In this document: positions 1 to 64,000 of the stretch, piece after piece | Layout: each line of letters begins with the position of its first letter | Numbering within the stretch: position 1 is the first letter of the stretch | Program-made: the position numbers and the translations under genes | The notes under the pieces: generated by a model | Database searches by the model: none | What the model saw: only the letters and a program-made list of their open reading frames with translations | What the model was told of the DNA's origin: nothing | Assembly (NCBI GenBank): GCA_040081265.1 | Contig: JBEBGV010000003.1 | Coordinates: forward strand, 73,781 to 137,780 | DNA: 64,000 nucleotides | Direction: 5' to 3' | Origin: Vicinamibacterales bacterium | GTDB lineage: Bacteria > Acidobacteriota > Vicinamibacteria > Vicinamibacterales > UBA2999

Positions 1-708
1 GAGTGCTGGCGCGGCCACCTGGCAGTCGTTGTGACGAAGGACGCGGAAGGCCGCCTGGCCGATCTGTGGCTTGTTCCAGTTGACGAAGCAGGTCGCAAAG
101 AGCACGACCTTGTGCGCGCCGTCGCTGGTCTGCGTCAGGCCATTCAGTTCCCGGCGTACCCAGTTGGGGAACGGGTCGCTGGCGAAGTCAGGCAGAAGCT
201 TGTCACGGTGAATGCCCATCGCCTTCTCCATCAGCACGCGATGTGGATGAATCGTGTTGGCGGCGTTGGCCAGCATCGGCAGGAGGGTACCCACGCGCCC
301 GAGCGTGTCCGGGTCGGCGAGCATCTTCTCGCGCAGCGGAATGCCCGTGTCGCGGCGGCGGATGGCGTTGGCGCGCATCAGCAGGCGCGGGAAGTCGAGC
401 TTGAACTCGTGTCCCTCGGCTTCCGTGTAAGGACACTGTGTGTAACAGAGCTTGCACTGGAAGCACTCGTCGATAACCTGCTCGACCTTCTCGTGCGGCA
501 GTTTGCGGACGTCGCCGGCCTTGTCGACCGCCTCGAAGAGGGTGGGGAATGACTGGCAGAACTTGAAGCACATCCGGCAGCCGTTACAGAGATCGAAGGC
601 GCGATCGATCTCGGGCTGGAGCGCGGCCTTGTCCCAGTACTTCGATTCGTTCGGGTTGTAGGTCAACCCGGGCGTCGGTGTGTAGCGGATGTCGGGAAGT
701 TCGCTCAT
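1..708 (-). CDS. (Fe-S)-binding oxidoreductase subunit, HdrD/GlpC/LutA-like; N-terminal part only (gene runs off the left edge)
   Basis: Not in the ORF track because there is no stop in the window. My translation of the minus strand from the ATG (complement of 706-708) reads MSELPDIRYTPTPGLTYNPNESKYWDKAALQPEIDRAFDLCNGCRMCFKFCQSFP...IDECFQCKLCYTQCPYTEAEGHEFKLDFPRLL... It contains two CxxCxxCxxxCP 4Fe-4S motifs, and the frame stays open to position 1. Confidence 0.8.
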   Translation of the reverse strand, partial: MSELPDIRYTPTPGLTYNPNESKYWDKAALQPEIDRAFDLCNGCRMCFKFCQSFPTLFEAVDKAGDVRKLPHEKVEQVIDECFQCKLCYTQCPYTEAEGHEFKLDFPRLLMRANAIRRRDTGIPLREKMLADPDTLGRVGTLLPMLANAANTIHPHRVLMEKAMGIHRDKLLPDFASDPFPNWVRRELNGLTQTSDGAHKVVLFATCFVNWNKPQIGQAAFRVLRHNDCQVAAPAL

Positions 709-729
709 GGTGAGGGGAGGGGTGTGCAC

Positions 730-753
730 CGGCGGGTCCTGCCGGACCCGCCG
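730..753 (-). other. Perfect 10-bp GC-rich hairpin between the rubrerythrin stop and the Fe-S gene start
   Basis: CGGCGGGTCC (730-739), loop TGCC, GGACCCGCCG (744-753). No U-tract follows on the minus strand, so it may be an intercistronic stabiliser or attenuator rather than a classic terminator. Confidence 0.4.
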
Positions 754-760
754 TGACGAT

Positions 761-1177
761 CTAGACCAGTTCGAGCGCTCGCTGGAACTTGCCAGCGTGC
801 GAACGCTCGGCCTTGGCCAGCGTTTCGAACCAGTCGGCGATCTCGCTGAAGCCTTCTTCGCGCGCCGACTTCGCCATGCCGGGATACATGTCGGTGTACT
901 CGTGGGTCTCACCCGCGACGGCCGCCTTGAGCATCTCGCCCACCTCGCCGATCGGCAGCCCCGTTGCCGGGTCGCCCACCTTGCGGAGGTACTCGAGGTG
1001 ACCGTGCGCGTGGCCGGTTTCGCCTTCTGCGGTGTCACGGAAGAGCCCGGCCACTTCCGGATAGCCCTCGATATCGGCGTGCTTGGCGAAATAGAGATAG
1101 CGACGGTTGGCCTGTGATTCCCCGGCGAACGCGTCCTTCAGGTTCTGTTCAGTCTTGGAGCCCTTGAGCTGTGCCAT
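761..1177 (-). CDS. Rubrerythrin-family ferritin-like di-iron protein (no rubredoxin domain)
   Basis: 138 aa. [31 protein letters not shown]...[14 protein letters not shown]...[12 protein letters not shown]...AERSHAGKF shows the ExxH di-iron motifs typical of rubrerythrin/erythrin. Confidence 0.9.
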
Positions 1178-1273
1178 GTGCGAATGCCTCCGAACGTTCG
1201 ATGAGATGTCGTGCCCTCGCTGTCTGCCGAAGGCAGACCCTCGCGACCGGACGAGAAGGCAGTCTAGTCAAGG

Positions 1274-1288
1274 TGATAATAGTTATCA
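1274..1288. promoter_or_regulatory. Fur-family (Fur/PerR-type) operator, 7-1-7 inverted repeat
   Basis: TGATAAT-A-GTTATCA differs at one position from the classic Fur box TGATAATnATTATCA. It lies in an AT-rich island between the divergent rubrerythrin (start 1177) and Fur-family (start 1343) genes. Confidence 0.6.
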
Positions 1289-1342
1289 ACTAGTATCTTT
1301 TACTTGCCAGCGTGAATCGAGCTGTGTACCCTGAGAGCTGCC

Positions 1343-1771
1343 GTGATTGCCCCTGCCGATCGCTACGCCACTCTGCGCGAGGAATGCGCTTCGCGGGGCC
1401 TGCGCTTGACGCCGCAGCGTGACGTTCTGCTGCGGGTGCTGAGTGAAACGACCGGGCATCCGACCGCCGATGATCTCGTCCACCAGGTGCGGCGCTTCCT
1501 GCCGTCGGTGTCCCACGCAACCGTCTACCGCAACGTCCAGGAACTGGTCCGCGCCGGCCTCGTCGGTACGCTGGAGCGTGCCGGGGGCGCAGTGCAATTC
1601 GAGATCAACCCCGACGATCACCACCACTTCGTGTGCCGGAAGTGCGACCAGGTCTGGGACGTGTATCTCGACGACTTCGAGGTCAAGATGAACCGGCGGT
1701 CGACGCTCAAGGGGTTCCGCGTCGACCGACGCGAGGTCCAGCTGCACGGGCTCTGTGCCCGGTGCCGCTGA
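1343..1771 (+). CDS. Fur-family transcriptional regulator (PerR-like by context)
   Basis: 142 aa with a GTG start. LTPQRDVLLRVL...HPTADDL...SHATVYRNVQELVRAGLV is a winged HTH. HHHFVCRKCDQV...LHGLCARC are metal sites. The gene is divergent from rubrerythrin. Confidence 0.9.
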   Translation: MIAPADRYATLREECASRGLRLTPQRDVLLRVLSETTGHPTADDLVHQVRRFLPSVSHATVYRNVQELVRAGLVGTLERAGGAVQFEINPDDHHHFVCRKCDQVWDVYLDDFEVKMNRRSTLKGFRVDRREVQLHGLCARCR

Positions 1772-1802
1772 GCCACCAGCCCCGCCTCTGTTTCCGCGCC
1801 CG

Positions 1803-2039
1803 ATGACCGAAGGACAGCAGGAATTCCTGAAGATTCTGCAGGCGCACCGGCAGACCCTCGATGTCTGTGAAGCCTGTGCGCTGACCACGCGCGACCTCGC
1901 CACGGAGGTCGTCCGCGGTGGCCTGCCCAAACGTGAGGATCTCGAGCGGACCGTTGCCGAGGCCGAGCGGGTCCTCACCGACGTGGTTGAGCTGCGCCGG
2001 GAACTGGATCGTGTGCTGATGGAGCTCTCGGAAGGATAG
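1803..2039 (+). CDS. Small hypothetical protein
   Basis: The ORF 1755-2039 overlaps the fur-family stop, so the internal ATG at 1803 (MTEGQQEFLKILQAHRQ...) is the likelier start. I recognise no family. Confidence 0.4.
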   Translation: MTEGQQEFLKILQAHRQTLDVCEACALTTRDLATEVVRGGLPKREDLERTVAEAERVLTDVVELRRELDRVLMELSEG

Positions 2040-2050
2040 GATCGGGGTGC

Positions 2051-3097
2051 ATGCGCACTCCTGTCGTGCTCGTGACCGGCGCCGGCGGCGAAATCGGTCA
2101 CGGGCTGATTGCCCGCCTCTCAGGCGCCGGCCGCCCGATCGTCACCATCGACATCGCGCCGCTCGAGCGCACCATGGCTGGCCAGGTGCGGCGTGAGTTC
2201 ACCGGCTCGATCACTGACCGCTGGATTCTCGAACGCGTGCTGGCGGAGTTCGAAGTCGACCTGGTCTTCCACCTTGCAGCGCTCCTGTCCACACGGTCCG
2301 AGTTCACGCCGGTGACCGCCCACGAGGTCAACGTCGACGGCACGCTGCGCCTGCTCGAGTTCGCGCAGCACGAAGGCGAGTCGCACGGCCGGCCGGTGAC
2401 GTTCGTCTATCCCTCGTCCATTGCCGCCTACGGGCTTCCCAGCCTCGAAGCCAAGATGAAGGCCGGGCGTGTCCGCGAAGATGAGTGGAACACGCCGCAG
2501 ACCATGTACGGGTGCAACAAGCTGTACTGCGAGCACCTCGGCCGTTACTACGCACGGCACTACAAGCAGCTTGCGGCCGACACGATCCCCCGCGTGGACT
2601 TCCGCTGTCTCCGATTTCCGGGTCTGATGTCGGCGATGACCGTGCCCGCCGGCGGCACGTCCGACTACGCGCCAGAGATGCTGCATGCGGCGGCTCAGGG
2701 GAAGCCGTACGCCTGCTTCGTGCGCCCCGACACCCGGATCCCGTTCATGGCCATGCCCGACGCGGTCGATGCGTTGATGCGCGTGGCCGCGGCACCGCGG
2801 GCTGCGCTGACGCGAGCTGCGTACAACCTCTCGGCCTTCAGCACGACGGCGGAAGAGATTCGCGCGGTGACGCTCCGCGCCTTTCCGGGCACCTCGATCA
2901 GCTGGCGGGTGGACGAGAAGCGGCAGGCGATCATCGACTCATGGCCTTCCGACGTTGACGATACGGCCGCACGCCGCGACTGGGCCTTCGACCCTCGCTA
3001 TGACTTCACGCGGGCGTTCGAGGAGTACCTGATCCCGACCATTACCGACCGCTACTCGCCGCGTTCGAACGGGGCGGCGGTGAAGGCGGCCGGGTGA
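2051..3097 (+). CDS. NAD-dependent epimerase/dehydratase, extended SDR (L-threonine 3-dehydrogenase-like)
   Basis: 348 aa with an N-terminal VLVTGAGGEIGHGL Rossmann motif and a YGCNKLYCE catalytic YxxxK. Confidence 0.85.
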   Translation: MRTPVVLVTGAGGEIGHGLIARLSGAGRPIVTIDIAPLERTMAGQVRREFTGSITDRWILERVLAEFEVDLVFHLAALLSTRSEFTPVTAHEVNVDGTLRLLEFAQHEGESHGRPVTFVYPSSIAAYGLPSLEAKMKAGRVREDEWNTPQTMYGCNKLYCEHLGRYYARHYKQLAADTIPRVDFRCLRFPGLMSAMTVPAGGTSDYAPEMLHAAAQGKPYACFVRPDTRIPFMAMPDAVDALMRVAAAPRAALTRAAYNLSAFSTTAEEIRAVTLRAFPGTSISWRVDEKRQAIIDSWPSDVDDTAARRDWAFDPRYDFTRAFEEYLIPTITDRYSPRSNGAAVKAAG

Positions 3098-4392
3098 GGG
3101 CGACAGCCGTCGCGGCGACGTTGCTGGTCTTGGCCGGAGTCACGGTGCTGGCACAGAGATCGAACATGGACACCATTGCCGAGCAGTACGTGCGCCTGGT
3201 CCTGGGGATGGGCGTGCACGAGGCGGATTACGTTGACGCGTACTACGGTCCCTCGTCCTGGCGCACAGCGGCTGAAGAAGGACGGTCCTCGCTTCAGGCC
3301 ATTGGCATCCAGGCCGACGTGCTCGCGCGGCAGTTGAACGCGATGGCGCCGTCTGGAGGGCCTGCCGATCTCGGCCGGCTGCGCCATCAGTACCTGTCGG
3401 GGCAGGTCGCCGCCCTGCGCGCGCGCGTCGCGATGCGCACGGGGCGCAAGATGACCTTCGATGAGGAATCGAAGGCTTTCTACGATGCCGTGGCACCTGT
3501 GCACACGGAAACTGAGTTCGACGCCGTACGCGCGCAGCTCGAGGCAGTGCTACCCGGTGCGGACCCGCTGCAGCAGCGACTGGAGGACTTTCGGTCGCGG
3601 TTCGTCATCCCGCGTGACCGGCTCGAGCAGACCTTTGCGGCGGCGATAGCGGCGTGTCGTGCCCGGACCCTTCGGCACATCGAGCTGCCGAAGGACGAAC
3701 GCTTCACCGTTGAGTACGTCACCAACCAGTCGTGGAGCGCCTACAACTGGTATCAGGGTGACTATCGCAGCGTCATCCATGTCAATACGGACCTTCCGGT
3801 TCGGGTGGATGGCGCCATCGACCTGGCGTGCCACGAGGGCTATCCCGGTCATCACGTCTACAACGTGCTGCTCGAGAAGAACCTGACCCGCGGCAGGAAG
3901 TGGATGGAGTTCTCCGTCTACCCGCTGTTTTCGCCGCAGTCACTCATCGCGGAGGGTACGGCCAACTACGGCATCGACGTGACGTTCCCAGCCGGCGAGC
4001 GCCTGCGCTTCGAGCAGGACGTTATCTTTCCGGCGGCGGGACTCGATCCAGCGACAGCGCCCGAGTACTACCGGGTCGTCGCCTTGCTCGAGCGGTTCTC
4101 GTATGCTGGCAACGAAGCGGCACGGCGGTACCTTGATGGCCGGATGACCGCGGCAGCGACGGCTGACTGGCTCGAACGCTACGCCCTCATGTCGCGGGCG
4201 CGCGCCGAGCAGCGCGTTCGATTCATCGACCAGTATCGGAGCTACGTGATCAACTACAACCTGGGCAAGGACATGGTGGGGGCGTATCTCACGCGTCGCG
4301 TCGGCGACTCGGCCGATGCCTCGCGGATGTGGCAGGAGTTCGAGCGGCTGTTGTCGTCGCCGCGACTGCCGTCTGGACTGGGAGCGCCCTGA
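3094..4392 (+). CDS. Exported hypothetical protein with HExxPGHH motif (DUF885-like putative metallopeptidase fold)
   Basis: 432 aa. The GTG start overlaps the upstream stop (GTGA). There is an N-terminal signal-like segment (ATLLVLAGVTVLAQ) and a CHEGYPGHHVYN motif. Confidence 0.75.
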   Translation: MRATAVAATLLVLAGVTVLAQRSNMDTIAEQYVRLVLGMGVHEADYVDAYYGPSSWRTAAEEGRSSLQAIGIQADVLARQLNAMAPSGGPADLGRLRHQYLSGQVAALRARVAMRTGRKMTFDEESKAFYDAVAPVHTETEFDAVRAQLEAVLPGADPLQQRLEDFRSRFVIPRDRLEQTFAAAIAACRARTLRHIELPKDERFTVEYVTNQSWSAYNWYQGDYRSVIHVNTDLPVRVDGAIDLACHEGYPGHHVYNVLLEKNLTRGRKWMEFSVYPLFSPQSLIAEGTANYGIDVTFPAGERLRFEQDVIFPAAGLDPATAPEYYRVVALLERFSYAGNEAARRYLDGRMTAAATADWLERYALMSRARAEQRVRFIDQYRSYVINYNLGKDMVGAYLTRRVGDSADASRMWQEFERLLSSPRLPSGLGAP

Positions 4393-4393
4393 G

Positions 4394-5371
4394 ATGCTGG
4401 CCATCGAGATCCGTACGCCTGGAGGTCCGGAGGTGCTGACTCCCGTTGAGCGCCCGGACCCCGTTCCTGCCGAGAACGAACTGCTGATTGCGGTGGCCGC
4501 AGCCGGTGTGAACCGTCCTGACGTCATGCAACGACGTGGCATGTATCCGCCACCGCCGGGCGCCAGCGATCTCCCTGGCCTCGAGGTCGCTGGAACGGTT
4601 GCCGCGCTGGGCCCCGGCGTCGGGGGCTGGAAGGTGGGCGATGCGGTGTGTGCGTTGCTCGCCGGCGGCGGCTACGCCACCCGGGCGGTCGCTCCGGTGC
4701 CACAGTGCCTGCCCGTGCCCACCGGGCTCGACTTCGTTCATGCCGCGGCAATCCCTGAGACCTTCTTCACCGTCTGGACCAATCTCTTCGAGCGCGCGCG
4801 ACTCGTGCAGGGCGAGACCGTGCTGATCCACGGCGGCACGAGCGGTATAGGCACGACCGCCATCCAGTTGGCCGTGGCGCGCGGCTCGCGCGTGCTGGCG
4901 ACCGCCGGATCGGACGACAAGTGCCGGGCCTGCGAACGTCTCGGTGCCGAACGTGGGATCAACTACCGCACCCAGGACTTTGTCGAGGCTGTTCTCGGGC
5001 TGACCGGGCAGCGGGGTGTCGACGTCATCCTCGACATGGTCGGAGGCTCCTACCTGCCCAGGAACCTGTCGATCCTGGCCACCGAAGGCCGCCTGTCGCA
5101 AATCGCGATCATGGGCGGGGGAGATGCGCCGCTCGACCTGCGTCGGTTGCTGACCAAACGGCTGACCGTCACCGGCTCCACGCTGCGGCCGCGCACTCCA
5201 GCGGAGAAGGGCGTCATCGCGGAGGCGTTGCGCCGCGAGGTCTGGCCACTGCTCGAAGCCGGCCGCGTCAAGCCGGTGGTGTTTCGGACGTTCCCGCTCG
5301 CACAGGCAGCAGACGCCCACCGCGTGATGGACTCGGGCGAGCACATCGGCAAGATTGTCCTGGTCGCATAG
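4394..5371 (+). CDS. qor: NAD(P)H:quinone oxidoreductase, zeta-crystallin/PIG3 MDR family
   Basis: Start taken at the ATG at 4394 (MLAIEIRTPGGPEVLTPVERPDP...). The longer ORF from 4316 overlaps the upstream gene. Contains VLIHGGTSGIGTTAIQLA and ends GEHIGKIVLV. Confidence 0.9.
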   Translation: MLAIEIRTPGGPEVLTPVERPDPVPAENELLIAVAAAGVNRPDVMQRRGMYPPPPGASDLPGLEVAGTVAALGPGVGGWKVGDAVCALLAGGGYATRAVAPVPQCLPVPTGLDFVHAAAIPETFFTVWTNLFERARLVQGETVLIHGGTSGIGTTAIQLAVARGSRVLATAGSDDKCRACERLGAERGINYRTQDFVEAVLGLTGQRGVDVILDMVGGSYLPRNLSILATEGRLSQIAIMGGGDAPLDLRRLLTKRLTVTGSTLRPRTPAEKGVIAEALRREVWPLLEAGRVKPVVFRTFPLAQAADAHRVMDSGEHIGKIVLVA

Positions 5372-5401
5372 GCTAGAATCACCGCTTACGAGGAGCCTCA
5401 C

Positions 5402-5851
5402 ATGATTGCGTTGGACGTGAACGGCAAACGCCACGAGGTCGACGTCCCCCCGGACATGCCCCTGCTGTGGGTGGTCCGTGAAGTGCTGGGCCTGACCGGC
5501 ACCAAGTTCGGCTGTGGTCTCGGGCAGTGCGGCTCGTGCACGGTGCACATCGATGGCACCGCCGTGCGCTCCTGCCAGACGACAGCGTCTGCGGCTGTGG
5601 GGAAAAAGGTCACGACCATCGAGGGGCTGTCGCCTGCCGCGACGCACCCGCTGCAGGTCGCGTGGGTGAACGAGCAGGTGCCGCAGTGCGGCTACTGTCA
5701 GTCTGGTCAGCTCATGTCGGCCGCAGCGCTGCTCGCGCGCACGCCGAAGCCGACCGACGCCGATATCGACCGGGCGATGCAGGGTAACGTCTGCCGCTGC
5801 GGAACCTACCAGCGCATTCGCCGCGCCATTCACCGCGCCGCGGGCGCCTGA
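5402..5851 (+). CDS. (2Fe-2S)-binding small subunit of an IorA-type molybdo-oxidoreductase (aldehyde/isoquinoline oxidoreductase family)
   Basis: 149 aa. [12 protein letters not shown] and QCGYCQSGQ...CRCGTY are the two 2Fe-2S cysteine clusters. Confidence 0.9.
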
Positions 5852-5865
5852 CGGGAGACGTCACC

Positions 5866-8052
5866 ATGGCACCGTCATCAACGTTATTTCCATCGACGCT
5901 CTCTCGACGCACGTTCCTCAGGACCGCCACCGCGGCTGGTGGCGGCCTGATGATCGGCACGTATCTGCCGTTTGGTGGCGAGACCGCAGCGCAGATCGAC
6001 GCGCTCGCCGCGGGCACGTTCGAGCCGAACGTCTGGATCCGCATCGGCGCCGACGACAGCGTGCGCATCATGCTCTCGATGCTCGAGATGGGGCAGGGCG
6101 TCATGACCGCGATGCCGATGCTCGTCGCCGAGGAACTCGACGTTGACTGGAACAAGGTGGTCACCGAATGGGCCCCTGCAGATCGCCGCTACGGCAACCC
6201 GAACTTCGGCGGCTCCCAGACCACTGCCGGCAGTAACAGCACCCGCGGCATGTGGAAGGTGCTGCGCAACGCTGGCGCGAGCGGTCGCGCCATGCTCGTG
6301 ACCGCTGCGGCCAGGACCTGGAACGTCGCCGAGGACACACTCTCGACGGACAAGGGCGAAGTCGTCCACGCCGCCAGCGGACGGCGTCTGCGTTACGGTG
6401 CGCTCGTGGACACCGCGGCGTCACTACCCGTGCCCGCCACGGTCACGCTGAAGGATCCGAAAGCGTTTCGCCTCCTCGGCCAGAGTCTCGCGCGCTTCGA
6501 CATCCCGCAGAAGGTTGCCGGGCAAGCCGAGTTCGGCGTCGACGTCACGCGGCCAGGCATGCTCGTGGCCCGCGTCGTCCGTTGCCCCGTGTTCGGGGGC
6601 AAGGTCGCCAGCGTCAACGCGGACAAGGCGAAGGCGGTGCCCGGCGTGAGACAGGTGGTGCAGATCAGCACCGGCATTGCCGTCGTCGCCGATGGCTACT
6701 GGGCGGCGTCAAAGGGCGTGCAGGCACTCGAGATCAAGTGGGACGAGGGCGCACTGGCAGGGCTCAACAGCGCCGACATCACGAAGCGATTCGCCGACCT
6801 GGCGAGCCGGCCTGGTGCGATCGCACGCGAGGAAGGCGACGCCGACCGGGCGCTCGCGAGTGCCGTTCGGACGGTCGAGCGGGTCTTCGAAGTCCCGTAT
6901 CTGGCTCATGCCTGCATGGAGCCGATGAACTGCACCGCCGAGGTGACCGCCGACCGGTGCGATGTCTGGGTGCCCACGCAGTCGCAGACGGCTACGCAGG
7001 CGGCGGCCATGGCGGCGACTGGCCTGCCCGAAAGCAAGGTCTTCGTCCACACCAGCTATCTCGGCGGTGGCTTCGGCCGCAGGGGCGAGACGGACTTCGT
7101 CACCGACGCGGTCGAGACGGCAAAGGCTGTGGGCAAGCCGGTCAAGGTGATGTGGAGCCGTGAGGACGACATCAAGCACGACTACTACCGTCCCGTCACC
7201 TACGTCCGGCTGTGGGCAGCGCTCGATGCACAGGGCGCACCTGTGGCGTGGAAGGAACGCCTGGTTCAGCCGTCACTGCTCAAGCGGCTGCAGGGGTCGC
7301 TGGATGCCATGAAGGGCGTGGACCGCATCTCGGTCGACGGCGCGGCGACGTTGCCCTACGACATCCCGAACATCCGCGTCGAATACACCGAAGCCGACCC
7401 TGGCATTCCCTACGGCTTCTGGCGTTCGGTGGGCAACTCGGTCAACGGCTACGTGACCGAGGCCTTCATCGACGAACTGGCCGCCGAAGCGAAGAAGGAC
7501 GCGTACGAGTTCCGTCGCGCCCTGCTCGCGAAGGCCCCGCGACAGCGCGCGGTCCTCGAGTTGGCGGCGGAGAAGTCCGGATGGGGCAGGCCCCTTGCCG
7601 CTGGGCGCTTCCGCGGCATCGCCGTTCACGAATGCTTCGGCTCGATCATCGGCCAGGTCACCGAGGTGTCGGTTTCAGCGGCCGGCGCCGTTCGCGTGCA
7701 CAAGGTCACCTGCGTGGTTGATTGCGGCTGGGTCGTGAACCCCGACACGATCAAGGCGCAGATGGAGGGCGGGATCCTCTATGGCCTTACCGCGGCCCTG
7801 AAGGGCGAAATCACCATCAAGGATGGCCGCGTCGTCCAGAGCCACTTTGGCGATTATCCGCCGATGCGCATCAATGAAGCCCCCGAGACCGAGGTGTTCA
7901 TCGTCCCGAGCACCGAAGCGCCTGGAGGAATCGGTGAGCCGAGTACGGCAGTGGCCGCCGGGTCGCTGGTGAACGCGATTTATGCCGCGACCGGTAAGCG
8001 GATCTACCGGCTGCCGATTCGCCCAGAGCAGCTTCGCCAGGGCACCGCCTGA
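5866..8052 (+). CDS. Molybdopterin-dependent oxidoreductase large subunit (IorB-like), Tat-exported
   Basis: 728 aa. Twin-arginine signal (SRRTFLRTATAAGGG) and xanthine-dehydrogenase-family a/b-hammerhead and MoCo-binding signatures (GGGFGRR). It immediately follows the 2Fe-2S subunit. Confidence 0.9.
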   Translation: MAPSSTLFPSTLSRRTFLRTATAAGGGLMIGTYLPFGGETAAQIDALAAGTFEPNVWIRIGADDSVRIMLSMLEMGQGVMTAMPMLVAEELDVDWNKVVTEWAPADRRYGNPNFGGSQTTAGSNSTRGMWKVLRNAGASGRAMLVTAAARTWNVAEDTLSTDKGEVVHAASGRRLRYGALVDTAASLPVPATVTLKDPKAFRLLGQSLARFDIPQKVAGQAEFGVDVTRPGMLVARVVRCPVFGGKVASVNADKAKAVPGVRQVVQISTGIAVVADGYWAASKGVQALEIKWDEGALAGLNSADITKRFADLASRPGAIAREEGDADRALASAVRTVERVFEVPYLAHACMEPMNCTAEVTADRCDVWVPTQSQTATQAAAMAATGLPESKVFVHTSYLGGGFGRRGETDFVTDAVETAKAVGKPVKVMWSREDDIKHDYYRPVTYVRLWAALDAQGAPVAWKERLVQPSLLKRLQGSLDAMKGVDRISVDGAATLPYDIPNIRVEYTEADPGIPYGFWRSVGNSVNGYVTEAFIDELAAEAKKDAYEFRRALLAKAPRQRAVLELAAEKSGWGRPLAAGRFRGIAVHECFGSIIGQVTEVSVSAAGAVRVHKVTCVVDCGWVVNPDTIKAQMEGGILYGLTAALKGEITIKDGRVVQSHFGDYPPMRINEAPETEVFIVPSTEAPGGIGEPSTAVAAGSLVNAIYAATGKRIYRLPIRPEQLRQGTA

Positions 8053-8065
8053 GGGGGCGAGAGTG

Positions 8066-8716
8066 TCAGGGCTTCATGTAGGTGAAGCCTCGCTCCTGCG
8101 CCAATGCCAATGCCAGCACGTGGGATGGCATCAGACGTACACCCGGGGCCAGGCCGCTGACCAGGTCTGCGCGGACCTCCGCCACAGGCGTCCGAAACGC
8201 GTTCGCCAGTTGTCCCGCCACCACGCCCAGGGCCACGTTGCACTGCCAGAAAATCGTGCCGCGTGCCTGCATCGCCTTGATGCCGATCTCGGGATCGTCG
8301 AGGAAGATATTGCGGGTTGCCGGCTGCATCGTCAGCGGGTCGATGATCCTGGAGCGTTCTCCCAGCTTGTACTGAGCCCAGAGCCGGTCTGACGCGTTCA
8401 TGGCAAACGCAGGCCCGGAGATGCCAACGGCGGTGTTGACGTTGGGGAACTCGAGCTTGAAAACGTCGCGGAAGGTGTCGAGGAGGTTCCGTCCAAAGCG
8501 CAGCGGGCGCGGATCAGCCGCCAGATCGTGACCGCCCAGGTCGTACAGCTGCTTGTGGGCGCCTTTCATCTGGTCGAGCCAGGCCATGTCGAACGGGGCC
8601 ACGACCGGCAGGGTTGACTGCCCAGCAGCGGCGGTGCCAGGCGAACCGAGGGCAGCCAGTCCCGTCAGCGACGCCATGACGGAGACGAAGGAGCGACGGC
8701 CAGGAATTCCAGACAT
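8066..8716 (-). CDS. Tat-signal hypothetical protein
   Basis: 216 aa. The N-terminus GRRSFVSVMASLTGLAALGSPGTAAAGQ resembles a Tat signal. No family recognised. Convergent with the IorB-like gene. Confidence 0.7.
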   Translation of the reverse strand: MSGIPGRRSFVSVMASLTGLAALGSPGTAAAGQSTLPVVAPFDMAWLDQMKGAHKQLYDLGGHDLAADPRPLRFGRNLLDTFRDVFKLEFPNVNTAVGISGPAFAMNASDRLWAQYKLGERSRIIDPLTMQPATRNIFLDDPEIGIKAMQARGTIFWQCNVALGVVAGQLANAFRTPVAEVRADLVSGLAPGVRLMPSHVLALALAQERGFTYMKP

Positions 8717-8743
8717 TCAGTGCCTCCCTTCGATACGCGTGAG

Positions 8744-9337
8744 CTACTCGGCGAAGACCACCTTGCGTGAGCTGGTGTGCGCGCGGAGGACGTCGGAGGT
8801 GAGCTGCTTGCTCAAGTAGACCTTCGACTCGCGGTTGTTGGTGAGGCTGGCCTCGTACTTGATCACGTCGAATTCGAGGTGATCAAGGGTGCCGCGCATG
8901 TCGTAGAAACGGTTTTTCGTTTTGACGACCACCTCGTGGAACCCTGCGGCCAGCGCCCAGACCTCGGATTCCTCGGTCAGCGCGCGGAAGTGCCCCTGGC
9001 CCCGCCAGTCTCTGCGCGTGCCGCCAATCCAGCTGTAGAGGATCTTGCGGTCCTCGAATCTGACCGAATCGCGGATGCGCAGCAGCAGGTCCTTGAGCTT
9101 CGGGTCGGACTCCACTGCCCTCAACTCGTGCACGACCTTGAAAGAGACAGGTGCAATCATCCCGGGATCGTCGGGGAGGGGTGCCTCGGTGATGAGGATC
9201 AGGAATTCGCGGTCGCGGAGGCGTTCGACGATCTCTCGCGCCGTCTTCTTCCGGGGGAACTCGCCGAAGAACTCTTCGATGTACTGAATTTCGAGGGCAC
9301 CCGACTCGAGCGGGTACTGCTTGATCGAATACTCCAA
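8744..9337 (-). CDS. GNAT-family N-acetyltransferase (putative)
   Basis: 197 aa. WRGQGHFRAL fits the acetyl-CoA motif A (Q/RxxGxG/A). Lys/Glu/Ile/Phe-rich composition is unlike the neighbouring genes. Confidence 0.7.
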   Translation of the reverse strand: MEYSIKQYPLESGALEIQYIEEFFGEFPRKKTAREIVERLRDREFLILITEAPLPDDPGMIAPVSFKVVHELRAVESDPKLKDLLLRIRDSVRFEDRKILYSWIGGTRRDWRGQGHFRALTEESEVWALAAGFHEVVVKTKNRFYDMRGTLDHLEFDVIKYEASLTNNRESKVYLSKQLTSDVLRAHTSSRKVVFAE

Positions 9338-9349
9338 CCTGACCCGGGA

Positions 9350-13087
<3,738 letters not shown>

Positions 13088-13121
13088 GGGGGTCCTGGAG
13101 ATCGTGTCCTGAGCCGCTGAA

Positions 13122-14105
13122 TCAGCGAGAGCGGTGTGACTCCCGACCGGAACGACGGTCGAGATTGGTGGCCGGCCGCGGCAGGGGTTTGGTGGCCGAT
13201 GCGACCAGAACCGTGAAGGGATCGCCGGCCTTGGCGGCACCCACCTGGCCGCGGGTGTGGGTGAGCCCTGCGGCGGTCAGCAGCGTCTTGAGTTCGTCCT
13301 GCGAGAAACCCAGGTGCTTGTCCCCGAAGCGTTGCTGCACCCAGCCCTGGGTGTGTGCCTTGAGGTCGAGGACGACCAGGCGTCCGCCCGGCCGGAGCAC
13401 TCGGGCGGCTTCGGCCACGGCCCGCTCCGGGTCGTTGGCGTGGTGCAGGGTCTGGGAGAGGAGCGCCACGTCGAGCGACTCGTCCCGCAGGGGCAGGCGG
13501 GTCAGGTCGCCTTTTCGCCATTCAACATTGCTGACGCGTCGGCGTGCCGCGAGCGCCTTGGCTCGTTCGAGTACCTCGTCTGAGCGATCGACGCCAATCA
13601 CCGTCCTGGCCCACGACGCGGCCTCGATGGTGAGGTAGCCCTCGCCGCACCCGATGTCGACGACATCGAGGGCGGGGAGCAGATGCCCGAGGGCGCGCGA
13701 CCATGCGGCCCAGCTGCGTCCCGGGACGAGCTGTCGCACGTCGCCATGGGTGTCGAAGTCTTCCTTGCGCAGCCGGAGCACTTCCTGCAGCCGGGCATCG
13801 TCCTGCTGCACGGTGCGATCCTCGCTGGCCTCGGCAAACTGGACGTCCAGCATCGCCCACAGCGGGGCGTGGCCGTTCGAGCGGGCATCGTCGGCGAGCC
13901 TGTAGTAGACGAAGCCGGCTTCGCGTGACTCGGCGATGAGTCGGGCGTCCTTGAGGAGGGTGAGGTGACGCGAGACGTTGGACTGGGCGGCGCCGAGGAT
14001 GGCGGTCAGCTCGGTGACGTTGAAGCGGTCCTGGGCGAGGATGCGGAGCAGGCGGAGACGCGTGGGCTCGCCGAGAAGGCGGAAGAGGGCGGACGGCGCC
14101 TGCAT
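13122..14105 (-). CDS. ArsR-type HTH fused to a SAM-dependent-methyltransferase fold (SahR-like regulator), paralogue 1
   Basis: 327 aa. [47 protein letters not shown] is an Ars[15 protein letters not shown]...[13 protein letters not shown] is a class I MTase motif I/post-I. The gene lies 34 nt upstream of metH on the same strand. Confidence 0.85.
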
Positions 14106-14124
14106 GTATTCGATGAATTTACAT

Positions 14125-14140
14125 ATATCGATATGATCAT
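14125..14140. promoter_or_regulatory. Overlapping perfect palindromes ATATCGATAT / ATGATCAT: candidate operator in the sahR-like/metH leader
   Basis: ATATCGATAT (14125-14134) and ATGATCAT (14133-14140) lie 20-35 nt upstream of the regulator start (14105) in an AT-rich island. Confidence 0.4.
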
Positions 14141-14179
14141 GTCAATTAGATCGCCTGAAAATAACCGGCTCGTGTTCGC

Positions 14180-14263
14180 GCGTGCACGAATCTGCGACCG
14201 TGGGACCCGGATCGTCGCGTCGCGGCCGCCTTGTGGCCACAGAATAGTGCTTAGCGTGCACGA
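14180..14263. promoter_or_regulatory. Two copies of GCGTGCACGA (palindromic core CGTGCACG) 74 bp apart
   Basis: Copies at 14180-14189 and 14254-14263, in the 315-nt divergent intergenic region between the sahR-like gene and the GSIII gene. Confidence 0.35.
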
Positions 14264-14420
14264 TTGAGGGGATCAGTTTGCATCAATTGCCAAGATGAAC
14301 TGAATTTAACGGGTGTTTCATTGCGAACTGGCATTCCGGCTGTGCATAATTGGCTTACGGCGTCGCGCATCATTGCCCGAGCGTCCGGACTTCTTCAACA
14401 GACGAAAGGACAACCCCACG

Positions 14421-16598
14421 ATGGGATCTGCAGCACTTTCCGAAGCCATCAAGAGCATCCGCGAGTGGTCCATGACCGAAGGGCGCACCCAGGTGCCGCT
14501 CGGCAAGGCCGGTGAACTGTTCGGCAGCCTGGTCTTCAACGACAAGGCCCAGCAGGAGCGCCTGCCCAAAGCCGCCTATCGGGCGCTGCGCGCGACGATT
14601 ACCCGCGGCGAAGCGCTCGACCTGTCCACGGCTGACGCCGTGGCCAACGCGCTCAAGGACTGGGCTGTCGAGCACGGCGCCACCCACTACTGCCACTGGT
14701 TTCAGCCGCTGACCGGGATCACTGCCGAGAAGCACGACTCTTTCCTCTCGCCCACGAGCGAGGGTGGCGCCATCGTCGAGTTCCGCGGCAAGGAACTCAT
14801 CAAGGGCGAACCTGACGCGTCGAGCTTCCCGTCCGGCGGCATGCGCTCCACGTTCGAGGCCCGCGGATACACCGCATGGGACCCGACCAGCCCGCCCTGG
14901 CTCCACGTCAACGGCAACAACGTCACGCTCGTCATCCCGACCGCCTTTGTGAGCTGGACGGGTGAGGCACTCGATAAGAAGACTCCGCTCCTGCGGTCGA
15001 TGGAAGCCGTGTCGAAGCAGGCGGTCCGCGTCCTGAAGCTGTTCGGCTCCACCGCCGAACGCGTCTTTGCGACCTGCGGTCCCGAGCAGGAGTACTTCCT
15101 CATCGACCGCAACTTCTTCTTCGCTCGTCCTGACCTGATCAATGCGGGCCGCACGCTCTTTGGCGCAACCCCGCCCAAGGGTCAGGAGATGGAAGACCAG
15201 TACTTCGGTACGATTCCCGAGCGCGTGCTGGCGTGCATGGCCGAAGCCGAACTCGAGCTCTTCAAGGTCGGGGTGCCGATCAAGACGCGCCACAACGAGG
15301 TGGCGCCGAGCCAGTACGAAGTGGCGCCGGTCTTCGAGAATGCCAACCTCGCCGTCGATCACCAGATGATGACGATGGAGATGTTGAAGAAGATTGCGCC
15401 GAAATATGGCCTCGCCTGCCTGCTCCACGAAAAGCCCTTCGCCGGCGTGAACGGCTCGGGCAAGCACAACAACTGGTCACTCTCAGACGAGTTCGGCAAC
15501 AACCTCCTGGGTCCCGGCGACACACCGCACGACAACGCGCAGTTCCTGGTCTTCTGCGCCGCTGTGCTCCGTGGTGTGGACCGGTGGCAGGGTCTGCTCC
15601 GGGCGACGATCGCCAGCGCAGGGAATGATCACCGCCTCGGTGCCAACGAAGCGCCGCCGGCCATCCTCTCGGTCTTCCTCGGCGACATGCTGACCGACAT
15701 CTTCGAGCAAATCGAGAAGGGCGGGGCGAAGTCGACCAAGCAGGGTGGAACGCTCGACATCGGAGTCAGCGTGCTCCCGAAGCTGCCGCGTGACGCGGGC
15801 GACCGCAACCGTACCAGCCCGTTTGCCTTCACCGGCAACAAGTTCGAGTTCCGGGCCGTCTCGTCCGGTCAGAACATCGCGTTCCCGAACACGGTGTTGA
15901 ACCTGGCGATGGCGGATTCGCTCGAATACGTCGCCAACGAGCTCGAAGCCGCCACCTCCAAGGGCGAGGACCTGAACAAGGCGGTGGCCAAGCTCCTGAC
16001 CAGGATGATCAAGGACAACAAGCGGATCATCTTCAATGGCAACGGCTACTCAGACGCCTGGCAGAAGGAAGCCGCCAAACGCAAGCTCCTGAACCACAAG
16101 AACACGGTGGACGCGCTGCCTGAAATGGTGACGCCGGCCGCGATCAAGCTGTTCGAGCGCTTCAAGGTGCTCAACGAGCGTGAAGTGCACGCCCGCTACG
16201 AGATCTTCCTCGAGGCCTACAACAAGACGATCAACGTCGAAGGCCAGCTGATGGTGCTGATGGCCAACCGCTACATCCTGCCGGCCGCGCTCGAGTACCA
16301 GAAGCAGATTGCCCAGAGCGTGTCAGCCGTCAAGGCGGCGGGGGCGAAATCGGCTGAAGGCAAGAAGCTGCTCGCCGGCTACGCGAAGCTGGCCGACAAG
16401 TTCAAAGCCCAGGCGGACCAGCTGGCCAAGCTCCTGACCCACGCGGGTGGGTCGTCGGACAAGCACGCCAAGTACATGCGGGACAAGATCGTCCCCGCCA
16501 TGGGCAAGTTGCGCGAACTCGGCGACGAGATCGAGGTCAGCACCCCGCACGAACTCTGGCCGCTGCCAACCTACCGCGAGATGTTGTTTGTGAAGTGA
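14421..16598 (+). CDS. glnN: Glutamine synthetase, type III
   Basis: Start taken at the ATG at 14421, preceded by GAAAGGA ([23 protein letters not shown]...). About 725 aa. GSIII-type N-terminal region, then GSGKHNNWS and [16 protein letters not shown] signatures. Confidence 0.93.
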
Positions 16599-16603
16599 GC
16601 CCC

Positions 16604-16639
16604 TAGGGGATAGAGGATTAGGGGATAGGGGATAGGGGT
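16604..16639. repeat. Five tandem heptamers (TAGGGGA, one degenerate, one 1-nt insertion); four GGGG runs (G-quadruplex-capable)
   Basis: TAGGGGA TAGAGGA T TAGGGGA TAGGGGA TAGGGGT starts 6 nt after the glnN stop. The GGGG runs are at 16606, 16621, 16628 and 16635. Confidence 0.85.
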
Positions 16640-16650
16640 TCGGTCCCACC

Positions 16651-16696
16651 GGGGGAGTCACGGGCACGCCTCGGGCGGTCCGTGGCTCCCCCTTTT
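16651..16696 (+). terminator. Rho-independent terminator of the GSIII gene
   Basis: GGGGGAGTCACGG (16651-16663) pairs with CCGTGGCTCCCCC (16680-16692) to form a 13-bp stem with one G.U pair, followed by TTTT (16693-16696). Confidence 0.7.
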
Positions 16697-16889
16697 GCTT
16701 TACCGGAGGGGGTAAACTGAGACCGGGGCAGGATCTGGTACCTATTCTGCACAAAACGCAACACGGCCTGGCGGCCATGCACTTGGCGTAGAGTTGGGCT
16801 TTGCCGCCTACGGATATCTGGTCGAGACGATCCAAGAAATTGTCCCCACTTACGGGTTTCGGGGTTCGACTAGTGACGGCATAGACGCG

Positions 16890-19757
16890 ATGGGTATTCT
16901 GGAAAAGCTTCGTCCCCTGCCAAAGTGGAAGCACTCGGACCCGACGGTTCGAGCGGCTGCCGTGTTTGAACTTGGCGCAACCGAGGGCGACGTCGTCCTC
17001 AGTCTGGCGCGCGACGATGGTGACTCCCGAGTCCGCCGGGCCGCCGTTGGCCGGCTCGATTCGGTGTCTGCGCTCGCCGAGATCGCCAGGACTGACCCTG
17101 ACGATGACGTCCGGGCGGACGCGGTCCGTGCGGTCACTGGACTCGCCGCCGAGGCGACCACTGCCGGTGCCGCCCTCGATGCCGTTCGTGCTCTCGTTGA
17201 ACTCAATAGAACCAAAGAACTTGTGGCGATTGCCCGCGACAATGCCAGCGCCGAAGTGCGCATGGCCGTGGTCGACGCGGTCACCGACGCACGCGCTCTT
17301 GGCTCGATCAGCCGACATGCCGCTGACGGTGCCACCCGCCTGACGGCCCTTGCCCGACTGGTCGACGTGGAGGAGCTCCAGAACGTCGCCCTGAAGGCCG
17401 AGCACACAGACGTGGCGGTAGCTGCGCTGGAGCGTGTGACGGACCCGGAGGCGGTCGCCTCGATCGGACAGCGCGCGCGTAACAAGGTGGCTGCCCGGCG
17501 GGCTCGGACCAGGCTGCGCCTGGCCCAGGAATCCGCGCAGCCTCCCCGCGTCGCAGAGGCGCCCAGGATGTCAGCAGGCGACCGCGCACGGGCCGACTCG
17601 CTGATTGCCCAGGTCGAGGCGGTGGTGACGCTTCGCGATCCGCTCGAGGCCACGACGGCCCTCTCGGCTCAACGTCTGGCATGGGCGGAGTTCAACGCCG
17701 ACGTCGAGATCGACGAGCCGCTGGTGCAACAGTTTGAAGCCGCTTCCGACGCGGCTCGCGAGGCGATCGCAGAGCGTGAACGCGAACGCGCGGCAGAGGA
17801 CGAACGGGCCGGCACCCTGAGGCGCGAGCAGGCCGATCGGATGGCCATCTGCGAGGCGATCGAGCAACTCGACGGCCCGCAGGCCGATGATCACATTGCC
17901 GAACTCAAGGTGCGCTGGGATTCGCTTCCCGCCATGCCGTCGGAGTATGCCGCATCGCTGAATCGTCGATTCCAGGACGCCTGCCGGACCTTCGAGGATC
18001 GTGGACGTCGTCGACGTCTGGCCGAGAGCGCCTCGGCCCGTCTCGACTCGCTTGCCACCGAGGTCGAGCAGATCCTGGCGGCGGGGTTGCCGCTCGAGGA
18101 AACCTTGTCCCGCTGGCGCGGTGTACGGCGCGATGCGGATGTCCTGCGTGAGTTTGGCGACACCAATCCTGCTGCCGCGGAGCGGCTTGAACGGGCGGTG
18201 ACGGTACTCGAGGAAAAGGAGCAGGAGCAGCAGCAGGTTCGTACGAAGCAGGAGGCCGACAATCTTCGGCGGCTGCAGCAGCTGTGCCGGCAGCTCGAGG
18301 GGCTGATGACCGCCGAGACCTTGTCCCTCAAGAGCGGCGACAAGGCGCTGCGCGACATCAAGGCTGCCCTCGAAACGCGCTCTGCGGTCCCCTCCAAGCA
18401 GGACCGCCAGGAAATCCATCGTCGGCTCGAAGCCGCCCGCACCGCGCTCGGTCCTCGCGTGCAGGAGCTTCGCGACGCTGATGAGTGGCAGCGCTGGGCC
18501 AATCTTCAGGTGCAGGAAGAGCTGTGCAAGGAGATGGAAGCGCTCAAAGCCGAGGAGAAGCTCGACATTGCGGCGCGACGTATGCGCGAACTTCAGGGCC
18601 GCTGGAAGGTAGTCGCGCTGGCCCCGCGCGCGCAGGGAGAAGCCCTGTGGAAGCGATTCAAGACGGCGCAAGACGAGGTGTTCAACCGAACGTCCACCCA
18701 TTTCGCCGCGCAGCAGGAAGAGCGCATCACGAACCTGGCGCGTAAACAGGCGCTCTGCGAGAAGGCTGAAAGCCTCGCCGACTCCACTGAATGGGTGAAG
18801 ACAGCGACGGTCATTCAGCAGCTTCAGGCCGAGTGGAAATCGATTGGCGCGGTGAGCCGTGGTCACGAGAAGGCGATCTGGGAGCGCTTCCGCGGAGCCT
18901 GCGATCGCTTCTTCACGAGGCGTCAGGAAGACCTCAAGCACCGCAAGGAAGACTGGGCCGCCAACCTGACCAGGAAGGAAGCGCTCTGCGAACGCGCGGA
19001 GTCGCTCGCCTTGTCGACCGAGTGGGAGGCGACGGCGTCCGCGCTTCGCACGCTCCAGGGCGAGTGGAAGACGATCGGGCCGGTTCGCCGCGCAAAATCC
19101 GAGGTGGTGTGGCAGCGTTTTCGCGCCGCCTGTGATCAGTTCTTCGAACGCTACAAGCACCGCGATCAGGTCGACCTGCTCGCCAAGGCCGCCCCACGCG
19201 AGTCGGTGCTCCAGCGGCTGCAGGCGCTTCTGCCCGCCGGCGATGCACCCGCCGGGGAGGCCCCGGAGGGGCTCTACGCCACGGTGCAGCTGGCCAGGAA
19301 TGACTGGCAGCAGGCCCCCGAACTACCGCGTCATCTGCAGCAGGATCTGACCGGCCGGTTTCATCACACCCTCGGCCGCCTCGTCTCGCATTGGCCGGGT
19401 GCTTTCGCTGGCACCGATCTCGATCCCGAAACCACGCGTCAGCGCATGGAAAAACTGGTCAGTCGGGTCGAACAGCTCCTGAGCTCTCAAGCCGCAGCCC
19501 CGCAGGCTGCGCTATCGCCCACTGAGCTGCTGGCGAAGCAATGGCGCGAGCGCTTGGCGTCCAACACGATGAGCGGCGGCACCAAGTCGGCGGAAGCGGA
19601 CGAAGCGCGCTGGCGCGCCGCGGATCAGGAGATTCGCGCCGCACAGTCGCAGTGGGTGCGTCTGGGGCCCGTCCCCCCCGAGGTGGCCGGCCCGTTGAAC
19701 GAGCGCTTCCAGCGCGCCTGTCGCCGCTTCTATGATCAGAAGCGGCGTGCCTCGTAG
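16890..19757 (+). CDS. HEAT-repeat + multi-DUF349-repeat protein (function unknown)
   Basis: Start probably at the ATG at 16890 (MGILEKLRPLPKWKHSDPTVRAAAV...). The N-terminus has repeated D..VR.AAV HEAT-like units. There are then at least 5 DUF349-type units (W.RF..A.D.FF, for example AIWERFRGACDRFFTRR and VVWQRFRAACDQFFERY). Confidence 0.85.
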   Translation: MGILEKLRPLPKWKHSDPTVRAAAVFELGATEGDVVLSLARDDGDSRVRRAAVGRLDSVSALAEIARTDPDDDVRADAVRAVTGLAAEATTAGAALDAVRALVELNRTKELVAIARDNASAEVRMAVVDAVTDARALGSISRHAADGATRLTALARLVDVEELQNVALKAEHTDVAVAALERVTDPEAVASIGQRARNKVAARRARTRLRLAQESAQPPRVAEAPRMSAGDRARADSLIAQVEAVVTLRDPLEATTALSAQRLAWAEFNADVEIDEPLVQQFEAASDAAREAIAERERERAAEDERAGTLRREQADRMAICEAIEQLDGPQADDHIAELKVRWDSLPAMPSEYAASLNRRFQDACRTFEDRGRRRRLAESASARLDSLATEVEQILAAGLPLEETLSRWRGVRRDADVLREFGDTNPAAAERLERAVTVLEEKEQEQQQVRTKQEADNLRRLQQLCRQLEGLMTAETLSLKSGDKALRDIKAALETRSAVPSKQDRQEIHRRLEAARTALGPRVQELRDADEWQRWANLQVQEELCKEMEALKAEEKLDIAARRMRELQGRWKVVALAPRAQGEALWKRFKTAQDEVFNRTSTHFAAQQEERITNLARKQALCEKAESLADSTEWVKTATVIQQLQAEWKSIGAVSRGHEKAIWERFRGACDRFFTRRQEDLKHRKEDWAANLTRKEALCERAESLALSTEWEATASALRTLQGEWKTIGPVRRAKSEVVWQRFRAACDQFFERYKHRDQVDLLAKAAPRESVLQRLQALLPAGDAPAGEAPEGLYATVQLARNDWQQAPELPRHLQQDLTGRFHHTLGRLVSHWPGAFAGTDLDPETTRQRMEKLVSRVEQLLSSQAAAPQAALSPTELLAKQWRERLASNTMSGGTKSAEADEARWRAADQEIRAAQSQWVRLGPVPPEVAGPLNERFQRACRRFYDQKRRAS

Positions 19758-20685
19758 TTCAACCGCCACCGCAATTCTGCTGGGGCTGGTGTCAGCCCTC
19801 TTTTTCAGCACCACCTTTGTCGTCAACCGGGCCATCGGCCTGGCCGGCGGACACTGGGTCTGGACGGCGGTGCTCCGCTACGCCTGGGCGCTGGTGCTGC
19901 TGGGGGGGTGGTTCACTATCAAGGGAACCCTCCCGCAGGTACTGTCCGCCTTCAGGCGTCATGCGGCGTTCTGGGTGCTGGCAGGTTCGATTGGCTATGG
20001 AGCTTTCTACGCCAGCTTGAGCTTTGCGTCGACGCGCGCACCCGGGTGGATTGTCGCGTGCACCATGCAGTTCACCATCCTCGCCTCGCCGATCGTGCTG
20101 CGCATGTTTGGCGCACGCGTCCGGCGCTCAGGCATCGCCCTCCTGCTCCTCATCTTCGCCGGCATCGTGCTGGTGAATCTGGACCACAGATCGGCGTCCT
20201 CCACGGCGCAGTTCCTCGGCGTGATGCCGGTGCTGATCGCGGCGTTTGCGTACCCGATCGGCAATCAGCTCGTGCAGGAAGGGCGCAACGGCGGGCGTGG
20301 GTGGATCCCCGCCCTCGACGACCCGATCTCTGCTGACGCCTCAGCGAGAGTGTTGTTGATGACGATCGGCTCTGTGCCGTTCTGGATTGCGGTCCTGCTG
20401 CTGCCGCACACCCCCGTTCCAACGACGCAACAGGTGGTCGGCACGCTGATCGTGGCGCTCTGTGGAACCGTCATCGGCACCAGCATCTTTCTCGTGGCCA
20501 GACAGAGTGCTGGCCGTGACCCGAACCTGATCGCCAAAGTGGATGCGACGCAGGCAGGTTACACGGCGTTCAGCCTTGGCGGAGAAGTGCTGTTTCTCGG
20601 CGGGGCGCTGCCCGGCCCGGTGGGCGTGGTCGGACTCGTGCTCGTGCTGGGCGGGCTGGCGGTCTACACGACGACTGCGAAGTAG
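19732..20685 (+). CDS. Polytopic membrane protein, DMT/EamA-like permease superfamily
   Basis: 317 aa, about 10 hydrophobic segments, overlaps the upstream gene end by 26 nt. An alternative in-frame GTG lies at 19747. Confidence 0.8.
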   Translation: MIRSGVPRSSTATAILLGLVSALFFSTTFVVNRAIGLAGGHWVWTAVLRYAWALVLLGGWFTIKGTLPQVLSAFRRHAAFWVLAGSIGYGAFYASLSFASTRAPGWIVACTMQFTILASPIVLRMFGARVRRSGIALLLLIFAGIVLVNLDHRSASSTAQFLGVMPVLIAAFAYPIGNQLVQEGRNGGRGWIPALDDPISADASARVLLMTIGSVPFWIAVLLLPHTPVPTTQQVVGTLIVALCGTVIGTSIFLVARQSAGRDPNLIAKVDATQAGYTAFSLGGEVLFLGGALPGPVGVVGLVLVLGGLAVYTTTAK

Positions 20686-20689
20686 CTGG

Positions 20690-20736
20690 TTACCAGTTCA
20701 GTTACCAGCTACCAGCAACCAGCAACCAGCAACCAG
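20690..20736. repeat. Tandem heptamers NNACCAG (TTACCAG, CTACCAG, CAACCAG x3, plus one degenerate leading copy)
   Basis: The array fills almost the whole 54-nt gap between the convergent stops of the permease (20685) and speA (20740). Confidence 0.85.
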
Positions 20737-20739
20737 GAA

Positions 20740-22692
20740 CTAGCCCTCGAGATAGGTGTAGCCGTGGAGCCCGTCTTCGTAGAAGCGGAGCAGCTGGCCG
20801 GCACCCTCATAGTCCATCCTGCCGGCGTGCACCGCGGTTTCGACGTCGGTGCGCAGCTTGCCAAGAAGCGCTTCGGCGTCGAACTCGACGTAGTCGAGCA
20901 CCTCTCGCACCGTGTCGCCCTTGATCAGGGCGTCCAGTCGCGCGGCGCCGTTCTCGTCCATGCTGACGTGCACCGCGTGGGTATCGCCGAGGAGGTTGTG
21001 GAGGTCGCCGAGGATCTCCTGATAGGCCCCGATGAGAAACACGCCCAGGTAATACGGCTTGCCGTTGACGGTGTGCAGCGGGAGCGTGCGCTTCACGTCA
21101 CGCCGGTCGACGAAACGGTCGAGCTTTCCGTCGGAATCGCACGTGATGTCGCCGAGCACCGCATGATTGAGCGGCTTCTCGTTGAGGCGATGGATGGGCA
21201 TCACCGGAAAGAGCTGCTTGATGGCCCAGCTGTCGGGGATCGACTGAAACAGCGAAAAATTGCAGAAGTAGGTGTCGGACAGCTGCTCGTCCAGGTTCTG
21301 CAGGTCCTCCGGCACCTCGCCCATCGTCTGGGCAATCTTCTGGAGCTTCGTGCATGTTGCCCAGAACAGATTCTCGGCGAGCGACCGCTGCTCGAGCGGC
21401 AGGTAGCCACCGTTGAAGAGCGAGAGCGCCATGTCGAGCGCCTGTTGCGCGTCGTGGAAGGCCTCGAGGGCATTTCGGGCGGTGACGTTGTTGTACGTCT
21501 CGATCAGGTCCGCGACCGGCTGCTCCCAGTCCGGGTTGGCAGAGGTCGGAATCTTCTCGTCGCCAAAGCCCGAGACCCCGAGGACATTGAACACCAGCAG
21601 GCTGTGATAGGCGACGACCGCTCGTCCGCTCTCCGAGATGATCGTCGGGTGCGGCACGCTCGCTTCGTCGCACACACTCTGGATGTGGTAGACGACGTCG
21701 TTGGCGTATTCCTCGAGCGTGTAGTTCATGCTCGACTCGAAGTTTGTCTGCGAGCCGTCGTAGTCCACGCCGAGCCCGCCGCCCACATCCAGGTACTTCA
21801 GCCCCGCACCAAGCTTGGCCAGTTCGGTGTAGACGCGCGCGCCCTCGTTCAGGGCGCCCTTCACGATGCGGATGTTGGTGATCTGGCTGCCGAGGTGGAA
21901 GTGCAGGAGCTTGAGGCAGTCCTGCATGTTGCGGCTCTTCAGCTCCTCGAGGCCGCGCATGATTTCGGTGACCGTCAGGCCGAACTTCGACCGGAATCCG
22001 CCTGAGGACTGCCATCGCCCGCTGCCGCGTGACGCCAGCTTCACGCGCATGCCGATCTGGGGCCGGACGTTGTATTTTTCTGCGGCCTCCAGGATCAGAT
22101 TGAGTTCGGTGTACTTCTCGACGACCGGAATGATGTTGCGGCCCATCTTGTGGGCCAGCATCGCGGTTTCGATGAACTCGGCGTCCTTGAATCCGTTGCA
22201 GATAATCGGCGTTTCGTTGTCGGCCACCGCAATGACGGCGAGCAGTTCCGGTTTGGATCCCGCCTCGAGACCGAAGCCATATGGCCGGCCGAAGTTCAGC
22301 ACCTCTTCGACGACCTGCCGCTGCTGGTTCACCTTGATCGGATACACGCAGCTGTACCCGCCCTGGTACTGGTGCTGCGCGATCGCCGCCTGAAACGCGT
22401 TGTGGATGTCGCCGAGCCGATGTTTGACGATGTCGGTGAAACGGATGAGGACCGGAAGACTGATGCCGCGCAGTTGCAGACGGTCGACCAGTTCCTTCAG
22501 ATCGATGCCGCGCGACGGCTCCTTGGTCGGGTGCACGGCCACGTGGCCAGCCTGGTTGACCGAAAAGTAGCCGTTGCCCCAGCGCGGAACTTCGTACAGT
22601 TCGCTGGCGTCGTGGACACTCCAGGCCGACGTCGACGCGGTGCCGGAAGGCACCGCGGTTGCGCGTCCGTTGGTAGCAGTAGCGTTACTCAT
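20740..22692 (-). CDS. speA: Biosynthetic arginine decarboxylase
   Basis: Start probably at the ATG at complement 22690-22692 (MSNATATNG...). Contains YPIKVNQQRQVVEEV and the PLP-dependent Orn/DAP/Arg decarboxylase fold-III pattern. Length is typical of SpeA. Confidence 0.93.
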   Translation of the reverse strand: MSNATATNGRATAVPSGTASTSAWSVHDASELYEVPRWGNGYFSVNQAGHVAVHPTKEPSRGIDLKELVDRLQLRGISLPVLIRFTDIVKHRLGDIHNAFQAAIAQHQYQGGYSCVYPIKVNQQRQVVEEVLNFGRPYGFGLEAGSKPELLAVIAVADNETPIICNGFKDAEFIETAMLAHKMGRNIIPVVEKYTELNLILEAAEKYNVRPQIGMRVKLASRGSGRWQSSGGFRSKFGLTVTEIMRGLEELKSRNMQDCLKLLHFHLGSQITNIRIVKGALNEGARVYTELAKLGAGLKYLDVGGGLGVDYDGSQTNFESSMNYTLEEYANDVVYHIQSVCDEASVPHPTIISESGRAVVAYHSLLVFNVLGVSGFGDEKIPTSANPDWEQPVADLIETYNNVTARNALEAFHDAQQALDMALSLFNGGYLPLEQRSLAENLFWATCTKLQKIAQTMGEVPEDLQNLDEQLSDTYFCNFSLFQSIPDSWAIKQLFPVMPIHRLNEKPLNHAVLGDITCDSDGKLDRFVDRRDVKRTLPLHTVNGKPYYLGVFLIGAYQEILGDLHNLLGDTHAVHVSMDENGAARLDALIKGDTVREVLDYVEFDAEALLGKLRTDVETAVHAGRMDYEGAGQLLRFYEDGLHGYTYLEG

Positions 22693-22826
22693 CGTCACGG
22701 TACAGCGTAAAGCCTGCGCGTCAAATGTCAACGACGAATCGTCACCGATTCACGTCGGTCTCCTGCACATCGCTGCCTCGAATTGGATTGAGCCGGTCGA
22801 GCGAGGTGGAGAAGAATGGGAACGTC

Positions 22827-23234
22827 ATGAGCGACCGCGTCCCGGCTATCAAGGTGCTGCTGCTGCCCAAGGACACCAACGCCTACGGGACGATCTTCGG
22901 CGGCGTGATTCTGTCGAACATCGACCTCGCGTCGGCGGTAGAGGCCCGCAAGGCCGGCCCGTGCCGCTACGTGACGAAGGCCATGCGGGAAGTGGAGTTT
23001 CACGACCCGGTCTTTGTGGGTGACGTCGTGAGCTTTTACACCGAGACGGTGCGCGTGGGCCGCACTTCCGTGACGGTCAAGGTGTCGGTGATCGCCGAGC
23101 GGTGGGGCGTCAACGGCCGCTCGACGCCGGGACGGGGTGAGCACGTCATGGTGACCGAGGCCGAGGTCGTGCTGGTGGCGGTCGACGACAAGGGCCGTCC
23201 GACTCCGATTCGTCCCGAGCCGGCGCAGGCCTGA
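22827..23234 (+). CDS. Acyl-CoA thioesterase, hotdog fold
   Basis: Start at the ATG at 22827 (MSDRVPAIKVLLLPKDTNAYGTIFGGVILSNIDLA...), an Acot/YciA-like signature. Confidence 0.85.
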   Translation: MSDRVPAIKVLLLPKDTNAYGTIFGGVILSNIDLASAVEARKAGPCRYVTKAMREVEFHDPVFVGDVVSFYTETVRVGRTSVTVKVSVIAERWGVNGRSTPGRGEHVMVTEAEVVLVAVDDKGRPTPIRPEPAQA

Positions 23235-23291
23235 TCCCTGTATGATCCCTTCTCTGGCGAGGGCCCACCGCTCTGCCGGCATCTGCATCGC

Positions 23292-24620
23292 ATGAAATGG
23301 ATTAGTACCAGGGGCGCGGCACCAGCCGTCCCGTTTATCGACGCTCTGTTTGCCGGGACTGCGCCCGACGGGGGGCTGTATTTTCCCGAGCGGTTCGACC
23401 CGCTGCCACGCGCGGCCCTCGAGGCGATTCGTGCCAACGACCTGGTTGGCATCGGCACCATCGTCGGCGAGCATCTGCTGAAGGGCGAGATTACCGAGAG
23501 CGTCCTGTATCCGCTCATTGCGCAGGCGCTCGATTTTCCCATCCCGCTGGTTCAGGTGACCGATCGCATCTGGGCGCTGGAGCTCTTTCACGGGCCAACG
23601 CTCGCGTTCAAGGACGTGGGGGCGCGCGTCCAGGCGCGGTTGCTGCACCACTTCACGGACGGTACGCCGCTGACCATTCTGGTCGCCACCTCCGGAGACA
23701 CCGGCAGCGCCGTCGCACAGTCCTTTCATCGCGTGCCTGACACGCGCGTCGTCGTCCTGTATCCAGAGGGCCAGGTCAGCGATGTCCAGGAAGCGCAGAT
23801 GGCCTCGCTCGGCGACAACGTGCTGGCCATCGCCGTCAAAGGCACCTTCGACGACTGCCAGCGGCTGGTCAAGCAGGCGTTCGCCGATGACGAGTTGCGC
23901 AGGCACGTGTGGCTGACGCCGGCGAACTCGATCAACCTGGGGAGGCTGCTGCCGCAGGTGTTCTATTACTTCCTGCTGGCGCGACTCGGCTCGGCCGCGG
24001 GAGGCGCGAACGGGCGTTCGGGCCCGATCGTGTCGGTGCCGAGCGGCAATTTCGGGAATCTGACCGCCGGGCTCATCGCCAAGCGCCTCGGCCTGCACGT
24101 ATCGCAGTTTGTGGCGGCCACCAACGTGAACGACGTGGTTCCCGAATACCTGCGGACGGGCATCTACAGCCCGCGTGCGTCTGTTCGCACAGTGGCCAAC
24201 GCGATGGACGTGGGGGCGCCGAGCAACTTCGAGCGGATCCGCGCGCTCTACAACGACGACATCGACGCGATTCGCGCCGACGTCACCGGCGCTGTCTATG
24301 ACGACTCGACGGTGGTGGCCGAGATCGGGCGCGTCTATCGCCGCTACGGATACCTGCTCGATCCGCACGGTGCGATTGCCTGGCTTGGTTTGAACGACGC
24401 GCTTAAAGCGGCCGGGCCGCAGGCCCGCGGGGTGTTCCTCGCGACGGCGCATCCCGCCAAGTTCCGTGACGTGGTCGGCCCCGCAATCGGAGACGACGTC
24501 CCGTTGCCACCGGCGATCGAGGCGGCACTTGCCAAGCCGCGCCACAGCACCCCTCTCGATGCGCGGTACGACGCGCTGCTCGACCTGCTGCGTTCGAACG
24601 TCGGCGTCGGTATCGCCTAG
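23292..24620 (+). CDS. thrC: Threonine synthase
   Basis: 442 aa. MKWISTRG...GGLYFPE at the N-terminus, LELFHGPTLAFKDVG (PLP lysine), and ATSGDTGSA. Confidence 0.93.
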   Translation: MKWISTRGAAPAVPFIDALFAGTAPDGGLYFPERFDPLPRAALEAIRANDLVGIGTIVGEHLLKGEITESVLYPLIAQALDFPIPLVQVTDRIWALELFHGPTLAFKDVGARVQARLLHHFTDGTPLTILVATSGDTGSAVAQSFHRVPDTRVVVLYPEGQVSDVQEAQMASLGDNVLAIAVKGTFDDCQRLVKQAFADDELRRHVWLTPANSINLGRLLPQVFYYFLLARLGSAAGGANGRSGPIVSVPSGNFGNLTAGLIAKRLGLHVSQFVAATNVNDVVPEYLRTGIYSPRASVRTVANAMDVGAPSNFERIRALYNDDIDAIRADVTGAVYDDSTVVAEIGRVYRRYGYLLDPHGAIAWLGLNDALKAAGPQARGVFLATAHPAKFRDVVGPAIGDDVPLPPAIEAALAKPRHSTPLDARYDALLDLLRSNVGVGIA

Positions 24621-24631
24621 GGAGAGTCACC

Positions 24632-26470
24632 GTGCCACCTCTGGACCCCTTCCGCCCTGGCGCAGGTGGCGTGCCTGCTCGCGAGTCGGTCCCGGATCGC
24701 TACAAGTGGAACCTGGACGACGTCTGCGCAGACTGGGACGCGTGGCAGCGGAGCTACGCCGAGCTCGAACAGGCGGTTGACGCCTTCACGTCGTTCCGGG
24801 GCACCCTGGCTGAAGGTGGACGCCGCCTCCTCGAAGCCTTCCGGGCGATGGACGCGATGGGAGCGCTCAGCTATCGCGTCTGGTACTTTGCGTCCCTGCA
24901 CTACGATCAGGACCAGCGCAACAACCAGATCAATGCGCGTCGCCAGCAGGTGCAGATTCTCTTCGCCCGCCAGCACCAGGCGAGTTCGTGGTTCAACCCC
25001 GAACTGCTCGAGATTCCGGTTGCGACTGTCCGTGGCTGGGTGGAGTCCGACGCAGACCTGGCCGTCTACCGGTTTGCGATCGAGAGCCTCTTCCACGAGC
25101 AGGAGCACGTGCTCGACGCGTCCGGGGAGCGTCTCATGTCGTTTGCGGGTCGCTCCGGCAGCGTTCCCTACGACAGCTATTCCGCACTGACCACCGCCGA
25201 CATCAAGTTCCCGTCGATCACCCTGAGCGCCGGCCAGGAGGTGACGCTGACGTACGGGCAGTATCGCGCCCTGCTCGAAACCAACCGGGTGCAGGAGGAT
25301 CGCGCGACGGCCTACCGGGCGTTTCACAAGACGTTTGCCGACAACCAGAACACCTATGCCGCTCTCTACAACGGCGTACTGCAGCGCGACTGGTTTCATG
25401 CCCGGGCGCGTGGCTACGCGTCGACCCTTGATGCCGCGCTCCACGGCAACAACATTCCCACGACGGTGGTGGAGAACCTGATCCACGAGGCCAAGGCCGG
25501 GGTCGAACCGCTGCGGCGCTACCACCGCCTGCGTCGGCGCGTGCTGGGAATGCCGACCTACCGAATCTTCGACTTCTCGGTTTCCCTCGTCGATCACGAC
25601 GCGCGGTATCCGTATGACGAGGTTGGAAGCTGGATCGTCGACGCGTGTGCCCGGCTCGGCTCCGACTACCAGGACAACGTGAGGCGTGCGTTTCAGGGCG
25701 GGTGGATTGACGTCTTCGAGAATGCGGGAAAGCGAAGCGGCGCGTACTCGGCGCCTGTGTACGGAACACATCCGTACATGCTGTTGAACTACAACGAAAC
25801 GCTCGACTCTGTCTTTACGCTGGCACACGAAATGGGGCACTCCATGCACACGCTGCTGTCGCATCGTGCCCAGCCGTTCGTGTATGCCGGCTACACGATC
25901 TTCGTTGCCGAGGTGCCGTCCACGCTCAGCGAGGCCCTGTTTCTGGACCTGATGCTCGAACGTGCCAGCAGTCGCGCCGAGCGCGCCGTCCTGCTTCAGC
26001 ACGCCATCGACAGCATTACCGGCACCTTCTACACGCAAGTGCTCTTTGCCGACTTCGAGTTGCAGGCGCACCGCCTGGTCGAGCGGGATCAGCCGATCAC
26101 GGCCGACGTGTTGAACGCACTCTATGCGACCCTGCTGCGCGAGTACTACGGGGATGTCATCGATGAAGAGGAACTGTCACGGGTGACGTGGGCACGCATC
26201 CCGCACTTCTTCAGCACGCCCTACTACGTCTACCAGTACGCGACATGCTTTGCGTCCACCGCGAGCCTGATGCAGGGGATTCGCGCGCAGGACGGGTCGA
26301 CGCGCGACGCGGCGGTTCAGAAGTATCTGGCCCTGCTGAGTTCGGGCGGCAGTGACTATCCGATGGCACTGCTCGCGCGCGCGGGTGTTGACCTGAGCCG
26401 GCCCGACACCGTCAGGGCCGTCACGGCCGAACTCGACGTGCTGGTGGGGAAGCTCGAAGCCGAGCTCTGA
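24632..26470 (+). CDS. pepF: Oligoendopeptidase F family (peptidase M3B)
   Basis: 612 aa with a GTG start and an HEMGHSMH zinc motif in M3B context. Confidence 0.9.
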   Translation: MPPLDPFRPGAGGVPARESVPDRYKWNLDDVCADWDAWQRSYAELEQAVDAFTSFRGTLAEGGRRLLEAFRAMDAMGALSYRVWYFASLHYDQDQRNNQINARRQQVQILFARQHQASSWFNPELLEIPVATVRGWVESDADLAVYRFAIESLFHEQEHVLDASGERLMSFAGRSGSVPYDSYSALTTADIKFPSITLSAGQEVTLTYGQYRALLETNRVQEDRATAYRAFHKTFADNQNTYAALYNGVLQRDWFHARARGYASTLDAALHGNNIPTTVVENLIHEAKAGVEPLRRYHRLRRRVLGMPTYRIFDFSVSLVDHDARYPYDEVGSWIVDACARLGSDYQDNVRRAFQGGWIDVFENAGKRSGAYSAPVYGTHPYMLLNYNETLDSVFTLAHEMGHSMHTLLSHRAQPFVYAGYTIFVAEVPSTLSEALFLDLMLERASSRAERAVLLQHAIDSITGTFYTQVLFADFELQAHRLVERDQPITADVLNALYATLLREYYGDVIDEEELSRVTWARIPHFFSTPYYVYQYATCFASTASLMQGIRAQDGSTRDAAVQKYLALLSSGGSDYPMALLARAGVDLSRPDTVRAVTAELDVLVGKLEAEL

Positions 26471-26473
26471 TTC

Positions 26474-27013
26474 CTACCGGGGACGGCCGAACATCTCTGC
26501 GTAGTACGGTCGTCCGTTGGCGTCCTTCGCCACCCCGAACCCAAACTCCGTATAGGACGGGTTGAGGATGTTTGCCCGGTGACTCGCGGAGTTCATCCAG
26601 GCTGACACCACTTCGGCCTCCGAGCGTTGCCCCATGGCGACGTTCTCGCCGTAGGCCGCCCATGAGTAGGCAACCGCCGCCAGCCTGTCCGACGGGCTGG
26701 GGTACGGCGCTCCCGGAAGCACATGGTCCATCTGACTCGCGCTGCCCATCTGATCTGACTGGAGCTGGGCGGCGGTGGTCAGTTTGGGGTTCTCCTGCAG
26801 CGCTGGAACTCCGGCACGGCGACGTTCTGCGTTGGTCATTGCCAGGACCGACGCCACCTGAGTGGCAGTGGCCGGAGAGGTCGAGGTGGAAGCGGCGGTT
26901 GCGGCGGTGGTCGACGTGGCGCCCGACACCGTGCTCGGGGCGGTGGGTCCGGCGCACGCCAGGAGCCCGAGGATCGCCGATGTCAGCAGCGTCCGGTACG
27001 CAAAGGGAGGCAC
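26474..27013 (-). CDS. CAP/SCP-domain secreted (lipo)protein
   Basis: 179 aa. Signal with LLAC lipobox-like cysteine. MTNAERRRAGVPAL...WMNSASHRANILNPSYTEFGFG is the CAP (SCP/PR-1-like) signature. Confidence 0.85.
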   Translation of the reverse strand: MPPFAYRTLLTSAILGLLACAGPTAPSTVSGATSTTAATAASTSTSPATATQVASVLAMTNAERRRAGVPALQENPKLTTAAQLQSDQMGSASQMDHVLPGAPYPSPSDRLAAVAYSWAAYGENVAMGQRSEAEVVSAWMNSASHRANILNPSYTEFGFGVAKDANGRPYYAEMFGRPR

Positions 27014-27154
27014 GCTTCAGGCGCTGCAACCCGCGTCCCCGTCGTTCCTGCACGGCATCACGCAGAACGACGCCATCCCCGTGCCCCGAAGCGGAGCACG
27101 GTCTCACGGGATTGTGAGTGCGGCCCGCACCTCGGAGAGTGTTGACCGGGTCGA

Positions 27155-27189
27155 CCGGATATGAAACACTAAATCCGGATTTACGGATT
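27155..27189. promoter_or_regulatory. CCGGAT half-site array including the perfect 12-bp palindrome AAATCCGGATTT: candidate operator of sahR-like paralogue 2
   Basis: CCGGATAT-N8-AAATCCGG (27155-27178), AAATCCGGATTT (27171-27182), and CGGATT (27184-27189). The array abuts the ATG at 27191. Confidence 0.4.
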
Positions 27190-27190
27190 A

Positions 27191-28129
27191 ATGGTTGCAA
27201 TTCTGGATCACATGTCGGCGCTCGCCGACCCCACTCGCTGCCGCATCCTCGTGCTGCTCGAGAAGCATGAACTCACGGTGTCAGAACTGTGCGCGGTGCT
27301 CCAGATGCCACAGTCCAGCGTGAGCCGGCAGCTGAAGACGCTGGCCGACGATGGCTGGGTCGCGTCACGACGTGATGCAACGAGCCGCTTCTACAGCATG
27401 TCCGCCGAGGATCTCGACGAGGGTGCCAGACAGCTGTGGCCGATCATCCGCGAACAGGTCACAGGCACGCGGTCCGCGGCTCACGACGAACAGCGCCTGC
27501 GTGGGGTACTGGCACGGCGACGAGTGAAGTCAGAAGAGTTCTTTGCAACCGCAGCCGCCGGGTGGGACCACATCCGCGAAGGACTGTTCGGGGACTCCTT
27601 TTATCTCTGGGCCGTGCTGGGACTCATTGACCCAACGCTCACGGTGGGCGATCTGGGATGCGGGACCGGGCAGCTCTCAGCCACGGTGGCTCCCCACGTG
27701 GCGCGCATCATCGCCGTCGATGCGTCATCGGACATGCTGGACGCGGCGCGGACGCGGCTTGCGGGAACCGACAACGTGGACGTGCGAGAAGGCCACCTCG
27801 AGGCGCTGCCGATCGCGGATGGAGAGCTCGACGCGGCGATGCTGTCGCTCGTCCTGCACTACTCGCCGGATCCGGCCCGGGCCCTCGCCGAGGCGGCGCG
27901 CGCGCTCAGGCCCGGAGGACGCATCCTGGTGGTCGACATGCAGCCGCACGAGCGCACCGAATATCAGCAGCACATGGGCCATGTGTGGCTGGGTTTTTCG
28001 GAAAAGCAGATTGGACGGTATCTGGCCGGTGCCGGGTTCGACGCGGTACGGGTGCATTCCCTGCCGGTCGATCCCGATGCGCGGGGGCCCGGACTCTTTG
28101 CGGCAACGGCAATGAAAGTTCTTTCGTAG
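27191..28129 (+). CDS. ArsR-type HTH fused to a SAM-dependent-methyltransferase fold (SahR-like regulator), paralogue 2
   Basis: 312 aa. [47 protein letters not shown] is an Ars[15 protein letters not shown]...[13 protein letters not shown] is the MTase fold. The gene lies 74 nt upstream of ahcY on the same strand. An alternative start lies at 27212. Confidence 0.85.
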
Positions 28130-28203
28130 GGCGGACCTTCAGGTCCGTCACTGGTGTGAATGACCCGCGACGTGACGCCGCGAGTCGATGTGAGGAGATA
28201 GCA

Positions 28204-29706
28204 ATGGCAACAGTTCTGACCGAGAAGAGGCACGCGTTCGAGACGGCGACACAGGCGGGACGTCCCGCGTTCAAGGTCGCCGATCTGGGCCTGGCCGAGT
28301 GGGGGCGTAAGGAAATGAGGCTCGCGGAGCACGAGATGCCCGGATTGATGGCGCTTCGCACCCGCTACGCGGGCAAGAAGCCGCTGGCTGGCGCCCGCAT
28401 CATGGGCAGCCTGCACATGACCATCCAGACGGCAGTGCTCATCGAAACCCTGGCCGACCTTGGAGCAGACGTCCGCTGGGTGTCGTGCAACATCTTCTCG
28501 ACGCAGGATCACGCGGCCGCCGCCGTGGTGGTGGGCCGTCCCGAAACCGGTGGCACCGTGGCTCAGCCGAAGGGCATCCCGGTGTTTGCGTGGAAGGGTG
28601 AGTCCCTGGACGAGTACTGGTGGTGCACGGTCGAAGCGCTGGTCTGGCCGGATGGTTCTGGCCCGACGCTGATCGTCGACGATGGCGGGGACGCGACGCT
28701 GTTCGTGCACAAGGCCGCCGAGTATGAGAAGGCTGGCACGGTGCCGTCATTCAACCCGGACAAGGAGCCTGAGGAGTGGGGGGTCATTCTTGCCACCCTG
28801 ACCCGTGAACTCAAGGCCAACCCCGGTCGATGGACTGCCGTCGCGAAGAGTATCCGGGGCGTCAGCGAGGAAACGACGACCGGTGTCCACCGTCTCTACC
28901 AGATGAAGGATGCCGGCACATTGCTCTTCCCGGCCATCAACGTCAACGACTCGGTGACCAAGAGCAAGTTCGACAACATCTTCGGCTGCCGCCACTCGCT
29001 GCCGGACGGCCTGGCTCGTGCGACCGACGTGATGCTTGGCGGTAAGGTCGCCCTGGTGCTTGGCTACGGAGAAGTGGGCAAGGGCTGCGCACAGGCGCTG
29101 CGCGGACAGGGCTGCCGGGTCATCGTCACCGAAATCGACCCGATTTGCGCGCTGCAGGCGGCGATGGAGGGCTTCGAGGTGAAGACCCTCGAAGATGTCG
29201 TGTCCACCGCGGATATCTTCGTGACGGCGACCGGCAACTTCAACATCATCACGGTCGAGCACATGGCCCGCATGAAGGACAAGGCCATCGTCGGGAACAT
29301 CGGTCACTTCGACAATGAAATCGACATGGCCGGCCTGAAGAAGACCAAGGGCATCGAGCGCATCAACATCAAGCCGCAGTACGACGAATTCAAGTTTCCT
29401 GATGGCCACAGCGTCATGGTGCTGGCCGAAGGACGCCTGCTCAACCTGGGTTGCGCAACCGGACACCCGAGCTTCGTGATGTCGGCGTCGTTCACCAATC
29501 AGGTGCTGGCACAGCTCGAACTGCACGCCAACGCCGAGAAGTACGGCATCTCGGTCACGATGCTGCCCAAGGCGCTTGACGAAGAGGTGGCGCGTCTCCA
29601 CCTCGATCATCTGGGCGTCAAGCTGACCACGCTCTCCAAGGATCAGGCCGACTACATCGGCGTGCCAGTGGAAGGGCCGTACAAGCCCAACCACTATCGG
29701 TACTGA
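28204..29706 (+). CDS. ahcY: Adenosylhomocysteinase
   Basis: Start taken at the ATG at 28204 ([52 protein letters not shown]...). The 682-aa ORF from 27658 overlaps the regulator in another frame. Contains the [13 protein letters not shown] motif and ends NHYRY. Confidence 0.95.
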
Positions 29707-29729
29707 AGCACGATCGTCTGTGTGAGGAG

Positions 29730-29756
29730 GGGCCGGCGCGCGCCGGCCCTTCTTTT
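29730..29756 (+). terminator. Rho-independent terminator of ahcY
   Basis: GGGCCGGCG/CGCCGGCCC self-complementary stem (29730-29749) followed by TTCTTTT. Confidence 0.75.
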
Positions 29757-29803
29757 GTCCAGCCGGTCCTGCTCTCCGGCCGCCACTTGTTCCAGAATAG
29801 GGC

Positions 29804-30337
29804 ATGACATCTCTCCGCATCGCCCTGGTGTCGCTGCTGGTGCTGGCCGGTGTTTCCGCTGCGTCCGCCCAGGTCGGGACCACAGGATTCAAGACACGCG
29901 TGCAGAAGGACATCCGGGCGACTCCCGAGAAGGTCTATGCGGCGTTCCTCCAGATCGGCCAGTGGTGGAGTCCGGGCCACACATATTCGGGAGACGCCTC
30001 GAACCTGTCGCTCGAAGCGCGCCCCGGTGGCTGCTTCTGCGAACGCCTGCCCAATGGAGGTGGGGTGGAGCACTTGCGGGTTGTCTATCTCGCCCCTGGT
30101 GAGGCTATCCGCTTGTCGGGTGCCCTCGGTCCGCTTCAGGCGCTCGGCGTCAACGGCAGTCTGACTGTCGAGTTCAAGGCGGCTTCGACGCGAACGGTTG
30201 TCGAAATGACCTACGCGGTGGGTGGCTTCAGCGAGGGTGGTTTCAACCAGCTCGCTCCCGCCGTCACCGGCGTGCTGACCGAGCAGATGAACCGGCTTCA
30301 GAGTTTCATCGAGACCGGACGACTGCCGAGGAACTGA
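29804..30337 (+). CDS. Secreted SRPBCC (START/AHSA1-like) superfamily protein
   Basis: 177 aa. Signal peptide (LVLAGVSAASAQ). The IRATPEKVYAAFLQIGQWWSPGHTYSG pattern is typical of AHSA1/polyketide-cyclase-like folds. Confidence 0.7.
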   Translation: MTSLRIALVSLLVLAGVSAASAQVGTTGFKTRVQKDIRATPEKVYAAFLQIGQWWSPGHTYSGDASNLSLEARPGGCFCERLPNGGGVEHLRVVYLAPGEAIRLSGALGPLQALGVNGSLTVEFKAASTRTVVEMTYAVGGFSEGGFNQLAPAVTGVLTEQMNRLQSFIETGRLPRN

Positions 30338-30339
30338 CC

Positions 30340-31302
30340 GTGAATGCGATTGCTGACGTGCTGGTATCGGCGGTTCTCGAGTTCCTCGGGGGCCAGGACA
30401 TTCTGACGCTGTCCGACGTGCGTGACGAACTCGAGCGGGAGATCGTTTCGGCAGGTCCGGGCGCGCTCGTCGGGCTCAAGGAGCGGCTCACGGCCGACGT
30501 CGGGTGGGACTACATCGCGCCTGATCCGCTCGTCAGGCGAATTCATCACCTGCTCGCCGAGCGCTTCCTGGATCCTGAATCTGCGTTGTCAGGCGGGGAA
30601 CACCTGAGCACGCTCGAGGGACGCCCCGTCGTCTTTGCCTCGAACCATCTGTCCTACGCCGACGCCAACGTCATTGAGGTGCTCCTGCAGCGCTCGGGGC
30701 TCGAGTCATGGGCTGTTCGCCTGACGGCCCTGGCCGGCCCGAAGGTGTTTACCAGCCGCACTCGGCGTTTTTCCAGCCTGTGCTTCGGGACCGTCAAGGT
30801 GCCCCAGAGCGCTGACGTCTCGTCTGAGGAAGCTGCGATGAGCCCCAGGGACGTCGCCCGGGCCGCGAGGCACGCCATCGAGGTCGCGCACAAGCGACTC
30901 GAGGCCGGCGATGCACTGATCCTCTTTGGCGAAGGCACACGCAGTCGCAGCGGGGGCATGCAGCCGATCCTCGGCGGGGTAGCGCGGTATCTCGAACGTC
31001 CCGGCACATGGGTGGTGCCGACGGCGCTCATCGGCTCTGAAACGTTCTTTGCCGTGGGAGACACGACGATCAGGCCAAGCCGGGTGATGATGACGCTGGG
31101 CGCCCCGATCAGCGCCGACGCGCTGTTTGCCGCGGCCAATGGCGACAGACGACTGGTGGTCGATGCTGTTGGCCTCGCCATCGCCGGGGAACTGCCGCAG
31201 GAATACCGAGGCACCTACGGAGATGGCGAGCCCTTTACGGATGCACGGCAGGCGCTGATGGCGGCGAGGCTGCTGCCGGGCAGCTCGTCTGGCGGGTCCT
31301 AG
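30340..31302 (+). CDS. Lysophospholipid (1-acyl-sn-glycerol-3-phosphate) acyltransferase family protein
   Basis: 320 aa with a GTG start. NHLSYAD (HX4D) and FGEGTRSRSG acyltransferase motifs. Confidence 0.85.
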   Translation: MNAIADVLVSAVLEFLGGQDILTLSDVRDELEREIVSAGPGALVGLKERLTADVGWDYIAPDPLVRRIHHLLAERFLDPESALSGGEHLSTLEGRPVVFASNHLSYADANVIEVLLQRSGLESWAVRLTALAGPKVFTSRTRRFSSLCFGTVKVPQSADVSSEEAAMSPRDVARAARHAIEVAHKRLEAGDALILFGEGTRSRSGGMQPILGGVARYLERPGTWVVPTALIGSETFFAVGDTTIRPSRVMMTLGAPISADALFAAANGDRRLVVDAVGLAIAGELPQEYRGTYGDGEPFTDARQALMAARLLPGSSSGGS

Positions 31303-31310
31303 AACCTCGT

Positions 31311-32462
31311 TCAGCGGGCGGTCGCAACGACGCGCGCCGTGGGTCGGACCTGCGGGTGTGCCAGCAGAATACGCAGCATCCGACGCAGAGGCTCTGCCGC
31401 TCCCCACAGCAACTGATCGCCCACGGTGAACGCCGTCAGGTACTCACCGCCCATGGCCAGCTTGCGCAGACGGCCAATTGGCGTCCGCAGCGTACCCGTG
31501 ACGGCAGCCGGTGTCAGCGCCCGCAGCGTAGCGTCCTTCTGATTGGGGATCACATCGACCCACTCGTGTGCCGACGCCAGCAGAGCCTCGATGTCGGGTA
31601 ACGGAACGTCTTCGGTGAGCTTCACCGTCAGTGCCTGAGAGTGGCAGCGCATCGCGCCGACGCGGACGCAGATGCCATCTACCGGGAGCGGGGTCGCGTC
31701 ACGCCCGAGGATCTTGTTGCACTCGGCCATTCCCTTCCACTCTTCCTTGCTCTGGCCGTTGCCGAGGTCCTTGTCGATCCAGGGCAGCACGCTGCCGGCG
31801 AGGGGATAGCCGAAATGGGTAACCGGGAACTGGTCACCCCGGATCGTTGCGGCAACGGTCCGGTCGATGTCGATGATGGCACTGGACGGATCGGCCAGCA
31901 GCGATGAAACCGACGCGTGGGCCACACCCATCTGAGAGACCAGCTCCCGCATCTGCTGGGCGCCTGCGCCAGACGCCGCCTGATAGGTCATGGCAGTGAC
32001 CCACTCGACCAGCCCGGCGCGAAAGAGCCCGGCCATCGACATCAGCATCAGGCTGACGGTGCAGTTGCCGCCGATGAAGTTTTTTCCACCAGCCACCAGG
32101 GCGCGATCGATGACATCCTGGTTGACGGGGTCGAGGATGATCACCGCATCGTCTTTCATGCGCAGTGTTGATGCAGCGTCGATCCAGTAGCCCTGCCAGC
32201 CGGCGGCACGAAGCTTCGGGTAGATTTCGGTGGTGTAGTCACCGCCCTGGCAGGAGATCAGGACATCCGCCTCGGCCAGCGCGTCGATGTCATGGGCGCT
32301 CTTGACCGCCGGAGCCGGCTTGCCAATCTGCGGGGCGGCTGCGCCGGCCTGCGAGGTCGAAAAAAACACCGGGTCGATGACGTCGAAGTCCCGCTCCTCG
32401 CGCATGCGCTGCACGAGCACCGAGCCCACCATCCCCCGCCAACCGATCAGTCCTGTCTTCAT
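31311..32462 (-). CDS. asd: Aspartate-semialdehyde dehydrogenase (E. coli-type)
   Basis: Start at [16 protein letters not shown] (complement 32460-32462). Contains the GGNCTVSLM active-site Cys. About 20 aa extend beyond the usual ...LRRMLR C-terminus. Confidence 0.93.
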
Positions 32463-32499
32463 GCGCGTATCCATCCGTAAAGCGTTCTATTGTACCAGC

Positions 32500-34890
32500 G
32501 TGACCCCGAATCCGGCCCTTCGTGCTGCTCTTCGTGCCCCTCACGCGTTCTCGCTGGCGGCTCTCTTCTTCGCGGCTATGACTCCGGGAGTCATGGCACA
32601 GGACACCACCGGCACCGGCGCCATTGCGGGGCGGGTGACCACGGCCGGGGCGCCCGTGCCCCTCGTCACTGTCTGCGTGGTCGACTCCATCCGCTGCGTG
32701 ATCAGTGGTGAGGATGGCGGGTTCAGGATCGGCGATGTCCGTGCGGGTGATTACCGTCTCGAGATCACGCCGCCAGGCCTGCCGCCGCAGGTGACGATGC
32801 CCATCGACGTGCATGCGGGTCTGACCCGGCAGGTCGATATCGACTTGCCGCGTGTGGATGCTGTGACCGAGTCGGTGGTCGTCACAGGGGCGTCGCTCGA
32901 GGCGCCAATTGAAGCCAAGACGTCTGCATTTCTCATCAGCGCGGCAACGGTCTTCCGAAGCGCGGGTGCCCTGCAGGACGTCTCGCGCTACGTGCAGTCG
33001 CTTCCTGGCGTCGTCGTGGGCTCGAGCGACTTTCGCAACGACATCATCGTGCGCGGCGGCAGCCCGCTCGAGAACCTGTTCATCGTCGACAACGTCGAGG
33101 TGCCCAACATCAACTCCTTCGCCAATTTTGCGTCTGCGGGGGGCACTGTCAGCCTTCTGGATTCGAGCGTCATCCGGGACGTGACGTTCCTGACGGGCGG
33201 ATACCCCGCCTCGTATGTGAACCGGGCGTCGAGCGTGCTGCAGGTGGCGCAGCGCGAGGGAGATCGCGAACGTGTGCGCGGTCGGGCGACGGTGGGGTTC
33301 GCCGGCTCAGGCGGAGTGCTCGAAGGCCCGCTGCGTGACGGGCGGGGTTCATGGATTGTCTCCGCACGCCGCAGCTTCCTCGACTTCTTCACCGACGACA
33401 TCGGCTTTGGCGGAGTGCCGGTGCTGTACAGCATCAACGCCAAGGCTGTCCTGGATGCTGGCGAACGCGACCGACTCTGGGTCGTGAACCTGTCCGGGAT
33501 CGATCGCATTCGCCTCGGACGAACGGCCGACAGCGAGCCGGATGAAGAAGTGTTCAACCTGGACATTCGCTATCGTGGTCGCAGGAGCGCCACCGGATTC
33601 AACTGGCAGCATGTCTACGACAAGGGTGTCGCACTCCTTGGCGTGACGCACTCGTACGCCTCGGTCGGGTCAACGGTCAAAGATCTGGTGAGGACCGGGG
33701 TACCGCCCCAGGGCATCGACGTTGACGAGCTGATTGCGAACAGCCCGACCGTGTATTTCGAGGACTCGCGAGAGGACGAAACAACCTTCAAGTACGATTT
33801 CTCGCGGACGATCAACAGGGTTGGTTCGCTGCAGACCGGCGCGACCTACAAGGTGTTCAGGCTGCGCTATCGCGTTGACTCGCCGTTTGGCGCCGACAGC
33901 CCGTATTTTCCGAAAGGGGACGCCAACCCCATCGCGTTGCGCCTCGGTGACACGACCCCGCAGACCGGCGCGTATGCGCAGGTGACATCCACCCCGGCGC
34001 GCCGACTGGAAACGACCGTCGGCATTCGCGCCGATCGTTTCAGCTATCTCGACCGGACGACGCTGAGTCCGCGCGTGTCGGCGCGACTCACGCTGAGTGC
34101 GAAGCTTGCTGCGACAGGGGCATTCGGCACGTACGCGCAGCAGCCGCCTTTCCTCTTTGTCGCGGCCTTCCCGTCCAACCGCACGCTTCGGCCCCTGCGT
34201 GCGACTCACTGGGTGAGCGGGCTCAGCTATTCGCCCGTCGCTGGCGCACGTCTCGGCGTCGAGGTCTACCGCAAGATCTACAGCGACTACCCGGTGTCCC
34301 GCGATGTGCCCTCGCTGTCGCTGGCCAACATTGGCGACACCTTCAATGTGCGCGAGGTGCTGTTCCCGCTGGAGAGCCGCGGTCGTGGTGTGGCGTATGG
34401 GGTGGAGTTCTCGGCAGAGCGCCTGGACACCGGAACCTGGTGGGGGCAGGGCAATCTCGCCTTTGCCCGCGCCAGGCACGCCGGTGCCGATGGCGTACTC
34501 CGCAACGGGTCGTTCGACTATCCGGTGGTCCTGAACCTCACCGCAGGCCGGCGCCTTGGAGCCCGATGGGAAGTCGCAGGCCGCGCGACCGTTCTCGGTG
34601 GACGTCCCTATACGCCGTTTGACGCCGTGTTGTCGGGTGCACAGAGGCGGGGCGTCTACGACCTGGCACGGATCAACGCCGTGAGAGCACCGGCCTACGG
34701 CCGCATCGATGTGCGGGTCGATCGCCGGATCGCCTACGCGCGCTCGGAGTTGCTGCTGTTTGTCGGGATTCAGAACGTGACCAACCGCCGCAATTTCGGA
34801 GGCACGACCTGGAACCGTCAAGCCAACAGCGAGGAAGCGAACGAACAGCTCGGAATCTTTCCGCTGGTGGGCCTCGAATGGCGCTTCTGA
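32500..34890 (+). CDS. TonB-dependent-receptor-like outer-membrane protein with N-terminal CarboxypepD_reg domain
   Basis: Start set at the in-frame GTG at 32500 (signal ...LAALFFAAMTPGVMAQ). The longer ORF overlaps asd. Contains GAIAGRVTTAG...GGFRIGDVRAGDYRLEI (CarboxypepD_reg), a plug-like DVSRYVQSLPGVV...IIVRGG, and a C-terminal ...GLEWRF. Confidence 0.85.
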   Translation: MTPNPALRAALRAPHAFSLAALFFAAMTPGVMAQDTTGTGAIAGRVTTAGAPVPLVTVCVVDSIRCVISGEDGGFRIGDVRAGDYRLEITPPGLPPQVTMPIDVHAGLTRQVDIDLPRVDAVTESVVVTGASLEAPIEAKTSAFLISAATVFRSAGALQDVSRYVQSLPGVVVGSSDFRNDIIVRGGSPLENLFIVDNVEVPNINSFANFASAGGTVSLLDSSVIRDVTFLTGGYPASYVNRASSVLQVAQREGDRERVRGRATVGFAGSGGVLEGPLRDGRGSWIVSARRSFLDFFTDDIGFGGVPVLYSINAKAVLDAGERDRLWVVNLSGIDRIRLGRTADSEPDEEVFNLDIRYRGRRSATGFNWQHVYDKGVALLGVTHSYASVGSTVKDLVRTGVPPQGIDVDELIANSPTVYFEDSREDETTFKYDFSRTINRVGSLQTGATYKVFRLRYRVDSPFGADSPYFPKGDANPIALRLGDTTPQTGAYAQVTSTPARRLETTVGIRADRFSYLDRTTLSPRVSARLTLSAKLAATGAFGTYAQQPPFLFVAAFPSNRTLRPLRATHWVSGLSYSPVAGARLGVEVYRKIYSDYPVSRDVPSLSLANIGDTFNVREVLFPLESRGRGVAYGVEFSAERLDTGTWWGQGNLAFARARHAGADGVLRNGSFDYPVVLNLTAGRRLGARWEVAGRATVLGGRPYTPFDAVLSGAQRRGVYDLARINAVRAPAYGRIDVRVDRRIAYARSELLLFVGIQNVTNRRNFGGTTWNRQANSEEANEQLGIFPLVGLEWRF

Positions 34891-36359
34891 GCGAGCCGGC
34901 CTGGCGGATTCGCGCCATCCACGACCGTCCTCCCCACGCCGCGGGCGCGTTCGTTCTCTACTGGATGATCGGTGCCAGGCGGCCAACGTGGAACCTTGCG
35001 CTGGACCGGGCGATCGACTGGGCGGACGAACTCAGCAAGCCCCTCGTGGTCCTCGAAGCGCTCAGGTGCGACTACCAATGGGCCAGCGACCGGTTTCATC
35101 AGTTCGTGATCGACGGGATGCGCGCCAACGCTGCCGCGTTCGCAGATGCCGGAATCGACTACTACCCCTACCTCGAGCCAGCCCCGCGCGCGGGGCGAGG
35201 CCTCCTGCAGGCACTGGCCGACGCGGCTGCCGTCGTGGTGACTGACCGCACGCCCGTGTTCGATCTGGCCGGACTGGTCGAGGCGGCCGCGCGTCACATC
35301 CGGGTGCGTTTCGAGGAGGTCGATGGCTACGGAATCGTGCCGCTCGACGCGCCGGCGAGCGTGTTCCCGACGGCGTATGCCTTCAGGCGCTATCTGCAAC
35401 GATCCCTGCGCGAGTTTCTGCCGGTGAAGCCGCGCGCCACGCTCACTCGTACCCGCGACCGTCGGTTGACGATGCCCCTGACGGCAACCATCAAGGAGCG
35501 CTGGCCGTCTGCGCGCCTCGAGGAATCAGAGTGGCCAACGGCGCTGGCTGCCCTGCCTGTCGATCACAGCGTCGGCATTGCTCCGCAGGCAGGCGGACAC
35601 GCCGCCGCTGGCCGTGCGCTCGACGTATTCATGGCAGACCGGCTGCGCGCCTACGACGAGCGATCGCACCCGGATGCCGACGTGTCCTCGGGCCTTTCGC
35701 CCTATCTGCACTTCGGGCACATCTCTGCGCACGAGGTGCTGCACCGGGTCCTCGGTGCCGATGAGTGGACACCTGAAAGGCTGGGACAAGCCACCAATGG
35801 CAGCCGCGAAGGGTGGTGGGGTGTGTCCGCTCAGGCCGAGGGTTTCCTCGATCAGCTCGTCACATGGCGCGAGCTGGGTGGAAACGCCACGCGTCGTGAT
35901 GACTACACCACCTACCAGGCGCTGCCTGCCTGGGCCAGGGCCACGCTCGAAAAGCATGCCGCCGATGAACGGCCGCATACCTATTCTCTTGATCAGTTTG
36001 CGCGCGCCGACACCCACGACCCGCTGTGGAATGCAGCGCAGCGGGAGCTGGCGCTCGAGGGACGCCTGCACAATTACATGCGGATGCTGTGGGGAAAGAA
36101 GATCCTCGAGTGGACTCACACCCCGCGCGAGGCGCTCGAGGTGATGGTCGAGTTGAACAACCGATATGCGCTCGACGGACGCGACCCGAATTCCTATAGC
36201 GGCATCTTCTGGGTGCTCGGCCGCTATGATCGGCCGTGGGGCCCCGAGCGCCAGATCTACGGCACGGTGAGGTACATGACTTCCGAGAGCGCCGCACGCA
36301 AGCTGAAACTCAAGGAATACCTGCGCCGCTGGGACGGCGCCGGACGCAGGCTCTTCTGA
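34878..36359 (+). CDS. phr: Deoxyribodipyrimidine photolyase, class II
   Basis: 493 aa. LHNYMRMLWGKKILEWT, NSYSGIFWVLGRYDRPWGPERQIYGTVRYM and KLKLKEYLRRW are class II CPD photolyase signatures. The gene overlaps the OMP stop by 13 nt. Confidence 0.9.
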   Translation: MALLSEPAWRIRAIHDRPPHAAGAFVLYWMIGARRPTWNLALDRAIDWADELSKPLVVLEALRCDYQWASDRFHQFVIDGMRANAAAFADAGIDYYPYLEPAPRAGRGLLQALADAAAVVVTDRTPVFDLAGLVEAAARHIRVRFEEVDGYGIVPLDAPASVFPTAYAFRRYLQRSLREFLPVKPRATLTRTRDRRLTMPLTATIKERWPSARLEESEWPTALAALPVDHSVGIAPQAGGHAAAGRALDVFMADRLRAYDERSHPDADVSSGLSPYLHFGHISAHEVLHRVLGADEWTPERLGQATNGSREGWWGVSAQAEGFLDQLVTWRELGGNATRRDDYTTYQALPAWARATLEKHAADERPHTYSLDQFARADTHDPLWNAAQRELALEGRLHNYMRMLWGKKILEWTHTPREALEVMVELNNRYALDGRDPNSYSGIFWVLGRYDRPWGPERQIYGTVRYMTSESAARKLKLKEYLRRWDGAGRRLF

Positions 36360-36361
36360 CC

Positions 36362-36610
36362 GTGACCTTCCGTTATCGTCCCGATATCGTCGAGGCGTTG
36401 CTGAGCCACGGCGTCAGGCCGTTGCCCACCACCCCGCCGGCACTCGTGCACGAGTTCATCAGCGACCTCTACCGGTTCGAGCTGAGGCGGCTTCGAGATC
36501 GTCTCGTCAACGGCGAGATCCCGAAGGAGGGCTACTACGACCGGGTCGTCGAGCTTCGCCGCAAATACCCGCTGGTCTCGCTGAAGCCTCAGTTCTGGAC
36601 TGAGGGCTGA
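36362..36610 (+). CDS. Small hypothetical protein downstream of the photolyase
   Basis: A GTG at 36362, 2 nt after the phr stop (VTFRYRPDIVEALLSHGVRPLPTTPPALVHEFISDLYRFELRRLRDRL...). No family recognised. Confidence 0.45.
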   Translation: MTFRYRPDIVEALLSHGVRPLPTTPPALVHEFISDLYRFELRRLRDRLVNGEIPKEGYYDRVVELRRKYPLVSLKPQFWTEG

Positions 36611-36637
36611 GACACTGACGACCGGTATCATGGAGCC

Positions 36638-37792
36638 ATGTCGATGACCGGCGCGGTGCCATCCAAGCTGCCGACCACGGGCGTGAGCATCTTCACGACG
36701 ATGTCGAGACTGTCTGAGGAGCATGGCGCCATCAACTTGTCCCAGGGGTTTCCCGACTTCGACTGTGCGCCCGAGCTCGTCGAGACGGTCACACGCTACC
36801 TGCACCGCGGCCTGAATCAGTACGCGCCGATGCCGGGCGTCATGGCATTGCGCGAGGCCATCGCCGACAAGATCTTCACGTTGTACGGCCGACGCTGGAA
36901 TCCCTCGACTGAGGTGCTGGTCACCGCAGGCGCCACCGAGGCCTTGTTCAGCACCCTGACCGCGCTCATTCACGCCGGGGACGAGGTGATCGTCTTCGAG
37001 CCGGCCTATGACTCGTATCTCCCGACAATCCGCCTGAGCGGGGGAGTGCCGCGTGTCATCACGCTGCGCGAGCCCGACTACCGGATTGACTGGGATGCCG
37101 TGCGGGCTGCCATCACGCCAAGAACCCGTCTGATTCTGATCAACTCGCCACACAACCCGACAGGTACCGTGCTGTCGCCGGACGACGTGGCACAACTGGG
37201 GCAGATCGTTCAGAACTCAGCGGCGGTGGTTGTCTCTGATGAGGTCTACGAGCACATCGTGTTCGACGGCGGTCGCCATGAGAGCCTGTCACGGGATCCG
37301 GCGCTGGCGGAGCGCGCGGTGGTCATCAGCTCGTTCGGGAAGACGTACCACACGACGGGTTGGAAGGTGGGCTATGCGACCGGACCGGCGCATCTCATCG
37401 CCGAGGTCCAGCGCGTGCATCAGTTCGTGACCTTCGCCGTGAACACGCCAATCCAGCACGCGTATGCCGAAGTGGTGCGTCAGGATCCATCCTGCGGCGC
37501 CCTGGCGCCTTTCTACCAGGGAAAGCGCGACCGCTTCCTGAGCCTGCTTGGGGGCTCCCGGTTCAAGCCCCTGCCGTGTCGCGGCACGTACTTCCTGCTG
37601 CTCGACTACCGCGCCATCTCGGACCAGAATGATGAGCCGTTTGCCCTCGAACTCATCCGCAGCCACGGTGTGGCTGCCATCCCGCTGTCGCCGTTCATGA
37701 ACGGGGCGACGGTGGGCGGGGTATTGCGCTTCTGTTTCGCCAAACGCGACGACACCCTGCAGCAAGCCGCCGAGAGGCTGGCTGGCGTCTAA
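36638..37792 (+). CDS. Class I/II PLP aminotransferase (YbdL/methionine-aminotransferase-like)
   Basis: 384 aa. INLSQGFPDF, LINSPHNPTG and SSFGKTYHTTGWKVGY (PLP lysine). Confidence 0.9.
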   Translation: MSMTGAVPSKLPTTGVSIFTTMSRLSEEHGAINLSQGFPDFDCAPELVETVTRYLHRGLNQYAPMPGVMALREAIADKIFTLYGRRWNPSTEVLVTAGATEALFSTLTALIHAGDEVIVFEPAYDSYLPTIRLSGGVPRVITLREPDYRIDWDAVRAAITPRTRLILINSPHNPTGTVLSPDDVAQLGQIVQNSAAVVVSDEVYEHIVFDGGRHESLSRDPALAERAVVISSFGKTYHTTGWKVGYATGPAHLIAEVQRVHQFVTFAVNTPIQHAYAEVVRQDPSCGALAPFYQGKRDRFLSLLGGSRFKPLPCRGTYFLLLDYRAISDQNDEPFALELIRSHGVAAIPLSPFMNGATVGGVLRFCFAKRDDTLQQAAERLAGV

Positions 37793-37797
37793 GCGAC

Positions 37798-38568
37798 ATG
37801 CGGATCCTGGTCCTGGGGTGGGTGCTTGCAGCCGGGGTGATGCTGCACAGTCAGGCCGCGCTCGACCAGCGGCCGCTGCCAGACACGGACGCCTTCTACG
37901 AGGCCGTCCGGCAGAACATGGTCAGGGCCGACCGCGAGCAGAACCGCTACGCCTACAAGGAGCGCCGCACCGATATTCACACCAACCCGTTTGGTCGTAT
38001 TGGTACCGGGGGTACGCGGGTCATCGAAGTCATTCCCGCCGCCGACGGCCTCACCGCCTCGAGGCGCGTCATCGAGCGCGACAACGTGCCGGTCAGCGAC
38101 AGCCCGGCCGAGAAGATCACACTGTCACAGCGCCGCGGGCAGAACAGTTCCCGCAATGTCGAGGACATCACCCAGACGCTGACCTTCGCGATCGCCCGCC
38201 GCGAGATGGTGGACGGCCGTCCCTTCATCGTCATCGACTTCGAGCCCCGCCCCGGCGCAAAGCCGAGCACGCGGCAAGGGCGACTCGCACGGGCGTTCAA
38301 GGGCAGCATGTGGGTGAACGAGGACGCGCACGAGATTGAACGCGTTGAAGCGACCGCCGTGCAGGACCTGTCGTTTGGTCTGGGTCTGGTGGCGCGCCTG
38401 CGCAAGGGGGCCACGGTGAGCGCGGAGAGGAAGCCTGTGGAGGGCGGACTCTGGATGCCGACCTCGGTCAGGTTGAACGGGGCCGGTCGGGCGATTCTGT
38501 TTCGAAAGCTTGATATCGACTACGCGCTCGACTGGTTCGACTACCGGCTGGTGGTGCCGGCGCGCTGA
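37798..38568 (+). CDS. Secreted hypothetical protein
   Basis: 256 aa with a signal peptide (VLGWVLAAGVMLHSQA). No family recognised with confidence. Confidence 0.7.
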   Translation: MRILVLGWVLAAGVMLHSQAALDQRPLPDTDAFYEAVRQNMVRADREQNRYAYKERRTDIHTNPFGRIGTGGTRVIEVIPAADGLTASRRVIERDNVPVSDSPAEKITLSQRRGQNSSRNVEDITQTLTFAIARREMVDGRPFIVIDFEPRPGAKPSTRQGRLARAFKGSMWVNEDAHEIERVEATAVQDLSFGLGLVARLRKGATVSAERKPVEGGLWMPTSVRLNGAGRAILFRKLDIDYALDWFDYRLVVPAR

Positions 38569-38583
38569 CGCGCGCCGACATCC

Positions 38584-39258
38584 TCACTCCTGATCGTCGC
38601 CCTCGTCGATGTTGCCGTCGTCGATGTCGACATCGGTGACGGCGGTCTCGTCCGGCAGCGTCGTCGCGATATCGTCCCCATCCGGCGCGTTGGCATCGTC
38701 GAGATCATCGACCGCATAGATGCGCCCGCCCGATCGTTCCTTGATCGGCCCGCGTACCTTGTGTTCACCCTGTTGCTTCTTGGCGCCGCGCAGGCGGCGT
38801 GGGGGAGCAGGAGGGCCGAAGTTGGCGCTGCGATCGCGTCCACCAGGACCTGCGCCGCCGGGGCCGCCGGGACGTGGGCCACCGAAGCCGCCGCCCGATC
38901 CCCCCGGACGAGGGCTGCTGTAACCGCCGCCGCCACCGCCACTGAAGCCGCCAGGACCTCCCGGCCGGGGTGCGTAGCCGCTGCCAGGCGGCCGTGCCGG
39001 CGGTCGATCCTCCCGGGCACGCGCCTCGCTGACGGCGAGGCTCCGGCCCATGAACGGCTGGGCGTCGAACCGCTTGACGACCTCTTCGCCCACGGACCGT
39101 TCGGCGAACTCGACGAATGCGAATCCGCGCGGTCGCCCGGTCTCACGATCGACCGGCATGACCACATGTGAAGGTTCTCCGACGGGAGCGAAGTGACTGC
39201 GGAGGTCTGCCTCTGTCGCGCCGTAGGGCAGGTTTCCGATGAACAGACGAACTGACAA
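38584..39258 (-). CDS. RRM-type RNA-binding protein with Gly/Arg/Pro-rich and acidic C-terminal extensions
   Basis: 224 aa. RLFIGNLPY (RNP2) and RGFAFVEF (RNP1), then GGGGGYSSPRPGGSGGGFGGPRPGG, then a DDLDDANAPDGDD...DIDDGNIDEGDDQE tail. Confidence 0.85.
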   Translation of the reverse strand: MSVRLFIGNLPYGATEADLRSHFAPVGEPSHVVMPVDRETGRPRGFAFVEFAERSVGEEVVKRFDAQPFMGRSLAVSEARAREDRPPARPPGSGYAPRPGGPGGFSGGGGGGYSSPRPGGSGGGFGGPRPGGPGGAGPGGRDRSANFGPPAPPRRLRGAKKQQGEHKVRGPIKERSGGRIYAVDDLDDANAPDGDDIATTLPDETAVTDVDIDDGNIDEGDDQE

Positions 39259-39301
39259 GTGTTCCCTCTAAGCTAGGACTGCTCGTGGAAGATACAAGCG
39301 T

Positions 39302-40183
39302 TCAAATTCTATCCCAGAAGCGACTGACGGCGGTGGCATCGAGTTCCTCTTCCCGGTCTGTCAATCCAGCCAGGGCGGCGGCCCGACCGAGGACGCGGTC
39401 TGCCGTCATGCCGGCCCGGCGAAGCTCGCGGATGCCGGTCACGCCATCGGACTTGCTCAGCTTTTCGCCCCGGTGGTTGACGATCAGGGGGTGGTGGGCG
39501 AAGACCGGCATGGCAGTCCGCCCGAGCAGTCGGGCCAGACGCAGCTGCCGACCCGTCGAATCGAGAAGGTCCGCCCCTCGGATGACCAGGTTTACCCCCT
39601 GCGTCAGGTCGTCTACCGTGACGGCGAACTGGTAGGTCCAGTGCCCATCGCGGTCGAGCACCAGGAGGTCGCCGCACTGCGCCGCGGGGCTCTGTTGCTG
39701 TCGGCCCAGCAGCAGATCGTCGAACGCTTCGCTCCCGGGTGTCATCTCGACGCGGAGGCCGCTGGTGTCGCCCGCGGTGGCCGCCCTGCTGCGACAGGTC
39801 CCGGGGTAGGGACCTGCGCCGATGTCGCGCCGCGAGCAGTCGCACCGATACACGTGCGCAGTGGTCGCGAGGGTGGCGAGTGCAGTTTCGTAGACATGGG
39901 CGCGGTCGCGCTGTCGCAGGACAGGATGCCGCCCCTCGTCAGGAACGAATCCGAGCCAGTCCAGGTCCTCGAGCACGGCGTCCTCGTACTCCTGGCGGCA
40001 GCGGATCCGGTCGTGGTCTTCGATGCGCAGGATGACGCGTGCGCCGAGCGCGCGCGCGATGCCCCAGACGTAGAGGGCGTTGACCACGTGTCCCAGGTGA
40101 AGGTAACCGGTGGGTGAGGGGGCAAAACGCGTCACGAGCGGCGCACCGCCGGGGAGCATGCCGGTAAGATCCAAGTGACGCAT
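39302..40183 (-). CDS. gluQ: Glutamyl-Q tRNA(Asp) synthetase
   Basis: 293 aa. TRFAPSPTGYLHLGHVVNALY...ILRIEDHD, a truncated GluRS catalytic domain, and KLSKSD. Confidence 0.9.
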   Translation of the reverse strand: MRHLDLTGMLPGGAPLVTRFAPSPTGYLHLGHVVNALYVWGIARALGARVILRIEDHDRIRCRQEYEDAVLEDLDWLGFVPDEGRHPVLRQRDRAHVYETALATLATTAHVYRCDCSRRDIGAGPYPGTCRSRAATAGDTSGLRVEMTPGSEAFDDLLLGRQQQSPAAQCGDLLVLDRDGHWTYQFAVTVDDLTQGVNLVIRGADLLDSTGRQLRLARLLGRTAMPVFAHHPLIVNHRGEKLSKSDGVTGIRELRRAGMTADRVLGRAAALAGLTDREEELDATAVSRFWDRI

Positions 40184-40213
40184 GACGTGTTCTGATCGTA
40201 TCGGAGTTGGTGC

Positions 40214-40918
40214 ATGGTGCCCTGGCTGAGCGCCAAGGATCCGTTTCCGCCTGTCGAACGGGCGCTGGCCGAACCGAACGGTCTACTCGCCGCCGGTGGC
40301 GATCTGTCGAGTGGGCGCCTCCTCGATGCGTACGCGCACGGGATCTTCCCGTGGTTCAACGAGCATGATCCGGTGCTGTGGTGGAGTCCCGATCCCCGGA
40401 TGGTGCTGTTTGTCAACGAACTGCGCGTGTCGCGTTCGCTGCGCAAGGTTCTTCGTTCGGGGAAGTTCACGGTCACCCTGGATGAGGCGTTTGAATCCGT
40501 GATGCAGGGCTGTGCGGCGCCACGCTCGCAGCAGGACGGCACGTGGATCACCGACGACATGCTCGACGCCTACACGGACCTGGCGGCGGGCGGGTTTGCC
40601 CACTCCGTGGAAGTCTGGGCCGACGGCGCACTGGCAGGCGGACTGTACGGCGTCGCGCTCGGCCGGATGTTCTTCGGCGAATCCATGTTCACGCGGGTGA
40701 CCGATGCGTCGAAGGTGGCGTTCACCCTGCTGGTGCGCCAGCTGCAGCGCTGGAATTTCGAGGTGATCGACTGCCAGATGGCGACCGCCCACCTGGCGTC
40801 GCTGGGGGCCAGGGAGATACGGCGCCCCGAATTTCAGGGCCTGGTTCAGCGTCTTGTCCGCGAGCCAGCTGTGCCGCCACCGTGGCGAATTGACGCCGAC
40901 CTCCTTGAAACCGCCTGA
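40214..40918 (+). CDS. aat: Leucyl/phenylalanyl-tRNA--protein transferase
   Basis: 234 aa. PFPPVERALAEPNGLLAAGGDLS...AYAHGIFPWF...WWSPDPRMVL. Confidence 0.92.
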   Translation: MVPWLSAKDPFPPVERALAEPNGLLAAGGDLSSGRLLDAYAHGIFPWFNEHDPVLWWSPDPRMVLFVNELRVSRSLRKVLRSGKFTVTLDEAFESVMQGCAAPRSQQDGTWITDDMLDAYTDLAAGGFAHSVEVWADGALAGGLYGVALGRMFFGESMFTRVTDASKVAFTLLVRQLQRWNFEVIDCQMATAHLASLGAREIRRPEFQGLVQRLVREPAVPPPWRIDADLLETA

Positions 40919-40932
40919 GTACAATTGACGTC

Positions 40933-41261
40933 ATGGGCGATCCCTCGACTCGAGAGCAGACGCGCACCGAGGCGCGCCCTCAGGCGGAGTTGCAGCGTCC
41001 TAGGATGTGGAAGGTGCTGCTGCACAACGACGACTACACCACCCAGGAGTTTGTGGTGTGGGTCCTCGAGACGGTGTTTCGCAAGCCGCGCGGCGAGGCG
41101 TATTCGATCATGATGAACGTGCACCGCTCGGGTCTGGGTCTGGCGGGTGTCTACACCCATGACGTCGCCTCGACCAAGATCACCTCGACCAAGCAGCTCG
41201 CCGAACAGCACGAGTATCCGCTGCTTGTCACCATGGAACCCGAAGAGGAGGGAGACCGAGG

Positions 41262-41265
<4 letters not shown>
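40933..41265 (+). CDS. clpS: ATP-dependent Clp protease adaptor ClpS
   Basis: 110 aa. PRMWKVLLHNDDYTTQEFVVWVLETVFRK. Confidence 0.93.
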
Positions 41266-43501
<2,236 letters not shown>

Positions 43502-43505
<4 letters not shown>

Positions 43506-44149
43506 ACCGCGACGTGCCACTGCCTGATCTCCGGCGGGACTATGAGGGCGCTCCGCTCGACGAGGGGACCGCAGACGCGGATCCCTTCCGCCAGTTCGAG
43601 CGCTGGTTCGACGAGGCCCGCGAGCAGGAACTCGACCCCACCGCAATGGCGCTGTCGACGGTGGACGGAGCAGGCCACCCCGCGGTGCGGATGGTGCTGC
43701 TCAAAGGGCTCGACGCCAGGGGATTTGTCTTCTTCACCAACTACGAGAGTCGCAAGGGACGCGAGCTGGCTGGGAACCCTCGCGCCAGCATCCTGTTCTA
43801 CTGGGCTTCACTCCATCGGCAGGTGCGTATCGAGGGGGTGACCGAGCGCGTCGCCGCCGCCGAATCGGACGCCTACTTTGCGTCGCGCCCTCCCGAAAGC
43901 CGCCTGGCCGCGCTGGCGTCGCCTCAGAGCCAGATTCTCGACAGTCGGCGAGCCCTCGACGAGAGATATGCCCGTGCGCTCGAGCGCTTTCCAGGCGCCC
44001 AGATGCCGCGTCCCCAGTTCTGGGGCGGATACCGCCTGATCCCGGACACCATCGAGTTCTGGCAGGGACGACCCAGCCGACTTCACGATCGGCTGCGGTA
44101 CCAGCGCGAATCCGACGGCTTATGGGCCCGGGTGCGTCTCGCGCCCTGA
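43502..44149 (+). CDS. pdxH: Pyridoxamine 5'-phosphate oxidase
   Basis: 215 aa. TTG start overlapping the clpA stop. MVLLKGLDARGFVFFTNYESRKG...IEFWQGRPSRLHDR. Confidence 0.93.
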
Positions 44150-44215
44150 CACAGCTTCTGCTACAGTCTGCTCCACGACGCACGTCACGCGCGTCGTTCC
44201 GGATACCCGGTCACG

Positions 44216-47200
44216 ATGGTCGGGACAGGTGGACTGATGACTCACGCACGTGCTCTTCTGGTCTTTTCGTCGGCGTCCGCCGACGCACGTCTCCACGCCG
44301 CCCACTCCGCACTCGCCCCGGTCGCTCAGCATCCCCGCATCACTATCATTGGTGCGTCTCGGGGTGCTGCCGACGATTTCGCGCGGCGGCTGGCGTCTGA
44401 GGCGGCTTCGACCTTCGGCATTGCCCGCTTCAGCCTGACGCAGTTCGCCGCCAGGACGGCCCTGCTCACCCTCGCTCGACAGGGATCGACGCCGTCCACC
44501 TCGCTGGTGACCGAAGCCGTCTCCACTCGGGCGGCGTTCGATGCGGCGCAGGCTGCTACGCTCGGGTACTTCGGCGCCGTGGCCCGCACACCGGGCTTTC
44601 CCCGAGCGCTCGCCCGGACACTGGGCGAGCTGCGGGGCGCGGACCTGAATGCGACGGCCGTGCAGCCGGTGTCGCGGGTTGGCGCCGACCTCGCGCGCCT
44701 GCTCGAGCACTTCGAGCGCGCGATCGCCGACGCCGGAACATCGGATCGCGCGCATCTGTTCCAGGTCGCGACGATGTGTCTGCTGTCGAGCCATCCGGGT
44801 GGCACGTTCGTGCTGCTGGATGTGCCTGTTCTCGATCGTGTCGAACGTCGACTGGTCGAGGCTATCCTCGGCGGCGCCACAACGGTCGTAGCCACGATCC
44901 CGCCCGGTGATGACACCGAGGCGATGTTTCTCTCACAAGGCGCGACGATCGATCCGGGGCCTGACGAGAGTGACGGAGACCTCGCGCGCCTCCGCCGCTA
45001 TCTGTTCGTGGCCGATGCGACGCCCGGACGCCGGACACTCGACGGGTCCCTCGAGCTGTTCTCTGCGCCGGGCGAAGGGCGTGAGGCAGTCGAAATTGCG
45101 CGGCGGGTCATGCGGGAGGCGAAGCGCGGAGTGAGGTTCGACGAGATGGCGATCCTCGTGCGAGCTCCGCACTCGTACTTCGGGTTGCTCGAGCACGCCA
45201 TGGCTCGCGCGGGAATTCCCGTCTGGTTCGATCACGGTACGCGTCGCCCTCATCCAGCGGGAAGAGCGTTTCTCGCCCTGCTGGCCTGTGCTGCCGACCG
45301 TGTGTCGGCGGTGCGCTTTGCGGAGTATCTGTCGCTTGGACAGGTGCCTGGTGATGGCACCGGTGACAAGACGTGGAATGAGCCGGAGGACGAGGTGTCC
45401 TGGCGGCAGCCGGAGCGAGCGGACGACGAACTCGAACTCGAGGCGGTCGAGTCGCGACGCGATCCCGCTGACATGACCGCGCCCGTGATTGCCGGAACGT
45501 TACGGGCACCCTGGCGCTGGGAGTCGCTGATCGTTGACGCGCGGGTAATCGGCGGGGGCGGGGCACGATGGCAACGCCGATTCGAGGGGCATCGCCGGGA
45601 ACTCACGCGGCGGCTGGTCGACGCAGAGAAGGACGAGGGCGCACCGGAGTCTGAGAGCGCTGCCGGCCGCGCTATCAGGGCCACACTCGATCAGCTGGTG
45701 CATCTCGAGCGTTTTGCGCTGCCCATTGTCGAGACACTCGAGCGGTGGTCGGTGGCGGCGACCTGGGGTGAATGGCTCGATCGTCTGCTGAGCCTTGCAC
45801 CGCGAGTGTTGTCCCGCCCGGCATCGGTCCTGCGCGTCCTCGGCGAACTGCGGCCGATGGCCGGCGTCGGCCCGGTTCAGCTCGACGAGGTCAGGCGGGT
45901 CCTTGCCGACCGGCTGCTGACCGTCGAGGCCCAGCCGCCCTCGAGGCGCTATGGGCGCGTCTTTGTGGGCACGCCCCATCAGGTGCGCGGTCGTCACTTC
46001 AGGGTCGTGTTCGTTCCTGGTCTCGCCGAGCGTCTCTTTCCGCAGAAGCCGCGCGAGGACCCGCTGCTGCTCGACACCCTGCGTCTCTCGCTCGCGTCCG
46101 ATCTGTCCACCGAAACACGACGCATCGCGACCGAACGACAGTTCCTGCGGCTGGCGGTAGGCGCCGCATCCGAGCGTCTCTGCGTCTCGTACCCGCGCCT
46201 CGAGATCAGCGAGGCCCGCGCCAGGGTCCCGTCGTTCTATGCCCTCGACCTTCTGAGGGCCGCCACCGGCGAGATTCCATCCCACGAGCGACTCCAGGAC
46301 GACGCCCGCAAGGCGGGGGGAGCGATGCTCGCGTGGCCAGCGCCCTCGGACCCTCGCGTGGCGATCGATGACATGGAGCACGACCTGGCGGTGGTCCGTC
46401 GTCTGCTCGATGACCGTTCGCCTGAATCGGTCCGGGGGCATGCGCACTATCTGCTGAGCATGAGCGAGCCTCTCCGGCGCTCGGTCATCGAGCGGTGGCG
46501 GCGCGGGCGTGATGACTGGTCGCCGGCCGATGGCCTGATGCGCGTCACGGCGTCGACGTCGGACGCGTTGGCCGCCAGCAGGTTGACGTCGCGCGCCTAC
46601 TCGCTGTCCGCGCTTCAGCGGTTTGCGGCCTGTCCATACCAGTTCGTGTTGTCGGCGATCTTCAAGCTTCAGCCGCTCGAGGAGCCGGCACCGCTCGAGC
46701 GCATGGATCCGATGACGCGTGGCAGTCTCGTGCACGAAGTGATGGCCCAGCTCATGCGGGAGCTTCGGGAGCAACGGGCACTTCCCCTGTCAGCGACCTC
46801 CGTGCCTGCGGCGGCGAGGCGTCTCGATGCGGTGATCGATCGGGTAGCCGGACGTGCCCGGGAGGAACTGGCGCCCGCCATCGATCGCGTCTGGTCTGAC
46901 GACGTCGCGTCCATGCGTCGCGACCTTCACGGGTGGCTCGCGCGGATGGCCGGTGAGGCCGACTGGGTGCCCACCTACTTCGAGTACGGCTTTGGCCGGA
47001 TTCCAGGTGAGCGTGATCCCGCCAGCTCGCCCGAGCCGGTCGAACTCGATGGCGGCTTCTCGTTGCGAGGGGCCATCGACCTGATCGAAACGCACGCGAC
47101 CAGCGGTGAACTGCGCGTGACCGACTACAAGACTGGCCGCGTGCCAGACAGGCTTGCCGGTCTCGTAACCGGCGGAGGCCGTGTGCTCCAGCCGCTGCTC

Positions 47201-47509
47201 TATGCGCTGGCCGCCGAACGTGCGTTGGGGCAACCGGCGCGCGAAGGGCGATTGTTCTACTGCACGACAACCGGAAGTTTTGTTTCCCATCACGTGCGGC
47301 TCGACGACAGTACCCGCCGGGCCGGGAGCGAGGTGCTCGAAATCATCGATCGTGCGGTTTCGACGGGCACCCTGATGGCCGCGCCGGCCGACCGGGCGTG
47401 CGAGCACTGCGACTTCACCGCCGTCTGTGGTTCGGAGGTGGCCAGGCGCGTTGAGCACAAGAAGCAGCGCCCGCTGGCCGATCTTGTCGAACTGAGGAGC
47501 CGCAAGTGA
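44216..47509 (+). CDS. addB: AddB-type PD-(D/E)XK nuclease subunit of a helicase-nuclease
   Basis: 1097 aa. C-terminal RecB-family nuclease motif (GAIDLIE...VTDYKTG) and AddB-type Fe-S cysteines (C...CEHCDFTAVC = CX2CX5C). The N-terminal P-loop is degenerate (IIGASRGAADDF). Confidence 0.85.
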   Translation: MVGTGGLMTHARALLVFSSASADARLHAAHSALAPVAQHPRITIIGASRGAADDFARRLASEAASTFGIARFSLTQFAARTALLTLARQGSTPSTSLVTEAVSTRAAFDAAQAATLGYFGAVARTPGFPRALARTLGELRGADLNATAVQPVSRVGADLARLLEHFERAIADAGTSDRAHLFQVATMCLLSSHPGGTFVLLDVPVLDRVERRLVEAILGGATTVVATIPPGDDTEAMFLSQGATIDPGPDESDGDLARLRRYLFVADATPGRRTLDGSLELFSAPGEGREAVEIARRVMREAKRGVRFDEMAILVRAPHSYFGLLEHAMARAGIPVWFDHGTRRPHPAGRAFLALLACAADRVSAVRFAEYLSLGQVPGDGTGDKTWNEPEDEVSWRQPERADDELELEAVESRRDPADMTAPVIAGTLRAPWRWESLIVDARVIGGGGARWQRRFEGHRRELTRRLVDAEKDEGAPESESAAGRAIRATLDQLVHLERFALPIVETLERWSVAATWGEWLDRLLSLAPRVLSRPASVLRVLGELRPMAGVGPVQLDEVRRVLADRLLTVEAQPPSRRYGRVFVGTPHQVRGRHFRVVFVPGLAERLFPQKPREDPLLLDTLRLSLASDLSTETRRIATERQFLRLAVGAASERLCVSYPRLEISEARARVPSFYALDLLRAATGEIPSHERLQDDARKAGGAMLAWPAPSDPRVAIDDMEHDLAVVRRLLDDRSPESVRGHAHYLLSMSEPLRRSVIERWRRGRDDWSPADGLMRVTASTSDALAASRLTSRAYSLSALQRFAACPYQFVLSAIFKLQPLEEPAPLERMDPMTRGSLVHEVMAQLMRELREQRALPLSATSVPAAARRLDAVIDRVAGRAREELAPAIDRVWSDDVASMRRDLHGWLARMAGEADWVPTYFEYGFGRIPGERDPASSPEPVELDGGFSLRGAIDLIETHATSGELRVTDYKTGRVPDRLAGLVTGGGRVLQPLLYALAAERALGQPAREGRLFYCTTTGSFVSHHVRLDDSTRRAGSEVLEIIDRAVSTGTLMAAPADRACEHCDFTAVCGSEVARRVEHKKQRPLADLVELRSRK

Positions 47510-50500
47510 GCGCCCCGCTGTCGATCTCGGACGCGCGTGCCCGCGAGATCATCGCCGGACACCTCGACCAGACGCTCATCGTCGAGGCGGCCGCAGGGAC
47601 AGGCAAGACCACCGAGCTGGTGCATCGAATCATCGGCGTCATCGGTCAGGGCCTGGCTGAGATGCGGGGCATCGTCGCCGTGACGTTTACGGAGAAGGCG
47701 GCAGGAGAACTGCGGCTTCGACTGCGGCAACGGCTCGAACAGGAAACGCGGAAGGCCGCACCCGAGCAGGCCCTGCGCTTCGAGCGCGCCGTCCAGACGC
47801 TCGAAGAAGCGCACGTCAGCACGATCCACGGTTTCTGCGCCGACCTCCTCCGCGAGCGTCCGGTCGAGGCTCGCGTCGACCCGCTGTTCCGTGTGCTGAC
47901 CGAGAGCCAGGCGAACCGTCTCTTGTCTGAGACCTTCGAGCTCTGGCTGCGGGCGAATCTCGAGACGCCTCCAGAAGGTGTCCGCCGTTCGCTGCGGCGT
48001 GCCAGCCGCTGGTCATTCGGGCAGGAAGGGGACGGCCCCGTTGAGCGCCTTCGCAGGGCGGCAATTGATCTGAATCAGTGGCGCGACTTCCGGGCTCCCT
48101 GGCGGCGCGACGCCTTCGACAGGAACGCCGCGATTGCCCGGCTGGTCGATCTCGTCCATGCACTGGCCGACGTCACCGCTTGTGCCACCTCTCATCGAGA
48201 CAATCTCTTTGCCGACAGCGCCCCGGTCAGGGCGTTGAGCGACGAGATCCGCCGGGGCGCCTCGGACGGCCTTCCGCACGACGACGATGGCCTGGAGAGC
48301 CGGCTGGTTGAGCTCTCGCGCAATCGCGACTGGCTCCGCGCGCGGAAGGGGTCCGGCGCTCAGTTTGCGCCAGGCATCCCGAGGATTGGTGTGCTCGAGG
48401 CACGGGACGGGCTGATCGGCGCCTTGCACGACTTTCGTGTTCAGGCGGACGCGGACCTCGCCGCCACGTTGCACACGGAACTGCTGGAGTGCCTTGACGA
48501 ATACGAGCGTCGCAAGGAGGCCGAGGGCGCGCTCGATTTCCTCGACCTGCTGGTTCGAGCCCGCGACCTCGTGCGCCGTGATGGTGAGGTACGGGAGCAC
48601 TTCCAGCAGCGTTTTACCCGCATCTTTGTCGACGAGTTTCAGGACACCGATCCGATTCAGGCAGAGCTGCTCCTGCTCCTGGCGGCAGACGATCCACGGC
48701 AAACGGTGTCCACGTCGGTCCTCCCGGTGCCCGGGAAGCTGTTTGTGGTCGGCGATCCCAAGCAGTCGATCTACCGCTTCCGTCGCGCCGATCTGGCGGT
48801 GTACCGGCAGGTGTGCGGGCAACTCGAGAACGCCGGCGCGATCCGTGTCGAGCTGCGACGGAGCTTTCGCAGCCTGCCAGCCATTCAGCGCTTCGTCAAC
48901 GCGGCGTTCGCACTGGTGATGGACGGCAGCCTTGCACGTGAACAGGCACGCTATGTGGCGCTCGAGAGTGTTCGCGACGAGCCCGACAGCCAGCCTGCTG
49001 TCGTCGCCTTACCTGTTCCGAAGCCCTATGGTCCGCGCGCGGTCAGCGCTACCGCGATCGAGGCCTCTCTGCCTGAGGCCACCGGGGCCTTCATCGACTG
49101 GCTCATCTCCGACAGTGGGTGGACGGTGACCGAGCGTCAGGGCGAGACGTCGGAACGGGTCAAGATCGCCGCGAGGCACATTTGCATCCTGTTTCGACGC
49201 TTCGTCAGCTACGGCGAAGACGTGACCCGACCGTACCTGGACGCACTCGAAGCGCGCGGCGTGTCGCACCTGCTCGTCGGAGGCCGTGCGTTTCACGCGC
49301 GCGAGGAAATCGACACCCTCCGCGCAGCGCTGATGGCGATCGAGTGGCCAGACGACCAGCTGTCAGTGTTCGCGACCCTGCGCGGCGCTCTCTTCGCAAT
49401 CGGCGACGAAGAACTGCTCGAGTATCACCATCTGGGCGGACGGTTCCATCCCTTCAGCCCCGCGATCGAGATGCCCGGACGCCTCGGGCCGGTTCGTGAG
49501 GCGCTCGATTTCCTGGCCGACCTGCACCGGGGGCGTAATCGACGCTCGGTGGCCGACACGATCACCTCGCTGCTTTCGGCGACCAGGGCCCATGTCGGGA
49601 TCGTGCTCAGACCCAATGGCGAGCAGGCGCTGGCGAACATCCTTCACGTAGCCGAGCTGGCGCGGCAGTACGAGATTGAGGGCGGCATGTCGTTTCGCGG
49701 CTTCGTGGACTCGCTTCGCGCCGAGGCGGCGGACGCCCGGTCTGCCGAGGCACCGATTCTTGAAGAGGGCAGCGATGGCGTCCGCCTGATGACGGTGCAC
49801 AAGGCGAAAGGGCTAGAGTTCCCGGTGGTGATCCTCGCCGACATCACCGCGAGGCTGGCTCCCTGGGAGGCCAGCCGTGTGGTCGACGCCAGTCAGGAAC
49901 TGTGCGCCTTGCGGCTTGGCGGCTGCGCGCCGAGCGACCTCGTCGATCGGCAGGAAGATGAACGCGGCCGGGAGCAGGCAGAAGGCGAGCGCCTCGCCTA
50001 CGTGGCGGCCACTCGCGCCCGTGACCTGCTGGTCGTGGCCGGCGTGGGCGATGGACCCTGGGAATCCAGCTGGGTGTCTCCCCTCAACCAGGCCCTCTAT
50101 CCACCGACCGCCATGCGTCGACAGCCGGTCCAGGGGACGGGCTGTCCGGTGTTCTCGAGCAAGGACACGGTGCTCAGCCGACCCGATGGCGACCCTGCGG
50201 GTATCACCACTGTCGCGCCAGGCGAGTACCGCCTCGGCGAGGGTGCGAATCAGTATTCAGTCGTGTGGTGGTCTCCAGAGCCACAGGTGCTCCCGCTCGA
50301 CGCTCCACCCACATTCGGCCTGCGCCGTGAGGACCTGGTCGTCAAGGACGTGCCGCCAGCGACGGTCCAACGGTATCTCGACGACTACCGAGCGTGGGAC
50401 CGTGAAAAGGCCGACGCCATCGCCCGTGCTGCGGTGCCCACGCACGTTGTGCGCACGGCCACCGAGATGTCACTCGACCCGGCACTCGACGATGGCAGTG

Positions 50501-50997
50501 ACGTGACGGTGGAGCAGTTGGAGGTCGAAGCGGATCGTCCGCGCGGCGCTCGATTCGGCTCGCTGGTGCACGCCCTGCTGGCAGACGTGCCTCTGCGCGC
50601 ATCAGACACTGGTGTGGAGGAAGGCGACGCGCTGCGCGCACTGGTTGACGCGCATGGTCGCCTGCTGGGCTCGACCCTGGATGAAATGTCGGCCGCAGAG
50701 CGTGTGGTGTCCCTGGTCCTGCGCCACCCGATCCTCAGGTCCGCAGCCGCCGCAGACGAGCGTGGGGCCTGCTATCGCGAGACGCCGGTGACGACGCGGC
50801 TGGCGTCGGGGACACTGGTCGAGGGGACAGTGGATCTGGCGTTTGACGCTGGCGGAACGTTCATCGTGGTCGACTTCAAGACAGACCAGGACGTCGACGA
50901 GTCGCTGGACGGCTACCGACGGCAGGTGAAGCTGTATGCGTCGGCGGTCGCCGCGGCCAGGGGGTGCCCGGCGCGCGGCGTGCTGATGCGAATCTGA
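47506..50997 (+). CDS. addA: AddA/RecB-type UvrD-family helicase-nuclease subunit
   Basis: 1163 aa. The GTG start overlaps the addB stop (GTGA). Contains AAAGTGKTT (Walker A), FVDEFQDTD, VGDPKQSIYRFR, MTVHKAKGLEF and the C-terminal nuclease motif VDLAF...VVDFKTD. Confidence 0.88.
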   Translation: MSAPLSISDARAREIIAGHLDQTLIVEAAAGTGKTTELVHRIIGVIGQGLAEMRGIVAVTFTEKAAGELRLRLRQRLEQETRKAAPEQALRFERAVQTLEEAHVSTIHGFCADLLRERPVEARVDPLFRVLTESQANRLLSETFELWLRANLETPPEGVRRSLRRASRWSFGQEGDGPVERLRRAAIDLNQWRDFRAPWRRDAFDRNAAIARLVDLVHALADVTACATSHRDNLFADSAPVRALSDEIRRGASDGLPHDDDGLESRLVELSRNRDWLRARKGSGAQFAPGIPRIGVLEARDGLIGALHDFRVQADADLAATLHTELLECLDEYERRKEAEGALDFLDLLVRARDLVRRDGEVREHFQQRFTRIFVDEFQDTDPIQAELLLLLAADDPRQTVSTSVLPVPGKLFVVGDPKQSIYRFRRADLAVYRQVCGQLENAGAIRVELRRSFRSLPAIQRFVNAAFALVMDGSLAREQARYVALESVRDEPDSQPAVVALPVPKPYGPRAVSATAIEASLPEATGAFIDWLISDSGWTVTERQGETSERVKIAARHICILFRRFVSYGEDVTRPYLDALEARGVSHLLVGGRAFHAREEIDTLRAALMAIEWPDDQLSVFATLRGALFAIGDEELLEYHHLGGRFHPFSPAIEMPGRLGPVREALDFLADLHRGRNRRSVADTITSLLSATRAHVGIVLRPNGEQALANILHVAELARQYEIEGGMSFRGFVDSLRAEAADARSAEAPILEEGSDGVRLMTVHKAKGLEFPVVILADITARLAPWEASRVVDASQELCALRLGGCAPSDLVDRQEDERGREQAEGERLAYVAATRARDLLVVAGVGDGPWESSWVSPLNQALYPPTAMRRQPVQGTGCPVFSSKDTVLSRPDGDPAGITTVAPGEYRLGEGANQYSVVWWSPEPQVLPLDAPPTFGLRREDLVVKDVPPATVQRYLDDYRAWDREKADAIARAAVPTHVVRTATEMSLDPALDDGSDVTVEQLEVEADRPRGARFGSLVHALLADVPLRASDTGVEEGDALRALVDAHGRLLGSTLDEMSAAERVVSLVLRHPILRSAAAADERGACYRETPVTTRLASGTLVEGTVDLAFDAGGTFIVVDFKTDQDVDESLDGYRRQVKLYASAVAAARGCPARGVLMRI

Positions 50998-51011
50998 AGG
51001 GCTGCGCGTGC

Positions 51012-51029
51012 CCGCACCTGGAGGTGCGG
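51012..51029. terminator. Hairpin between the convergent addA and ferredoxin genes (possible bidirectional terminator)
   Basis: CCGCACC-TGGA-GGTGCGG. A weak T-rich run (CCTATTTCTT) follows on the plus strand. Confidence 0.4.
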
Positions 51030-51030
51030 C

Positions 51031-51405
51031 CTATTTCTTGGCGTGGGCGGCCGCGCGTTCTGGTGCCGGTACCTGCATGAGATCGGCGCGCGCGCTGGCG
51101 TGCTGCGCCACGATGCTCTCTGCCTTGGCGACGGTCTCGGCTTCTCCAGCGCGATAAATGGTGTTGGCCTCGATCAGCGCCTTCTGGCTCGACGGGGTCG
51201 CCTCCGGGCCGTCGTAGATCGCGGCGACTGGACAGGCTGGCACGCACGCACCGCAGTCGATGCACTCATCGGGATGGATGTAGAGCATCCGCGTGGTGGC
51301 AAACTCGGGCTCGTCTTTCCGCGGGTGGATGCAGTCCACCGGGCAGACGTCAACGCATGCCGTGTCCTTGGTGTCGATACAGGGGTCGGTGATGATGTAG
51401 GCCAT
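51031..51405 (-). CDS. fdxA: 7Fe-type ferredoxin (3Fe-4S + 4Fe-4S)
   Basis: 124 aa. [28 protein letters not shown]...[13 protein letters not shown]. Confidence 0.9.
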
Positions 51406-51459
51406 TCCGTCTGAGCTTACACAAAACTGCGGCGTGTGGGCTAGATCTGCGAGGGCTTG

Positions 51460-52113
51460 CTAGTAGCGCCGCTTCTGTGCTCGGACGAGGTCGAACTTGG
51501 CGGTATCGGCCACCGCCATGACCGCCATCACCCCCGCCTGAATGGGATCGCTCACGACCAGGTCGGCTGCATCGGGAACACCGCCGGCCATGTTCAGCGA
51601 GATGACCCGCACCCCGCCCTGACGGATGTCTTCGACCGCCCGGGTGATCTCGCCACCCATGAGCGACCCGGCCAGGACGAGCAGCTTGACGCGCGGCAGG
51701 CGCATGACCGCCCGCACGGCCGCAGCCAGTTCGTGTTCACCGACGAGAGGAATCGTGTCGATGGAGATGCGTTCGCCTCGGATGTTGTGCCGATCGGCCT
51801 CGGCGATGGCACCGAGTGCCACCTGGCCGACCTGGGCGCCGCCGCCCATGATGATGATGCGCTTCCCGTAGATTTTCGCGAAGGAGGGCGTTTCCTCGAC
51901 GCGTGTCACGCCCTCGACCTGGCGCAGGTCGCTGATGACGCCCTCGACGGGTTCCTCGATCGCAAACTCGAGATAGACCTCCGCCTGGTCTGTGGTCGCG
52001 TGCATGTCGACATACCGGATGTTGGCCTGGTGTTCAGCGAGAACCCGCGTCAGCCCGAAGAGCATGCCGGGTCGGTCGCTGACCGTGGCGAGAACGGCGT
52101 GCTGCGTGGCCAC
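51460..52113 (-). CDS. ACT-domain protein with a C-terminal Rossmann-like module
   Basis: 217 aa. The N-terminus VLATVSDRPGMLFGLTRVLAEHQANI fits an ACT fold. This is followed by IIIMGGGAQVGQVA. Confidence 0.8.
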   Translation of the reverse strand: MATQHAVLATVSDRPGMLFGLTRVLAEHQANIRYVDMHATTDQAEVYLEFAIEEPVEGVISDLRQVEGVTRVEETPSFAKIYGKRIIIMGGGAQVGQVALGAIAEADRHNIRGERISIDTIPLVGEHELAAAVRAVMRLPRVKLLVLAGSLMGGEITRAVEDIRQGGVRVISLNMAGGVPDAADLVVSDPIQAGVMAVMAVADTAKFDLVRAQKRRY

Positions 52114-52115
52114 GG

Positions 52116-52661
52116 CTAGCGGGGACGCCCGGGAAGGGTCCAGAAGTAGACGTGGGTGCGCTCGACGAGCACGTCCTCGTCGGCTGCCCAGGTGCCGATC
52201 GGAAACCGGTGAGACACGATGCGCGATCCTGGTCGAAGCTCCCGCTTGAGCTTTGATTCAAGCCGAAGGTTGATAGACGGTGACAGGTAGAGGGTCACGA
52301 CGGTGGCCGGAGACAGGTCGGTCGTGAAGAGGTCGGACTGTGTGAACGTCACCCGATCCTGGACGCCGGCCTTTTCGGCCGCCGAACGGGCGCGCTTGAC
52401 CAGTTCGGGGTCTAGTTCCACGCCGACGCCCCTGGCGCCATACTCCTTCGCTGCGGTGATGACGATCCGCCCGTCACCGGAGCCCAGGTCGTAGACCACA
52501 TCCTGCGGCGTCACCTTCGCCAGCTTCAGCATGGTGTCGACGACAGCCGTGGGAGTCGGCACGTAATGGATGTCGAGCGAGGGCGCTTTCGTCTGGGCCC
52601 ACGTCACCGCAGAGCACCCGAGTGCGACAGACAGAGCCAGCAGTGATCTCGGCACGCGCAT
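52116..52661 (-). CDS. Class I SAM-dependent methyltransferase with an N-terminal signal peptide
   Basis: 181 aa. MRVPRSLLALSVALGCSAVTWAQ, then YVPTPTAVVDTML...VVYDLGSGDGRIVITAA (motif I). Confidence 0.8.
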   Translation of the reverse strand: MRVPRSLLALSVALGCSAVTWAQTKAPSLDIHYVPTPTAVVDTMLKLAKVTPQDVVYDLGSGDGRIVITAAKEYGARGVGVELDPELVKRARSAAEKAGVQDRVTFTQSDLFTTDLSPATVVTLYLSPSINLRLESKLKRELRPGSRIVSHRFPIGTWAADEDVLVERTHVYFWTLPGRPR

Positions 52662-52713
52662 GACGCCCGATTGTACGCTGGACTGCGTCCCCAGACGCTA
52701 GAATGGCGCCATC

Positions 52714-53139
52714 ATGCGAGGTTGTCCTTCCTTCACGGCGCTGTGCGGTGTGGCCATGCTGGCCCTCGTTGGCGGCGGGTTTTCAGCTGCAGCCGCGTCG
52801 CCGCAGACGCCACCCGCGCGCTCGGTTCGAGAGGGCGTCTACACCGCGGCGCAGGCCGAGCGTGGTGAAAGAATCTTCATGAACATCTGCAGCGAATGCC
52901 ACAGCGGGCGCTTATGGGGGCTGGACTGGGAGACAAAGACGCTGGCCGATGTCTACGACTTCATCAGCCGCTTCATGCCCGAATCTGCTCCGGGGTCATT
53001 GAGCGCGCCGCAGGTGCGCGATGCGATGGCGTACATCCTGTCCACGAACGAGCTTCCGGCTGGCTCGTCCGAGATTCCTGTCAGCGTCGACGAGCTGAAG
53101 CAGATCAGGATTGAACCGGCTCCGACTACTCGACGATGA
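52714..53139 (+). CDS. Exported mono-haem c-type cytochrome
   Basis: 141 aa, a signal peptide, and a single CSECH (CXXCH) motif. Confidence 0.8.
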   Translation: MRGCPSFTALCGVAMLALVGGGFSAAAASPQTPPARSVREGVYTAAQAERGERIFMNICSECHSGRLWGLDWETKTLADVYDFISRFMPESAPGSLSAPQVRDAMAYILSTNELPAGSSEIPVSVDELKQIRIEPAPTTRR

Positions 53140-56100
53140 GCTGGATGCTGCCGTTGGCGGCGTCGTTGTCCGACATGTCGAACGAGTTCGTGCTGCTGCG
53201 CACCCACACGCCGATGCGGTACTGCGATCCTGCAGCCGACGGCGTCCACGTATAGCTCGAGGACGTCGACCACCCGGTCAGCATCTGCCAGGACCGTCCG
53301 TCGAACAGCCACCACTTGTACTGAAGCTGCGGCACGCCGCCGGTGACGGTCGTCGTCACGGTGACCGGGCTTCCCGAGGCGATTGGTGACGAGGCACTCG
53401 GAGTCAGCGCCAGCAGCCGCAGCGGACTCGTCGGCGAGTACGTGATCGTGTAGGTGCGCGCCACCGACGAAGAGGAGTTTTCAGGCGCGTCCGTCGTGGA
53501 CCCGGTGCTGCGGGCCCAGACCTCCACCTGATAGGCGGAACCCGATGCCGCCGGCGCCCAGAGAAACGAGCTCGAGGCGCTCCAGTTCTGAGCGACACTC
53601 CACGACGAACCGTTGTAGACGCGCCACTTGTAGCTGATGGGCCCCGCTCCGCCCGTCGTCGTGGCGGTGAAGCGGATGGCCGTGCCGAGCAGTTGCGGTG
53701 AGGCCTTGTCCGACGACAGGTTGGTCACCGCCAGGGGCGAGGCCTGACCTTTGATGACGAAATTGAGTTCGCTACTGGTATCGCCGCTGCTCATCCCTTG
53801 GAGAGAGTTCCCGGCGGGCCGAACCCAAACGGAGATGCGAACTCTATCGCTGGCTCGGGACGGCCTCCATACAAAAGTGGACGCGTCCGACCAAGGCGTC
53901 ACAATAGCCCAGGTGACTCCATCAAAGACCTTCCACCGAAATTTGTAGGCACGATCTCCTCCGGTTACCAGCGCTTTGAACGTCACGGCGGTCCCGATGG
54001 CCTGTGGGCTCGACTTGTCTGTAGTCAAAGTTGCACTAATGGGGGGAGCCTTGGACCCCGCGCTCCGGGCGCGCTGTGAACTTCGTGCCGGTGATACTAC
54101 GCCAGTGTTTAGGATGAGGAGAGCGATGCTCCCGTTCGAGTCGTCGTTCTCTGACGCGTTGGTCGTTGAGCCCGCGCTGCGCACCCAGACACCGATGCGG
54201 TAGTTGCCGGCCCGGCCCGGCGTCCACGTGAGCGTGGTCTGTGTGGACCAGTCCTTCTCGACCACCCACGACTGACCGTCGAAGATCCACCACTTGAACT
54301 GATGCGGAGCGGCGCCGCCGGCAGCCGCAGCGGTGAACGTGATGGTCGTCTGTGCGGCTTGCGGTGCCGCCTTGTCAGCGGTGAGTGTCGTCAGCGACAG
54401 CCGGCCTGTCGCCACGGTGTTGATCGCGTAGGAACGGGTCGCCGCCGACCCGGCGTTTTCGGCCGCGTCTACGGTGTTGCCGGCGCTGCGCGCCCAGACC
54501 TGCACCTGATAGTTGGCGCTGGCCGCCGTCGGCGTCCACATGAAGGTCGCTGCCGCGTTCCACGTCTGCGCGGTCGTCCAGGTCGAGCCGTCGAACACTC
54601 GCCACTGGAACTCATACGGCGCTGCGCCGCCATTGGCTGCCGCGGTGAATCGAATCGCCGTCGAGACCAGCTGCGGTGACGCCTTGTCGCTGGTCAGTGA
54701 CGTCACTGCGAGCGGCTGCGCACCCTGGGTGACGGGGAAGGCCACGCTGCTGTTGGAGTTGTCGTTGTCCGACGTATCTGCCGTGCGACCGGCGCTTCGC
54801 ACCCAGACTCCGACGCGATAGGCGCTGCTGGCTGAACCCGGCGTCCAGGTGAAAGTGTTGGCGGACGACCACTGCTGCACGATCGACCAGCCGTTGCCGT
54901 CGAAGAGCCACCACTTGTAGCTATAGGGTCCAGAGCCTCCGGTCGCGGCGGCTGTGAACGTGATCGCGGTGCCGGCGGCCTGGGGAGCGGTCTTATTGGC
55001 CGTCAGGCCGGTCAGCTGGAGCGGCGGAGGCACCATGGTGACCGCCAGCGTCACGCTCGACGAGTGTCCGGTGGTGTCCTGCGCCGTGATGGTCAGGACG
55101 TTCAGGCCGTCCTGAACAGCAATGCCGGCGGCGGTCCAGCTCGTCGTGCCCGAGGCTGTGCCGCTCCCGCCGCGGCTGTTGCTCCACTGAACGCGACTCA
55201 CCGTGCCATCGTCAGACGCCGAGCCGCTCAGCGCGATCGTGCTGGCGTTGGTGGTGTAGGACGGCGACGAGGTTGGCGAGCTGATCGTCACCGTCGGCGC
55301 CAGGTCAACCCCCACGGTCAGGGTGGTCGCCGTCGATTTGCCCGAGGCGTCGGCCGCCGTGAGCGTGACGAGGTTTGAGCCCGCCTCGAGCGGAACGATG
55401 ACCGACCAGTTCAACGTACCGGCCGCGCTCCCGCTGCCGCCACGGTTGTTGCTCCACGTGACGGAGGTGACGCCGAGGTCGTCGGTGGCCGTGCCGCTCA
55501 GCGTGACGAACGCGCTCGACGTGGCATGCGTTGAGGTAGAGGTCGGGCTGGTGATCGCGATGGCTGGCGGCTCGGTGTCCGCGGCGACGATCGTCCAGGT
55601 GAAGTACTGCGAAGCCGTATTGCCGGAGGCGTCGGACGCCGTCACGGCAACGTTGAACACGCCGGCCGAGGATGGTGTGCCCGAGATGACGCCGGTGGCG
55701 GTGTTCAGCAACAGCCCGATCGGCAGGCCGGAGGTATTGAAGGTCACGCCGTCCCCGTCCGGATCCGACGCCAGCAGGGTCAGGGACAGAGGAGTGTCGC
55801 GCTGATCGCTTCGATTGCCAGGGTTGCTCAGGGAGGGCCCGCCACCGGTCGTGGCGACAAGCTCTGGAGCGTTCTGTCCGATGATGGGGCCCGCGACGTA
55901 CGCCGCGACCGTCAGGTAGTAGGTCGTCCCGGGAACGGCCGACGTGAAGGTATAGGTCGTGGCGTTCCCCACGTCGACGATCGTCGAGTAGACGCCGGAC
56001 GCCGTCCCGATGAAGACGTAGTACCCGATGACATCTGATTCTGGATTGGCATCCCAGGCCAGGGTCAGTGAGTCTGCGCGTGCGGCGGTGGGCGCCAGAA

Positions 56101-56161
56101 GCGCCACCAGGAACGCGAGTGCGAGCAAGGCCCGCTGGGATTTGAGTTTCGTGTACTGCAT
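53126..56161 (-). CDS. Large secreted multi-domain protein: Fn3, cadherin-like (dystroglycan-type Ig), 2 Ig-like modules, 6 uncharacterised ~100-aa repeats
   Basis: 1011 aa. Signal peptide (residues 1-29), Fn3-like (30-109), ASDPDGDGVTF...TGVISGTP cadherin-like (110-194), two TSPTS...LSG.A.DD..V..V.WSN.RGGSG Ig-like modules (195-377), and six repeats (378-1011). Confidence 0.9.
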   Translation of the reverse strand: MQYTKLKSQRALLALAFLVALLAPTAARADSLTLAWDANPESDVIGYYVFIGTASGVYSTIVDVGNATTYTFTSAVPGTTYYLTVAAYVAGPIIGQNAPELVATTGGGPSLSNPGNRSDQRDTPLSLTLLASDPDGDGVTFNTSGLPIGLLLNTATGVISGTPSSAGVFNVAVTASDASGNTASQYFTWTIVAADTEPPAIAITSPTSTSTHATSSAFVTLSGTATDDLGVTSVTWSNNRGGSGSAAGTLNWSVIVPLEAGSNLVTLTAADASGKSTATTLTVGVDLAPTVTISSPTSSPSYTTNASTIALSGSASDDGTVSRVQWSNSRGGSGTASGTTSWTAAGIAVQDGLNVLTITAQDTTGHSSSVTLAVTMVPPPLQLTGLTANKTAPQAAGTAITFTAAATGGSGPYSYKWWLFDGNGWSIVQQWSSANTFTWTPGSASSAYRVGVWVRSAGRTADTSDNDNSNSSVAFPVTQGAQPLAVTSLTSDKASPQLVSTAIRFTAAANGGAAPYEFQWRVFDGSTWTTAQTWNAAATFMWTPTAASANYQVQVWARSAGNTVDAAENAGSAATRSYAINTVATGRLSLTTLTADKAAPQAAQTTITFTAAAAGGAAPHQFKWWIFDGQSWVVEKDWSTQTTLTWTPGRAGNYRIGVWVRSAGSTTNASENDDSNGSIALLILNTGVVSPARSSQRARSAGSKAPPISATLTTDKSSPQAIGTAVTFKALVTGGDRAYKFRWKVFDGVTWAIVTPWSDASTFVWRPSRASDRVRISVWVRPAGNSLQGMSSGDTSSELNFVIKGQASPLAVTNLSSDKASPQLLGTAIRFTATTTGGAGPISYKWRVYNGSSWSVAQNWSASSSFLWAPAASGSAYQVEVWARSTGSTTDAPENSSSSVARTYTITYSPTSPLRLLALTPSASSPIASGSPVTVTTTVTGGVPQLQYKWWLFDGRSWQMLTGWSTSSSYTWTPSAAGSQYRIGVWVRSSTNSFDMSDNDAANGSIQLIVE
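53129..55030 (-). repeat. Six tandem coding repeats (~99-119 aa each) of an uncharacterised beta-sandwich-like unit
   Basis: The consensus by eye is L..LT.DK..PQ...T.I.FTA...GG..P..(Y/F)KW(W/R).FDG..W.....W.....F.WTP....Y.(I/V).VW.RS.G. The hand-counted repeat borders at residues 378, 483, 587, 706, 809 and 913 sum exactly to 1011 aa. Confidence 0.85.
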
Positions 56162-56204
56162 CCTGACCTTTGCCGTATCGGTCGATCCGGTCTGCTACCT
56201 GTTG

Positions 56205-56220
56205 TGCAAGCAGATCTCCA
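56205..56220 (-). promoter_or_regulatory. Sigma-54 (-24/-12) promoter of the 1011-aa gene
   Basis: The minus strand reads TGGAGATCTGCTTGCA, which is TGG-N9-TTGCA with exact GG-N10-GC spacing. The -12 element lies 44-48 nt upstream of the ATG (56161). Confidence 0.6.
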
Positions 56221-56325
56221 CGGACTGAGGCGTTTGGTCGTTGTGACGAGGTGTGCAGCAACGTGCAGAATTGGGTGTCTTGTCTGGCTCAACCGTGACA
56301 ACCATGTGCCGTTCTGTGAGGGGGG

Positions 56326-56348
56326 CGCCGGCCCCGTCTGGGCCGGCG
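56326..56348 (-). terminator. GC-rich hairpin downstream of the 262-aa gene (terminator candidate without a U-tract)
   Basis: A 9-bp stem, CGCCGGCCC (56326-56334) pairing with GGGCCGGCG (56340-56348), with a 5-nt loop. It lies between the stop at 56425 and the next sigma-54 promoter. Confidence 0.4.
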
Positions 56349-56424
56349 ATCACGATCTCGGTAGGTCGATTGCAACCCTGTCAGGTTGCTGGCGGCGGGG
56401 GGAGGCCGCGCAGGCGGGATGAGT

Positions 56425-57213
56425 TCAGGGACGAGCGAATCGTCGCCGCTGCGTCGGCCGTGCCGGGACCCGGGCGGGTGGGAGCCCGAAGGTCACCTTC
56501 AGCTTGACGACGGTGAGGTTGGCGGACGCGTCGAGCGCAGTCACAGTCAGGACGTTCGCACCGGTCTGCAGCGGAATCACCACCGACCAGGTCGTTGTGC
56601 CCGCGACGTCGCCCGAGCCGCCCCGGTCGCTCGTCCAGGTCACGCTCTCAAGTGCCACATCGTCGGTCGCCCAGCCGCTCAGGGTGACGAAGGCTCCAGT
56701 GCTCGCGTACGCAGCGCTCGTCGTCGGGCTGGTCAGCATGAGCGTGGGTGCGGTGCGGTCCGCGGGGGCAGCGTGCCCCCGTGATGGTGCCAACGCCATC
56801 GAAACCATGACCGGAGGTGCGTCGCTGCGAGGGATGGTGGTGTCGGCGGTCCCGCCGGTGCCATTGGTGCTTCCTGGATTTCCACCGGGTGGAGCGGCCA
56901 CTGAAGCGACCAGCTCCGGAGCCTGAGTGCCGACGACGGGGCCAGGCGCATACGCAGCCACGGTGAGGAAGTAGGTTGCGCCCGGCGTCGCGCCGGTGAT
57001 GGTGTAGCTCGTTGCGTTGCCGACGTCAATGACGGAGGAGTAGCTGCCTGACTCGCTCCCGATGAAGACGTAGTAGCCCGAGACCTCCGCCTCGGGATTG
57101 GCATCCCACGCCAGCGTCAGAGTGTCGGCACTGCTGGACCAGGGCACAAGCAGCGCGAGAACGACGCAGGCGGCAAGGGCCGACAGACGAAACGACGAGC
57201 AGTGGTTCGGCAT
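56425..57213 (-). CDS. Secreted Fn3 + Ig-like protein, short paralogue of the 1011-aa protein
   Basis: 262 aa. In my hand alignment of the Fn3 region, 53 of 80 residues are identical to the large protein (ADTLTLAWDANPEAEVSGYYVFIG... versus ADSLTLAWDANPESDVIGYYVFIG...). One Ig-like module follows (TSPTTSAAYASTGAFVTLSGWATDDVALESVTWTSDRGGSG). Confidence 0.85.
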   Translation of the reverse strand: MPNHCSSFRLSALAACVVLALLVPWSSSADTLTLAWDANPEAEVSGYYVFIGSESGSYSSVIDVGNATSYTITGATPGATYFLTVAAYAPGPVVGTQAPELVASVAAPPGGNPGSTNGTGGTADTTIPRSDAPPVMVSMALAPSRGHAAPADRTAPTLMLTSPTTSAAYASTGAFVTLSGWATDDVALESVTWTSDRGGSGDVAGTTTWSVVIPLQTGANVLTVTALDASANLTVVKLKVTFGLPPARVPARPTQRRRFARP

Positions 57214-57252
57214 GGTGAGGGTCAGGGTGATCGCGTCCTGCCAGCCCGATTT

Positions 57253-57268
57253 TGCAAGCAGATCTCCA
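57253..57268 (-). promoter_or_regulatory. Sigma-54 (-24/-12) promoter of the 262-aa gene
   Basis: The same TGGAGATCTGCTTGCA on the minus strand. The 19 nt at 57253-57271 are identical to 56205-56223. The -12 element lies 40-44 nt upstream of the ATG (57213). Confidence 0.6.
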
Positions 57269-57368
57269 CGGTGCTGGCCGCTTCGGGGACTGCGCAGCGG
57301 CGTGCTGAAGTGTTCAGGGCCCCCAAACCAGGCGCCTATTGTGCGAGAGTAGAGTGGCCTCTCACCTC

Positions 57369-58013
57369 ATGGGACTCAACCTGGTACTGCTCGGCCCACC
57401 AGGGGCCGGAAAGGGCACACAGGCCGTGCGACTCGCGCGCACGTGGGGGATTCCGCACATCTCCACGGGCACGATGCTGCGCGAAGCGGTCAAGTCGGAC
57501 TCTGAGCTCGGCCGCCAGGTGAAGGCCATCATCGAGTCAGGTGGCCTCATCGACGACACGCTGATCACCGAAGTGGTCCGCCAGCGTCTCGCGTTGTCCG
57601 ACACCGCTCCGGGCTTTCTTCTCGACGGATTTCCGCGGACGGTGCCTCAGGCCGAGGCGCTCGACTGCTTCAGTGGCCTGAAAGGCTCCCTGGTCATCGT
57701 CGAGATCGTGCTGTCGGAGCGGGAAGTCCTGCGGCGTCTGGCGGCGCGCATGATCTGCTCGGAGTGCGGCGTCAACGCGCAGGACGATGAGGAATTTGCC
57801 ACCTGTCACGACTGCGGCGGAGCGCTTGTGCTGAGGGCTGACGACGCCGAGGCGGTGGTCAGGAACCGGCTCGAGGTGTACCACCGGCAGACCGTGCCCC
57901 TGGTCGAGTATTACGGCGCCAGGCCCACGTTTGTTCGCGTCGATGGCGCACAGCTGGTCGACCATGTGACCGAGGCGATTCTGGCCTCGGTATCGGCCGC
58001 CCGCGCCCGATAA
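57369..58013 (+). CDS. adk: Adenylate kinase (Zn-lid type)
   Basis: Start at the ATG at 57369 (MGLNLVLLGPPGAGKGTQA...). LLDGFPRT, and a four-Cys lid (CSECG...CHDCGG). Confidence 0.95.
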   Translation: MGLNLVLLGPPGAGKGTQAVRLARTWGIPHISTGTMLREAVKSDSELGRQVKAIIESGGLIDDTLITEVVRQRLALSDTAPGFLLDGFPRTVPQAEALDCFSGLKGSLVIVEIVLSEREVLRRLAARMICSECGVNAQDDEEFATCHDCGGALVLRADDAEAVVRNRLEVYHRQTVPLVEYYGARPTFVRVDGAQLVDHVTEAILASVSAARAR

Positions 58014-58068
58014 TCGCCCGTCTGCCGACAGTGGCAGGCCGGGCCGGTTGTGGATTACCCTGCCGTGC

Positions 58069-59562
58069 ATGGACACGTCTCTCGCGCAGTTCAAGTCGCT
58101 CTTTGGTGAAGTCGCCGACCTCCGCCGCGCCGCCGAGCTCATCGAATGGGACGAGCGCGTGTGCATGCCGCGCGGAGGCGCATCGATTCACGGAGAAATG
58201 CAGGCGACGCTCCGCCGTCTGGCGCACGAGAAGTTCACCCGCGACGAGATGGGCAGGTCCATCGAAGCGCTCGTACACGGCTCTGAGCCCGGCTCAGACG
58301 TCGGTCGGCTGGCCGCCGTCGCCGCACACGATTACGAGAAGGCGACGCGCGTGCCCGCGGCCTTTGTGTCCGAGCATGCGCACACGGTGTCCGCGTCCCA
58401 GCATGCCTGGGAGCAGGCCCGTGCGGGGAACGATTTCGCGTCGTTTGCACCCCACCTCGAGAGAGTGCTCGACCTCAAGCGAAAGTACGTGACGTTCTTC
58501 CCACCGGCGGAGCATCCCTACGATGTGCTGCTCGACGATTGCGAGCCGGGGATGAAGACCTCCGAGGTCAAGACGCTCTTCGGCACGCTTCGCCCACGTC
58601 AGGTCGCGCTCATCAAGAAGGTTGCTGCCTGCCCGCCCGTCGATGACAGTGTGCTGATGGGCGCGTACGCCGAGTCCGACATGCTCGGCTTCGCAGTGGA
58701 GGTGGCTGGCGGCTTCGGCTTCGACTGGGCGCGCGGTCGTCAGGACAAGTCAGTCCATCCCTTTGCGTCAGGCATCGGCTCAGACGATGTCCGGATCACG
58801 ACGCGGTGGGTCGAGCGGTTGCCGTTCAGCATGCTGTTCGGCACGATGCACGAGACCGGCCACGCCTTGTATGAGCAGGGCGTGAGCAAGGCGCACCACC
58901 GCACGCCACTCGAAGGCGGAACCTCGCTGGGCGTGCACGAGTCGCAAAGCCGACTGTGGGAGAACGTCATCGGTCGGTCGCGTGGCTTCTGGCAGCACGT
59001 CTTTCCGTCGTTGCAGGGCAGGTTCCCGGCGCAGCTGCGCGGCGTCTCGGTGGATCAGTTCTACCGCGCCGTCAACAAGGTGCAGCCGTCGCTCATTCGC
59101 GTTGAGGCCGATGAAGCGACCTACAACCTCCACATCATGCTTCGCGTCGAGCTGGAAATTGCGCTCATCGAGGGGAAGGTTGCGGTCGACGCGCTGCCGG
59201 AACTCTGGCGTACGCGGATGCAGGAGTACCTCGGCGTCGTCCCACCGACCGACGCGCTCGGCGTGCTGCAGGACGTGCACTGGTCGGCCGGACTCTTTGG
59301 CTACTTCTCGACCTACACCCTCGGCAACGTGATCGCGGCGCAGCTCTGGGAGCGGTTTGGCGTGCTCAATCCCGACCGCGACGCCCAGGTCGCGCGTGGG
59401 GAGTTCACACCGTTGCTCTCGTGGCTCCGCAGCGAACTGCACCAGCACGGTCGTGCGTATCAGGCCCAGGAACTGGTCGAGCGCATCACGACCAGGCGTA
59501 TCGATCCCGCCCCCTATCTGCAGTACCTCGAAGGCAAGTACGGCGAGCTCTACGGTTTATAG
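58069..59562 (+). CDS. Carboxypeptidase Taq-type (peptidase M32)
   Basis: Start at the ATG at 58069 (MDTSLAQFKSLFGEVADL...). HETGHALYEQG zinc motif, HESQSR and DVHWS.GLFGYF.TYTLGN. Confidence 0.92.
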   Translation: MDTSLAQFKSLFGEVADLRRAAELIEWDERVCMPRGGASIHGEMQATLRRLAHEKFTRDEMGRSIEALVHGSEPGSDVGRLAAVAAHDYEKATRVPAAFVSEHAHTVSASQHAWEQARAGNDFASFAPHLERVLDLKRKYVTFFPPAEHPYDVLLDDCEPGMKTSEVKTLFGTLRPRQVALIKKVAACPPVDDSVLMGAYAESDMLGFAVEVAGGFGFDWARGRQDKSVHPFASGIGSDDVRITTRWVERLPFSMLFGTMHETGHALYEQGVSKAHHRTPLEGGTSLGVHESQSRLWENVIGRSRGFWQHVFPSLQGRFPAQLRGVSVDQFYRAVNKVQPSLIRVEADEATYNLHIMLRVELEIALIEGKVAVDALPELWRTRMQEYLGVVPPTDALGVLQDVHWSAGLFGYFSTYTLGNVIAAQLWERFGVLNPDRDAQVARGEFTPLLSWLRSELHQHGRAYQAQELVERITTRRIDPAPYLQYLEGKYGELYGL

Positions 59563-59660
59563 ACGATCTCTCCCGATTCAAGTCCCAGGTCCACCTGGCC
59601 GATCACGAGTGGAGCGCCGGGGAAGGAGTGTCCCCGTGTGCCTCATGGCGGGTGTCCACG

Positions 59661-60788
59661 ATGCATCTGGTAGACCAGGAAAGGTCAGCGGCGGGTTTTA
59701 CAGCTCCCGTGCTGGTTGGAGAGAGTCAGGCGCTGCAGCGCGTTCGTCTGCTGGCCGAGCGTGTGGCCGGCGGCGAAGCGAAGGTCCTGATCACAGGGGA
59801 AAGCGGCGTCGGCAAGGACGTCATCGCGCGCTACGTCCATGCCAAGTCGAAGCGTGCGCACCAGCGGTACGTTGCGCTGAACTGCGCGAGCTTCTCGGAG
59901 ACGCTGCTCGAATCGGAGCTGTTCGGCCACGTGAAGGGCAGTTTCACGGGCGCCTATCGCGACAAGATCGGCAAGCTTCAGCAGGCCCACCGGGGAACGA
60001 TCTTCCTCGACGAGATTGCCGAGATGAGCCTTCGCATGCAGGCGATGCTCCTGCGGTTTCTCGAGAACGGCGAGATCCTGCCAGTCGGCGCCGACACGAT
60101 GCCGATTCGCGTTGACGTCCGGGTGATCTCGGCGACCAACCGCGATCTGCAGGACATGGTGGCCAAGGGCGAGTTCCGCGAAGACCTGCTCTTCCGCATC
60201 CGCGTGGCACACATCCATGTGCCGGCGCTGCGCGAGCGCAAGGAAGACGTGCGCGCGCTGATCAACTACACGCTGACGCGTGGCGGCCACACGATTCAGA
60301 TCAACGACGAAGCGATGGACATGCTCGAGCGTTACCGGTGGCCCGGCAACGTCCGCGAGCTCCAGAACGTCGTCGAGCAGACCGTGGCGATGACCCTGGG
60401 CGACGAGGCGGGCGTGGCGGAGCTGCCGCCCTCGATCCTCGCCCGGCAGGCAGGCGCGATCTCGCCGGTCCTCGATCGCCGTCGCCGGATGTCAGACGAC
60501 CTGTACGACGGTCTGATTTCGGGCGGCTATCAGTTCTGGACACATGTCCACCCGATGTTCATGAACCGCGACATCACGCGGGCCGACCTGCGTCAGCTGG
60601 TCCGGCGCGGGCTGGCGGCCACCGGCGGCAATTATCGGGGCGTGCTGCAGCTGTTCGGGATGGAAGACGGGGACTACAAGCGCTTCCTCAACTTCCTTGG
60701 GACGCACGATTGCGCCATCGACTTCCGTGAGTTCCGTGGCGCGAAGCGACAGCTCGCCGAGGCGGCCAGCGCACGCTCGAGGTCGTGA
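59661..60788 (+). CDS. Sigma-54-dependent transcriptional activator (bEBP) lacking an N-terminal sensor/receiver domain
   Basis: About 375 aa from the ATG at 59661. VLVGESQALQRV begins only about 17 aa in. Contains ITGESGVGKD (Walker A), ESELFGHVKGSFTGA (GAFTGA-type loop), GTIFLDEIAEM (Walker B), RVISATNRDL and EDLLFRIRV..I.VPALRERKEDV, plus a C-terminal HTH-like RADLRQLVRRGLAATGGNYRGVLQLFGM. Confidence 0.9.
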   Translation: MHLVDQERSAAGFTAPVLVGESQALQRVRLLAERVAGGEAKVLITGESGVGKDVIARYVHAKSKRAHQRYVALNCASFSETLLESELFGHVKGSFTGAYRDKIGKLQQAHRGTIFLDEIAEMSLRMQAMLLRFLENGEILPVGADTMPIRVDVRVISATNRDLQDMVAKGEFREDLLFRIRVAHIHVPALRERKEDVRALINYTLTRGGHTIQINDEAMDMLERYRWPGNVRELQNVVEQTVAMTLGDEAGVAELPPSILARQAGAISPVLDRRRRMSDDLYDGLISGGYQFWTHVHPMFMNRDITRADLRQLVRRGLAATGGNYRGVLQLFGMEDGDYKRFLNFLGTHDCAIDFREFRGAKRQLAEAASARSRS

Positions 60789-60958
60789 TTCCGAGACGGT
60801 GAGCGTGGCGTGAAAATCCGCGAATACCCAGAGTTTGATCGTCGCGGCGCCAGACCCTGTGTGCAGGAACGTCAAAGGCTTTGTCGATGTCGTTCCCGAA
60901 CTCAGCGCGTTCGGGCATGTTTCACACAAATGTGCCCGTAAGCCCCGGCCCGCTCCGG

Positions 60959-60974
60959 CGGCACCGCCGTTGCT
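60959..60974 (+). promoter_or_regulatory. Near-consensus sigma-54 (-24/-12) promoter upstream of the PilZ gene
   Basis: CGGCAC-CGCCG-TTGCT. GG is at 60960-60961 and GC at 60972-60973 (GG-N10-GC). It lies about 50 nt upstream of the ATG at 61024. Confidence 0.6.
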
Positions 60975-61023
60975 CTGCCTTGGTGAGGCCGGACCGGGAA
61001 GGTTCGCCCGGTCGGGAGCAAAG

Positions 61024-61635
61024 ATGGCGGAGCGGAGAAGGAGTGAACGGTTCTCTTTGGTGTACCCCGTGGATGCACAGGTCAGCGTCCTCCATGACGT
61101 CCACATCGAAGAGACCGGTCCAAACAATCTGGCGGTTCTGTGCACGACGCCCGGCGTTCGTGGAGAGGAAATGACTGTGCGCATCGGGCCGTCCGACGGC
61201 GTCCAGTCGACACTGGTCGGACGGACGGTCGGCAGCGAACCGCGCATGGTCGACGGACGTGTCATGCACCGGATCCAGCTCGCGGTGACGGGCGCGCCGA
61301 CCATGCCGAGGGTCGGGGCGGCGGGTTCTGGCCGCTCTACCGAACGTCACGCCGCGATGTTCGTGCGTCGCCACGCCGCCCGTGTCGTGAACCTGAGTCG
61401 CGGCGGGTGCCTGCTCGAACTCCCCAGCTGCATGCACGCCGGCACGGTCGCCACACTCTACGCCGGCAAGGACCTGGCCCATGCCGAGCCGATCCGTGTC
61501 GGTTTCGTTCACGAGCGTAAGGGATCGTCGTGGCCGTTTGTCGCCGGCGCCGAATTCCTCTCGCTCGACGCGCCGTCGTCGGATTCGTTGCGCTCGATGG
61601 CCGGTCGGATCGAGTTGGAGCATCGTCACTTCTAA
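61024..61635 (+). CDS. Two-domain PilZ-like protein (putative c-di-GMP receptor)
   Basis: Start at the ATG at 61024, preceded by GGGAG (MAERRRSERFSLVYPVDAQVSV...). The N-terminal half has RxxxR (RRSER) but a degenerate second motif. The C-terminal half has RSTER...NLSRGG, fitting RxxxR...(D/N)xSxxG. Confidence 0.65.
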   Translation: MAERRRSERFSLVYPVDAQVSVLHDVHIEETGPNNLAVLCTTPGVRGEEMTVRIGPSDGVQSTLVGRTVGSEPRMVDGRVMHRIQLAVTGAPTMPRVGAAGSGRSTERHAAMFVRRHAARVVNLSRGGCLLELPSCMHAGTVATLYAGKDLAHAEPIRVGFVHERKGSSWPFVAGAEFLSLDAPSSDSLRSMAGRIELEHRHF

Positions 61636-62735
61636 TGCGACTGATGGCGTGCGCCGTTGCGCTCGTGTGCGCCATGTCTCCAGCTGTGTCGGCACAGGTG
61701 CGGGCGGTCGCGACGCCGGAATCGCTCGTGCGGGATGGCGAAGCGGCGCTCAACGCCAAACGCTATCGCGACGCCTTTGACGCGTTCGCCGCCGCCGCGC
61801 ATGCCCGGCCACGAGACGTGTCGCTCTACGCGGCCGCCGGCTATGCCGCCGAACTGCTTGGCCAGATGGCTGACGCGCAGCAGTGGCTGGAGCGCGCGCT
61901 TCAGGTCGACCCTCGCTACACCACGGCCTCGACCATGCTCGGCCGCGTGCTGTACCAGCAGGGCAAGGTGACCGAGGCGGTCAGTGCACTCGAGACGGCC
62001 CTGCGCTACGCCCCGGCGAGCCAGGAGGTGATCCGGCAGCTCGAGCAATGGCGTAAAGAGGCCGAACTTCAGAGTCGCTTCTACGAGAGCCGCGGCGCCC
62101 ACTTCTCGGTGCTGTTCGAAGGACCGGCAGACGACGCGATTGCCAGGAAGGTCGTCGAGATCCTCGAGCAGGCCTATTACCGCATCGGCGGCGCGCTCAA
62201 TACCTATCCTGCCAGGACGATCACCGTGCTGCTCTACACGCAGCAGCAGTTTCAGGACGTGACGCGATCTCCGGGGTGGACCGGCGGAGTCTACGACGGA
62301 CGGATCAAGTTGCCGGTCGCGGGCGCACTCAATCGCGGCGCCGATCTGCAGCGCGTGGCCGAGCATGAGCTCGTGCACGCCGTGGTCTCGACCATGGCCG
62401 GGACGGCGGTGCCGACCTGGCTGCATGAGGGTCTGGCGATGACGCTGGAGGCGGGAGGCGGAGCATGGGCGGATGATGCGCTCGCACGCACGCCGGTGCG
62501 GGGATCGCTCGCGAGCCTCAGCAACGGCTTCGGCGCGCTCGACTCACAGCAGGCCACCCTGGCATATGCGCAGAGCGCGTTTGCCGTGAAGAAGATGGTG
62601 GCGATGCGCGGCATGCCAGCCGTGGTCGCGTTGATCCAGGACCTGGGCCGGGGCGCGACATTCGAGAGCGCGTTTGAACGAAGCATGTTCATGAGCTTCG
62701 AAGAATTCGGCGCGCTCGTCACGCGTCCACGGTAG
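61635..62735 (+). CDS. Secreted TPR-repeat + peptidase-MA-like (HExxH) protein
   Basis: The ATG at 61635 overlaps the PilZ stop (TAATG). Signal peptide MRLMACAVALVCAMSPAVSAQ. TPR-like units (AEL.G....A..WLERALQVDP). HELVHAV...PTWLHEGLA is a Peptidase_MA-type zinc motif. Confidence 0.8.
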   Translation: MRLMACAVALVCAMSPAVSAQVRAVATPESLVRDGEAALNAKRYRDAFDAFAAAAHARPRDVSLYAAAGYAAELLGQMADAQQWLERALQVDPRYTTASTMLGRVLYQQGKVTEAVSALETALRYAPASQEVIRQLEQWRKEAELQSRFYESRGAHFSVLFEGPADDAIARKVVEILEQAYYRIGGALNTYPARTITVLLYTQQQFQDVTRSPGWTGGVYDGRIKLPVAGALNRGADLQRVAEHELVHAVVSTMAGTAVPTWLHEGLAMTLEAGGGAWADDALARTPVRGSLASLSNGFGALDSQQATLAYAQSAFAVKKMVAMRGMPAVVALIQDLGRGATFESAFERSMFMSFEEFGALVTRPR

Positions 62736-63020
62736 AGCTGGCGCGCTTTCGCGTGCAGCTGCGCGCACCACCCACCTCGGGCATACGTTCCAAACTGTTA
62801 TCATCGACGTGCGGTTCAAAGACCTTTGGTCTGTCGTCGTTCTGGTGGCGCCGAGACAATAGTCTGGGTCTGCCGGGTTGAACCGCATCCGCGGGTGTGG
62901 ACCGCGTCGCTGGCCTGAAGGCGTTTTTGACGATAACGCTCAGCGATTTGCAAGGTTGAATGGAATCTAATCGAGCGTGGGGAGTGGGTACATCACTTGC
63001 CCCTTCCCGGCTCGAGGCAT

Positions 63021-64000
63021 ATGAGAAGTCACACTCCTGAACGTCCTTCGCGGCCTGGTCGACGGGTGCTCCTCGTCGGTGCTGCTGGCGTGCTCCTGAC
63101 CGTTGCGGTGCTCGCCGTTGGGCTGCGATTCTCGTCACCCTCACCGGCCGCGGATGCCTTTGATAATGCGGGCAGCGCACCCTCGTTTGGTGAGGCGCCG
63201 CTCAGTGATGCCCCGCTGATCGCCGAGCTGACCTCGGACAGCGCATCGAGTGGGCATCCCAACTACCGCCACTCAGTGGTCGCGGGCGGTGTCCACGATG
63301 TGGACGACGTCCAGCAGGCGGTGAGCACGGATCCAGTCGTCCGTGAGCACTACGCCAGGGTGTCGGTGGACAAGCTGAAGGTCGTCGCGGCGCCAGCGCG
63401 CCGGGATGCCTACATGTCGTATCGCATCGGCGATCGCGTGTACTGGACGTCGAAGAAGATTGCGCTCGCCGCGGGCGAAGCCGTGCTGACCGACGGGGTA
63501 ACCTCCATCCGCGCTCGCTGCGGCAACCTCATCTCGGATGAGGCGATGGGCCCCACCTCTGATCAGGAACCGCCGGCCTCTGCCTTCGACGCTGTGGAGC
63601 CGCGACGCAGTGCCCCGCTTCCTGTCGCCACGAGCGAAGACCTCACGGCGCTGGCCGGTGATCTGCTGGCCCGGTCTGGCGGCGGTGCTGCGAGCGTATT
63701 CCCCGGGCTTGCGCCAGGGACCTTCGACGGGATTGGACCAGGCAACAGTCAGGGTGTCGGTGGCTTCAGCTCCGGCAATATCGGTGGCTCGGCCGGGTCA
63801 ATTGGCGGGGGCTCAGGCCGTCGTTCGGGGCCGGGCGGCAGCAGTGACGGTGCGCTGACCGGTGAGACTCCTGAAGGCGGCAATCCCGGCGGTGATAATC
63901 CCGGCGAGGGCAACCCAGGCGGTCCTGGCGGGCCGGGCGGCCCCGGCGGCCCCGGTGGCCCAGGTGGTGGCGGCAACCCGGGGTTCGAGGAGCCGCACTT
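63021..64000 (+). CDS. N-terminally membrane-anchored hypothetical protein with a Gly/Pro-rich C-terminal region; 3' end beyond the window
   Basis: Not in the ORF track because there is no stop. My translation from the ATG at 63021 reads MRSHTPERPSRPGRRVLLVGAAGVLLTVAVLAVGLRFSSPS...YRIGDRVYWTSKKIALAAGEAVLTDG...GNPGGPGGPGGPGGPGGPGGGGNPGFEEPH. The frame is open through 64000. Confidence 0.7.
   Translation, partial: MRSHTPERPSRPGRRVLLVGAAGVLLTVAVLAVGLRFSSPSPAADAFDNAGSAPSFGEAPLSDAPLIAELTSDSASSGHPNYRHSVVAGGVHDVDDVQQAVSTDPVVREHYARVSVDKLKVVAAPARRDAYMSYRIGDRVYWTSKKIALAAGEAVLTDGVTSIRARCGNLISDEAMGPTSDQEPPASAFDAVEPRRSAPLPVATSEDLTALAGDLLARSGGGAASVFPGLAPGTFDGIGPGNSQGVGGFSSGNIGGSAGSIGGGSGRRSGPGGSSDGALTGETPEGGNPGGDNPGEGNPGGPGGPGGPGGPGGPGGGGNPGFEEPH

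Follow-up and report, generated by a model that had tools for sequence, protein, structure and literature searches.

Two identical 19-bp elements resembling sigma-54 -24/-12 promoters precede tandem Fn3/Ig paralogues in a Vicinamibacterales bacterium

In sigma-54-dependent flagellin or pilin gene arrays, co-regulated tandem paralogues are found with duplicated promoters. The activators of the PspF and HrpR-HrpS type combine an AAA+ domain with a DNA-binding domain, have no N-terminal sensory domain, and are controlled in trans. The consensus of the sigma-54 promoter itself, TGGCACG-N4-TTGCW, was compiled in Francke et al. 2011 (PMC3162934) and in older collections to which that paper refers, the theme of which paper is that sigma-54 controls the bacterial exterior. 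Enhancer-binding proteins with a GAFTGA-type loop, in which the Phe and the Thr are the critical residues, act only with sigma-54 (PMC3162934).

Here we describe a locus within a 64,000-nt stretch of DNA (referred to below as the window) at which two paralogous genes, encoding proteins of 1011 and 262 aa, are each preceded by the same 19-bp sequence. We assign a probability of roughly 0.8 to the reading that each copy is the -24/-12 site of a sigma-54 (RpoN) promoter driving the gene that follows it. Like known sigma-54 promoters, the element has GG and GC 10 nt apart within TGG and TTGCA, lies tens of nucleotides before a start codon, shows conservation limited to its two boxes, and has the gene of an enhancer-binding protein nearby; the predicted target genes encode cell-exterior proteins, which fits the exterior theme of the sigma-54 literature (PMC3162934). 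It matches 8 of the 12 positions of the extended consensus, with TGG and TTGCA both present; unlike the consensus, positions -23 to -20 read AGAT and not CACG, and the clade as a whole reads [ACT][GC][AG]T there, with a conserved T at -20. Most likely, the element joins the known class of sigma-54 -24/-12 promoters, with non-canonical bases at -23 to -20. The arrangement also resembles the flagellin and pilin arrays, in that every tandem gene, coding for a secreted or surface protein, has its own predicted sigma-54 promoter (three of them at one related locus, L091), but the products are multi-Ig adhesin-like proteins rather than filament subunits. A further feature sets the locus apart from those arrays: the two predicted promoters in the window do not differ even where the sequence is unconstrained.

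The 19-bp element and the genes behind it

The element, TGCAAGCAGATCTCCACGG on the plus strand, occurs as two exact copies in the window (Table 1), with no third copy even when up to three mismatches are allowed; among 100 dinucleotide shuffles of the window, none (0/100) reached two copies. Both copies are intergenic and have the same orientation, sense to the downstream paralogue, the ATG of which follows after 44 nt for the 1011-aa gene and 40 nt for the 262-aa gene (59 and 55 nt, respectively, when counted from the T of TGG to the A of ATG). These positions and distances, recomputed here, are the same as those in the first-pass annotation of this DNA. On the coding strand, the 19-mer (CCGTGGAGATCTGCTTGCA) reads CCG-TGGAGATCTGC-TTGCA, which is equivalent to TGG-N8-TTGCA and to GG-N10-GC. 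The GG at -25/-24 and the GC at -13/-12 are separated by exactly 10 nt in both copies (core TGGAGATCTGCTTGCA), so the spacing and the TTGCA -12 box that had been pointed out earlier are present in each. With the GC placed at -13/-12, as is the usual convention, the predicted transcription starts would lie near 56194 for copy 1 (5' UTR of ~33 nt) and near 57242 for copy 2 (~29 nt). Only ~98 nt separate copy 2 from the start of adk, leaving little room for an enhancer at this copy.

Table 1. Positions of the paralogous genes, the 19-bp element, and associated features in the window
Feature	Position	Strand	Description
Secreted multi-Ig protein gene, 1011 aa	53126-56161	-	Signal peptide, Fn3 head, He_PIG, two Big_7/Glucodextran_B-like domains
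CGGATCGACCGATACG	56174-56189	-	Predicted 5' UTR (+6 to +21) of the 1011-aa gene; from orthologue alignments
19-mer, copy 1	56205-56223	-	Core TGGAGATCTGCTTGCA, 56220 to 56205; -24 GG, 56219-56218; -12 TTGC, 56209-56206
TGCACGTTGCTGCAC (TGC-N8-GCAC)	56253-56267	-	~33 nt upstream of TGG; candidate activator site, putative function
GAGCCAGACAA	56280-56290	-	Conserved upstream block; candidate enhancer or operator site
TCACAGAACGGCAC	56306-56319	-	Conserved upstream block; candidate enhancer or operator site
TTGCAATCGACC-N4-GAGATCGTGAT	56349-56375	-	~130-155 nt upstream of TGG; GA.CGT.AT invariant in 6 loci
262-aa paralogue gene	56425-57213	-	Signal peptide, Fn3 head, linker, one Big_7-like domain, basic tail
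19-mer, copy 2	57253-57271	-	Core, 57268 to 57253; GG, 57267-57266; TTGC, 57257-57254
Sigma-54 enhancer-binding protein gene, 375 aa	59661-60788	+	Pfam PF00158 Sigma54_activat, E 3e-65
Near-consensus sigma-54 promoter CGGCACCGCCGTTGCT	60959-60974	+	Before the 203-aa PilZ-like gene, 61024-61635

By BLASTP (E 9e-62), the encoded proteins are paralogous, sharing ~65% identity over the signal peptide and Fn3 head. In the larger protein, the domains listed in Table 1 are accompanied at the C-terminus by about six ~100-aa repeats resembling the triple-tyrosine-motif family, and the He_PIG part has a match in the SraP adhesin (4m03, E 8e-10).

As a bare pattern, the motif is not rare: TGG-N8-TTGCW occurs 3 times in the window, against 2.2 expected. 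The third of these, TGG-N8-TTGCT at 31408-31423 (minus strand), was set aside as a chance occurrence; it falls inside a 387-aa ORF that faces a convergent gene. Because the genome is 66% GC, counting matches to the consensus is useless as a filter; at least 8 of 12 positions, with GG and GC present, are matched at 146 sites in the window, and the score alone does not discriminate. The proposed sigma-54 reading is supported by comparison, and not by a bare motif match. We also considered the 19-mer as a dispersed repeat unrelated to gene starts, which the first-pass annotation had named as a finding that would speak against a promoter, and rejected it: across 185,579 species genomes there are 3 exact matches, a number at chance level, and all three are intragenic, within long high-GC3 open frames.

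Conservation in syntenic relatives and in the wider Fn3-headed family

Syntenic loci, recovered by protein and locus searches, have the order activator, M32 peptidase, adk, and divergent Fn3 gene or genes (L005, L011, L012, L013, L091/L092, and L095). Every Fn3 gene at these loci carries the element at the same place, with 51-88 nt from TGG to ATG; at L091, three tandem Fn3 paralogues each have their own element, and the spacers of the three are not shared. We compared ten elements (two from the window, three from L091, and one each from L005, L011, L012, L013, and L095). The full 2.0 bits are reached only at G2 and G3, which form the -24 GG, and at T12, T13, G14, and C15, which form the -12 TTGC; T1, T7, and A16 are nearly invariant. 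The spacers differ in sequence (AGATCTGC, TGATTCGC, CCGTTCCG, CGATCAGC, and others) while their length is constant. Conservation that is limited to two boxes at a fixed spacing is the bipartite signature that recognition by sigma-54 would be expected to leave. The resulting clade promoter logo, YGG-N3-T-N4-TTGCAC, can be used for regulon mapping once a complete genome exists.

The same signature extends beyond the syntenic loci. A metagenome scan with the Fn3 head yielded 80 loci with GC contents of 46-71%, and 63 non-redundant homologues, each represented by its 250-nt upstream region, made up the family test set. The pattern TGG-N8-TTGC is found 16 times in the sense orientation in these regions, compared with 2 antisense occurrences and a shuffle mean of 1.1. 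The shorter GG-N8-TTGC is present on the sense strand of 30 of the 63 regions (antisense, 5; shuffle mean, 4.0), whereas control spacings of N6, N7, N9, and N10 between GG and TTGC give counts of 1, 6, 4, and 1, respectively. Full-consensus sites such as TGGCACTGTAATTGCT and TGGCACACTAATTGCC are numerous among the family matches. The enrichment depends on both spacing and strand, as binding by sigma-54 would require. Judged from these upstream sequences, a widespread, unnamed family of secreted, adhesin-like Fn3/Ig-repeat proteins would thereby be linked to sigma-54 control, a link that fits the view of sigma-54 as governing the cell exterior and biofilm traits. Together with a syntenic activator that carries a GSFTGA loop (see below), the box-only conservation in relatives and the spacing- and strand-specific enrichment in the family support the sigma-54 assignment made in the first-pass annotation.

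The conservation pattern also bears on a reading in which the likeness to a sigma-54 promoter is coincidental, and the element instead serves a conventional transcription factor, which would bind the dyad GnAGATCTnC, or supplies TTGCAC as the -35 box to a sigma-70 or ECF promoter. Within the 19-mer, GGAGATCTGC is indeed an 8-of-10 palindrome, and TTGCAC is similar to TTGACA; the spacer and the CCG flank, neither of which is needed by sigma-54, are also identical between the two copies. However, no orthologue retains the palindrome (AGATCT being replaced by TGATTC, CCGTTC, CGATCA, and others), whereas the GG and TTGC never change. The orthologues also lack a conserved -10 hexamer 16-18 nt beyond TTGCAC, and a -35/-10 model has no role for an invariant GG situated 10 nt upstream. 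In addition, we estimate a probability of only ~1e-4 that any given 19-mer would include TGG-N8-TTGCW in the sense orientation. We thus regard a coincidental likeness as very unlikely.

Variation is also seen among closer relatives. In P0002, a 92%-identical relative of the 262-aa protein, the start codon is called where the window has the CTG of the spacer, from which a C-to-A/G/T change at spacer position 8 can be deduced; this relative thus probably carries a substitution inside the AGATCT palindrome. The 93%-identical strain X14 differs from the window at 57243, 57247, and 57270-57271 and has a 2-nt insertion, with the 16-nt core unchanged, and seven substitutions are listed for strain X8, plus a 1-nt deletion (57245), all of them outside the 19-mer; these variants come from Logan contigs, which are short, low-depth fragments, and two unchanged cores are not significant by themselves. 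The full 19-mer, which had been put forward as the unit, is identical in both copies, but the constrained core is only ~16-17 nt, since the CC of CCGTGG varies in the 93%-identical strain.

Several further blocks are conserved around copy 1 (Table 1). The leader block CGGATCGACCGATACG is identical in L011, L012, and L095, and is absent or degenerate at the 262-aa copy. On the upstream side, the TGC-N8-GCAC block has a weak counterpart, TGAACACTTCAGCAC, equally far upstream of copy 2, and this is the only one of the upstream and leader blocks to accompany the 262-aa copy. The -24/-12 element is the minimal shared unit, because the other blocks are missing there. The most distal pair, TTGCAATCGACC-N4-GAGATCGTGAT, could be either the site of another regulator or a weak sigma-70-like promoter; it does not pass a sigma-70 scan.

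These blocks are what gives weight to the alternative that the element lies within a longer leader whose transcription begins at a sigma-70-type promoter further upstream (such as TTGCAA-N15-CGTAAT at 56349-56375), and serves there as an operator or an RNA-level signal. The block ~140 nt upstream is as well conserved as the -12 box, across six loci, and a further conserved block (56174-56189) sits just downstream of the element. Nevertheless, the 262-aa gene is without the upstream block and has kept the 19-mer, and the block itself fails the criteria for sigma-70 recognition (no TAnnnT at 16-18 nt). A search for sigma-70-type promoters and terminator-like sites found none in 55900-57500, and the candidate RNA element was rejected, with no match in Rfam and no significant fold (z-scores of -1.2 to +0.9). 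A longer leader would, furthermore, leave the spacing-specific conservation of GG and TTGC across a diverse family unaccounted for, and we consider it quite unlikely, if slightly less so than a coincidental likeness.

Age of the duplication and identity of the two copies

At third codon positions, the paralogues share 45% identity (93 aligned codons); of 34 four-fold sites, 15 agree, which is near the level given by base composition alone. Judged from these codons, silent sites are saturated and the paralogues are old. The 262-aa protein is about equidistant from the large paralogue in the window (66%) and the L011 orthologue (65%). Since silent sites are saturated, the 19/19 identity of the two elements is not a remnant of the duplication: the neutral probability of such a match is ~0.45^19, or roughly 3e-7. 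The earlier proposal that the 19-mer has been selectively maintained is thus backed by the state of the coding sequence. Its companion claim, that the flanks are not conserved between the copies, needs correcting: they still align at ~50% identity (MAFFT), and both copies share a TG.AC..T.C.GCAC block at a spacing of 32-33 nt. Given this residual identity and the kept spacing, the promoter region was probably duplicated along with the gene and then decayed around the element.

The identity of the two copies is nonetheless greater than the relatives would lead one to expect. Relatives vary at 13 positions of the 19-mer; over these, pairs of elements other than the window's own are on average 49% identical, and at most 77%, whereas the window's two copies are identical at 13/13, an outlier at about 1e-4. 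The identical spacer and upstream flank exceed what sigma-54 constraints alone explain. The spacer may be frozen in this lineage, it may have been evened out by a very short conversion patch, or something else may read it.

This outlier is also an argument for a reading in which one or both copies are non-functional, their identity stemming from a recent short gene-conversion patch or from promoter copying; the tandem paralogues of L091, which differ in their spacers, point the same way. Recombination normally needs longer homology than is offered by a 19-nt tract flanked by sequence of ~50% identity. Both copies stand at a canonical distance from intact genes with signal peptides, and the core is the same in two diverged strains. 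Conversion, moreover, would account for the identity of the copies without speaking against their function. We therefore consider loss of function in either copy highly improbable, and the least probable of the alternatives.

The neighbouring activator and a predicted mode of control

A gene for a sigma-54 enhancer-binding protein starts 2.39 kb from copy 2, in agreement with the first-pass annotation, which had placed a sigma-54 activator about 2.4 kb away. The ORF as listed, from 59421, overlaps the peptidase gene; the orthologues begin with MHLVDQ, which sets the true gene to the coordinates given in Table 1. The AAA+ domain contains ESELFGH..GSFTGA (motif ESELFGHVKGSFTGA), in which the Phe and Thr of the loop are kept, and the C-terminal region can be aligned with the final part of the NorR model; there is no N-terminal sensory domain. 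In these respects, the protein resembles PspF and HrpS: it starts ~17 residues before the AAA+ domain, it matches the pspF model across residues 18-249, and its loop is of the GAFTGA type. Its scores fall well short of all NCBIfam equivalog cut-offs, so that it is an orthologue neither of PspF nor of any other named activator, and its conserved neighbour is a PilZ-like gene rather than pspA or hrpV. The activator is syntenic at 86-89% identity in L011, L013, L091, and L095, and metagenomes contain full-length homologues (64-92% identity) in great number, among them one labelled Vicinamibacterales, which points to that lineage. A search for an RpoN box across the 64-kb window and 523 kb of related loci found none; to judge from the intact enhancer-binding protein, rpoN is presumably present elsewhere in the genome.

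The PilZ-like gene is the conserved downstream neighbour of the activator, and the near-consensus promoter before it (Table 1) is also present in L091, L093, and L095. At L093, the activator and PilZ-like gene form a pair with no Fn3 gene nearby. The conserved target of the activator thus appears to be the PilZ-like gene and not the Fn3 genes, and since this partnership includes a locus without Fn3 genes, the activator, which only proximity ties to the Fn3 promoters, is no more than a candidate for their control. A search for activator sites shared between the PilZ-gene and Fn3 promoters returned only CCAGAC, which the conserved sequence upstream of the PilZ-gene promoter also contains; with a background of 0.89 per kb, it is a weak hint, and too frequent for a shared site to be claimed.

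Under the sigma-54 reading, in which polymerase binding, start sites, activator identity, and signal are all predictions, sigma-54 RNA polymerase would bind the GG and TTGC of each copy (coordinates in Table 1) and form a closed complex unable to open unaided. An AAA+ enhancer-binding protein bound upstream would touch sigma-54 via its GAFTGA-type loop and, at the expense of ATP, open the promoter. Transcription would then proceed from ~12 nt downstream of the GC, at the two starts predicted above. As the two core promoters are separate but identical, both paralogues would be switched on together and would still be separate transcription units.

A more elaborate version joins the excess identity of the copies to the neighbouring genes. 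Here, the identical spacer and flank would have one of two causes: the same 19 bp are also recognised in a second way specific to this lineage, or concerted evolution holds the paralogues to strict co-expression. The adjacent enhancer-binding protein, which has no sensor domain of its own, would act as the switch, under the control in trans of its conserved PilZ-like partner. We hold this version to be unlikely, though less so than the rival readings discussed above. If it were true, Vicinamibacteria-like acidobacteria would possess a circuit leading from c-di-GMP to sigma-54 for adhesin-like surface proteins, and about half of a widespread Fn3-headed secreted family would belong to sigma-54 regulons.

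The sequencing runs that contain the locus are drinking-water and biofilter metagenomes, with no RNA run among them, and the elements described here offer a cis-regulatory annotation for a lineage without genetics, the uncultured Vicinamibacterales-like bacteria of such communities. As a minor observation, public gene calls here begin inside the promoter or the leader (P0002 and L005 g2).

Activator start and its PilZ-like neighbour

The mechanical open reading frame call for the activator, the predicted sigma-54 enhancer-binding protein, gives 455 aa from a GTG at 59421, with a 142-nt overlap with the M32 peptidase gene. Judged from its orthologues, the true start is the ATG at 59661 (MHLVDQ...), so that no N-terminal sensory domain remains. 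The PilZ-like gene that follows is itself preceded by a near-consensus predicted sigma-54 promoter, CGGCACCGCCGTTGCT, and has promoter-bearing counterparts at 10306, 10400 and 10419 in the related metagenome loci L091, L093 and L095, respectively. The pairing is kept even in a Vicinamibacterales metagenome-assembled genome without Fn3 genes nearby. Our findings suggest that activator and PilZ-like protein form a PspF/PspA-like module, one possibly linked to c-di-GMP.

In L095, a syntenic relative, a gene for a PEP-CTERM-domain protein (12488-13735) lies a few kilobases past the activator, PilZ and TPR-peptidase genes; its presence is a hint that the neighbourhood may have to do with exopolysaccharide or exosortase.

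Features of the activator and Fn3 neighbourhood, in window coordinates
Feature	Position	Strand	Remarks
PilZ-like gene with its promoter	60959-61635	+	203 aa; directly 3' of the sensor-less activator gene
About six repeats of ~100 aa each	53126-54980 (residues ~385-1011)	-	1011-aa protein
Block TTGCAATCGACC with ATCGACC	56364-56375	-	~150 nt upstream of the 1011-aa gene promoter; conserved in orthologues
Block CGGATCGACCGATACG with ATCGACC	56174-56189	-	predicted leader of the 1011-aa gene; conserved in orthologues
GC stem CGCCGGCCC/GGGCCGGCG	56326-56348		perfect 9 bp, 5-nt loop; no T-run

Turnover of the Fn3-headed genes

The surface-protein locus next to adk is one of rapid turnover. Among close relatives, the number of tandem Fn3-headed genes beside adk ranges from one (L011, L012 and L095) through two (the window and L005) to three (L091/L092), and the C-terminal architectures of the encoded proteins vary, comprising SprB repeats, Y_Y_Y-like repeats and PKD. 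The C-terminal repeats of the 1011-aa protein, with the pattern LTxDKxxPQ...FxA...YxFxWxxxDGxxW...W...xxxWxP...YxxxVWxR, have no Pfam match; in NCBIfam, five stretches of them align with the model NF010681, named triple tyrosine motif-containing protein, at an E value of 5e-41, a hit that falls short of the cut-off. In sequencing run X10, a contig of 8 kb belonging to a related population aligns at approximately 83% identity across a "joint" at window positions 56028 and 57083, where 1054 nt separating the paralogous heads are passed over. The likeliest explanation is that this contig comes from a relative carrying only one gene at the locus, which has been aligned to both copies.

Gene starts and sequences around the promoter elements

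Public gene calls in two relatives begin too far upstream: gene 2 of L005 is called from an ATG 5' of the promoter element (6364, versus the true ATG at 6427), and the called start of P0002, a 92%-identical relative of the 262-aa protein, is a codon inside the element's spacer. Around the 1011-aa gene promoter, a regulator that loops the DNA may use the two ATCGACC blocks as a pair of sites. The GC stem, which sits between the 262-aa gene stop and the 1011-aa gene's regulatory blocks, is a candidate terminator, and as such would split the 262-aa and 1011-aa genes into separate units.

Follow-up and report, generated by a model that had tools for sequence, protein, structure and literature searches.

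The stretch of DNA analysed here (the window, 64 kb in all) comes from an uncultured soil or water acidobacterium, and it ends in a row of genes and predicted regulatory elements that opens with a sigma-54 activator and continues with a PilZ-like gene, a TPR-peptidase gene and the 5′ part of a surface-protein gene (Table 1).

Table 1. Features of the locus, in window positions
Feature	Position	Strand	Basis or context
Sigma-54-like element GTGGAGATCTGCTTGCA	56205..56221	-	Upstream of 1011-aa He_PIG/Ig adhesin-like gene (53126-56161)
Same element, GTGGAGATCTGCTTGCA	57253..57269	-	Upstream of 262-aa fn3/Ig adhesin-like gene (56425-57213)
Sensor-less sigma-54 activator (bEBP), 375 aa	59661..60788	+	Pfam PF00158 220 bits, PF25601
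UAS1, direct repeat CCAGAG-N16-CCAGAC	60828..60855	+	~105-132 bp upstream of P1; candidate activator site
P1, predicted -24/-12 promoter CGGCAC-N5-TTGCT, CGGCACCGCCGTTGCT	60959..60974	+	50 nt upstream of PilZ-like start codon
Two-domain YcgR/MrkH-type PilZ-like protein (predicted), 203 aa	61024..61635	+	Pfam PilZ 22.5 bits; AlphaFold2; Foldseek
Secreted TPR + MA-clan zinc metallopeptidase (HELVH...WLHEGLA)	61635..62735	+	Pfam Peptidase_MA_2 60.7 bits, several TPR families
UAS2, CCAGA-N17-CCAGA repeat, inverted orientation	62841..62867	-	~120-145 bp upstream of P2
P2, second predicted -24/-12 promoter GGGTAC-N5-TTGCC	62986..63001	+	Alignment A3; 20 nt upstream of PEP-CTERM gene
Predicted PEP-CTERM surface-protein gene, 5′ part	63021..64000	+	Orthologue C-termini; TIGR02595

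Proteins encoded at the locus

The activator consists of an AAA+ sigma-54 interaction domain, a lid and a five-helix C-terminal tail, in that order (Pfam Sigma54_activat; AAA_lid_14, 71 bits), and Pfam detects no N-terminal domain. This agrees with an earlier note on this DNA, which had described a sensor-less AAA+ protein from the motifs GESGVGKD, GSFTGA and IFLDEIAEM; all three are read in the sequence, and 55 relatives show no variation in GSFTGA or the Walker motifs. The accompanying claim that an earlier start could not supply a sensor also holds, because the upstream M32 carboxypeptidase ORF ends at 59562 and because homologues share the MHLVDQ start, their longer called N-termini not being conserved. 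The proposal of an HTH-like tail survives in part: AlphaFold2 predicts the five helices confidently (residues 273-348, pLDDT 84-92) and the NCBIfam NorR and NtrC models align as far as residues ~334-345, but Pfam HTH_8 does not match the tail. The top Foldseek matches are FleQ, LuxO, ZraR and NtrX; since the alignments to ZraR and NtrX run over 304-362 columns, against ~250 for AAA+-only chains, they probably reach into the C-terminal regions of those proteins, and a divergent DNA-binding domain of the Fis type is a plausible reading of the tail.

The PilZ-like protein had been called two-domain, and the predicted fold (YcgR-type) and the relatives speak for this, although its own Pfam PilZ score lies exactly at the cutoff and covers the C-terminal half only. 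The family comprises 617 representatives, and motif statistics were taken from 73 relatives, 40 of which match Pfam PilZ. The AlphaFold2 model (pLDDT 81, pTM 0.70) places an RRxxxR motif (R5-R9) ahead of an N-terminal beta-barrel (10-89), followed by a disordered linker with R104xxxR108, a PilZ barrel (110-178) with N123-L-S-R-G-G128 and a helix (189-202). The protein is thus modelled as a two-domain receptor of the YcgR/MrkH/PlzA type; Foldseek matches the model to MotI, PP4397, MrkH, PlzA, VCA0042 and YcgR with whole-protein TM-scores of ~0.3, MotI and PP4397 ranking as high as MrkH and PlzA.

Residues of the RRxxxR and [N/D/E]xSxxG types bind c-di-GMP in PilZ domains. The most conserved positions among the 73 diverse relatives are precisely R4, R5 and R9 (RRxxxR) together with S125 and G128 ([N/D/E]xSxxG): R5 and G128 never vary, conservation reaches 90% or more at R4, R9 and C129, and 17 of the 73 have E at the [D/N] position. 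The two motifs lie ~113 residues apart in the family, an arrangement of which no description was found. Because the RRxxxR sits at the extreme N-terminus and the interdomain-linker RxxxR, canonical in PilZ domains, is absent from most of these relatives, c-di-GMP binding is plausible and not assured, with the odds slightly in its favour.

The stop codon of the PilZ-like gene overlaps the start of the peptidase gene (TAATG, 61633-61637), as the earlier note had read it, and the two genes are predicted to be translationally coupled; the TPR and peptidase identity that it gave to the second product is borne out by Pfam. The peptidase carries an N-terminal signal-peptide-like segment, MRLMACAVALVCAMSPAVSA, and the PilZ-like protein carries none. 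The pairing recurs in five further loci (L001, L005, L010, L011, L018), and in P0240, one of the 617 PilZ-like representatives, PilZ, a TM segment and the TPR-peptidase form a single ORF, which may be a frameshift read-through.

The last gene starts with an ATG at 63021 and runs off the window, its C-terminus lying outside. Its 5′ part encodes a signal or TM segment, a conserved YMSYRIGD...IRARCGN domain and a Gly/Pro-rich spacer. The product had been described as an N-terminally anchored Gly/Pro-rich protein; the N-terminal segment and the composition stand, but the defining feature, judging from orthologues, would be a C-terminal exosortase signal. Indeed, VPVPEP-TM-Arg-rich C-termini are found on orthologues and paralogues in six loci (L001, L006, L010, L019, L020, L021), and six of six pass the TIGR02595 PEP_CTERM cutoff, so that by orthology the product is predicted to be a PEP-CTERM (exosortase-sorted) protein. 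Neither rpoN nor an exosortase gene lies within the 64-kb window, and a search for RNA runs returned none.

Conservation of promoters, upstream elements and gene order

The window alone is weak evidence for P1, because GGCAC-N5-TTGC is found twice where 0.67 occurrences are expected. All PilZ-like homologues examined nevertheless have the element 42-71 nt upstream, even those with only 28-30% identity; it is conserved in twelve loci (L001, L002, L004, L006, L009, L010, L011, L012, L014, L015, L017, L018) and over five gene arrangements. The near-consensus promoter proposed from the sequence is thereby upheld, and since it is conserved, the PilZ-like gene is a probable sigma-54 target. P2 is likewise a conserved, predicted sigma-54 promoter that would drive the PEP-CTERM gene: orthologous loci mostly have GGGCAC-N5-TTGCC (GGGCAT in L010), GGG.A......TTGCCC is invariant in the alignment, and -24/-12 elements also precede paralogous PEP-CTERM genes that adjoin paralogous activators (L019, L021).

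Both promoters are accompanied by CCAGA-repeat blocks at a fixed distance (about 105-145 bp upstream). UAS1 is a conserved block in an alignment of nine promoter regions (A2), and it stays with the PilZ-like promoter where DUF192 or PAP2 genes part that promoter from the activator gene. Six loci show the UAS2 block, GGTCTGG...GAGACTATTGTC (A3), which has the same distance to P2 in L005 and L011. At -60 to -200 of 28 promoters, CCAGA occurs 35 times against 8.9 expected (3.9-fold) and four times in control windows, a count that includes orthologous, and hence non-independent, loci. CCAGA-N17-CCAGA is therefore put forward as a likely candidate for the activator binding site.

The element shared by the two upstream adhesin-like genes has two exact copies in the window (0.17 expected), variants of it are retained before the adhesin orthologues of L001 and L002, and the 56205-56221 copy has two CCAGAC motifs in its -60 to -200 region. 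Membership of the same regulon is probable for both upstream fn3/Ig adhesin genes, the 262-aa gene taken by itself being a possible further member.

Loci found via the PilZ-like protein have the activator upstream in all ten cases with upstream sequence (eight distinct sequences). Searching from the activator, a PilZ-like gene lies within ~1.5 kb of five to six of ten activator genes, in several activator clades; an adjacent one is missing at four of 14 activator genes (L013, L019, L020, L021). The pair occurs in tandem, in tandem with a DUF192 or PAP2 insert, divergently (L012) and with the PilZ-like gene first (L017). What follows the PilZ-like gene varies (peptidase, flp/tad, EAL/HDOD or the activator itself). 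The peptidase is missing from type B loci and the tad genes from type A loci, and L015 and L017 have neither; GGDEF-EAL and EAL/HDOD genes flank the pair in L015, and in sister genomes the cassette stands before Flp/Tad pilus genes instead. Since the downstream genes vary and the adjacency persists, the PilZ-like gene has no constant neighbours other than the activator and a sigma-54 promoter. The gene order pointed out in the earlier note is conserved well beyond this strain, and all four HMM families that it named (activator, PilZ, peptidase, TPR) match, PilZ at the borderline with the predicted fold behind it.

Activator identity is 87-90% in L001 and L002 and across the partial matches of L006-L011, compared with 77-84% for adenylate kinase and 45-62% for the PilZ-like protein between the same loci. 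Agreement among close loci is partly inherited, because their synteny extends further (adk, M32, AddAB). Fusion was seen only between the PilZ-like protein and the peptidase, never between activator and PilZ.

Candidate roles of the PilZ-like protein

The preferred reading, with a probability of roughly 0.45, is that this Vicinamibacterales-like acidobacterium has here a module of a sigma-54 regulon devoted to cell-surface structures, with the PilZ-like protein as input or feedback partner of the activator. The PspF-like activator (AAA+, DNA-binding tail, no sensor) would bind the CCAGA(C) repeats that lie ~105-145 bp ahead of two or more -24/-12 promoters, a step that we infer from sequence. 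P1 would transcribe the coupled pair of a cytoplasmic two-domain PilZ protein and a secreted TPR-zinc-peptidase, and P2 the exosortase-sorted Gly/Pro-rich surface protein. A partner is proposed because the activator has no input domain, with control logic as in PspA/PspF and FleN/FleQ. The PilZ-like protein, encoded first behind the nearest of the activator's target promoters, would be this cognate partner; when bound to c-di-GMP it would change the ATPase or oligomerisation of the activator, standing in for the proteobacterial PrsK-to-PrsR phosphorelay. Persistent adjacency and the PspF/PspA analogy make it the best candidate for the missing signal input, although its acting on the activator in PspA/PspF-like feedback is put forward tentatively, at odds somewhat short of even.

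Alternatively, the PilZ-like protein could be a downstream effector only, sensing c-di-GMP and working at the envelope on a post-translational level (on the TPR-peptidase in LapD/LapG-like surface-protein processing, on Tad pilus assembly or on PEP-CTERM export), with the activator controlled otherwise or only through how much of it is present. Characterised YcgR-type proteins (YcgR, MotI, FlgZ) mostly act on machines and not on transcription, and the YcgR-type Foldseek relatives, the coupling and recurrent pairing with the peptidase, the single polypeptide P0240 and the loci where the gene directly precedes flp/tad genes all fit such a role. However, no putative machine partner is a constant neighbour, P0240 is a single and possibly artefactual case, and direct contact with a peptidase that has a signal peptide would need an uncleaved anchor. 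This alternative is rather unlikely, albeit the strongest.

It is improbable that the protein is instead a nucleic-acid binder like MrkH or PlzA which, with c-di-GMP, co-activates or represses near P1, P2 or its own promoter and leaves the AAA+ ring untouched. The mrkH gene is autoregulated and adjoins the fimbrial operon that MrkH activates; the PilZ-like gene, too, adjoins surface-structure genes and is preceded by conserved elements, the best structural matches include MrkH and PlzA, and the family is mildly basic (median pI 8.8). Yet MotI and PP4397 rank equally high and whole-protein TM-scores are low, the pI range of 5.6-11.2 gives no consistent basic character, no DNA-binding motif was identified, and a MrkH-like protein could only modulate, since to our knowledge sigma-54 promoters strictly require an AAA+ activator.

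About as doubtful is that c-di-GMP binding has been lost and the protein is a nucleotide-independent adaptor, or that c-di-GMP is sensed directly by the activator, in the manner of FleQ. The missing linker RxxxR, the E substitutions and the borderline HMM score are compatible with loss, but the near-invariant R4, R5, R9, G128 and C129 are hard to explain without a ligand site. FleQ is among the closest solved relatives of the activator (42-45% identity in the AAA+ domain); of its c-di-GMP contacts R144, R185, E330 and R334 (PMC10723142), however, the activator keeps only the two that also bind ATP, R144 aligning to P16 and E330 to Y.

Relation to known systems

The module is not without precedent, because a separate sigma-54 promoter for a predicted PEP-CTERM protein places it beside PrsK/PrsR/PrsT, where proteobacterial PEP-CTERM genes form single-gene operons with an activator site and a sigma-54 motif (PMC1569441; Haft et al. 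2006); RpoN dependence was shown for the PEP-CTERM gene pepA, and for prsT, in Aquincola (PMC9850573). It can be regarded as an acidobacterial counterpart of that regulon, having an activator without a receiver domain. Shared are the single-unit PEP-CTERM gene behind a long intergenic region with an activator-site motif and a -24/-12 promoter, a dedicated activator with a (here predicted) Fis-type tail, and a TPR protein encoded nearby. In contrast, no PrsK-like kinase lies nearby, the activator scores 256 bits against a cutoff of 502 for the model TIGR02915, the TPR protein has an MA-clan peptidase fused to it (33 bits against the PrsT cutoff of 312), a PilZ-like gene lies within the cassette, and the lineage is Acidobacteriota.

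Like PspF, and also HrpRS/HrpV and FleQ/FleN, the activator belongs with sensor-less or partner-controlled proteins, here AAA+ and a predicted HTH only. As in pspF-pspA, the adjacent sigma-54 target operon opens with a gene for a small cytoplasmic protein (divergent in L012), so the layout resembles that of a feedback partner. The candidate partner is, however, a PilZ beta-barrel and not the PspA coiled coil or FleN ATPase, and the signal would be a second-messenger nucleotide instead of membrane stress. FleQ, FlrA, FlrC and VpsR similarly couple c-di-GMP to an enhancer-binding-protein scaffold for surface or motility genes, but in this module reading the nucleotide would fall to a separate PilZ protein.

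With YcgR, MotI/DgrA, FlgZ/PP4397, PlzD/VCA0042, PlzA and MrkH the PilZ-like protein shares the predicted order of N-terminal beta-barrel, PilZ barrel and C-terminal helix, the [D/N]xSxxG motif and a size of about 200-240 aa. It departs from them in that its conserved RRxxxR stands ahead of the N-domain and not in the interdomain linker, no PilZN-type Pfam family matches that domain, and in the genome it is partnered with a sigma-54 activator rather than with flagellar or fimbrial genes.

Predicted promoters and candidate enhancers

All four genes that the earlier note had described are located at the positions it gave, as is the overlap between the PilZ-like stop and the TPR-peptidase start, and the locus is richer than described there, with a second promoter (P2), conserved CCAGA blocks and the PEP-CTERM identity of the fourth gene now added. 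The promoter proposed before the PilZ-like gene (P1) is unremarkable on window statistics alone, with two matches to its pattern against 0.67 expected. Despite this, P1 is a well-supported, predicted sigma-54 promoter, because a -24/-12 element recurs 42-71 nt upstream of the PilZ-like start in every case compared, even at 28-30% protein identity.

Positions of genes, predicted promoters and candidate enhancers in the window
Feature	Position	Strand or orientation	Description
Activator gene	59661-60788		Sensor-less sigma-54 activator, 375 aa
UAS1	60828-60855	forward	Candidate enhancer upstream of P1; conserved block with CCAGA-N17-CCAGA
P1	60959-60974		CGGCACCGCCGTTGCT; predicted sigma-54 -24/-12 element before the PilZ-like gene
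PilZ-like gene	61024-61635		203 aa
Stop/start overlap	61633-61637		TAATG, PilZ-like gene/TPR-peptidase gene
TPR-peptidase gene	61635-62735		
UAS2	62841-62867	inverted	Candidate enhancer upstream of P2; conserved block with CCAGA-N17-CCAGA
P2	62986-63001		Predicted sigma-54 promoter before the PEP-CTERM gene; GGGTAC in the window, GGGCAC-N5-TTGCCC in orthologous loci
PEP-CTERM gene	63021-64000		Fourth gene (Gly/Pro-rich product), starts ATG; 5' part only, as the window ends at 64000
Adhesin-like gene (He_PIG/Ig)	53126-56161	minus	1011 aa
Adhesin-like gene (fn3/Ig)	56425-57213	minus	262 aa
Sigma-54-like 17-mer	56205-56221 and 57253-57269	minus	GTGGAGATCTGCTTGCA; identical upstream of both fn3/Ig adhesin-like genes, GG-N10-GC spacing
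Near-consensus -24/-12	22648-22663	plus	AGGCACCGCGGTTGCG
Near-consensus -24/-12	8624-8639	minus	TGGCACCGCCGCTGCT

Orthologues of the Gly/Pro-rich gene are preceded, at approximately 20-50 nt, by a conserved GGGCAC-N5-TTGCCC element, and P2 is conserved together with UAS2 in six loci. The CCAGA blocks lie approximately 105-145 bp upstream of both window promoters, they accompany the PilZ-like promoter and not the activator gene in two other gene arrangements (types B and C, see below), and locus L017 has a palindromic version (CCAGACATTCGTCTGG) approximately 120 bp upstream of the promoter. Across 28 promoters, CCAGA was seen 35 times between -60 and -200 (8.9 expected) and four times in the control windows between -260 and -400, these counts being drawn from orthologous, non-independent loci, which inflates the p-value. 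Judging from the sequence, it is very likely that the locus combines an activator, an enhancer, two or more sigma-54 promoters and the targets named here.

Variants of the 17-mer are retained upstream of the orthologous adhesin genes in L001 and L002, and the earlier suspicion that the adhesin-like genes may be members of the activator's regulon appears reasonable. CCAGAC motifs also occur further upstream of the 1011-aa adhesin-like gene. Two more near-consensus elements, one between the divergent arginine decarboxylase gene and thioesterase-like ORF (22725-23234) and one within an unannotated ORF (8066-8716), in its 5' portion, may both be chance matches. An Rfam scan of positions 56000-64000 gave nothing credible and no c-di-GMP riboswitch, and the 64-kb window holds no rpoN, the presence of which in the genome would be indirectly implied by the conserved -24/-12 promoters.

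The activator and its gene neighbourhoods

The activator matches Sigma54_activat (PF00158, 220 bits) and AAA_lid_14 in Pfam, as the earlier note had anticipated for the first of these profiles, and its GESGVGKD, FLDEI and GSFTGA motifs are invariant across 55 relatives. Foldseek aligns it with FleQ, LuxO and NtrC1 (E ~1e-19), the AAA+ domain being nearest to FleQ, LuxO and DmpR. The claim that this protein has no sensor domain stands, since Pfam finds no domain before the AAA+ domain, which begins at residue 18, the M32 carboxypeptidase ORF upstream stops at 59562, and the homologues (360-402 aa) have the MHLVDQ start in common, the 10-25 extra residues of some gene calls being unconserved. 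At the C-terminus, Pfam HTH_8 has no match, yet the alignments of two NCBIfam models, NorR and NtrC, extend through the tail; AlphaFold2 places five confident helices in it (residues 273-348), and Foldseek alignments with ZraR and NtrX exceed those with AAA+-only chains by 50-100 columns. The tail is plausibly DNA-binding, and is read as divergent and family-specific because a sequence comparison with the PDB gave no significant match for it. Among the c-di-GMP contact residues of FleQ (PMC10723142), the activator keeps only the ATP-binding arginines, with P in place of R144 and Y in place of E330; direct c-di-GMP binding as in FleQ was judged unlikely and is not indicated.

Activators of this type form a very large sensor-less family, with more than 120 clusters at least 64% identical over their full length, some of which are labelled Vicinamibacterales. 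Between loci, identity reaches 87-90% for the activator, 77-84% for adenylate kinase, 81-85% for the M32 carboxypeptidase and 45-62% for the PilZ-like protein, so that the activator (59661-60788) is more conserved than the neighbouring housekeeping genes (57369-59562). The 40 residues preceding its putative HTH (DDLYDGLISGGYQFWTHVHPMFMNRD) are nearly invariant throughout the family. Paralogous expansion is also seen, with two copies less than 3 kb apart in L018 (2507-7197) and two short activators on single contigs (that of P0056/P0082 and that of P0114/P0119), so that several activators might share one PilZ-like protein.

Pattern scans for the PilZ-like protein gave little (0 relatives in a genome collection, two short loci only in metagenomes), and locus contexts were therefore obtained from exact-protein look-ups and an activator-tail scan, covering eight PilZ-like and ten activator homologues. 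Five gene arrangements were found. Type A (the window, L001, L010 and L011, with L004 and L005 as fragments) has the order activator, PilZ-like, TPR-peptidase and PEP-CTERM gene; type B (L002/L003, L009, L014) has activator, in some cases DUF192, PilZ-like, flp pilin, prepilin peptidase, TadE, RcpC and secretin; and type C (L006-L008) has activator, DUF192, PAP2, PilZ-like and PEP-CTERM gene. The PilZ-like gene is divergent from the activator in L012, and L017 has the order DUF192, PilZ-like, activator. Two activators and three PilZ-like genes, plus the peptidase and a tad locus, are present in L018, and in L015 GGDEF-EAL and EAL/HDOD genes lie on either side of the activator/PilZ-like pair. 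Beside the PilZ-like gene only the activator and a sigma-54 promoter are constant, all downstream genes being variable, in a comparison in which close loci share wider synteny and contexts found via the PilZ-like protein are biased towards containing its gene. Among the loci ascertained through the activator, a PilZ-like gene is adjacent to 5-6 of the 10 activator genes.

Further features of these loci can be noted. The L015 pair (2574-13400, from a Vicinamibacterales MAG) lies amid genes for c-di-GMP turnover and signalling, which encode a REC-PAS-GGDEF-EAL protein, two EAL/HDOD proteins and a CHASE8 histidine kinase. A DUF192 gene (PF02643), absent from the window, recurs beside the activator or PilZ-like gene in L002, L006-L009, L012, L017 and L018, and is a possible further component of the cassette. 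In the Tad-type loci a TGGCAG-N5-TTGCT sigma-54 promoter is conserved approximately 190 nt upstream of the Flp pilin gene, which on this ground appears to be sigma-54-dependent. The element sits in an apparent C-terminal extension of approximately 70 aa of the PilZ-like ORF (L002 9400-9760, L009 1350-1970, L018 1182-1197), which is probably conserved regulatory DNA read as ORF.

The PilZ-like protein and its neighbours

The PilZ assignment of the earlier note is borderline in profile searches: Pfam PilZ (PF07238) matches only the C-terminal half (residues 117-190), at 22.5 bits, which is exactly the gathering cutoff, and 40 of 73 diverse relatives match it at E<=0.01 (best 1.7e-8), but NCBIfam has no match. 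The AlphaFold2 model (pLDDT 81, pTM 0.70) shows two beta-barrels joined by a disordered linker, that is, a PilZ fold with a C-terminal helix after a PilZN-like barrel. In the PDB the top 16 Foldseek matches are all two-domain receptors of the YcgR family (probability 0.94-1.00, the top six at E<=1e-3), the best being MotI/DgrA, PP4397, MrkH, PlzA, VCA0042 and YcgR. Whole-chain TM-scores against such receptors are approximately 0.3, as would be expected if domain orientations differ.

Conservation is concentrated in a few positions. The [D/N]xSxxG motif is present as N123-L-S-R-G-G128, with G128 kept in 73/73 relatives, S125 in 63/73 and N, D or E at position 123 in 69/73; R5 is also invariant, and R4, R9, C129 and R190 are at least 90% conserved. 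The hallmark of the family is therefore an N-terminal RRxxxR (R4, R5, R9) and a C-domain [N/D/E]xSxxGC, approximately 113 residues apart. The canonical RxxxR of PilZ receptors lies in the interdomain linker, some 20-30 residues before [D/N]xSxxG; here the linker R104xxxR108 lies 15 residues before N123, at positions that the family does not keep (R in 9/73 and 12/73 relatives). The conserved residues are most naturally read as a ligand site, and c-di-GMP binding with a non-canonical motif geometry would be plausible. A word search finds few close relatives (16), and a full HMM scan returns 617 representatives (169 at E<=1e-10), mostly full length at approximately 200-245 aa. Three other ideas about the protein were set aside: an internal duplication of PilZ domains is unsupported by sequence (hhalign probability of N-domain versus C-domain 1.3%); the N-terminal RRxxxRF is not read as a Tat signal, as no hydrophobic h-region follows and AlphaFold2 puts beta strands there; and basic charge, as a hint of DNA binding, is inconsistent across members.

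The co-translated protein has a signal-peptide-like N-terminus and matches TPR and Peptidase_MA_2 in Pfam, in line with the earlier description. The window copy of the Gly/Pro-rich protein is cut at 64000, and its assignment as a PEP-CTERM protein comes through orthologues and paralogues: the C-termini of full-length orthologues consist of VPVPEP, then a hydrophobic helix, then an Arg-rich tail, and scores of 18.6-22.4 bits were obtained for three orthologues and three paralogues, all ending in VPEP-TM-RR, the TIGR02595 PEP-CTERM cutoff being 16. The orthologues share an unannotated N-terminal domain (YMSYRIGD...IRARCGN). Paralogues lie beside paralogous short activators at three further loci, L019, L020 and L021, the first and last of which also have -24/-12 elements. 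The window ORFs that were scanned include no exosortase.

A candidate input for the activator

In Proteobacteria, each PEP-CTERM gene forms a unit of its own, preceded by an activator-site motif and a sigma-54 motif, and such genes co-occur with PrsR (receiver, AAA+ and Fis domains), the PrsK kinase and the TPR lipoprotein PrsT (PMC1569441); experiments have shown a PEP-CTERM gene to depend on RpoN, and floc formation requires prsT (PMC9850573). The window PEP-CTERM gene similarly has UAS2 and P2 upstream, a likeness of layout. The PrsR/PrsK/PrsT set itself is not found at the window locus: unlike PrsR, the activator has no receiver and scores 256 bits against a TIGR02915 cutoff of 502.6, the TPR-peptidase reaches only 33 bits against the TIGR02917 (PrsT) cutoff of 312, and there is no kinase near the activator, nor any histidine kinase in the window. 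The module is thus a variant of the known PEP-CTERM/sigma-54 theme, and the locus would be an analogous sigma-54 regulon for surface structures in which the activator, with neither a receiver domain nor a kinase nearby, lacks an input that the PilZ-like protein might supply.

In the PspF/PspA system a sensor-less activator receives feedback from the product of the first gene in the operon it targets, a layout shared by the activator and PilZ-like gene here. This layout, and the constancy of activator and promoter beside the PilZ-like gene, make the PilZ-like protein the preferred candidate for a c-di-GMP-responsive partner of the activator, a reading to which we would give a probability of about 0.4. 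The main rival, rather unlikely, is that the PilZ-like protein is a mere effector working with the co-translated peptidase or with pilus/export machinery, for which the translational coupling of the two genes and one fused ORF (P0240) speak. In P0240 (547 aa) a single polypeptide carries the PilZ-like domains, a hydrophobic segment and TPR-Peptidase_MA_2. Either a frameshift has made the overlapping genes read as one, or the fusion is real and spans the membrane, in which case it would recall the inside-out signalling of the Alg44 or LapD type. No fusion of PilZ-like protein and activator occurs among the best 150 PilZ-like representatives. A DNA-binding role as in MrkH, itself among the structural matches, and a loss of ligand binding, in a family with two invariant residues, are lesser rivals.

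The earlier proposal, in which the PilZ-like protein, perhaps with the TPR-peptidase, couples c-di-GMP to the activator in trans, finds partial support: beside an activator without a sensor, the PilZ gene looks like a sigma-54 target and is conserved as such, and the switch itself is a good hypothesis. Its fullest form, in which a widespread acidobacterial split-motif PilZ family is the dedicated, autoregulated input subunit of a receiver-less sigma-54 activator, binds it in a c-di-GMP-dependent manner and switches a PEP-CTERM/adhesin/Tad pilus regulon, is doubtful. To our knowledge, c-di-GMP reaches sigma-54 transcription only via activators that bind it themselves (FleQ, FlrA, FlrC), and a full-text literature search found no description of a partner switch between a PilZ protein and an enhancer-binding protein. 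If true, it would be the first such switch and an alternative to the PrsK/PrsR phosphorelay, and a separate PilZ subunit reading c-di-GMP on behalf of an activator that lacks a sensor would be wiring of a new kind. The analysis also defines a PilZ subfamily of approximately 600 representatives whose motifs are unusually laid out, carries the PEP-CTERM/sigma-54 link beyond Proteobacteria, and offers a testable regulon for an abundant, barely studied phylum (one activator family, a candidate CCAGAC-repeat site, and predicted sigma-54 promoters preceding PEP-CTERM proteins, adhesins and Flp pilins).

Carriers inhabit biofilms of drinking water and biofilters, settings in which attachment and floc formation are important. 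The window sequence is present at full length in drinking-water metagenome runs and partly in biofilter, aquaculture and aquatic runs, and no public RNA-seq run contains the locus. Housekeeping genes fill the first 52 kb of the window (MetH, type III glutamine synthetase, SpeA, ThrC, AdoHcy hydrolase, Asd, a ClpA/B-like protein and AddAB), and a 987-aa DUF349 protein is encoded at 16794-19757.
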